A stretch of DNA of 63,151 nucleotides, counting the filler, from Kipferlia bialata (lineage: Eukaryota): assembly GCA_003568945.1 (NCBI GenBank). It is 4 parts of 4 records of this genome, joined end to end, with 100 filler letters (N's around TTAATTAATTAA, not from the genome) between each part and the next. Parts side by side here need not be neighbours in the genome. Positions count along the whole stretch, not along the records: positions 1 to 15,725 come from BDIP01000675.1; 3 more parts are not named here. The stretch is one strand, 5' to 3'. Positions 1 through 63,151 of the stretch are shown here, piece after piece (positions within the stretch are counted from its first letter, which is position 1; each line of letters begins with the position of its first letter). Under the pieces are notes generated by a model that saw only the letters and a list, made by a program, of their open reading frames with translations, ran no database searches and was not told the DNA's origin. Made by a program: the position numbers and the translations under genes.

Positions 1-53
1 ATTTATATTTTTTCAGTTTCCCCCCCCCCCCCCCCCCCCCTCCTGACCCCCAG

Positions 54-2456
54 TCTCCTCAGGCGGTGGAGACGTGTTGTGGAGTCCACCCCCTATGACA
101 CCCCAGAGAGTGTGGGCCCCACCCTGGCCACCCCCTCCTCTGTTTACACTGTCATCAATACAGTCAGACAGGCACCAGCAGTGGCACTGCCAGCCCCTGC
201 CTCCCCTCTGCTGCTGGGGGAGTCCATTCCCACATCCCTCACAAAGTGGCACTCACAGGTACGCTATGGCATTGGTATCTGAAGCATTCTGTATATTCCA
301 GTGTCTATTTGTAACCCCCTCCCCACCCCCAGGTCCTGACCCTGTGTTTCTCCATGCTGAGCCCCTTCTCTGAGGTCAACGCCTCCTCTGCCACCCCTGT
401 CTCCCTATGCTCCGTACCCGACACCCCCCCTTCATCTCTGGCCACAGACACCCCACCCCACACCTCCACCATCAACAGCCATCTGGACGTGCTGGGCAAG
501 AGGCTGTTCAGACTGACCCAGAAGCAGGTTCGGATACTCACACTGGTGCTGATAACGTATGATACATGTATATATGATACTCTCTCTATAGATATGTGCT
601 TGGTGTTCAGACTGACCCAGAAGCAGTGGGGATACAATGTGTGTGAAGTATACTCCATGCGTATATGTGAACCTCTTCCATTTCTCTACCCCTAGATCAT
701 GGCCAAGTGCGTCACCCTGGCCCTCTCTGTCTCTGACACCGATGCCGAGTCTCCCACCAACCCCTGCCTGTCCTTTGTCAATACCCAGCTGGCACCGGAT
801 AGGGTACTGGGCCTAGTGGACACCCTGCTCAAGCAGAGACAGGAGAGTGGCACTGAGACACCGGCCAAGGGGGACACACCCATGTCAAGTAATGCAGAGG
901 GAGAGGGGGCTACTTCCAAGAGTATAGTGGGCCACCCCAGCCTGTCTGTTGCAGTGCAGGATGCCCTGGCTGTCAAGGGACCACTATCCCCTGCCCTCAC
1001 TGCATCTCTCATCAGTGGGATGGAGGGTGCCAATGCCGATGGTGCCCCTAAAAACCCTACCCTTAGCCATGTACTGGCAGACAGGATCATATGTGCCAAG
1101 GCCCGTATCCTGCTCACTGGCCTGTCTGACGCTGCCACGAGGCTCAAGGTACTTGGTGCTTGGTTATGTGTATATATACCTCTACAATGCACATACATAC
1201 TGACCTTCCCCCCCTCCGCTATCTCCCCCCACCCCCAGCGTGTACTATCCACCTACCAGGCCAAGGTGGTCCAGGCCAGGAGGGATGCACTGAAGGCAAA
1301 GGGGGAGGGGGAGGGAGAGGGTGACAAGGATGGTGACACTCTACCCCAGAAGGCAGAGGATGGCCCCACTGTCCTAGACATGTGCCGACCCTTGCTTGAT
1401 AGGATGGCAGAGGCAGAGGCTGCCCTAGGAGGTATCTTGGGTGTGGGGGAGAAGGAGAGGGAGACAGACCGAGACCTTGCTGGGTGTGTGCTGTCTCTCT
1501 CCTGTGACAGTGCTGTGTGTGACAAGGACAGGGCTCTGTGCGGAGGGGTGGAGAGAGACACCCCGGGTGCCCTGCCCTCTGTACCCAAGGCACCCAAGGC
1601 CAAGAGGCAGGCCAGACGCTCCGCTGCACCCTCTTCCTCGGCCTCAGGGGCCTCTCTCACTGGTATGCTCACTGTGCCTGAGTTACAGGCCGAGGAGGCC
1701 AAGGCCCTGGAGCTCTACCAGGACACGGGAGGGATGGCTGCCCCTCTATATGGTGTGCTATTTGCTAGACAGAGGCTGTCTGTGACTAGGTTTGTGGACA
1801 CCATGATCACAGCCGACCCCAAGCATCCCCCCAAGACACTGCCAGAGGGTGGGAGCCGCATGGTGACTGCTGATGCCATTCTGTTCAAGGAGAGCATGGG
1901 GTGGGAGGCACCAGAGGATGAGGGGAAGGGGGAGGAGATGAGTGACAGCATCAGTGAGATCAGTGGCCCAGAGCCAGAGCCTGAGATGGAGGCAGAGGCT
2001 GAGGTCACCAAGGGATGTGTCGATGCTGAGGAGGCCCAGCCCCCCACTGAGGCTGTCCCTGATACTGATGATAGTACCAAGGGTGACACTGTCATGACTG
2101 TTGATGCCCCATCCCTGGTGGACCCCACTCTGTCTGCCCCTGACAGTGTATGCATCTCCCCCATGGCTGAGCCTCCTGTGTCTGCCCCTGTCGAAGAGGA
2201 GAAGATGGGGGAGGAGTCTCCCATATCTGAGCCAGAGGCCCCTCCCTTAGCCACTGACAGTGTCAAGGCAGAGACCGAGGCCTCAGATGCCCCTCTCCCC
2301 ACTGAGACTGCCCCTTCCACTGGAGATGGCCCTACCCCTGACTCCCCCTTCATGCCTAGTCCTAGTGATGAGTCTAAGGCACTCTGCGACGACCCCTCCA
2401 GCCCATCTGATGAGTCCAAGGCACTCGATGAGGTGCATATGGGTGGGCAGATGTAG
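54..2456 (+). CDS. Hypothetical protein, 5'-partial, spliced (exons ~54-258, 333-527, 696-1148, 1239-2456), with an acidic low-complexity C-terminus
   Basis: GT..AG introns join ORFs 79-282, 354-695 and 699-2456 in one frame (..KWHSQ|VLTLCFSM..QKQ|IMAK..RLK|RVLS..). TAG at 2454-2456. No family motif recognised. Confidence 0.75.
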
Positions 2457-2704
2457 GCATAGGTGGCTTGTAGGCCTAATAGACTCAGTGTGGGGATCTA
2501 GCGAGTAACATTTAGTTGTTATTCTTTAACATCATTTATTGCTAAAATAGGCCTAGAATCCATACACCAGATAAGTTTTAAGTTTAAGTTTAAGGAATCC
2601 ATACACCTGGCATTCATCACCGGTGCATCTTTCCACCTCTCGGACGTCACTGAAGACCATTTACCTCGCGTATTAAACACTCTGGCACCACACCCCGTGT
2701 CGCC

Positions 2705-3375
2705 ATGTCCGACGGGTACTCCTCCGAGGAGCAGTGCCCTCCCGAGGTTGTGTTTGAGTATGCAGACGCTCCACCTGTGAGTGAGGAGGAGGCCTACCGC
2801 AAGTACAAGTGAGTGCCACCCTTACTCTATCCCCACATGCGTTATCACTGCTCTTATTGTTGTTTTGTGGCTGGTGGTATCGGTGTATATGTGCAGGGGG
2901 GCGCAGGGTGCGATGTGTGCTTTGCCACCACCCTACTCTATGTGTGACTGACCCCAGGCTCTTCCGCATCCTGGTCCTGGTGTACTCTGGGGCTGTCTGG
3001 CTCGATGGATATTGTATCAACCTCGTCTTCAGCACCCTGGAGATGCCGGGAATGGGATACGGACCCCACTTCACAGCCTTTGTACGTGGAATTCTGCATC
3101 TGTGTTACATATCGTTCATCCGTTCTAGGTCTCACCCTGTACCCCCCCCCCCCCCCCCCCCTCCACCCACTAGTCACTTCACTACAGACCTCTCTCTCTC
3201 CACCCTATTCACGTATTCACAACAGGTATGTATGTTATGCTCACCCTCTCGTTCTCCTTCTTTCTCTCTCTCCTTCTCTCTCTCTCTCTATATATATATG
3301 TATATTTGCAATAATTATATATATGAACTAAATACCTCATCCCCAGCCCTTAGTCAAGTGTGTCATGCTGGGGAA

Positions 3376-3413
<38 letters not shown>

Positions 3414-4485
3414 CTCTCTCTCCCTCTCTATACCCCTTCTCACATCTAGCCCTTAGTCAAGTGTGTCATGCTGGGCAACAATGCAGACCAGGTGGCATTG
3501 CTACAGAGACATAAGGGACTGAGTACCAACAGGTACAGCATACACACACTTTCAATACACCTCTCTATCTCCCTATATAAGTATATATATATATTACCTT
3601 GTTGCAGAGACACAAGGGACTCAGTACCAACAGGTACAGTACTCCAGTACATTAGTATATACATCTCTAGTACCAACAGGTACAGTACTAGTAATCCCAG
3701 TACACCAGTATATACCTCTCTCTCTCTCTCTCTATATATATATGTATATGTATACATTACCGTGTTGCAGAGATACAAGGGACTAAGCACTAATAGGTAC
3801 AGTGCATGTTTGCCGATCTGCAATACTCCTGCTCTGTCTGCCTCTCTGTCTCTTTCTCCTTTGACATTTCTACATATATGAACTATTCTTCCCTGCGGCT
3901 TCGGCTCTTTCTGACGCAGCATCTCTCTTACCCCCTACCAAAGTCCATTGGATCTCTCTCTGTCTCTCTCCTTCTCCTCTATCATACCCAGTAATCCTCC
4001 TGATCTCTTTGAGACCTACACTAGATCTCTCCCCCCCTCTCTCTCTCCCTCTTCCTCCTTATGTAACTCAGCAATTCCCCTGATCTCTTTGAGACCTGAC
4101 TCTCTCTCTCTCTCTCTCTCTCTGTTTCTCTCTCTCCGTGTGTGTATGATATACATATCTTACCCAGTAACCCCCCCGATCTCTTTGAGACCTATGAGAG
4201 CACCATGGATATAGACCCACATGGACAAGTGAGATACTCAGTCTGGATCACAGGCACGTACACATAGACATGTATATATATATATATACATGTATACGTA
4301 TATGTAGTGTATTGTATACTCAGTGTGGATCACAGGTATGATCCATCTGTCTCCTACTGTGATAGACGGTGTCTATTCTGATGTGCAGTAGTCTTTACCT
4401 CTCTCCCCTCCCCCCCTCTCTCTCTGTCCCTCTCTATATATTTGAGCCTCACCTATTATCGAGGACTAGAGACACCCTCTCTCAT

Positions 4486-4518
<33 letters not shown>

Positions 4519-5155
4519 ATACTAGTGTTCTGATCCTCAGCCAGTGACGAGGACTATGACAGGCTGCGTCCCCTTAGCTACCCAGCCACAGATGTGTTCA
4601 TGATCCTATACTCCTTAGATAACCCGGTATGTATGATTTGTATATATGTGTATAGCACATAAATATATTTCTTCGGCCACAAATACACAAGTCTTGTTTT
4701 ATCGGTATTCTGTATGTTTCCCATAATCACCCGTATATACATATATATGTTTTACCTCTACTAGCCAAACAGGTAGAGACTCTCTCTCCTTCCCTCGTTT
4801 TGCCCCCCCCCCTCACCATTCTCCAACAACATATTGCTTTCTCTCTCTCTGATCCCAGGCCTCTCTGGATGAGATCACTCAGAGATGGTACCGGGAGGTG
4901 AGACACAGTATATATTATGTACACTGTGCTGTGTACTTGCATATATATACCTACTCTGTTTACTAGTGGAGTGATGACTAATGCCAGGTCCACTACCCGG
5001 GCACATCCATCTTGATGTCTCCCTCTCTCTCTCTCTCTCTTTCTCTCTCTAGAGTTGTAATGACATGTCCATCACCACTGTCCAGGCACCCCTATCCTGA
5101 TCTCTCTCTCTCTCTATATATNNNNNNNNNNNNNNNNNNNNNNNNNNNNTCCTGA

Positions 5156-5190
<35 letters not shown>

Positions 5191-6165
5191 TAGTGTTCAT
5201 ATATGTTGTTGTTGTAAAGAATAATTCAAGGTCCACCACCACTGCCCAGGCACCCCAGTTGTGATGGTGGGGGTGGGGGGGGAACTGAGGGGGGGGAACA
5301 GGTAGATGCAATATCACAAATACTTGTATGCAGCATATGCATATATATTTATTCTGTGTGTATTAATTACACCATGTATATGGGGGGTGGGGGCAGAGCT
5401 GAGGGGCGGGAACAGGTATATATACATGTATTCATACTATATATGCAGCATATATATATGTATAGTAATTATGCGCATATTCACTACACTGTATAATTGG
5501 TGGGGGCGGAACTGAGGGGGGAACAGGTATATGCAGTATTCTATTTCATTCTAGTCCGAGGGCAATCATTGCATGTGTGTATGGTAGTGATTGAATCTAT
5601 ATCTATGCGGAGGTTACTTACTGTGGCACCCTTGTCCCCGAGCGCAGGGTCTGGGACTAATATAACATAGTATTATAGTAATAGTATATTAGTATATGAT
5701 CACTAATACTAGCACCCTTGTCCCCGAGCGCAGGGTCTGGGACACCGCGCATGCCATAAACGCAAGACACTTCCTAGAGTGCTCCACAGCCACTGGGTCT
5801 GGTGTCAGTGAGGTGTTCAGGGGTGCAGTCAGAACGGGACTGGGACACGTCGAAGGTATGATAGTGTTATATATATATATGCAGAAGGTATGCAACAGAA
5901 AATATACTGCTGCTAAGAGTGCCACAGGTGTGTCAATCCTATCAGCCCTCCTCTCTCGTACCATATGTATGGGACATGTGGAATGTATGACAGTGCTCTG
6001 TACACATACAATATCCCAGATGCATATCCTGCATGTATTTGAGAGTATGTATTCTATATCATATGGCTGAAAGATCAGGGCTGGGACATGCAGAAGGTAT
6101 CGAAGAGTATAGAAGAGTATCTGCATTGTTGATTCTTTGCAGCTCAGAGGGCGCATGCTGTCTGA
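2705..6165 (+). CDS. Atypical Rho-family small GTPase-like protein with N-terminal extension (exons 2705-2808, 2958-3081, 3450-3532, 4168-4253, 4541-4626, 4859-4897, 5231-5301, 5713-5855, 6143-6165)
   Basis: Spliced translation contains [58 protein letters not shown] and [16 protein letters not shown], collinear with Rho/Rac/Cdc42. Exon phases are consistent if the intron at 4254 uses a GC donor. Confidence 0.85.
3340..6100 (+). repeat. Junction-copy arrays in introns of the Rho-like gene
   Basis: Copies of exon ends/starts with splice dinucleotides at ~3346, 3601, 3668, 3765, 3985, 4066, 4316, 4985, 5067, 5381, 5499, 5626 and 6079. Confidence 0.9.
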
Positions 6166-6771
6166 CAATACTCCTCCTTCTATGATGTTCTGATTCATGG
6201 CTGGTTCTCTTTACCACTCTTATGTTACTCCTATCCAGTGTGTGACTGTATATATCACTGATGGTATAATTGTGCTTGTTATCACTTTCGTACAACCACT
6301 AACCCAGCCCCAAATGACAATGCCTATTTTGAGTGGTGGTACCATGTTACTTGTGACATAACTAACTACCGTGTATACTAGTACTTAGCACACACTAACA
6401 CAGCCCCCAAGGACAACGATAACTGTCTAGCAATGTAGACAACACACCGGCCACTGAGGATACAGATTGTGATACCTCAGTCATTCAGCTACCTGTATTG
6501 TGGGTACCCTTCAGGTATATATATATTCAAATACTATATGCTGCGGTACACACACTTCACACCAGTCCCAATCTCCACATTGACAGACTTGCTATGTTCT
6601 ATTCACTGTATCTCTGTGTTTCCAACTGAAGGGGTGTCTGGGCGAGATACTTAGTGTGTGTCTACGTCTTCTATGTGGATGGGTCTTAATGGTTGGTACT
6701 TAGTATGACATTAATTTCACGATAATGCTCTATTCACTCTGCGTCTCCTACCATAGGGATGAGCGAGATGC

Positions 6772-8047
6772 TCAGTATGACATGAACGACACTGAGTGTA
6801 GCTGCATGGCCACCCCAGGCCTGGCCCCCATCTTAAGAGCAAACTCCTGGGCCCTTGTGATCAGGGCATCGTCTGAGAGGAGAGCAGAGACCTACTGTCA
6901 GAGTGTGTATATATGCATATCTCTGTATGTATATATATGTCTGTGGCCCTGGTCTGCAGGGCATCGTCTGCAAGGAGGGCAGAGATCTGAGGTCAGAGTG
7001 TGTATATATTCATATCTCTGTATATATATATATATGTCTGTGGCCCTGGTCTGCAGGGCATCGTCTGAGAGGAGGGCAGAGACCTGACATCAATAGGAGT
7101 GAGAGATAGTGTGTGTGTGTGAGAGAGAGAGATGACAAGGAGGGCAGAGACCTGATGTCAGAGTATTTATATGCATGGCTATGTATGTATATGTATATGG
7201 CCATGGTCTGTGTGGCATCTGAGAGGAGGGCAGATACGAATATATATCTTCATGGCTGCTTTCTACTATCAGTGTCAAGAAGGTCCCATACTAGAATAGA
7301 CAGCTCCCGTTACTCAATCAGTTAGTGCATGTTACTTAAATTGACTATGTGCAACATACCATGTTAAGAATGTCATACATATGCATCAACCTAGTGAAAC
7401 GCGGGGGGGGGGGGGAGTGATACCTGAGTGTCCTAGTCAGGATAGCATCTCTCGTACATAGTAGTAGTACCAACTGATAACTGTACACAAACTATCCTAC
7501 ACACCTTATCAGTGTCGTAGTGCTCGTGCTCGTCGTGCCTCTCATGGGGCAGTATCGACACCCAGTAGTAGGGGTAGTCTCCCTCGCCAGACTTCACCAC
7601 ATACACTCCCTCAGGTACCTCCTTAGAGGCCCAGAGGTCCTCCCACTCTGCATCGTGTAAGTAGCTGATCTCCTCCTGCTGCAGCCATTGGTTGACCTGC
7701 TATTAGATACTATAAGGCTATTAGAGACATTGGTTGACCTGATAGTAGATACTAGGGAGAGGGAGAGGGAGATGCAGCTGAAGCAGCATTGGTTGACCTG
7801 GTAGTAGAGAGAGAGATTGAGAGGAAGATAGCATAAGATTGTCATTGGTTGACCTGGTAGTAGAGACTAGGGAGAGGGGGGGGGGTTAGGACAGGAGAGA
7901 CATGTATAAAGATATGTATAAAGACATGTACCAGAGCCATGAACTCCATTAGTCTCTCTAATGGCGATATGTTCTTGTGGCAGTATGTGGTACCTTCTCC
8001 TCTGATGCCTCCCACCCGATGACCAGGAATCCACCGTAGTTGGGCAT
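6772..8047 (-). CDS. Hypothetical ~121-aa protein (exons 8047-7994, 7696-7505, 6891-6772)
   Basis: ATG at 8047, two phase-0 GT-AG introns, open frame MPNYGGFLVIGWEASEEK|VNQW..DTDK|VSALL..FMSY*. Acceptor echoes sit upstream of exons 2 and 3. Confidence 0.7.
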
Positions 8048-8434
8048 ATATATATGCTCTAAAGGAGAGACAGAGATACTACTGCATATCTTGCTCAAGT
8101 AAGGAGAACCCTTTTCGAACAAAAACATCCGATTCAGTCATCTCAGATGAGTTACCTTGACCCCAGCCCAGAGGAAGTATAATATGGATGACAAACAAAA
8201 TTGACATTATGACCAACACTGCCATTGTCTATTGGAGAACGGACCGGTGTTATGTTCATCTGACCTATATCACTTGAGTGATGGTCTACGTGTATGCTGT
8301 ATTTAGGTGTAGACCTAAATAGATAGCCTCTTGTCCTACACGTTTTCCCATACCTCGTAGCACTGTCAGGTAGAACTCTCTAACACACAAACCATATCAC
8401 ACCACACTACCAACAGAGTCTAAAACACATACAT

Positions 8435-9934
8435 ATGCCTGAGAGTCCGGTTACAACCCTCCGTGATGTGTTGTACAGTCTGAATCAGCCTATACAGTAC
8501 CCTGCGCCTCCACCAAGGGTACACTCTAGTCTAACAAAAGTACAGTACCGACTATCCCATCTATCCCTAGACAAAGCCATTCCTGTCACTACTCACACAC
8601 AGGGGGACGGAATGTGGGAGGAACCGAAACCTGATGAGAGACTTGCTGGCAGAATCCGCCGCGCCTATGAGATGAATTGGGACGATGATACCCTAGCGCC
8701 TGCTCCCAGGAGCCCCACTCTGCCACTCCTTACCATCCGACCCGGCACCCCTCTCTACAAGCACTTGGTCTCTGGTCTCCCAAGTGATCTGAGGAGACGG
8801 GTCAAGAGAATACAAACACGCGACCGGTTTACAAACCGAGGGCGAGTCAGTCCAAGACCTCGTCGCGACTATGCACCTCAGGTATACCCACTCTATCACG
8901 GCACACCAGAGGAGTGGAGGGGGAGAGAGATAGCACTACATGGGTTTGACAGGGAACTGGTGGTGAGAGGGCAGGGCATCTACGCGACTACCGATGTTAG
9001 GACAGCAATGAGATACGCTGGTTTTCTGACGGTGCTGAGGGGTCTTGACGTGCCAAGCCTCGTTAAGAAGCCGACTAAGGGTGTCTGCGTGTATGACAGA
9101 CCCTGCGATGTTCAGTGCTTGGCTGTCATAGAGTTTCAACCGGACTGCACTCCAATATCCTCCCCAGAGCCACCACTGCGCTACAGCAACACGTGCCATC
9201 CTATCCAGTCACCGCTTCAAGGCGAAGAGTCTCGCACCAACCAGCTGTTGAGGAGCACCTCACCTCCCTCTCTTGGTGAGGATAGGAGTGGTGCTATGGT
9301 GTGCCTCGCCCACCACCTCATATGGCAGTGTCGGTGTACAGTGTACGGTGGGTTTGTCAGAGACTGGGTGATAAGGGGAGAGAGGGCCAATGACCTCGAT
9401 GCTCTACTACCAAGAGTCCCCGGTCTCAGTGAACGGGGTAGAGACAGTGTTGTCAGGTCTCTCGTAGAATGTGCCCATGGAATTGGTCTTGAGTTTTGTG
9501 GATCTCGCCACCAGCCAAACAGCTATCGTGTCTCCTTCTATACATCCAGAGGAGGGTACATCAACGTGGAGCTGGTTGACCCCCACCTTCGCACCCCTCC
9601 TCCCCACGTTGACTCCTCTGCTGGTAATGTAGCAGTGAGCACTGCTGGAATGCACAGGAAGGTAGAGGGCAGGGGTGACCTGGTGCCTCTTGCTACCTGT
9701 CTAGAACACATCAGAGCCAAGCAGTTTGTGTGCTACCTGGACTTCAAGCACAGGGACAACAGGGGTGCCCTTCACAGCAGAGTGGTGCGAAAGTACCTGG
9801 ACCGCGGGTGGACGCTGCTGAATGAGTTGCCTCGTGATCAGATGGAGGAACTGTACAGCAGCCCTGACTACACGACGTGGGAGGAGAGAGGGCAGGTGGG
9901 ATCATTCTTGACACGTTACAACACAGTCAACTGA
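8435..9934 (+). CDS. Intronless 499-aa fusion of a PARP-like (H-Y type) ADP-ribosyltransferase domain and a CCA/poly(A)-polymerase-like nucleotidyltransferase domain
   Basis: ART motifs LYHGT..I..HGF..GQGIYAT..A.RY..VYD..LAVIEF. NTase motifs VYGGFVRDW..NDLD, NVELVD, VDSSAGNV. Uninterrupted ORF. Confidence 0.75.
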   Translation: MPESPVTTLRDVLYSLNQPIQYPAPPPRVHSSLTKVQYRLSHLSLDKAIPVTTHTQGDGMWEEPKPDERLAGRIRRAYEMNWDDDTLAPAPRSPTLPLLTIRPGTPLYKHLVSGLPSDLRRRVKRIQTRDRFTNRGRVSPRPRRDYAPQVYPLYHGTPEEWRGREIALHGFDRELVVRGQGIYATTDVRTAMRYAGFLTVLRGLDVPSLVKKPTKGVCVYDRPCDVQCLAVIEFQPDCTPISSPEPPLRYSNTCHPIQSPLQGEESRTNQLLRSTSPPSLGEDRSGAMVCLAHHLIWQCRCTVYGGFVRDWVIRGERANDLDALLPRVPGLSERGRDSVVRSLVECAHGIGLEFCGSRHQPNSYRVSFYTSRGGYINVELVDPHLRTPPPHVDSSAGNVAVSTAGMHRKVEGRGDLVPLATCLEHIRAKQFVCYLDFKHRDNRGALHSRVVRKYLDRGWTLLNELPRDQMEELYSSPDYTTWEERGQVGSFLTRYNTVN

Positions 9935-10239
9935 ACAGACTCAGGTTGTGACTGATTTGGATAGAAGATACTGGGATTCAGTAGACTTTCTATGATATAA
10001 ATATGTGTATACTTCATATGCAATCAATAATCTATTGTCTTGTCTGCAGGGCATAGTCAGGAGAGAACAGACCAGGCTAAGGTAGCATTTACAATAACTA
10101 CCAATAATTTTGGTTATCATTACCTAAAGGAGACAGACAAACGATGTATACCGTTTAAGGCTGGACCATGCAGGTAGCTGTCTATTTGGTAATACTAATC
10201 AAAGTCGAGATGCAACACTAATAGAAATGAACACGGATA

Positions 10240-13200
10240 CTACAGCTTGTGCCCCATCCCCTCCAACCCCTTCCTGACCCTCTTGGGTAGTGCCTCACTA
10301 GCAGATGGGTCTAGGGATGCATACCCACGGGAGAGCAGATAGGCATTGTAGCTGGTGGGTACATACTCAAGCAGCGTGTCAATTGCTTCACACACACCAG
10401 TCTCGGGGGTGTTCCCCCTGGCTGATACAGTCGGTGTATCATACAGCACTGCAGAGGTGTTGAGGGATGGGTTACCTCCCTCCACCCCGCATAGCAATGC
10501 GCTAAAGGTCATGTCCTCCCCCACCCCCTTGAACAGCCTGTCCAGCACCTCAGGGTCGGTGACACTGACCCCAGCCAGGGTGCATCTAACAGCCCTAGGG
10601 GGGTGTCGGAAGTAGCATAACGGGGGGCATCGGTAGAGATAGGAGGGTGGAATGGAGTGGACATGACCACTGTACAGTGACAACACAGATACGTGGCTGG
10701 GAGGGGTCGATTCTGCACTGTTTGCACTGTCTGTACTAGTATCTCCTGGCACCTTCCCAACCCTTGTGACAATACCACGTACCAATCTGTCTCGTGTCCC
10801 CTCACCCTCGCCAACCCTCTCTCTCAAGCACACAAACTCTCTCTCCCTCAAAGGCTCAGGGGGAGTGCTATAGCTACCAACTAAGGCATCGCTCTCAAGC
10901 ATACTCTCCTGCCTCACACTCTCCTCCTCATCCATCTCTCTCTCCAACACAAACACACACCCGTCAGCCTTGGACCCCTTGGGCGGTGTCTCCACACGCA
11001 CCTTACCCCTGATAGAGACAGGTGTGGTACCACATCCCAGGCACAGGTGCAGGAGAGAGGGTATGATGGCAGAGAGGGAGTGGATGCCGACCCTCAGCTG
11101 GGCAGCCCTCTGTGCTGCCTGAACATACACCCCTCCCATACCCTCAGGCACTCTATGGGACACAAGGGAGGCTAGGCCTACTGCTAGGAGGCACCTTCCA
11201 AGGTCAAGGGAGGTGTCCGGGGAGAAGGGGGTGTTGGAGGAGGTGGTAGAAGGAGAGGGGGATGGAAGGTGGACAGGCCGTGTGGGGGTGAAGGAGAGGG
11301 ATGCCAGAACACCTCCACCCCTGTCGAAGGAATGGAACCTGGCCTTGCAGACCTGGGTTAGAGACAAAGTATACTCACACACATACATGCTGTATCTATA
11401 TGCAGTATATATAACCATATTATACCTGCTGCAGCACCAGGCCTCTGCTATACTCCATGGACTGGGCAGAGAGGGGGTCGTTGTCACTAGGGGGTCAGAG
11501 AGAGAGAGAGACACAGACACAGTCCCCCATACGGAAAGAGAGACATGATGACGCATACACATTGCAGGGAAGATACTCATAGGTACATACCGTGTATTGG
11601 GAGTCATGACCCCAGCCAGCGACAGAGACACCACTGTCTTGGTATCCAGACAGTAGAACCTCAGGCGGTGACCACTCACAACCTAGGGGGTGAGGTATAT
11701 ATATAGAAAGAGAGAAATAAAGAGAGCGTTGGATTAGTAACACAAATTCATTCAATGACACAATAATTGAAGCTTAATCATAGCATGTGAACAATAAAGA
11801 ATTACAGTATACTTGCCGTACCTGCACCACCACTCCCTCGACCTCCCTCCCCCTGTACCTCTCAACTAGCTGCTTGGCTGTGTCTACACTGGGGTGCACT
11901 GCCAGGTTGGTGATCCCGGGCTGGGGCCACTCGACAGTCCTGGGGGTAGGGGTATATATATATATAATAATATGTAAATAGAGGGTGATGGCAAAAGAAA
12001 GAGAGAGAGAGAGAGTATAGCACACAGTCACACTCCACCCTTCTAGCCTTAGCCCATATTATACAGCATATACTATACTTTGTATATATAGCTTCCCACC
12101 TTGCCTTGGCCAGGATGTGCTGAGGGGCATCCTTGTTACACCTGGGTGAGTACACTTGCATGGTTATCTTACAAGAAGTGAATGGGGATCATACTAACGA
12201 CATACCTCACGTAACCTCTTCCTGCCAGCACTGCAGCGAGGTCTGACCCATCTGGGGTATGGACAGAGGCACACACAGAGGTGCCAGTCTGGGCCTGGGG
12301 TGGGTATCACACATAGTACTTATGAATATACATGTGCATATACCCGGTAGGTACCGATCTATAACACGCTACGTGAAAGGGTAATAGACATATAATACAA
12401 ATAAATGAGACTATCTCTATACCTCTGCCTTATGCATCCGGCCAACGATGACAATATACATACATACATACATACAATCCGATCCCTGTATACCTCAGCG
12501 TTGTGGACCCTAACCACTCTGCCCATGATGAGACGGGACATGGCTACAAGGCCAGGGACAGCACCTTTGCATAAGATGTATAAGAGAGAAAGAGAGAGGA
12601 GTGGATACATAGAGAGAGAGGGCGAGACAGAAGCGACTGACCTGGCTCACTCTTGTCGAGGTGCTGCCTCCTGCCCAACTTCCTGGGGGGTGAGTCGGGG
12701 TAATAGATTACAGTGCTAGATGACTAGTATTGCTAGTGTGAACATATGGCCTAGTACACAACTACATACCTCGGTGTCACATGCTGCAGTGCCACTCTGA
12801 TCTCCCTAGACCCTTCTCCACCCACCCTGTCTGCACATAGAGTGGGGGGTAGGGGTAGAGGGAGAGCCACACCACCACAACCATCAGCCTCAGCCTCTCT
12901 AAGAGCAGGAGTATCCCCCTCTACTTCCCCTTCGGTGTCCGTCTCGCCCTCTGTCTGGGGCATGGGCCTTACAAACAGCACCCCTGTGTTGACAATCTCA
13001 GTCACTAGGGCATCGTAGGACGGGCGGCAGATGGAGTCTGAATGCAACTGCTATGAGATATCGAATATGAATATGTGTATATATATATACATGAGAGACA
13101 CACAGAGAGAGAGGGCATCGTAGGAGGGGCGGCAGATGGAGTCTGAGTGGAGCTGGGGTAAATACTGAGAGAGAGAGAGGGAGAGATGGTAGCAGGTGTA

Positions 13201-15081
13201 GAGTACAAACTACTGTATCCACTTGAACACCCACCATCTCCCCCTTGGCCTGCGCCTCTGCTAGTGCCCCCCTCAGCGTCTCTCCACTATCTGGCAACAG
13301 AGACCCACTCCAGGGGACATAGAGACCAAGACCGGCCCTTAGGGGTGAGCTTACAGTTCTTACACGATACGATATATCCTTACAGGAAGTGTAGTTACCT
13401 AAGTATGTGCTCTGCTATGTCTCTGCCTGCACTCGATGCAATCTGGCCCACAAGCACACCACCTGCATCTACCCCGCATACAGAGACAGACACATCACGC
13501 TGGAGTATACGGGACTCCTATCATGAGAGAGAGATAGAGAGAGAGAGAGACATCATCGAAGAGAGAAGGCGAAAGAGAGTGAAGCAATAGAGGGGAAGAG
13601 AGATAGCACGTACCACAAACCACTTGGCTGCTTCTGCATAGGCCTCAGCCTCTCTAGGGCCCTCCTCAGCCTTGCCTGTCCATCTCGGACACCTGCGAGT
13701 TAGCAGGGACAGAGAACCGCGAGATATGTAAATATATAGGAATATACATATAGACAGAGAACCGCGAGATATATACATACATATGCAATCGACTCATTAC
13801 CTTACTCCAGCAAGAACAAAAGGCACCCTGATACCCCTCTTAGTCTCTCTCTCTCTCTCCGCCCCCTTGTGTGTGTGAGCACCTGGTGTGCCATCTGGGT
13901 ACAGTGTGATGTACATGTAGGAACCATCACGGACTGAAGTGAGGGGAGGGTAGGGAGAGAGCAGGAGAGAGAGAGAGAGTAGTAGAGAAATAGAGAGTGA
14001 GAGAGTAGTATCAGAACCTGACTCCACCACTGCAGGCTGCCAAATCAGACAGTGTATCACACATACACACACACATATAACTATGTATTTTATAGTATAA
14101 GGTATTCATATACACCCACCTGACTCCACCACTGCAGGCACTGCCCCCCGTGCAGTTAGCTTAGACAGCAAGGGACCTGTGTCCTTGGGACCAGCTGACA
14201 CGGGGTGGGCACCTGAGGGTGGGGGCATTCTGTGATGGACTCTTCTCTATATACACCATACCTGGATGGTGCCCTGCCCGGGTAGCAGGTGTCCAGACGC
14301 CCTTGCCAGATGCCTTGGCGGCCTGGGGGTTATGTACAGTTTGATCCATAGTATAGTACATATACTGGATTAGCTAATCCATTGCCATATAGACAATCTC
14401 CTTCTACACATGCACACACGTACCGCCTCTGCTGCCTCCAGTCTCTGGTAGAATGCAGTGCGGGGCTCCTCGGGGTACAGGCCCCTGGGGGTGAGAGATA
14501 CGCTATCCAACACTAACACGTACATATATAGTATAACTATACAAGAGCAATATGAAAAGGATCCTCGGGGTACAGGCCCCTGGGGGTGAGAGACACATAC
14601 TATACAGAGTATAACATAGACACTTTGTACACTTGGTATGTGATCCATTGTGAACACTGGTGTATGATGAACTCACTGGTGTTATACCCATACCTGAGTC
14701 TAGCGTATCCACTCCGCAGCAAGGCCTCGGCCACACACAGGGGGGGCTGGGGGGTGAGAGAGAGGTATGCATAGTATATGTAATATAGATATATGTATAC
14801 AATGTATGCACGTACCTTGTGTTGCCGCTGGAGCTCCACCTTGGCATAGTCCCTAGGGGGTGAGGTAGGTGTAGGGATATATATATATATATATGAAGGC
14901 GGTGAGGGGGATAGGTAGGAGATATGTACTAGGGGATATACTTGTATGCATCTTCACTAATAGAGGTTGAGGGTATTCACATACATGTATCCTTACCTCC
15001 CTATGCTGTCCACACTGAAGAGATGTGTGTACACGACTCTTCTGCCCACACACAGTCTGCGCAGATAGTCCCTGGGGGTAA

Positions 15082-15120
<39 letters not shown>

Positions 15121-15624
15121 TCTGGGCAGCTAGTCTGAGTATAAGCCGCACATGCACAAAGAAAGAGAGTGAGAATGAGAGTAATAATAAGAGTTGGGAA
15201 AGGGGGGGGGGGGGGATGCATAGATAGATACCTGCCGTGCCAGGCCCATGGGTCCGAGGACACCCCGGCTCTGCCACGGAGTAAGGGTGCCTAGGGGAAA
15301 GAGGGAGAGGGAGAGAGAGAGATGTGACAAAGTTAGAGTCAGGTATATCTATCAATCGAGAGAGAGCGAGAGAGTGAACAAGGGTGGCCAAGGACAGTCT
15401 CCTACCATTCATACTAGGTGTGTACAAGCTAAGCTAAGGAGAGAGTGTTTGTAACATTGGAACGATAGGCAATTGCGCGGATGAACGACAAACGAGCGGT
15501 TCCCATAGCTTACCCCCAGAACAGTATGTAGTATGGATACACACCTTGACATATGCGAGTGTGAGCTGTCTGACGGGAGGTACAGGGAGTGAGGAGGTGT
15601 GGTTGTAGATAACCAGAGTGTCCC
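10240..15624 (-). CDS. SND1: Tudor staphylococcal nuclease (Tudor-SN/SND1) homolog, multi-exon, 5'-partial
   Basis: SN-domain motifs GDTLVI..PPVRQLTLAYV, DPWAWHGRDYLRRLCVGRRV, VAEALLRSGYARL, AKASGKGVW, FVLAGVRCPR..EAYAEAAKWF, VVSGHRL..SLSLAGV. The C-terminal extended Tudor region has PPRAVRCTLAGV. Stop at 10240. Confidence 0.85.
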
Positions 15625-15725
15625 CTGGGGTAAGAGAAGAGAGACACCACAAAGCATACTATCAGAAGAACCAAAGAAGGATTGGGGGGGGGGGGGGGGC
15701 GTGACTGGACAGTGATCAGACATCT

Positions 15726-15825
15726 NNNNNNNNNNNNNNNNNNNNNNNNNNNNNNNNNNNNNNNNNNNNTTAATTAATTAANNNNNNNNNNNNNNNNNNN
15801 NNNNNNNNNNNNNNNNNNNNNNNNN
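15726..15825. other. Artificial scaffold linker (N44-TTAATTAATTAA-N44)
   Basis: Exactly 100 nt with a stop-in-all-frames core; identical to the two other linkers. Confidence 0.98.
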
Positions 15826-15831
15826 GGGGAG

Positions 15832-15865
<34 letters not shown>

Positions 15866-15923
15866 TAGAGAGAGAGAGAGCGAGAGAGAGAGAAGGTGTA
15901 GAGTGTACTATATAGTCTGCTAC

Positions 15924-16060
15924 CTCTCCTGAGTGCCTGTGGGATGGAGGGTGAGAGATAGAGGAGAGAGGGGGGGGAGAAGTAGTGTGTGTGTGTCTCA
16001 CCTGAGTGTCGTGGCATGGATCAGACCCGTGGTCCTCTTGCTGCACTTCTCACACACCAT
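15924..16060 (-). CDS. CRIPT: CRIPT-like cysteine-rich protein, 5' fragment (exon 16060-16002 and probable 13-nt micro-exon 15936-15924), cut by the scaffold end
   Basis: Begins MVCEKCSKRTTGLI, matching the conserved CRIPT N-terminus MVCxKC; followed by a GTGAG donor. Confidence 0.6.
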
Positions 16061-16439
16061 CGCTCACAGATACAGACCCCAAGAGTCTCAGAAGTCACTC
16101 GAGTGGACTATTAGTGTTCTGCGGGAAGGACAGGGAGAGTGAGGACTGAGAGAGAGGCGTCGCAGGCATTTCAGGCTCTGTGGAAAAAGGGCGCAGCAAT
16201 TCTGTTTTTGTTGTTTTTGTGTGAGATGGTAAGGGTGCGGCAAGCGAGTTGTATATTACTCCTAGCAGCCTCACTACTTGGCCTAGTATGATCAGTCTAC
16301 AGTTGGATCGCAAGGTGTGCCCTCTACAGCCATGGTCTGATGGGCTATGATGTCCCCCTCTCTCTAATCAGGAGCAAGAGAGGGAGAGAGACGGATAGAG
16401 AGAAGTGGTATCACTGAGGGACTGTATTGCCCCTTCACT

Positions 16440-16485
<46 letters not shown>

Positions 16486-16501
16486 TCTCCCTGGGCCGAG
16501 G

Positions 16502-19500
16502 ATGCACTGTGGCAGAGGGTGAGATGATACTATATACTATTTACTATATACTATATACTATATATGTATTGTGTATATAGGTGTATATGTGTATCCGAGG
16601 ATGCACTCTGGTCAGAGGGTGAGATACTACACATATATGTATTGTGTATATGTAGGTTGTATTATTGTTAAGGTGTAAAGGTGTAAAGGTTTTTACATTG
16701 TTGTGTATACACTGTCCATGGTGACAAGGTATGTGATGTGAACCCATATCTATACCCCCCCCCCCCCCCCCCCTCCCACCCCTCTATACCAGAAGATGTA
16801 CTCTATTCATTCTGTATACCTTCTGTTCATATTACATGTTCATGCCTAATACCAGCTCTGACCGGTCTGTCCTCCAGTACATATCAGCACAGGCACTCAG
16901 CACTGCACTGCTGCCAGTGACTAAGGTACATAGTATGTGTAGTATATATATTCTAATTGTGACCTAGGGGTTGATACAATACAACTAGATATACTTATAA
17001 TGTAAATCTCTATCACCATATATGTGTGTATGTATGTGTATATATGTATATATACAATATGTATGTAAACCTGCCCCCTCACCCCAGTACCGGCGACATG
17101 CTCCCCAGTCCATCAGTCCCCCAGTGCTACTAGGATACACATTCCTATCCAGTTGTGTTGTGTGTGTACTGCTGCATACCCATGAGATACCCAATGCTGC
17201 AAAGGGGTCTAGGGTTGCTAACAAAGGGTCTAGCAAGGATAGGAGAGAGGCAGAGAGGGGTGTGCAGTGTCTGAGGGCAGTTATGATGCAGGTGGAGAGA
17301 GAGGGGGAGAGAGAGAGTGGGTCTCCACCTGAGGTGCTCCATAGCATAGTGATAGCTGGAGAGGGAGAGGGAGAGAGAGAGGGAGATAGGACTGCGAGTG
17401 TGGCCTTCTGTCCTGACACCCACACTCTCTGTATAGCATATGCCTCTGGACTCCATCTGCACAGAGTGTCGATATCAACAGAGAGAGAGAGAGAGGGTGT
17501 GGCTACACAAGAGTGTATCGTCACCTCTACCCCCCTCCCTCTTCCCTTCCCCCATGATGTACTAGCCTTCACTGTTGGCAGTGTACATGTACTGAAGGGG
17601 GCAGAGGGAGAGAGAGCGATATGGAGACTGACACTGATGTTGGTACCTGAGAGTGTGGAGTCTCTTCGGTTTCTCTACTCTCTCTCTCTGTCTCTTCCAT
17701 CTGAGGATCAGTGGGGAGAGAGAGAGGATGGTGATGCAGAGGGGGAGAGAGGGATTGTCTGTGTTGACAGGACCAGTATCGTACCTCTCTGTCTGAGGGG
17801 AGAGTCAGAGGATGCCCCCCCTCCCTCCTCTCTCTCTCTACAGTCTGACAGTGGCCTACTCATTGTCTCCAGTGGGGTCTATGCCACTATTCACGGTGTA
17901 ACCTATGCTTCCCCTGCGGCACCCTCTCTGACTTCTCTCTCTCTACCTACTGGGGAGACTGAGAGTGTGGTGGGTAACATGCATGTAGGAGATGCATTTC
18001 CTGCTCTGCTTCAGCTGGGAGGGGCCTCTGTTACACCACCCCCTTCCCCTACACCCCCAAAGCGCTCAAATACAGGTATGGCATAATATGTAGTTGTTTT
18101 GCATTCCTATATACTAAGTACCCTATCACTGTCATCGCATTATGTCTGACTCACCATATATCTGGCAAGTCCAACCTAATGGACATCAATTCGATAGGAT
18201 ATGTAAATTTTATGATTGTTACTATCATCTATCCCCTAGACTTACGAGAGATGCATAGTATAGGTAATATATTTATGTATATACATATATATATGATCTG
18301 CATTTCTAACCCCAGGCACCATCCGCCGCATGATGAGTGACAGAGAGGGTCAGATGGGTAGGATAGGGGGTATGCTGGCATCCATAGGAGAGACATCACC
18401 ATGTGCCATACCAGCCGATGTCCCCCCCTGTGCCCCAACTCTACCGCTGGCTCCTTGTTACAAGGCATATGGGTTCATCCCCCAGTCCCTAGCCACCCCC
18501 CTCAAGACCTCTCTCCCCCTTGGCGTGTGTGATACCCCTCCCCCTGTCTCAGTGGTGGAGGCATGGGTGGGCTCTCTCTCTCTCTCCCTCAGAGTCCACT
18601 CTCTGCTGCCTTCCACTAGTCCCAGTGGGTCGGGTCCGTCCCACTCTCAGTGCCTCCACGGGCATACTATGAGAGCAGATCTCGATCTTTCCAGTGTGAT
18701 AAGTGATACATCCATGTGTGTGCATAGTATCAGGGTGGAGGCTGTGGGTGTGAAGCATGAGGCGGCTAGGAAGCAGTTCTCCGCTGGGGCTGCCAACTGG
18801 GTACATACCAGTGACAGCAGTAGTGACAGTAGTGACCTAGACTCTGATAGTGACTCTGACTCGGAGAAGAGAGAGAGGGAGAGGCAGAGGGAGATTGAAG
18901 AGGGGAAGCTGTTACGGGAGCAGTCTCGGTCAATCGTGGTGACTCGTGACACCCGGAAACTGGCACTTAGACACAGTGTCAAGGAGACAGAGAGAGAGAG
19001 AGTGGTGGTGCCTGGTGTGCGCCTTCCCTCCCTCGGAGGTGATGTCTGTCTAGTGAGTATGGACCCTGACTCTGAGTGTGTGTATAGGATACATATGGTA
19101 CTGGGTGCTGATGGGGAGGAGGGTGTCTCTCCCAGACATATGTGCATATCAGTGGACGTTGCCTTAGCTACTCTGTCGGTTATGTCCCTGCCTCCTACCC
19201 TGGCATCTAGTGTAACTCTGGCTCCCTTGCCCTCTGTTGCCACTGTCTCTCTGGTACATCCAATCAGTGTAGAGAGAGAGAGGGAGGCTGAGGTCACACT
19301 AGGACAGAGGGCACTGCCTGGATACCTAGTCACACTCGGCTCCTCAGTCAGCACTCCCTCATCCCCTGCTGCCGCGTATCTAGACATATGTACTACTTGT
19401 GAGAAGGGGTCTCCGCTCTCAGTACCTAGGAGGTTGCTGCTATCCACCCTTAAGGCAGGTAGTAGGGGTGAGGGGTCTAGAGACAGGGATAGGGATGTTC

Positions 19501-22500
19501 TCTCCCCTGACAGCATAGTCGGCTGGGAGGTTGTGTCAGTTGAGGCAGCCAATCCCACCATGCCGAGAAGGACCTCTCTCTCGCAGTCCTTCTCTCTTTC
19601 TGCGACATCCATTGGATCTCCTACCCGGTCACCACTCTCCGCCCCCTCTACCCAGTCCCTCGTGGTCTCTGTCCTGGTGTACAAGAGAGATGGGTCTGCC
19701 TTGCTTCTCAGCAATGCCAAGAAGAGTGCGGCTAGGAGGGGGTCCAGGGCAGAGCCGAGGGGTCTCTTCCCTCTGTCCTCGTCGGGGTCTTCTGATACCC
19801 TCTTCCTGGTTGACACACGAAGGTGTTTTGACAGGCACGACACACTGGGGTTGGGTGGATGTCTCTATCTCTCTGCCTCTCGGTCGATGCACACCACCAC
19901 TGTGTTCCGCAGTGGCAGTGTGGTATCACCTAGCAAGCATACGTGTGCTGGAGGGGCGTCTCCCCTTGGGGTTGTTGCGTCCTCTATCCTGTCAGCCGAT
20001 GGGAGGCATCTCCTGCTGAGACGCCTCTCCGTCTCTGAGAAGAGTGGGTCTCTGTCACTCACTGTATACCCTACCGCTAGGGTCTCTCTTTCTGCATCTA
20101 GCATTGCAGTCAACCATGGAAGTAGTATGGAGGTGTCTACACCGGCGACAGAGAACACCCCTCTCTACCGCATCAGACAGATTCTACCAGACACCTCAAC
20201 TGGTGGAGTGTATATCCTAGTCAACCAGGCGGTGTTCCGATCAGGTATATCATCCCTCTCTCTCAGTATATATAATGATTAGACATCATTGTATATCTCA
20301 AATATTTGGTCCAGCACTGCCCTCTTGCTCACTTCAGGTCCTTCTGGCCTGACTGGTACCACATCGAGTATTGAGTGCGTACATGAGGTAATGTAATTGT
20401 CAATATCTTCTTTCTCTCTTGTTATGCTATGTATAAGCTATGTCAGTATGTCCTTATATTCAGGTTGACTGTCTCCTGGCCACATGCCTCCACCCTGATG
20501 GGAGACTTCTCTCCTTGGTACTCCCTGACAAGAGAGAGTCCAAGTCTACCAAGACAGATAGTGAGGGTGATGTTCTGCTGTGCGTTGGAGATCTGCGTGA
20601 TGCAGTTACTGTCAACGTCACGTCTGCATTACCCAGTGAGGTTGCCAATACTCTTGTCAAGGCCCTTAGAGAGGGTAGTGAGTGTGTATCTATGAGGGCA
20701 GCTAATGCAGGTGTTGATGTAGTGACACAGACTGCTGGAGTACTGCATGTATCCATACCTACTCGCTCCCCAGCAGTGTCTGTGGGCGCATTGGTATCTG
20801 CATACAGGACGACAGATGATCCATCTGGTACACCTTCCGCTGCTCAGTCTGTGACAAGACATGACCTGAGTGTTCAGGAGGAGCTATTGCCCACTCTTGA
20901 GGACAGGTATGAATATATAGTGACTATATATTGATATATGAACTGTGTATATGCTTATCCCCCAGGTACTACCCTGCTCTATCTACGGCTGTCGACAGTA
21001 TGCAGAGAGATAGAGACACCGAGTCCATACGGCTGATGGAAGGTGACCATCTAGACAAGAACAGGGCAGATGGCACCCGTCTACTGTACAAGGACTCTGT
21101 CTTGTGGGATAGCCTTGGTGTGGCAGGGAGGATCCTGGGTCTATCTACTTCAGATAACACCACAGTTGTATCCACTGGTACTGGTGGTAAGGAGGCTGAG
21201 CCCCTCCACTTTACTCTCAACCCATCTCTGTCCGTATGGTTCCAGACCTACCGCTCTCTGAGTATGTCAATGGGTGGTGACATGACACCCCTACACCCCT
21301 GGGGCACACTTCCAATGATACTCAGACGGGCTGTGATGGCATATGCCTCCCTGCACCCACCTCTCCCCTCCCCGGCACTGTCGTCTAAGAAGAGCACTGT
21401 ACCCGTGGTGTGTGCTGATTCCTGTTCAGTCAGGCACAGTGTCAGTGTGGGCAATGCACTGTTAGCCTACATCCGCACCCTGCCCATTGCTGTGGACCCA
21501 GCGCTCCACCCAACCTTGCATACCTCCTATGAGGCACCATCCCTAGCTGCATTGGGGCAGCCTCTCTCAAGGTATGGGATTACCTATTTCATATGTATAT
21601 ATGTAAATTCATCATACTTCATGATATATGGGTGTGTTTTTGATACCAGGTTACTGCCTGAGGGTGCTGATGCCTTCACCGATGAGCTCTCTCTTTCCCT
21701 GGGTCAGACAGGGGACGAGTTCCCTGCTAGTACACATGCCACCTTGAGGGGCAGGACTCCCAACGTGGCAACAGCCTCCCCAATGATGTCGCCATTCCAA
21801 GCAGGTGAGTTAAGAATTACATGTATAGTACACTTCTACTTATAGTGTATTAGTGTCTCTGTAGAGTCTAACCTCTCCAACCTCAGGTGCCCCTGGTGCT
21901 TCCCTCCCTCCCCCTGTCCCCCTCAGTCTGTTCCTCAGTCTGAGAATGGGACTCTGGCTACCAGCATCCATACTCAAGGTATATATTCAAATACATACAT
22001 GTGCACGTATACTCTCAGTGTACGTACATCTGATGCATATCATTCATGTATATATTTAGTAATATTTATGTATTGACTGACCCCAGGCATACACCCTGAG
22101 CGTGTGTTCCTATGAGTTCAGTGTCAGCAGAGACCCAGATGCTGTGTCGCCTTTCCTGCTACTGCTCGGTACGTATGAATGCTATTTCTATTATGGAAGA
22201 TTCTTGATGTTCGCTTACTCCAGGTGAGCAGCGCAAGCTCTCTGGGATGTACAGAACCAAGCAGAACGGCAAGATTGCAGATTTCCTCCTGAGAGACTTC
22301 TCAGTCGACAAGAACCTGGTGGCTGCAAGGTATCTCACATGTTTGTAACACCTTGTCCTAGCAGTGCCTCATACTTATTTGTGTGTCTATACATCCATAC
22401 AAGCCAGGGTTGTTATAGGAAATGGTATATTCTAACCTCAGTAAGAATGCCTTCACAGTCCTTGGGAGAGGAGACACCATGAGAGCAGTAGGTACAAGAT

Positions 22501-47451: not shown

Positions 47452-48818
47452 TCCATAAGAGAGTCGATATTTTTGCGTATAAAGGGTCACTCGCGAGCCC
47501 TACTCAGGAATGGACGAAGCTATTACTAAATCATTAGTGTAATAATGGTGATGAGTATATATGAACTCTCACCGGGAATCTCCTACTACCACAAAGATAC
47601 ACTAAGGTATGTCAACCTACAGTTCCTAACCTCTTGTATCATCACCGAGCACTCACATGAATACTCTATTCAGAATAGACGTCTAGTGTACTGCCCTCGA
47701 GTGGCCATAGACTGAACCAGCCTCCCCGACCGCAAATCGCCACACACCCTACATTACATCAATGCTTGCCGGACTAGCATGGGATGTGATTGCACCCCCC
47801 AGTTATCTCCACAGCAACACCACAGCTAGGGTCAGTGTCACAGCTAGGGCACATGACGGGTCGTTCACTTATGCGTGCGGACATGTATCACTTATAGCAT
47901 GGGTCATTCCACGGACGTTATGTCCGTGATGCTGTGTACTAAGTTGATATACAGTAGTGGTGTTCATTTACAAATTAGACTGGGACAGTGGATCTGACAA
48001 CGAAGATGAGTCGTGTGCCAAGTTAGATGTGTATGTTGAGTATGAGTGTTCAGTCGTGGACAACACGCAGAAATTGAAAGGCTCTAGAGTCTAGAGTCTA
48101 GACTCTACAGTTGTAGTATTGACCGTGAGTCTCGATAATGTCCCAGCTCATGATGAGCCTCATCTCTCTCTCTTCATGTGCACCTGACAGCCACTATCAG
48201 GTATCATGCTATTTATGGATAACTACTTCGAGTGTGAGAAAATGAGTGAAGGTTGGCACGTGAGAAGAGACATACTATGTTTCATAGACTGTTGACCATA
48301 TATAGCATCATTGATGCACATAGAGAGTCAGGGCTAACAAGAGATATACACCTTCATACAATCTTATACATGCGACAGTAGCAGAGTCACCCCGAATACA
48401 TGCTGAAATGGTGTAATGGGTGAGATTCTCTATACCACTATATACAGAGCCGAAGGACAGTAAACACTCATAATACACTCATAATACTTTATTCAGCTGG
48501 CTGATGTTTCAGTCAGGGCATATACACTATCGTATCTTCATACTATAACACAGCTGTATCACTGGTCCTTTCTATTGTACCTGGCTTGCATACTGTTTTC
48601 AGCAAACTGTGTCTTGCTCTACAGCTTCCATAGATACCCTCTCTTCCGAGGCTACACCGTATAGAGAAGAGGCACATTCTGGGAAAAGTTTGCTTTAGAC
48701 CTGCCATCATACGTTTCTCGGAGACTCTCTTCCCTGTCTGCGACTACTCATTGGGATTCCACACTACATATATATCGTCAGAGTGATCTCTAACGAACAG
48801 ACATCTACAGTTGCCAAC

Positions 48819-49892
48819 ATGAGTAGCCACAGAGTGCAAGAGGGCGTACCCCTTTCTGCTGCTCTAAGCGTTATTCCTGTTTGTACTCAGTTTCTACCTC
48901 TAAGAGACTACACAGTGGTGGTATTTGAATTCTTCTACGACGGCTATGTTCTACGGCATGGCGATTGGAACGAGCAGAAAGTTGAGTGTGCAGTAATCAG
49001 AGTGGGTGAGGAGACAGTAAGTGGGGGAGAGTGGGTGGCAAGGGTAGAGCGGTATACTCTGAAGACACAGGGACCTCAACTGCTCAACACACCTCACATG
49101 TCTCCTCCTACTGTCGACGTAACACGTCGTCGCAGTCATCTGGTTAACCGCCCTACCAGTAAGAGAGCTTGGTCATATCCGGACACGGACTGTATGGCTT
49201 TCATGGACGGGTACGTCTATTGGGTGAGGAACCACAAGTGGGAAGAGAGGATCCGTGTTCAGAGGCTGCAGTTGGACACCATGACACACTGGGAGACGGT
49301 CTATATTGGTAACTGTCCTTCAGTTCGTTCTGTTCGGACGCAACAGAGTAGCGACACCTGGGATAGAGATCAGTCTATTCTAAGTTGCCCACAATACGCA
49401 CCCGACAGGAACCTAGGACCTATATTTACCATGTCTGGCTACCTCTGCGCTTTTGGTATGTTTGATGAGTACGTGGACTTCTCTTACCTGTGGTGCTTTG
49501 ACCCAGAGAGTCCCAATCTAGGTTGGGTGAGGAGAGAGCTTGAGACACAAGGAGGATCACAGGTATCCTGGGACAGCTACTGGTGCACATCAACCGTAGT
49601 GGGAGACACTGCATATGTGGACGTAGTAGGTAGCGTGGTACCTCTGACACTCTCTCATGGATGGGGAGTCCCCTTCTACGTCCATTCGCCTGATGTCATA
49701 GACGTTGTCCTAGCAGGGTGCACGGGAAGGTATCTGACGTTCTACGTAAAGGGTAAGGATGGAGGGATCCCGTCACAGCCAATTATCCAGCTCTGGGACA
49801 CGGTCTCTGGTGAGATTGTATCAGAGAGAGTGGTTGCTGGAACAGGCAATGTCTCCGTAAGCGAAGTGATTCCTCTTTCCTGTGACAGGTGA
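48819..49892 (+). CDS. Kelch-like beta-propeller protein, long single exon
   Basis: Open frame from ATG 48819 with degenerate kelch-like segments (MAFMDGYVYW, LDTMTHWET, GYLCAFG, WCFDPE..GW, STVVGDTAY, WDTVSGE). Confidence 0.6.
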   Translation: MSSHRVQEGVPLSAALSVIPVCTQFLPLRDYTVVVFEFFYDGYVLRHGDWNEQKVECAVIRVGEETVSGGEWVARVERYTLKTQGPQLLNTPHMSPPTVDVTRRRSHLVNRPTSKRAWSYPDTDCMAFMDGYVYWVRNHKWEERIRVQRLQLDTMTHWETVYIGNCPSVRSVRTQQSSDTWDRDQSILSCPQYAPDRNLGPIFTMSGYLCAFGMFDEYVDFSYLWCFDPESPNLGWVRRELETQGGSQVSWDSYWCTSTVVGDTAYVDVVGSVVPLTLSHGWGVPFYVHSPDVIDVVLAGCTGRYLTFYVKGKDGGIPSQPIIQLWDTVSGEIVSERVVAGTGNVSVSEVIPLSCDR

Positions 49893-50897
49893 TCACTCAG
49901 ATACATATGAACCCCGTTTTTATATCAATACCCTGCTTTGCATTCTTGTATATTTTGGATTCCCACCCCGTATACTGGACAAGAATTCAAAATCTGCTAT
50001 ATATTCTCAGGTTCACAGAACTAGTGTCCTCAATCCGTATCGTTACAGAGTGTCAGATCAACCCTCAGGCATCTCATACGTATATGCAGTGACGAACACG
50101 AGGCGAGAGACGCACACTCATACGTCATGGTGGAGATTGATACCCCGTCTCTGGAGTTTGACTAGGATTCTACACTAAAGACGCCTCTCGATCATAGACA
50201 GGAGAGGAAAGGCACAAGTTGTGCCGCACAACCCAATATCCTTGACTGTTCACTGCATAAATTGTGTACTATTTAACGTTCAGAAGACTATTATGACATT
50301 CTACGAACAGGTCGGACTCCGACGCCAGTTATCATTATGAATCATAACTGCCGCAAGGCAAGACGTACTTTCAAGCGGTCCAAAACATACCCCAGCCCTG
50401 ATTCCACCACCATGCACCATCTATTTCAGGAAGTGCCGGACGGACACTTTACACACACACGACACGACATACACACACGACACCGAGAGACGTAGGAACC
50501 TATCATAGAAGAATCACACAGTGTCAACGAGAAGCTTCTCTACATACCAGGTCACTGGCCAGCTTGTCACTAGTTGTGCATATCAGTCTGTCCCTGGTCC
50601 CTGCCATACGGTGTATAAGAAGACTGTCAGAGGTATTAACCAGAGAGGCATTGAGGCCCTCGTATCACCGGACTGACCCAAGCCGGACACCTTCCAATTG
50701 TTGACTGCAAGCGGTGTTTGAAACTGGTGGACAGGGAAGTATCTCTCAGCGCTGTAGACTCAATACATCTGCCGACTGAAAGTCTCAATTATGACCCTCA
50801 GTCAACAGTCATAGTTCGCAGTGAGGGTCAGTGAACACACACTTATCTCTCTACCATTCCTGAGTAATCTAACTGCTTGGACAGAGACATAGCTGTG

Positions 50898-52374
50898 ATG
50901 TCCGCAGTGTTTAGCGAGGTCAGTTCCTACCGACACATATTGATCACACTGGACTAACTAAATCAGTTACATATGCTAATAGTAGGTGACGCTTGAGCAT
51001 GACATTGGGTCTGACGGAGCTCTGTTCCAGATATCTCCCAACCAGGCCATGTGGATAGGGTATTGCTGGTACCAGGGCGATTGTATTATCATCACAAGGT
51101 ATGGAAACGCCATAGTATATGACATCCAAAGTGTACTTTGAAAGTGGATCAGGTGCTGATACTATCAGTCTAATAGTGGCACACTAGAACATACAGATTC
51201 TGGTTATTCACCCTTATAGTATCAGTATCAGTATCGGCTAGCATATATGATATTGATGGTGAAGTAGTCATGCTGATCCTAATAGCATCAAACATGGGTT
51301 TAGACGGGTGTCTATGGTTTATGTAATGATTGATATCTAGGCACTCTGACGGGACGCACTCACTTGAGAAAGTACGTGGATGTCCACTGAGGTCACCTTA
51401 TGAAAAGAGTGTGACCGGAGGGTGTATCGGTGGTGAGGTGTTGGTGTTTGGCGGCTATCAGGCCTATGGAGACATGCACCACATTGTATTGGACACTGAT
51501 GTTCACATCATGGCACTTGATTCTAGAGAGTGGGTGACATGCGAGAGAGTTGGTGTCTGGCCCCCAGCTATGGTAGAGCTGTCCTCCTACTGCTTTGATG
51601 GAGTGTGGTATCTAACAGGATGCGCGACGGAGAGCATTGTCTATGGTAGGGATTCCCCTAGGAACTACAGGACTGATGATCTGCAGACATGGGCATTTCA
51701 CCCAGACACTAGACGGTGGGAAAGATGCAGGGAGAGAAGGGAACATTGGCGGGATGTGACGACGGTAGGTGATGCTGTGTACGTTGGGCACACTACAGAT
51801 AGAGGCAACGGTACCGTCTACAGGGTTTCACCGACAGAAGGTGATTTCGTTCCAGTCTTCAATTACCCAACAGGTCACACAATGCAGGTACTACCAGGAG
51901 CGTGCTGACACAATGTCATTGATTGTTCTATAAGTGAAGTGTTTTCGGTATCAAGGTTACTCGATGGTTCAGCAACATAGATTGTCAATATATAAACACA
52001 CTATAGAGTACTCCTCCAACAACGTGTCATCGAAACTGATTACTCACCATCTTAGCACCTCGTCGGGGATGGTCACCATTTAGTAGGGGCCCGTGTACAT
52101 CAGGGCACGCTTCAATTGTATTCTTTCAGCCTAGTGTCTGGAGAGTGCACTCGTTTGCAAGGCGACACTTATTGCGAGCGCGGGAGGTATGACCCGATAT
52201 CAATCTACTCACTGTGAGAATTTCCCACCATTCCGCTCTGACTCCAGTTACGTATGTGTGATTGGCCCTCATACCCTGCTAGTGATGGGCTGCGACTTGT
52301 ATCGAAGCACTCTGTACTTTGTGGATGTAGAACTGCCAGAGGGTGACTGTAATGGGGTACAGTTGAACATATGA
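50898..52374 (+). CDS. Kelch-like beta-propeller protein, ~5 exons
   Basis: MSAVFSE|VTLEHD.., IGGEVLVFGG, LDSREW..GVWPP, TWAFHPDTRRWE, VGDAVYV, FSLVSGE, CVIGPHTLLV. Stop at 52374. Confidence 0.65.
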
Positions 52375-52494
52375 TTCTGTAGTCTACTTCAGTGCGGCTT
52401 CTGGTACCAACTCTATGTGGTGACACCCTTCGACTCGCCACTTGGTCTAGTCATACACCAGATCGGCAGCAGCGGGACCATGTCATTTATACTA

Positions 52495-52719
52495 TTGACT
52501 CTATAGATAGTGTAGACTATACACATAATACTTATTTTGCTGTGAAATTGCAATAGAATGTGACAACGAGAAGACAAGGGTGATCTTACCATGTTCATTG
52601 AACTTGAACATTGTTCAGGCACTGTTGACCTGTCACAGTTGACTATCGCAACGATGCCCGCATTCGTGAAACCGTCAACACACCGTGAGACCGTCAACAG
52701 TGGTCAAAGATACCGTCAA
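52495..52719. promoter_or_regulatory. Cluster of seven TTGAC/GTCAA (W-box-like) cores upstream of the DUF4470 gene
   Basis: TTGAC at 52495, 52625, 52639; GTCAA at 52674, 52693, 52703, 52715. Function is not shown. Confidence 0.35.
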
Positions 52720-52774
52720 ACACCTCACTCTTCCCGTATCGGTGCAATCGTACTCTCTCTACTAACAGCCAGTG

Positions 52775-55700
52775 ATGGCTACTCACCCAGGGCTATCGTG
52801 GTTCAATAGTCTCCCATTGGAGGTATATGACTATACTCTACGAGACACATACGCTTCTGATATTAATGTATATGCACTTCTAAGTTAGAAGTTCTAACTA
52901 CTTATATACAGAACTGTCCACCTGGGAGTAGACTGCACACTGTGGAGCCATACTCCTACCCCTTCGGTAACACTGTTCCATACTCTCTGCTAAATGGTAT
53001 ACCACACCTAGAGAGGACAGGCAAGCTAGGCTCTGACCCTGTATCGATACTAAGCCTGGGGACAGGGGATCCCCGGAACCTCCTTCAGACACTGGTGAGC
53101 TATCTTTCCACTCTACAACTAGTATAGGACAATGCACGATGCATTTACCTTGTCCCCCCCCCTTTGTTGTGCATCTACCGTCTATTGGGTTATGACCTCT
53201 AGCTCTCCGTATCACTTGGCATTCCAGATGCCCCCTCTCTGAGGGTCTCTCTGAATGACCTCCAACCCAGTGCGCTAGCCAGAGACCTTGTCCTAGTGTA
53301 CATGCTTGCCAGGACACCAGGACCAGAAGAGGATGGTAAGATAATAGTGTTCCCCACATGAGTCAGTGATGGAATACCGAGGTACTCATATGTACCTATA
53401 CACAATTGTATTCATATCACTAGCTATGACACTCATACTCACACCAGACAGACACCGCCACCTTGCGGCAGTCACAGATGCCTGGTACAGCATACAGACA
53501 ACGCCAGAGCGCAAGGTGTGACTAAAACATCTAAGATACCTATCCTTGTCATATGAGTGTCAGTCAACAAGCGTAGCGCCACTTTAACTACCACGTCAGC
53601 AACACTAACTCTTAATCGAGGATACGTTCCACTCTTATTTAAATACCCCGCCTTCCTCACCCTCCAGGCCCTCATAATGGATGCCGTGGATACCCTAGTG
53701 GTGGCACTTGCTAGTGACAGTGGGGTACAGGATCTAGACCTGCTCAACGATGGAAGGTGGAGTGACCACAAAATACTGTATATAGTTACAGAGCGCAGTG
53801 CACAGTTTACACAGTATCGCAGATACAGCAGTGTCAACGTAGAGTGTGTTAATGTCTTATGATCTGCTCAACGATGACAGGTGGAAGACAGCGTTATGTG
53901 GTTACACAACCTGTGAATACTGCTGTTAGTCAAAGTACACACTGTTTTGAACTATACAAGAGATTACTATACTAACGGAGATTGTGCTACTGTCTTACCG
54001 TCAGGACTGGCATACTGAGCTTCTCCTCTGGGGATGCTAGGAGACAGGTGCTGAGAGAGCTTGCATTCTGGCAGGTGAGGGGGATGTCTCTCATGGATCA
54101 TAATTCTCTTGTCCCTGGCTTTACTCCTATTGAACTGTATACCGATACAGAGCAAGATCATGTTCCAGTCCCATCACTACTTGATACCTCAATAACCACA
54201 GGGAGTGCCTGAGGCCGTGCCTAAGGAGTGTCAAAGACAACTGGAGGAGAGATCGGCTGAGACAGTTTCCCAGTTCCAGATGAAGACCAAGGAGGTACGA
54301 TGAATACCCTGTATACGCTATATTCTGATGAGAACCAGAGGTGTTCAGTTTTCTTCATATGATCATAGTGTAACAGTATATAACATGATGCGTTAGATAA
54401 CCTGTGTAACTCCAGGACCTCTCTGGCTTTCTGACACACTATGCCCTGGAGGTCATGACAGCTGACGTACCCAAGGGCTCACCTGTGTATAGGGCAGTAC
54501 TAGGTATATATGATTACCACATGATTGTCCCATATAGCACATATAGATACTCTCTGCTTGGTGACATAATGAGTTATGTAGTTGTATACTGTCCTGAGAT
54601 ACTATTCTCTCGTCGTGGCAGCCATGGGGACTTTGCTTTTAACCCTCAGCCGAGCTCAAGCACTTCGTGGCCACTGGTTCAGTTCTCACCTATGAGCCCT
54701 CTACCTCAGCCCACATCACCAGTACTAGGCCCAGCACCTCCAGTGGCAAGACCAAGCCATCCAAGAGAAGTAGGCAGAGACGTCCTGGTAAGAAGGGTCC
54801 ACAGGCTGCTAAGAAGAAGCCACCATCCAAGCTTGTTGTAGAGGCTACTGTAGCCTGCCCCCTGGCATTCCCAGCGGACATGTACCCACTGACAGGACGG
54901 GACTTCAGAACATGTCCTCATGAGGGTAAGTATGTGTGGATACATATGCATTTCGTTACACATCCTTACTCAGTCTACTATGCAATTGATACAAATACTA
55001 TATTATGAGCTGACCCCAGGTATCGCCCCCCTGTGCCTGGGTCAGCCTGAGAGGAAGGCTGTCCTCTACTCTGACGCCCCTCTTGCCGCTCTACTAGAGC
55101 ACTCCGTAGGTGTGTGGGGTGACTCTCTCTGTGGGAGAGGGCCAGTCAATGGTGGACGGGTACTCCAATCCCTGGAGCTCTGTCCAGGAGACATGGCCTC
55201 AGTCTGTGAAGAGATGAGACTGGGCAACAGAGAGTTCGCCTTCATCCACTCCAGCAACCTGACGGACTACGTTGGTGCCCTCCCCTATCTCCTCCTCACT
55301 GTGCCCCTCCTGAGACATGGCGACCCTAGCAAGGGTGTACAGCCAGGCTGCACTATGCTCACATCCTTTGGGGTGTTGGAGCCCCCTGAGGTAGCACTCG
55401 AGGCTTGGACAGGCATACCAGTTCACATGATGCCACGGTTCCTAGGCTGTGTGCCTCTCACACTGATCCCTCACGAAACACTAGGTATAGTAGATGCACA
55501 AGCCGTCGGACGTATCGGTATTTGGTATTTCGATTTCCCCTATTCTTACATGCAGGTGCCCCTAGACCCCTAGAAAACTATGCAGTCAACTCACCCACCG
55601 GTGTAGCATCCACGTCATCAGCACGTGTTGTAGCAAAGGTAGAGATATTTCAAACGCAGTAAATGTAGTTCTACGAATAGTCGTATGACTCTTCGAGGTA

Positions 55701-58700
55701 GTATATATACCACACTCATGAGTCACTTGTTAATCTCTAGGAGCTGTTCCAGAGGATCCCTCCAGTCAAGCAGGGTGTGTGTCCTACTCTCTGCTCAGGC
55801 GACTGTGCTGCTGTATACGCCAACCTCATTCGCCTCTCTTCCCCCAGTGGTCGCTTTGTGCCATCATGCAGAGTGAGCCTGAGCAGTCCCGCCATGCTTG
55901 TGAGACTGCTGCTCTTTGCCATCAGTGATGGGAGGCTCAGACCAGACACTGACACAGGTAGTGGTGGTCCTATCCCACTAGGCCTACCTGTGCTCAAGTA
56001 CCTTGCAGATCCAGCAAGGAAGGACTGGATCAACCTAGAGGAGCTGTGCCTCGTGTACAAGGCCAATGGTCTGGCCGTACCCGATAGCATGTCACACTTA
56101 GAGCCTGCCATGCTATCCCTCGACCTCAAGGGTCTAGAGTTTGACATTCTAGTCAGAAACACCACCTTCCGACTCCTCTGCCTAATGCAGTCTAACTACC
56201 CTCCGACTGTGGATAAGGAGTACCCACACATACTCACCAGCAAGAGAGGCAAGGTGCAAGCCAGGATTGCTAGCGACAGAGGAAGCGGGGCAGGACCTGA
56301 CATGCGTCTCTACACTTGTTTGAGTGGCAAGAATGGTATCTATACGGTGATTGTGAATGCCCAGGAGAGTGGATACAGGGCCAGTGTCGGCATGCTAGGG
56401 CAGTCCACCTGTGCTCTGCCACCTGGCTGGTTAGAGGCACAACCACCAGGCACCAAGGCACCATTCCTCAGGCACTCGGCTGTCAACATACAGGTATGTA
56501 GTAGACTATTAGTAGTAGTATGCAACATGTACTGCATGATCCATCATATAGTACCATTCTTGCTATGTCCCTATCAACCTCCAGGACTGCCGTCGTGTTC
56601 TTCCCGCCAAGATCATCAAGATGCCTCTGACCATACCCACTCTTGTCCTGCCTACACGTGACACAGTACCTGTAACCAGACTCGAGTTGATGCCTAACCA
56701 CACTCTTAGGTTGTCCCTACCCCTTGTGGCTAAGGGTATGGGTGTCACTCTAGTTCACCAAGGCACTGAGAGGAGTGACTCTAACACAGTGAGAGTCACC
56801 TCAGATGGTGCGGCAGTGCTTTTCCGCCTCCTTCTACCAGTGACCAGTGTAAAGGTAGACAAAAAGGATCCTACTCAGTGTGTCATAATTGCAACCCTGG
56901 CTCCAGTGAGAGTAGCACCCCAGCCGATGACCCTTCCGAATGCCCTGGCGGCTTGTGTGGCCCAACGAGATATGCTCGCTGCTGCCAATAACGTTAGCCA
57001 GCAGGAACAGGTATTTACTGTACTCTCCGCATTCTATGATACACGCCCACCACAGTCAAGAAGTACCCGACAACCACTGTTAGCGCTTTCTTATAAACAG
57101 GGTCTGAAGACTACTCCAGGTGCATCAGAGCGTGTATCTGCAGCTATTCCATTCCTGTCCTACCGCATCCTCCAGGCCGTGTTGGCAGGAGAGATGATGC
57201 AGTCTGTTCTGTACTACATGCCAGCTCTAAAAGAGGTGAGATTATTCCGTGTTGTAGGTTGGAAGCTGTTGCTGAAAATGGGGTATCCACTCACCACAGG
57301 AGATTACAAAGAGGGTGCAGATGGGCCAGCAAGCCAGGATCACAAGGGCAGACATCACCAAGGTACTCATGCCTGGTAGTAGTGCACACACAGTTATATA
57401 TGCGTTGTACAGGGTATATGGTACAAGGAGAATGTCATCATCCAGTCACTGGCATATATAACTGTACTAAAATAACTTCTGTTTAGTAGATGGTCGGACA
57501 TGTGACTAATACCAGGGCCTCCAGGGTCTAGCAACCCAGTCCCACCCTAGACAGCTGTTAGAGGCAGAAGATGAGATGGCCAGGTTCAGTCAGCCCACAT
57601 ACAAGGTATCATACACAGTTACCACACTTGTAGCTGGCAGCAACTAATACATATAGCAGTAGTGGTACAATGAATACTGAGCGTGTCTCTGATTTCTACC
57701 CCACAGGGCTGTTTCCTACTGCACCACAAGGGTCAGACAGAGGGCCTGGTCTGTCTGGAGGATACCACATACAACGTAGTGGGTACTACTCATGCAATCA
57801 GGTAGTGACACCGTAAGCTATGAAAATCAAAATACAGTTCAAATTGCAATCTTTACTCTATTCACTAATCCAAGGGGAGTTGCCTTCTGTCCCCCTATAG
57901 AAGCCGATCCAAAGTCTCCACAGAACAGGGAGATTGCCGCCGCTGTTCAGGCACTTGCTGAGGCAATTAGGTTACCAGGTACAGAATCGACCCTCTTGGA
58001 AGTGGACCATATATTCTTGACAATACGCCACTCAACGTAAGGCAAGACACCAGAGAGGATGGAGTTTGCAGTGTCAGATCTTGCCCACTCCTTTGCCCTA
58101 CTTCAGAATGACTGTGTGTCATGTCTACCACACGTTTTCAGGGGATTCCAGGTAGGAACTACATCCTTCTCTCACTATATACATCATTGGATGATGTTGT
58201 ATCTCCAGAAACGCAGAGTAGGATGATTCGTATCTGGAAGAACAATACCTAACACCCCAGGTGGGGTCTCTGCTGCCCAAGAGCAAGGTCAACGTGGCTG
58301 TGCCAGAGCACCTCAGGTACATGTGTTATACAATTACACACAAGAGTGATGAAAGGGTTATATCAAATCCAAATTACAATATGGAATCCTATCACTGCTA
58401 TGGTGCTCTTTGTTAGCAGTGTTTCACAACAGGAAGTGGATCACTCCCATTGTCTGGCTGAGGAGACCTGCCAGGACGGCTGCCTCTCTGATGTCGAGAA
58501 GGGTGTTGGTATGCTCTATATAACTCTATCTCTGCCCACGTAACTACGGTAGCTGTGTATGATCGTAAGGTCGTCAGTCTCCTATGTTACTCAATACATC
58601 CACCTGACCCAAGGGAGGTGAGGCTGCCTGGCAGGCTACCAGACAGAGCTCGGGCTTCGCCAATGACCCTAGGAACACCGGAAGACCTGGGAACAGAACA

Positions 58701-59070
58701 TACCCTAGGGTATGGGCAGGTGCGTACCCAGGTGTAAATCACGCAGCGTCTTTGACATGTCAAGGAACAGTCCAACTATCAAATCTCAACAGTGGAGAAT
58801 ACACACCAACAATCAGCACTCAACCCCGACAGCGCTATTCTGTGGTGTGTGTACAATGACACCGAGGTGCTAGAGACAGCGAAAGAGGACAGACAGTACT
58901 TCCTCCTGAGTGCTACACACACCCCTCCAACCACACCTACTAGGACCGCAACACAGTCTTCATCTGCTCAAAGGAGCGCTACTCATGTCAACTCCAAGTC
59001 CAAGACTGCTGCTACAAAGGGCAAGAATGTGAAACTGAAGTTCAGCTTTGGACCCAAGACCAAGAAGTGA
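52775..59070 (+). CDS. DUF4470-domain protein, multi-exon
   Basis: YPFGNT..L..ILSLGTGDPRNLLQTL, LNDLQPSALARDLVL and FAFIHSSNLTDYVG..LL..PLL are characteristic of DUF4470 family proteins. Same-strand exon chain to the stop at 59070; the single-gene model and start are inferred. Confidence 0.75.
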
Positions 59071-59520
59071 GTATTGGACCTAAGAGAGCAAGAAGGAGTA
59101 TATATACGCCGTGGGATCATATGGTTTCATCAGAACAGCGACCATCTTCCAATAGAACACAACATTATTGTATATTCTTCATTCCGCTTCTCTGTCACTC
59201 TGTTGCGCATCGCAACTTGCGATTTGTAGCAAAGGCCCTTTGCCAAAGGGTAGTGTATTGTTACAGAGTCTACTGTGTTGTGCTTAGTTCTAGTGAAATA
59301 CATGGGTACTCACACTCTCGGTGCAGTCATTCTATGGGTCATGAGTATAGTTACCATACATTCTAAAAGACATACCATGTGATTCTGATTACAACGATCA
59401 TCACTCTCTGGTAAAACAATGATCAAGACACAAACGGTCACCGTACGATAATCAGTGTGGATGATACGTTATACGTCCTCTTCCTCTCACGTGCTCCCAC
59501 TAGTGTCTCTATCTGCTAGA

Positions 59521-62500
59521 ATGGACAACCCACAAGGCGAGGAAGAGAACATACCTCCCAACAGGTTTGGGGAAGGGGGGAATGTGGTGGAGGTTGACCA
59601 TGAACCTGAAGCGAAGCCACCTCTTCCATGGTTCCTCAAGTAAGTGTAACGCTACATATGCACTCCATTCGGCTCTGGTTACTATCTCCCAGGGGGGGTC
59701 GGTATCATAGTGATCTCATTATAGCATTAGTGTATCGTGTTAGGATGCACCTCTGTCTGTTCACTATTGTTCAGAGACTCACTGACAGGGTTGGCATCAT
59801 TGTCTTCTTCCCCGTCCTGTTGGTTATGGGTGCACACCATGACTGGAAGAGAAGGACCAGCAAGAACAGGTATGATGGTAACACACTACCCATAGCCTCC
59901 CCCTCCCACCCCAGACTCTCCCTCTTACCTCCCTCTCAGATTGCACACTCTTGCTCTCGGGTCTCTCTCTTCTTCATCATCATACTCCCCTCTCTGACTG
60001 TAGGGTACAAGACAGGATGGAGGGGGAGGAACCTGAGGCATACCTTGCCAGGGTGGGTAGTGTACAGTTCAATACTAATGTACTCCATATCCACTCTCTC
60101 CCATATATTCGCCTATTCTCTTGTATCGTATCATATACACTATTAACGGTGTGGGTACTTAGTACTATTTCAACTATAGAGTATATATACACTAACAACC
60201 AGACACTGGGCCCCCTTCATCACCCCAGACTCATAGTGGGTGTGGATGTGAGTGTGGGCAACATCAGCAATGCCGGGAGGGCATGGGGTAGGGTGAGTGT
60301 ACACATTGAAATGTAAGACTTACATGTACTGTGCATGCTATTTGTACTCTCATTGTGATAGTGTACATCAGCAACCGGATGAGTATCGAAAAGGGTATGC
60401 TCCATAGGTATATATTCATATTCATGATGCTCTCTCTCTCTGACTATCACACCAGTATACAATTAGAATGTCGATATGCATAGTCACGCTGTCTCTCACC
60501 CTTCAGCACCGTAGAGGCATGCACCACATGTCTGAGCTCGACCACCAAAGGTACACACTCATGTATACCCTACATATAAACTTCGACTTTTAGATATATG
60601 TATTACGTATGTATACTGATACCTTGTGTTGATTGAAAATTCCCACCGCAGGGTATACTACATCTACTGATTATAAGTAGTACATATTATGTACTCTGTA
60701 TACATATATACAATGTATTGATGATGGAAGATGGATGATAGACTATTCCCACCGCAGGGGTGGCACTAGGGGCTCGAACTGCTACCTCAGCTCCATCAGA
60801 GTAGTCGGGACGGCACTGCAGGCAACACAGGTACTGCATCCACCCTACCATAGTGACACTGGTATACTTGTGAGCTTTTCACACTTACAGATCTTCTAGC
60901 CTACTGTCTCTCTATCTCACTCTCTAGACTACCCCTATCAACGTGTACCGCTTCGGATGCCCACAAACCACCACTCACTCTGTGCTCCCTCTCAACAGAA
61001 CGGGAGTGCCTAGCTGCCCGGGTACAGAGGTATTGGTGTGTATATGTATCGCATCTAAATACATATAGTATGTATATAACTGTATCTATGTGCGAAGGTG
61101 TCTTATAGTGCATGGCGTCTGTTTCTCTGTAGTTTCTATATTTTGCTACCGTTGCTCAATTCCCTCTCTGTCTCTCTCTCGAAATACCATTGTCTCACCT
61201 TCAGGCTGCCCTGGCCTGTTACCGTGACTCCGTGCCCCGTCTCACTATGTCTGGACCAGTAAGACTGGCACGTCTTGTGTTGCTACTTCTATATCTCAAC
61301 AGACTTGGTATCAGCTACCTCTCTCCCCGTACTTACAGTGTTCCGACAAGGCTTCACTTCCTTGTAGGCCGATGCCATACTAAGATAGTATGGTATGTTA
61401 GTATGATACTAACACTACAGTGATGTCCAGATGTCCCACCAGTACACCGTCCTCCTCGTGTGTGTGGCCAGTGACACAGTGGACGTCAAGGTACATCGTC
61501 TAGATATACGTGTATTCTGCTATTTCTACGCGATTTGCAATCTTATAATCTGCTATTTCTACGCGATTTGACCTCTCACCCCAAGGGAGATGCCGCAGCC
61601 ATCGAGAGAGCATCACAGTACCCAATCAGCATCATAGTGGTGAGTCTGACGTCATTTCAATATTCACTCCCTATAAGAAGACAACCATGTTGAAATACAA
61701 TAGTAGAGGTGCTTCACCCAGTCCTTCACATTATGATAATGATTATCTCTCCCTTCCATCCTACGTCCAGATGATGATCGGGTCCGGTTACCCAGACCAG
61801 AAGAACCCTCACAAGTAAGTGCTCTTACCCCCCCTGTCCCCTTACGTCTATGTCTATCTGACTTCAGGTACTCCCACCCTCTCCCTACACTGGAGAAGGC
61901 AATACCCAAAAGACTATCCAGGAGAGCACGGTCACACTACCAGTGCTTTACACAGTGCTCAGTACGTCCACCTTGTGGTATAGTAAGTATATATAGTTGT
62001 GATAACTATAATAGTTATACCCGGTCTCACATCTTCCCTGCAGTAGTACTGCTGATTATCCGTATTCTCTCTACGAGTGTCTGTCTCACCCTAGCTGATG
62101 GGTACCCCTTTCGACAGATTCTATCCCATCACATACAACAACCCATTGAACAGTATAGGACTATCTGTATCATGTTCACTCTCTCACCCTAGGTGATGGG
62201 AACCCCTTTCGAGGGATACCCCTACCCACCCACAGACCCATGATGGCAGGTACCACTCATTCATGATACGTTTCTTCTTCAGATAATATCAAGAATCTAA
62301 TTTAGAGTGATTTTCCCTTTAATTAGAGCCACCTCATAAAGAAGAATACTACGTTAGACCCCATGATGGCAGGTACCACTCATTCATGGTTGAGTCATAC
62401 TCACTGTATACAATAAGTGTGTAGTGTTCTCTTTCATATGATGCTAAAATTCTGAGCTACTCAATATCAGATTAAGGGATCTGTATTCTCATTCTACTCC

Positions 62501-63151
62501 TCTCTCTCCTCTATACACCCTTACCCCAGCCTCTATCCTGCACCACCTGCCAGACCAGTATGAGGTAATCTCTTTCTCTCTTAAAAATCAGACCACGTCA
62601 TCTGTCTCTGCCCACAATTAATACAATTAATACACCTTCCATGTAGCATTCCCCTTACCCCTCAGAAGATTGCCGCCCGTGGTCTCCTGGGAGAGAACCC
62701 AGCAAGAGATGGTGCTCGCACACGGTAGCATCTACGTGTCATCACTGCTGCTGGACTAGCAGTGCTAGTAATGAAAGGGTGCACCCACTCAGACTGGGTC
62801 TGTGCATGTGTACGATCCTATATACAAGACTACGATTCGGTGACTCCACGCAAGACCACTACACTAGATGGAAGTACGATGTTTGCAGATTAGAAAAGAT
62901 GATTCGCCATGAAGGCGTTTCCATCTTGGTAATATACTCGCCATTGATTACGCCTGCTGAATACTTTGGGTATCACCTTTTGTGTGCAATTTGAATTCAA
63001 ATTCATTGCACCCACTTTCGGAAAGTCGGAGAATCGTCCAGTTCTTTCTGGGGGAGAGCCCTCTCTTCTAGGATGTACAGTACCCCAGTGACTGTACGCA
63101 TAGTGCTACCTGGCAACGGGGAGACCCTGCTGCAGTTCACCACCCCTGGTG
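59521..63151 (+). CDS. RGLG/copine-type vWA domain protein with an N-terminal hydrophobic segment, 3'-partial
   Basis: LIVGVDVSVGN, MHH, NCYLSSIRVVG, INVYRFG, YRDSVPRLTMSGP, QYTVLLV, AIERASQYPISIIV and GDG are collinear with the RGLG copine domain. Confidence 0.75.

What the first reader, a model, noticed from the sequence alone, without database searches (positions are those of the whole stretch)
3450..4340. Echo copies differ from the real exon mostly at synonymous sites (Rho-like gene)
Seen: the exon end CTA CAG AGA CAT AAG GGA CTG AGT ACC AAC AG|GT has echoes TTG CAG AGA CAC AAG GGA CTC AGT ACC AAC (all silent) and TTG CAG AGA TAC AAG GGA CTA AGC ACT AAT (one H>Y, rest silent). The exon start AAC CCC CCC GAT..ACC TAT has an echo at ~3991 reading AAT CCT CCT GAT..ACC TAC (four silent, no replacement). 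Dead intronic copies should accumulate mainly replacement-type changes. Inference: echoes are fragments captured from diverged functional alleles or paralogs (e.g. out-of-register recombination anchored in microsatellites), or are still used and selected. Introns would then archive other alleles.
Basis: partly seen in the sequence, partly recalled or inferred. Interest (0 to 1): 0.9.

Follow-up and report, generated by a model that had tools for sequence, protein, structure and literature searches.

The report
Introns archiving other exon-end alleles
In this protist genome, introns hold short copies of the neighbouring exon ends that differ from the real exon mostly at silent positions, so the copies were likely taken from other working versions (alleles) of the same gene, leaving a record of past recombination inside a single genome.

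Summary
Observation confirmed and extended. The Rho-like gene's echoes are real: independent DNA contigs hold exon and echo together at flank depth. The pattern recurs in other genes of the window: 82 echoes at 104 modelled splice junctions in ten genes of a likely Kipferlia genome.
Silent differences are 73 of 110 (strict trim) or 71 of 124 (lenient). Both nulls are rejected, also outside Rho, for transversions and echo against echo; pN/pS is 0.20.
Echoes do not look used now: 4 stops, no partner splice sites, and RNA contigs skip them where checked.
Best reading (0.6): young, dead copies of old functional alleles, likely made by homologue-templated break repair and silent because the outermost splice sites win. 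No second allele was seen as an exon, so the source is inferred. Paralogues (especially for Rho) and faster silent change in exons remain possible. Microsatellite anchoring is weak and divergence does not rise with distance.
Junction-spanning repeats are known (human F7 IVS7; this scan noted echoes in a sea-urchin gene). I did not find the allele-like signature in print.

The parts
3450..6439 (+). Rho/Ras-like GTPase gene, modelled exons 3450-3532, 4168-4253, 4541-4626, 4859-4897, 5231-5301, 5713-5855, 6404-6439; ends in a CaaX-like CLAM; 5' start not resolved
   Evidence: open spliced frame; weak Pfam Ras match E=0.016, below cut-off; Atlas nearest clusters Ras family, 0.94-0.95; RNA contigs on four exons
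3345..3376 (+). acceptor echo of exon 3450 (1 silent difference)
3498..3532 (+). real exon end with donor GT at 3533
3599..3639 (+). donor echo 1: 4 differences, all silent
   Evidence: in one DNA contig with the real exon end
3669..3685 (+). mini donor echo, identical; too short for the pooled set
3762..3802 (+). donor echo 2: 7 silent, H>Y, L>V at the free edge
   Evidence: DNA contig 3764-4020
3986..4019 (+). acceptor echo A of exon 4168: 4 silent differences
4066..4097 (+). acceptor echo B of exon 4168: 3 silent, P>S
4168..4253 (+). real exon, ending at a GC donor (4254-4255)
   Evidence: RNA contig covers 4165-4253 without differences and another starts at 4538; frame
4314..4337 (+). donor echo with canonical GT, 1 silent difference, skipped in the RNA contig
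5067..5101 (+). acceptor echo (AG lost): silent changes, and reads P-I-L where the exon reads P-V-V
5383..5532 (+). two donor echoes of exon 5231-5301; both read Ala where the exon has Gly, with private silent changes
5626..5657 (+). acceptor echo, exon part identical, AG lost
5970..6100 (+). two donor echoes of exon 5713-5855, skipped by the RNA contig that joins 5853 to 6402
31741..37612 (+). inositol-3-phosphate synthase (INO1), 15 modelled exons, 30 echoes; pS 0.084, pN 0.010
   Evidence: 55% identical over 460 aa to homologues
38292..43206 (-). thioesterase-like gene, 13 modelled exons, 21 echoes; pS 0.169, pN 0.033; one echo (39470-39398) carries an in-frame 21-nt insertion with mostly silent changes
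   Evidence: open 342-aa frame; weak Pfam thioesterase match, below cut-off
6772..7803 (-). convergent gene with acceptor echo arrays; an RNA contig joins 7503 to 6889 across four echoes
13047..14585 (-). Tudor-SN-like gene (name from recalled motifs) with 3 echoes; the one at 13155-13112 has 4 of 4 silent differences

Best explanation
The echoes are short tandem copies of splice junctions (about 28 nt of exon end plus intron edge) that lie dead inside the intron and were likely copied from another functional allele of the same gene. Shown: the copies are real, strictly polar (donor copies downstream, acceptor copies upstream, donor copies first), and most of their divergence from the exon arose under protein-coding constraint on both sides. 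Shown at three introns: spliced RNA uses the outermost sites. Inferred: a DNA break near a junction is repaired by one end invading the homologous chromosome, copying across the splice junction, dropping off in TA/TC-rich intron DNA and rejoining the other end by microhomology, so two allelic versions of the junction end up side by side. Later allelic gene conversion of the exon, or of the echo's exon part, would give the same signature and cannot be told apart here. Inferred: the half-junction copy is harmless because the first donor and last acceptor are chosen, and it then decays slowly (about 1-2% so far) while preserving about 9-11% older silent allelic divergence.
For: Silent share 73 of 110 or 70.8 of 124 against 29% and 43% nulls. 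In 300 simulations per null the share never exceeded 0.39 and 0.545. It holds for neighbour-base and per-gene nulls and per array, 27 of 36 arrays above 0.43, p=0.0016. Outside Rho: 53 of 85. Transversions: 27 of 50. Private differences: 29 of 47. Echo against echo: 33 silent to 19 replacement in 34 neighbour pairs. Replacements are conservative, mean BLOSUM 0.25 against -0.42, p=0.01. The three longer indels seen in echoes are 6, 6 and 21 nt. Where flanks align (33 of 79) the intron part differs by 18% but replacement sites by 2.1%. Splice dinucleotides are lost in 5 of 75 echoes, a decay matching pN 0.023. Polarity is 70 to 1 and donor copies precede acceptor copies in 8 of 8 introns. No mRNA-template signature. 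For the likely taxon, k-mer peaks suggest a diploid genome (PMC5874029, passage). Metamonads lack NHEJ and fornicates replaced Rad51A by two Dmc1 paralogues (PMC8516963, passages). Dmc1 stabilises mismatched triplets (PMC6719624, abstract).
Against: No echo variant was seen as an exonic allele: the DNA contigs show no other letters over 2400-8200 (contigs drop variants), and the one metagenome scan gave 25 short, distant matches and no conspecific locus. The excess is absent or not significant in the small group of other genes (9.7 of 33 lenient; 10 of 20 strict, p=0.16) and for acceptor echoes under lenient trimming (32.8 of 63, p=0.10). Some echoes look like plain decay (thioesterase exon 2: 0 of 4 silent; IleRS exon 2: 0 of 3). 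Rho echo 2 (7 silent in 11 codons; gene pS 0.27) is deep for an allele. 31 of 79 flanks do not align better than controls, and AT-rich flanks may mutate faster, so they are a poor clock. In 7 clearly related echo pairs even silent sites barely differ (1 of 162 sites against 20 of 155 in flanks), which needs refreshing by conversion or fast flanks. Microsatellites at free ends are only mildly enriched (39 of 82 against 35%, p=0.01). Silent changes lean G/C in exon to A/T in echo, 37 to 22. The repair pathway is untested.
Confidence: 0.6

Rival explanations
1. Echoes are ordinary same-chromosome tandem duplicates that decay neutrally, and the silent excess arises because silent sites of the working exon change faster than the echo does (mutation-rate difference or shifting codon preference).
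For: Differences found in all echoes of an array are 15 of 16 silent. 28 of 82 echoes are identical to the exon, against 18.8 expected by Poisson. Some echoes carry only replacements and stops.
Against: It needs exon silent sites to change 2.3-5 times faster than echo sites, while the intron DNA beside the echoes diverges fast. Echo-against-echo differences are also 63% silent. There is no distance trend. Equal-rate versions are rejected.
Confidence: 0.12
2. Echoes were captured from paralogous or homoeologous gene copies rather than alleles.
For: Rho belongs to a gene family and has the deepest echoes (pS 0.27). A copy under 85% alike would not have been laid. The genome could not be searched.
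Against: The same signature is in INO1 and the thioesterase-like gene. Echoes share their own intron's edge. No exon end has a credible distant copy in the window, 70 near hits against one 14-nt far hit. No second Rho copy at 85% or more appeared in the DNA run.
Confidence: 0.1
3. Echoes are kept free of harmful changes by second-order selection, because they frequently convert or replace the real exon end within one lineage.
For: Exon parts of related echoes are far better conserved than their flanks, and replacements are conservative.
Against: A conversion rate low enough to leave 14% silent divergence gives Ne x c of only 0.2-0.7 for theta 0.05-0.2. That purges only near-lethal changes and only partly (rough model). 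Yet 4 of 36 changed codons are stops, against about 5% expected.
Confidence: 0.1
4. Echoes are still translated in some transcripts (alternative ends or micro-exons) and are under direct selection.
For: 70 of 75 keep their splice dinucleotide. RNA contigs were shallow (depth about 5) and drop rare forms. One short unit at 44080-44099 has both an acceptor and a donor.
Against: Using an echo site is in frame in 28 of 75 cases (chance level) and in frame and stop-free in 8. A partner site at the free end is present in 0 of 44 donor and 2 of 38 acceptor echoes. There are 4 stop codons. RNA contigs use the outermost sites at three introns, even a GC donor ahead of a GT echo.
Confidence: 0.05
5. Echoes are an assembly artefact: the second haplotype written in tandem.
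For: The likely species is reported as diploid and assembled from short reads (PMC5874029, passages). Contigs break at microsatellites. Only the Rho region was checked against reads.
Against: 97% of 357 sampled 31-mers of 2560-6100 are in the DNA run. A separately assembled contig spans real exon end and echo with no difference at flank depth. The join of TA-repeat to mid-exon cannot come from a normal allele. Arrays hold up to five copies.
Confidence: 0.03

Closest known systems
Human F7 intron 7 (IVS7) 37-bp VNTR (PMC1557585, abstract seen)
   Same: Repeat whose first unit spans the exon-intron border; downstream copies of the donor stay silent; the most upstream donor is chosen by oriented scanning.
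   Different: A single donor-side minisatellite with identical pseudo-sites. Here 40 of 59 modelled introns carry copies on both donor and acceptor sides, and the copies differ from the exon with a coding signature.
Intron gain by tandem genomic duplication (Rogers model; ATP2A1, PMC3265369, passages seen)
   Same: Short intragenic tandem duplication involving splice signals, tolerated because splicing removes the extra copy.
   Different: There an exonic AGGT segment is duplicated and a new intron is born. Here existing junctions are copied into existing introns, which grow from about 100 to about 300 nt, and no new intron results.
Tandem exon duplication with mutually exclusive exons (recalled; one listing seen)
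   Same: Exon-like copies in introns with mainly silent differences.
   Different: Those are whole exons with both splice sites and are used. These are half-junctions, strictly polar (70 to 1), without partner sites and with stops.
One-sided invasion or aborted synthesis-dependent repair followed by end joining; unequal exchange between homologues (recalled, no paper read)
   Same: Would place a template-derived copy beside the original at a break.
   Different: Known from reporter and transposon-break experiments; I know of no report of it as a genome-wide source of intron growth or of an allele record.
Splice-junction echoes in a sea-urchin gene
   Same: Exon ends copied head to tail into neighbouring introns.

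Membership tests
Junction-spanning tandem duplication (F7 IVS7 type) | copy includes exon end plus splice site and lies in the adjacent intron | tested here: met
   82 echoes; polarity 70 to 1; dinucleotide kept in 70 of 75
Junction-spanning tandem duplication (F7 IVS7 type) | outermost splice site used, inner copies silent | tested here: met
   three introns in shallow RNA contigs; not checked elsewhere
Junction-spanning tandem duplication (F7 IVS7 type) | copies start identical and decay neutrally | tested here: not met
   pN/pS 0.20, CI 0.13-0.32, against 1.0 or 0.5; simulations
Junction-spanning tandem duplication (F7 IVS7 type) | intron part of each unit homologous to the real intron edge | tested here: inconclusive
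   33 of 79 flanks align better than controls, 31 do not
Mutually exclusive or cassette duplicated exons | copy has both acceptor and donor and an open frame | tested here: not met
   partner site 0 of 44 and 2 of 38; 8 of 75 in frame and stop-free; 4 stops
Intron gain by tandem duplication (Rogers model) | intron consists of duplicated exonic sequence around an AGGT site | tested here: not met
   introns keep a normal core, median 114 nt against 101 nt for echo-free introns
Inter-homologue capture (allelic unequal exchange or one-sided invasion) | copies differ from the exon as functional alleles do (silent much more than replacement) | tested here: met
Inter-homologue capture (allelic unequal exchange or one-sided invasion) | echo variants exist as exonic alleles in the homologue or other isolates | tested here: inconclusive
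   no other letters in contigs, which drop variants; no conspecific locus found
Inter-homologue capture (allelic unequal exchange or one-sided invasion) | dependence on a recombinase and break-repair pathway | not testable with these tools
   only gene-content passages from PMC8516963
mRNA-templated insertion | copy runs across an exon-exon junction | tested here: not met
   1 of 71, and that one matches the real intron end as well
Rho/Ras small GTPases (host gene) | Ras-family domain and C-terminal CaaX | tested here: inconclusive
   single exons only: Pfam PF00071 E=0.016, below cut-off; Atlas Ras clusters; CLAM stop; the P-loop region looks degenerate against the recalled Rho consensus

The most novel reading that the evidence does not exclude
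This fornicate, from a group that lacks NHEJ and Rad51A and repairs breaks with Dmc1-type recombinases, routinely mends breaks near splice junctions by copying from the diverged homologue. Its introns therefore grow as stacked archives of past alleles (about 10% silent divergence, with in-frame indels and amino-acid variants). [quoted passage not shown]
Probability: 0.35. Interest if true: 0.9.

Novelty: new variant of a known kind. Interest (0 to 1): 0.76.

Why it matters
If echoes are captured alleles, a single genome records thousands of other haplotypes and the exchange events that brought them in. That makes the open question of recombination and sex in free-living metamonads testable from existing reads. 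It would also be a new route of intron growth: echo number tracks intron length (Spearman 0.87) and stripped cores are of ordinary size. The arrays are natural splice-site competition experiments for a reduced spliceosome (87 of 174 proteins, no snRNA candidates found in K. bialata; PMC6679479, passages): the outermost site wins even when it is GC against GT. Practically, echoes will mislead gene prediction and read mapping.

Tried and rejected
No whole genome is held, so the test covers one window and paralogues were not searched genome-wide. No listed run is on record as RNA; X2 is a guess, although its contigs join at splice sites. RNA support exists only for 2400-8200; INO1 and thioesterase splice sites rest on open frames and homologues. 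One metagenome scan with thioesterase exon 1 gave 25 loci, all short matches to a conserved motif, none conspecific, not used. Protein searches: INO1 exon, best 83% identity among the 120 listed, no conspecific allele; ORF 48819-49889, no hit; the search of protein representatives for Rho paralogues was never run, the machine being busy. Distance trend rejected (15 for, 20 against, 18 ties). Correlation of flank divergence with silent divergence not significant (rho 0.17, p=0.12). CpG effect rejected (7 of 110). C>T bias acting on C-rich third positions is built into the nulls and does not explain the excess. mRNA templating, cassette use and frame preference rejected. Left out of the counts: the first four exons of the gene at 43390-45904 (frame unresolved), the long gene at 18000-30900 (not modelled; no junction echoes), most exons of the scaffold-4 genes, and echoes under 14 aligned exon bases. 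Genes were chosen because they showed echoes, not by their pattern of differences; the frame of the exon at 62193 is uncertain and counts against the excess. Literature searches that found no description of these echoes or of an allele-like signature: (open-licence library only; supplements not read). In the species' genome paper 'duplicat' has 0 hits and the 'repeat' passages shown do not concern introns.

Full report
Setting. The window is four scaffolds of about 15.7 kb joined by N-linkers. It is an intron-rich eukaryote with GT-AG introns, a branch-like motif next to the acceptor, and TA/TC repeats. The only homologue of the gene at 55741 is a Kipferlia bialata protein at 38% identity, and GC near 49% and intron richness fit that species' published figures (PMC5874029, passages). 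The taxon is therefore likely Kipferlia; this is inferred.

Observation. The finding lies in a Rho/Ras-like gene whose modelled exons give an open frame ending in CLAM (weak family support). All quoted echoes are as described. Echo 3599 has 4 silent differences; echo 3762 has 7 silent, H>Y and an edge L>V; acceptor echo 3992 has 4 silent. The gene has 12 echoes in the pooled set.

Are they real? 97% of 357 sampled 31-mers of 2560-6100 are in DNA run X1. Its separately assembled contigs 3438-3705 and 3764-4020 match without differences at depth 453 and 457, against 476, 491 and 469 for long flanking contigs; the first spans real exon end and echo. A join of TA-repeat to mid-exon cannot come from a normal second allele, so tandem misassembly is rejected here. 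No other letters were listed, but contigs drop variants, and equal depth does not show whether one or both homologues carry the array. Contigs of run X2 (RNA is a guess; depth about 5) end and start at modelled splice sites and skip echoes at three introns: 4253 to about 4541, 5853 to 6402, and 7503 to 6889 in the convergent gene. At the first, a GC donor is used although a GT echo lies 82 nt downstream.

Extent. I modelled ten genes or gene parts by coordinates; INO1 is 55% identical to homologues over 460 residues. A fixed aligner found 82 echoes at 104 junctions in 27,603 bp of own introns, against 14 hits in 1,162,570 bp of wrong-gene controls. 40 of 59 introns carry echoes (median 302 nt against 101 nt without); polarity is 70 to 1 over 48 exons; donor copies precede acceptor copies in 8 of 8 introns with both. 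Stripped of echoes, cores have a median of 114 nt. Genes were picked for having echoes. The long gene at 18000-30900 shows none and was not modelled; the first four exons of the gene at 43390-45904 were dropped for unresolved frame.

The silent excess. Two nulls were used, both conditioned on the observed base changes. A: dead echo, frozen exon, about 29% silent. With lenient trimming, which keeps alignment overshoot, 70.8 of 124 unique differences are silent (B expects 53.3, p=0.0005); Rho exons 1-2 give 11 of 13 (p=0.019) and non-Rho 51.8 of 100 (p=0.016). With strict trimming and parsimonious codon paths it is 73 of 110; non-Rho 53 of 85; transversions 27 of 50; private differences 29 of 47 (p=0.007); differences in all echoes of an array 15 of 16; pN/pS 0.20, bootstrap over 36 arrays 0.13-0.32. 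Simulation with the same trimming and codon scoring never exceeded 0.39 (A) or 0.545 (B) in 300 runs each. Neighbour-base and per-gene nulls, a per-array test (27 of 36 above 0.43) and CpG (7 of 110) change nothing. Neighbouring echoes differ from each other by 33 silent and 19 replacement changes. Against: the small group of other genes shows no significant excess (9.7 of 33; 10 of 20), nor do acceptor echoes under lenient trimming (32.8 of 63, p=0.10), and a few echoes are pure decay.

Young copies of old versions. Per echo site pS is 0.136 and pN 0.023, and splice dinucleotides are lost in 5 of 75 echoes, the same order as pN. Four of 36 changed codons are stops, while the others are conservative. 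A two-part model puts 66-83% of silent differences before the echo's death. Where flanks align (33 of 79) they differ by 18% while replacement sites differ by 2.1%. In 7 clearly related echo pairs, flanks differ at 20 of 155 non-repeat sites and exon parts at 1 of 162. AT-rich flanks may mutate faster, so this is supporting only. The three longer indels seen in echoes are 6, 6 and 21 nt. Echoes do not look used: in frame 28 of 75, in frame and stop-free 8, partner sites 0 of 44 and 2 of 38. There is no distance trend, no mRNA signature, and microsatellites at free ends are only mildly enriched (39 of 82 against 35%).

Mechanism (inferred). In one lineage only one copy is functional at a time, so both copies can have been under coding constraint together only on different chromosomes. 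The simplest route is break repair in which one end invades the homologue, copies across the junction and rejoins the other end; allelic conversion after a same-chromosome duplication gives the same result. Context fits but does not test this. K. bialata is reported as likely diploid from k-mer peaks (PMC5874029, passage). Metamonads lack NHEJ, fornicates lost Rad51A and keep two Dmc1 paralogues, and no sexual or parasexual process has been observed in the group (PMC8516963, passages). Dmc1 stabilises mismatched triplets (PMC6719624, abstract). Silence of inner sites matches the upstream-first scanning described for F7 IVS7 (PMC1557585, abstract); for acceptors a shortest-exon rule is my inference. 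The decisive link, an echo variant seen as an exonic allele, was not obtained.

Rivals. Faster silent change in exons would need a 2.3-5-fold rate: 0.12. Paralogue capture is plausible for Rho (pS 0.27) but less so for INO1, and could not be searched genome-wide: 0.10. Second-order selection through conversion is too weak by a rough model and sits badly with stops: 0.10. Current use 0.05; artefact 0.03.

Novelty. Junction-spanning repeats with silent pseudo-sites are known (F7 IVS7), as is intron gain by duplication (PMC3265369, passages), and this scan noted echoes in a sea-urchin gene (e1-7787398, unchecked). Searches found no account of echoes in Kipferlia or of an allele-like signature; the library is open-licence only and supplements were not read. 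One-sided invasion and mutually exclusive exons are cited from recall. Verdict: real, a new variant of a known kind, interest 0.76; best mechanism 0.6; boldest reading 0.35 at interest 0.9.

Noticed in passing
window 4254-4255 and 4336-4337: The spliced RNA uses a GC donor although an echo 82 nt downstream offers a canonical GT: the first site wins over the stronger one.
   Followed up: partly
window 2690-3230: A highly covered spliced RNA contig (1315 nt, depth 309) matches only 2650-2808 and 2958-3081 among the pieces shown, and a DNA contig ends at the poly-C run near 3143-3161. The scaffold may be mis-joined there, so the Rho gene's 5' end is uncertain.
   Followed up: no
window 15726-15825, 31550-31649, 47352-47451: N-run / TTAATTAATTAA / N-run linkers: the window is four unrelated scaffolds of about 15.7 kb.
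   Followed up: yes
window 18000-30900 against 31650-47351: Echo density is locus-dependent. The long gene with GC3 0.54-0.65 shows no junction echoes, while genes with GC3 0.75-0.81 on the microsatellite-rich scaffold (79 bp/kb against 7-49) have them at most introns. This may track expression or recombination.
   Followed up: partly
window 39470-39398 and about 39352-39319 (minus strand): Two echoes share a 21-nt in-frame segment absent from the real thioesterase exon; the longer has 7 silent of 9 differences and looks like an older or alternative allele with a 7-residue insertion.
   Followed up: partly
window 5067-5101 and 4989-5020: Both acceptor echoes read I-L where the exon reads V-V; I-L is closer to the recalled Rho consensus, so the echo may hold the older state.
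   Followed up: partly
window 35367-35801: INO1 donor array with a stepwise codon series CTT, CTT, TTG, ATG, ATG across the exon and four echoes while the other 25 exon bases are identical in all five.
   Followed up: partly
window 44080-44099: An 18-nt unit with both acceptor and donor that repeats the start of the next exon; possibly a real duplicated micro-exon in a low-complexity protein.
   Followed up: no
window 3450-3532: The Rho-like protein's P-loop region looks degenerate against the recalled consensus; it may be a pseudo-GTPase that keeps a CaaX end.
   Followed up: no
window 6757-6891: RNA of the minus-strand gene covers 6771-6889, just downstream of the Rho-like gene's stop at 6439; the two genes converge tightly.
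   Followed up: no
window 8600-9934: Intronless ORF of about 440 aa whose motifs recall an ADP-ribosyltransferase-like and a nucleotidyltransferase-like part (from memory, not searched).
   Followed up: no
window 39490-39684: Echo units with very short exon parts have themselves expanded into a 66-nt tandem array.
   Followed up: no

What the first reader, a model, noticed from the sequence alone, without database searches (positions are those of the whole stretch)
8435..9934. Intronless ART + nucleotidyltransferase fusion, a candidate conflict/defence or RNA-modifying enzyme
Seen: a 499-aa single-exon ORF in a genome where nearly every other gene is heavily spliced. Established motifs: HGT and GxGxY are the H-Y NAD-binding elements of PARP-like ARTs. 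The usual catalytic Glu before VVY is absent (KGVCVYD), pointing to mono-ART or non-polymerising activity. GGxVRD..DxD is the class II Pol-beta NTase (CCA/poly(A) polymerase) signature, but the tRNA-binding body/tail is missing. Inference: a two-enzyme module coupling NAD-dependent ADP-ribosylation with nucleotidyl transfer, possibly acquired laterally or from a virus or by retroposition.
Basis: partly seen in the sequence, partly recalled or inferred. Interest (0 to 1): 0.75.

Follow-up and report, generated by a model that had tools for sequence, protein, structure and literature searches.

The report
Helicase-less offshoot of giant protist PARP-nucleotidyltransferase
This gene joins a PARP-like domain to a nucleotide-adding domain and is likely a cut-down copy of a large helicase-containing protein found across many protists, a family that would act on RNA, perhaps in antiviral defence, and that I did not find described in five literature searches.

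Summary
Both domains are real, but the gene is neither clearly intronless nor foreign. The 499-codon frame exists. Its predicted folds match mono-PARPs (PARP10/12) and class II A/CCA-adding enzymes or TENT5. All catalytic acids of the nucleotidyltransferase (NTase) are kept; the ADP-ribosyltransferase (ART) keeps H-Y-Y, lacks the glutamate and is eroded. Bases 8519-8602 are probably an in-frame GT-AG intron: a second genomic copy carries two stops and a 2-nt insertion there, while both enzyme cores show purifying selection. Relatives are 1,400-2,800-aa eukaryotic proteins: [Macro]-[Nudix]-ART-DEAH helicase-NTase (26 of 152 proteins) or DEAH-ART-WWE-NTase (8 of 152), named from metamonads, oomycetes, chrysophytes, Paulinella and a choanoflagellate. 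Both domains group with full-length Kipferlia bialata paralogs, so the gene most likely arose in place by losing about 980 residues of helicase core. No convincing prokaryote or phage relative was found. Best guess: a sensor-less effector module that tails RNA 3' ends and may mono-ADP-ribosylate; activity, substrate and expression are untested. The parent family is the more interesting result.

The parts
8435..8518 (+). Likely exon 1 (28 codons); no homology to relatives shown
   Evidence: ATG at 8435; no difference listed against the second copy over 8430-8521, where one contig at intermediate depth 784 is laid
8519..8602 (+). Likely 84-nt phase-0 GT-AG intron that happens to be open in frame
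   Evidence: Second copy: two in-frame stops, a 2-nt insertion, differences 6/5/3 by codon position, dN/dS 1.36; acceptor ranks 1 of 120 AG sites in the frame, donor only 24 of 101 GT sites; no RNA across it
8603..9934 (+). Likely exon 2, holding both enzyme domains and the stop codon (spliced product would be 471 aa)
8669..9139 (+). PARP-like ART domain, residues about 79-235 of the 499-aa frame; H155, Y183, Y194, V217 at the usual glutamate position; shortened donor loop
   Evidence: Foldseek best hits PARP10/12/15, E 2e-5 to 4e-5; profile hit PARP10 E 4.7e-5; 33% identity to KIPB_005499 ART; dN/dS 0.14 over codons 161-226
9140..9229 (+). Pro/Ser-rich linker of about 30 residues standing where the parent has about 980 residues (coiled coil, DEAH helicase, HA2, OB, KH-like parts)
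   Evidence: low pLDDT; dN/dS 1.9, neutral-like; no helicase remnant in six frames of the window
9230..9904 (+). Class II-like Pol-beta nucleotidyltransferase, head and neck only; GGxxRD 305-310, D320, D322, E379, D393, N398, K453-Y454
   Evidence: model pLDDT 91.7; VIA Z 10.2, rmsd 4.9, 180 aligned to 3wfo_A; 18 of 22 family-conserved columns kept; dN/dS 0.03 over codons 286-324

Best explanation
The gene encodes a PARP-like domain joined by a short linker to a class II-type nucleotidyltransferase, and it likely arose inside the Kipferlia lineage by loss of the helicase core from a larger ART-DEAH helicase-NTase gene, leaving a module predicted to add a few untemplated nucleotides to RNA 3' ends and perhaps to transfer single ADP-ribose units. 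Shown: the two folds, the intact NTase acids, the parent architecture, the tree position, and purifying selection on both cores against a second genomic copy. Inferred: the parent is a one-chain RNA sensor-effector in which the DEAH helicase and KH-like domains engage RNA, the ART marks it or a bound protein with one ADP-ribose, Macro and Nudix (in many members) erase or trim such marks or caps, and the NTase tails the 3' end to change its fate; the short form keeps the two writers, has lost its own RNA-loading motor, and so would act through a partner or without that control. About 0.85 for the origin, about 0.5 for RNA tailing as the NTase reaction, about 0.5 for the ART still being catalytic.
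For: Parent: KIPB_005499 (P0004, 1,413 aa) matches in two separate stretches, ART 33% at its residues 47-187 and NTase 47% at 1158-1399, with a DEAH helicase between. Architecture count over 152 proteins: ART-helicase-NTase 26, helicase-ART-NTase 8, ART-helicase 6, ART-NTase 5, helicase-NTase 4, NTase only 100 (many fragments), ART only 2, none 1. Trees: NTase with P0003 and P0004, 100/98 (40 rows); ART with P0004, P0063, P0084, 99/96, sister to KIPB_003168, 98/92 (32 rows; same clade without the long row P0062). A four-residue donor-loop deletion is shared with KIPB_003168. NTase fold closest to enzymes that act on RNA 3' ends: tRNA A/CCA-adding enzymes Z 10.2, 9.6, 9.6 over nearly the whole model and TENT5B Z 8.5; CD-NTases and a cGLR score 6.3-6.7 over the head only (Foldseek agrees). 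Human mono-PARPs ADP-ribosylate phosphorylated RNA ends and macrodomains reverse it (PMC6582358, abstract); TUT4/7 and CDE-1 tail viral RNA for decay and Trf4 works with a helicase in TRAMP (PMC7988573, passages).
Against: No activity, substrate or transcript is shown. A shared fold does not fix the reaction, and rmsd values are 4-5 A. The ART keeps only 21 of 38 family-conserved columns against 29-32 of 36-37 in three full-length paralogs, sits on a long branch (2.55 against 0.4-0.6), and is three residues shorter after Y194 than the second copy. One contig of the DNA run skips 9788-9845 with the letters between not known; if that is the second copy it has lost the K453 motif and may be a pseudogene, which weakens dating of the selection signal. 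The public gene model starts at M192 and omits most of the ART. Direction of change (deletion rather than separate fusion of two paralog-derived domains) is read from the family majority, not from a rooted test; the closest ART paralog, KIPB_003168, has no NTase in its model.
Confidence: 0.5

Rival explanations
1. Only the NTase is an enzyme; the ART has become a non-catalytic NAD+/ADP-ribose-binding or scaffold domain that regulates it, as in PARP13 (comparison recalled).
For: ART erosion (21 of 38 conserved columns), two loop deletions around the NAD+ pocket, long branch, yet dN/dS 0.14 and H155, Y183, Y194 kept.
Against: The pocket residues are all kept, and one of the two deletions is shared with a full-length paralog.
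Confidence: 0.25
2. The NTase makes a signalling nucleotide or nucleotidylates a protein or ADP-ribose product rather than RNA ends, so the family would be a cGAS/OAS-like or Gad2-like switch coupled to ADP-ribosylation.
For: The same NTase is joined directly to three different ART types (P0001, P0062, P0074) and follows WWE domains in the second architecture, which ties it to ADP-ribose more than to any one RNA-binding part. Language-model neighbours include Gad2 clusters at 0.87-0.88, a lead only; Gad2 is a predicted NTase of unknown mechanism (10.1101/2023.05.01.538930, passages).
Against: CD-NTases, cGLR1 and OAS2 match only the head at Z 6.0-6.7, below the RNA-end enzymes; 0 of 6 proteins had an NTase or ART match in PADLOC (helicase matches only).
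Confidence: 0.2
3. A decaying by-product of paralog expansion with no present function.
For: Loss of the helicase core, ART erosion, possible break in the second copy.
Against: Synonymous excess in four coding stretches (5/3, 9/4, 11/1, 6/4 synonymous/non-synonymous; one-sided p 0.013, 0.0009, <0.00001, 0.014); a 443-codon frame is open; the NTase is as well conserved as in the parents.
Confidence: 0.1
4. One reading: an intronless cassette taken from a virus or prokaryote, or a retrocopy.
For: Structurally similar NTases are common in giant viruses (79 matches at E <= 0.001 to the two-domain model, top rows Mimiviridae and pithoviruses at 9-18% identity). A retroposition step earlier in the history cannot be excluded, because the parent's intron positions were not available.
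Against: Kipferlia clade in both trees; likely intron; 0 of 11 pattern matches confirmed in prokaryote genomes; no match or E 0.3 in 50,697 phage records; viral contigs gave 3 short weak matches only (2 of 33 and 1 of 25 stretches). Those pattern searches are of limited sensitivity.
Confidence: 0.05

Closest known systems
Kipferlia bialata KIPB_005499, KIPB_008247, KIPB_003168, KIPB_010413 (unannotated 'hypothetical' proteins) and their protist relatives
   Same: Same ART subtype and same NTase; both domains in one clade with them
   Different: This gene lacks the coiled coil, DEAH helicase, HA2, OB and KH-like parts and any Macro, Nudix or Kelch domain; its ART is more eroded
Human mono-ADP-ribosylating PARPs (PARP10, 12, 14, 15; PARP13)
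   Same: Catalytic fold, H and Y of the pocket, hydrophobic residue in place of the glutamate; the parents share Macro, WWE, KH and CCCH companions with these PARPs (human architectures recalled)
   Different: 13-19% identity; shorter donor loop; fused to an NTase, which no human PARP is (recalled)
Class II tRNA nucleotidyltransferases (CCA-, CC-, A-adding) and bacterial poly(A) polymerase
   Same: GGxxRD, DxD, third acid; head and neck fold, Z 8.0-10.2
   Different: No RRD or EDxxR motif (motif names recalled; alignment), no body or tail; 9-14% identity
TENT5/FAM46 non-canonical poly(A) polymerases
   Same: Compact NTase with a small helical lobe; top Foldseek hit FAM46C E 5.3e-5, FAM46B Z 8.5
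   Different: No sequence match; fused to ART and, in parents, to a helicase
Phage Gad2 and giant-virus 'poly(A) polymerase head' NTases (DUF5769)
   Same: Language-model and fold resemblance; weak PolyA_pol match in 11 of 59 and DUF5769 in 2 of 59 family members
   Different: No significant sequence match in phage records; stand-alone viral proteins

Membership tests
PARP-like (ARTD) ADP-ribosyltransferase domain | PARP catalytic fold | tested here: met
   Foldseek top hits are PARP10, 12, 15, 14, E 2e-5 to 1e-4; profile of 5 ART stretches hits PARP10 at E 4.7e-5
PARP-like (ARTD) ADP-ribosyltransferase domain | H and Y of the NAD+ pocket | tested here: met
   H155 and Y183 align with HGT and GxGxY of PARP10/12/14; Y194 kept in 44 of 45 relatives
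PARP-like (ARTD) ADP-ribosyltransferase domain | Pfam PF00644 above cut-off for this protein | tested here: not met
   0 Pfam families for the protein and none for the ART stretch; 13 of 28 relatives hit PF00644, 2 above the cut-off
PARP-like (ARTD) ADP-ribosyltransferase domain | NAD+-dependent transfer activity | not testable with these tools
   needs an assay
Poly(ADP-ribose) polymerases (H-Y-E) | Catalytic glutamate | tested here: not met
   V217; no acid conserved at 215-220 in 45 relatives. The mapping of V217 to the glutamate position rests on recalled PARP motifs; the HMM alignment stops before it
Class II CCA/A-adding enzymes and poly(A) polymerase | GGxxRD, DxD and third acid | tested here: met
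   G305-D310, D320, D322, E379
Class II CCA/A-adding enzymes and poly(A) polymerase | Head and neck fold | tested here: met
   Z 10.2, rmsd 4.9, 180 aligned of 239
Class II CCA/A-adding enzymes and poly(A) polymerase | RRD and EDxxR nucleotide-selecting motifs (recalled) | tested here: not met
   Family has PxxDxDxxN and RxxKYxxRGW at those places
Class II CCA/A-adding enzymes and poly(A) polymerase | tRNA-binding body and tail | tested here: not met
   The model ends where the targets reach residue about 215-250 of 370-430
TENT5/FAM46 | Sequence membership | tested here: not met
   No FAM46 row for a 59-sequence profile in PDB sequences or Pfam; fold resemblance only
CD-NTase / cGLR / OAS | Whole two-lobed cage fold | tested here: inconclusive
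   Head-only matches, Z 6.0-6.7
Gad2 (PF26128) | Sequence membership | tested here: inconclusive
   Atlas score 0.87-0.88, lead only; no Gad2 row in the Pfam copy scanned, which may not hold that family; no Gad2 sequence was at hand
Protist ART-DEAH helicase-NTase family (type I, defined here) | Family ART and family NTase | tested here: met
   HMM of the family ART built without the query scores 83.6 bits on the window, NTase HMM 205 bits
Protist ART-DEAH helicase-NTase family (type I, defined here) | DEAH helicase core between them | tested here: not met
   Gap of 21 residues against 929-1,195 in the 26 full forms; no helicase hit in the window. It is a derivative, not a full member

The most novel reading that the evidence does not exclude
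Protists from at least four eukaryotic supergroups carry an undescribed one-chain RNA immunity machine that puts a DEAH helicase sensor, an ADP-ribose writer, ADP-ribose and cap erasers (Macro, Nudix) and a new class II-derived NTase in one protein; the ART-NTase pair is its effector core, freed from the helicase at least three times, and the NTase may couple ADP-ribosylation to RNA tailing or to a new nucleotide signal.
Probability: 0.3. Interest if true: 0.85.

Novelty: new variant of a known kind. Interest (0 to 1): 0.62.

Why it matters
Animals spread antiviral RNA control over separate proteins: helicase sensors, mono-PARPs, macrodomains and tailing enzymes. Here the same toolkit appears fused in single proteins across metamonads, stramenopiles, a rhizarian and a choanoflagellate, which would point to an old cell-intrinsic RNA defence or surveillance route in microbial eukaryotes. 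The short Kipferlia form is a natural minimal construct (two domains, well predicted NTase model) that makes the chemistry directly testable. If the short gene is only a decaying paralog, the family itself remains a clear target.

Tried and rejected
Pfam, NCBIfam and PADLOC gave nothing for the protein itself; phmmer against PDB sequences gave only chance rows. No whole genome is held for the window, so paralogs could be counted only from protein collections and one DNA run. No RNA holder was listed; the one run guessed to be RNA covers spliced neighbours and shows no piece on the 5' part of this gene, which is no evidence either way. An apparent conserved motif in the linker was an alignment artefact, its letters drawn from columns hundreds of residues apart, and was dropped. 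A compensated frameshift in residues 128-150 was looked for; the other frames look no more like the family. A second intron from the strong donor at 9896 was considered and left unproven, since the open frame's own end resembles the family's terminal KY motif. The sequence encoded by the candidate intron scores no better than its shuffles against the closest paralog, although BLAST extends weakly into it. The last protein search covered only 3,816-5,000-aa proteins and found none. The separate Atlas search of the ART and the VIA comparison of the two-domain model were not obtained because the machines were busy. No complex prediction was run. Four look-ups in earlier findings gave nothing on this family.

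Full report
Observation. No Pfam, NCBIfam or PADLOC family matches it. The window is most likely from Kipferlia bialata: the nearest named relatives are its proteins, and a 308-aa public model of this very gene, starting at M192, is on record. That genome has 124,912 GU-AG introns for 17,389 genes (PMC5874029, passages seen).

The gene is probably not intronless. Contigs of the one DNA run that holds the region show a second, diverged copy over roughly 8320-9750, each copy at about the depth of the single-copy flanks (about 490), so a paralog rather than an allele is likely. Over 8519-8602 the second copy has 14 substitutions spread 6/5/3 over codon positions, two of them making stops, plus a 2-nt insertion; dN/dS there is 1.36, against 0.16 just after it, 0.14 in the ART, 0.03 and 0.20 in two NTase stretches, and 1.56-1.9 in the linker. 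The stretch starts GT, ends AG, and is 84 nt long, within the 64-613 nt of 8 introns supported by the RNA-like run. With a matrix from those 8 introns its acceptor ranks 1 of 120 AG sites in the frame, its donor only 24 of 101 GT sites. An alternative is that everything before 8603 is untranslated and the protein starts at M60. Limits: counts are small, pairwise and uncorrected; 15 of 39 differences on one contig were not listed; 8715-8914, which holds H155, was not seen for the second copy; one difference at the edge of an insertion was left out.

The two domains. An AlphaFold model of residues 57-499 (27-row alignment, mean pLDDT 79.5) matches human PARP10, 12, 15 and 14 first (E 2e-5 to 1e-4), and a five-sequence ART profile hits PARP10 at E 4.7e-5 with H155 and Y183 on the pocket residues. 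The position of the polymerase glutamate holds V217, and no acid is conserved nearby in 45 relatives; this mapping uses recalled PARP motifs. The NTase model (59-row alignment, pLDDT 91.7) matches FAM46C and tRNA nucleotidyltransferases in Foldseek and, among 48,161 chains, class II A/CCA-adding enzymes best (Z 10.2, rmsd 4.9, 180 aligned), then TENT5B (Z 8.5); CD-NTases, cGLR1 and OAS2 match the head only (Z 6.0-6.7). D320, D322 and E379 are kept, and 18 of 22 family-conserved columns. The ART is eroded: 21 of 38 conserved columns against 29-32 of 36-37 in three paralogs, with a four-residue donor-loop deletion shared with KIPB_003168 and three residues fewer after Y194 than the second copy.

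What it comes from. A search of 1.84 billion cluster representatives gave 166 hits, 150 listed. KIPB_005499 (1,413 aa) matches at both ends with a DEAH helicase between. Of 152 proteins (the 150, the query and one), 26 read ART-helicase-NTase and 8 helicase-ART-NTase; 6 were ART-helicase, 5 ART-NTase, 4 helicase-NTase, 2 ART only, 100 NTase only (many are fragments) and 1 neither. In the 28 proteins scanned, Macro was found in 8, Nudix in 15 (several below the cut-off), WWE in 4, with weak KH, HA2, IBR/RING, CCCH and Kelch matches in some. So two layouts exist: [Macro]-[Nudix]-ART-DEAH-HA2-OB-KH-NTase, and [CCCH]-DEAH-RING/IBR-ART-WWE-WWE-NTase. Of 30 proteins looked up, 11 carried an organism name, all eukaryotes: Kipferlia bialata, Chilomastix cuspidata, Eukaryota sp. 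TZLM1-RC and TZLM3-RCL, Aphanomyces stellatus, Lagenidium giganteum, Chlorochromonas danica, Pedospumella encystans, Paulinella micropora, Choanoeca perplexa; 18 had no organism and 1 was this gene. Metagenome contigs gave 21 loci, some with the full layout in one frame and some broken by intron-sized gaps. Prokaryote genomes gave 0 of 11 pattern matches confirmed, phage records nothing significant, viral contigs three short weak matches; these pattern searches can miss distant relatives, and giant viruses do hold NTases of similar fold at 9-18% identity.

Trees. In a 40-row NTase tree (41 chosen, P0091 lacked a full domain) this gene joins KIPB_010413 and KIPB_005499 at 100/98. In a 32-row ART tree (P0114 left out as truncated) it joins the three Kipferlia ARTs at 99/96, sister to KIPB_003168 at 98/92, on a long branch; the clade holds without the long row P0062. 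No rooted or AU test was run. The simplest reading is an in-lineage duplication followed by loss of about 980 residues between ART and NTase; recombination between two paralogs would look the same. Direct ART-NTase joins occur twice more among the 152, with different ART types: P0062 (ART of the second layout, 523 aa) and P0074 (kinase plus a conventional PARP domain); their NTases fall in other parts of a 105-row quick tree. The Atlas's top neighbour, a 127-member mostly rotifer cluster of 446 aa named PARP (score 0.94), may be another such form; I could not test it.

How it likely works. Shown: folds, kept catalytic acids, family architecture, selection. Inferred: the NTase uses its three acids and two metals to add untemplated nucleotides; with no tRNA-binding body or CCA-templating motifs it would make short tails on RNAs brought by another part, which in the parent is the DEAH helicase and KH-like region. 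The ART would add single ADP-ribose units; human PARP10, 11 and 15 do so on phosphorylated RNA ends and macrodomains remove them (PMC6582358, abstract only). Tailing enzymes mark viral RNA for decay, and Trf4 works with a helicase (PMC7988573, passages). The parent therefore reads as a one-chain RNA surveillance or antiviral enzyme, and this gene as its effector pair without the motor. I put this at 0.5; an inactive regulatory ART 0.25; a signalling nucleotide or protein nucleotidylation 0.2; a decaying paralog 0.1; foreign origin 0.05 (the first two overlap in part).

Is it known? Five full-text searches for this combination of domains returned 4, 0, 1, 0 and 1 papers; by their listings none describes the family, and passages of one (PMC9503650) do not mention it. 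I did not open the other five, saw no supplements, and one comparative survey I wanted was not held, so prior description in supplementary architecture tables cannot be excluded. Public names are 'hypothetical protein', 'HrpA-like RNA helicase' or 'RNA helicase'. Gad2 is a predicted phage NTase of unknown mechanism (10.1101/2023.05.01.538930, passages) and only a weak lead here.

Verdict. A real two-domain gene, wrongly read as intronless and foreign; a helicase-less derivative of a widespread, apparently undescribed protist family. New variant of known kinds of parts; interest 0.62, carried mostly by the parent family and by the short form's value as a minimal testable construct.

Noticed in passing
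window 8320-9750 (second copy, not in the window): A diverged second copy of the gene exists in the same DNA run at single-copy depth; it has 9 more bases after 9017 and one contig skips 9788-9845, so it may be broken near its end.
   Followed up: partly
proteins P0063, P0084, P0003, P0035: The family is expanded and shuffled in Kipferlia: Kelch-ART-DEAH (KIPB_003168), Macro-Nudix-ART-DEAH (KIPB_008247, partial), a C-terminal NTase piece (KIPB_010413); unnamed P0035 (NTase followed by an LRR-like tail) groups with them at SH-aLRT 90.
   Followed up: partly
proteins P0062 and P0011: A short ART-NTase-UIM protein and a full-length 1,768-aa member are each recorded on a contig of 17,388 bases; they may be neighbours on one contig, which could not be checked.
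   Followed up: no
proteins P0074, P0124, P0059: The same NTase is also fused to kinase plus PARP, to LRRs and to an RRM, the pattern of a shuffled effector domain.
   Followed up: partly
window 7686-7884: Four copies of a roughly 42-nt unit inside an intron of the upstream minus-strand gene, each repeating the sequence around the acceptor of the exon that begins near 7694; many unrelated contigs share part of it.
   Followed up: no
window 5696-6515 (+), 6771-8060 (-), 10170-13000 (-): Neighbouring genes are spliced in the RNA-like run: a small GTPase-like C-terminus (likeness recalled), a short unknown gene head-to-head with this one, and a long unknown gene tail-to-tail (0 Pfam matches for its last exon frame).
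   Followed up: partly
L004:1617-2460 and L018:6849-7020: The NTase profile also scores on the opposite strand of these two metagenome loci, possibly an inverted duplication or assembly artefact.
   Followed up: no
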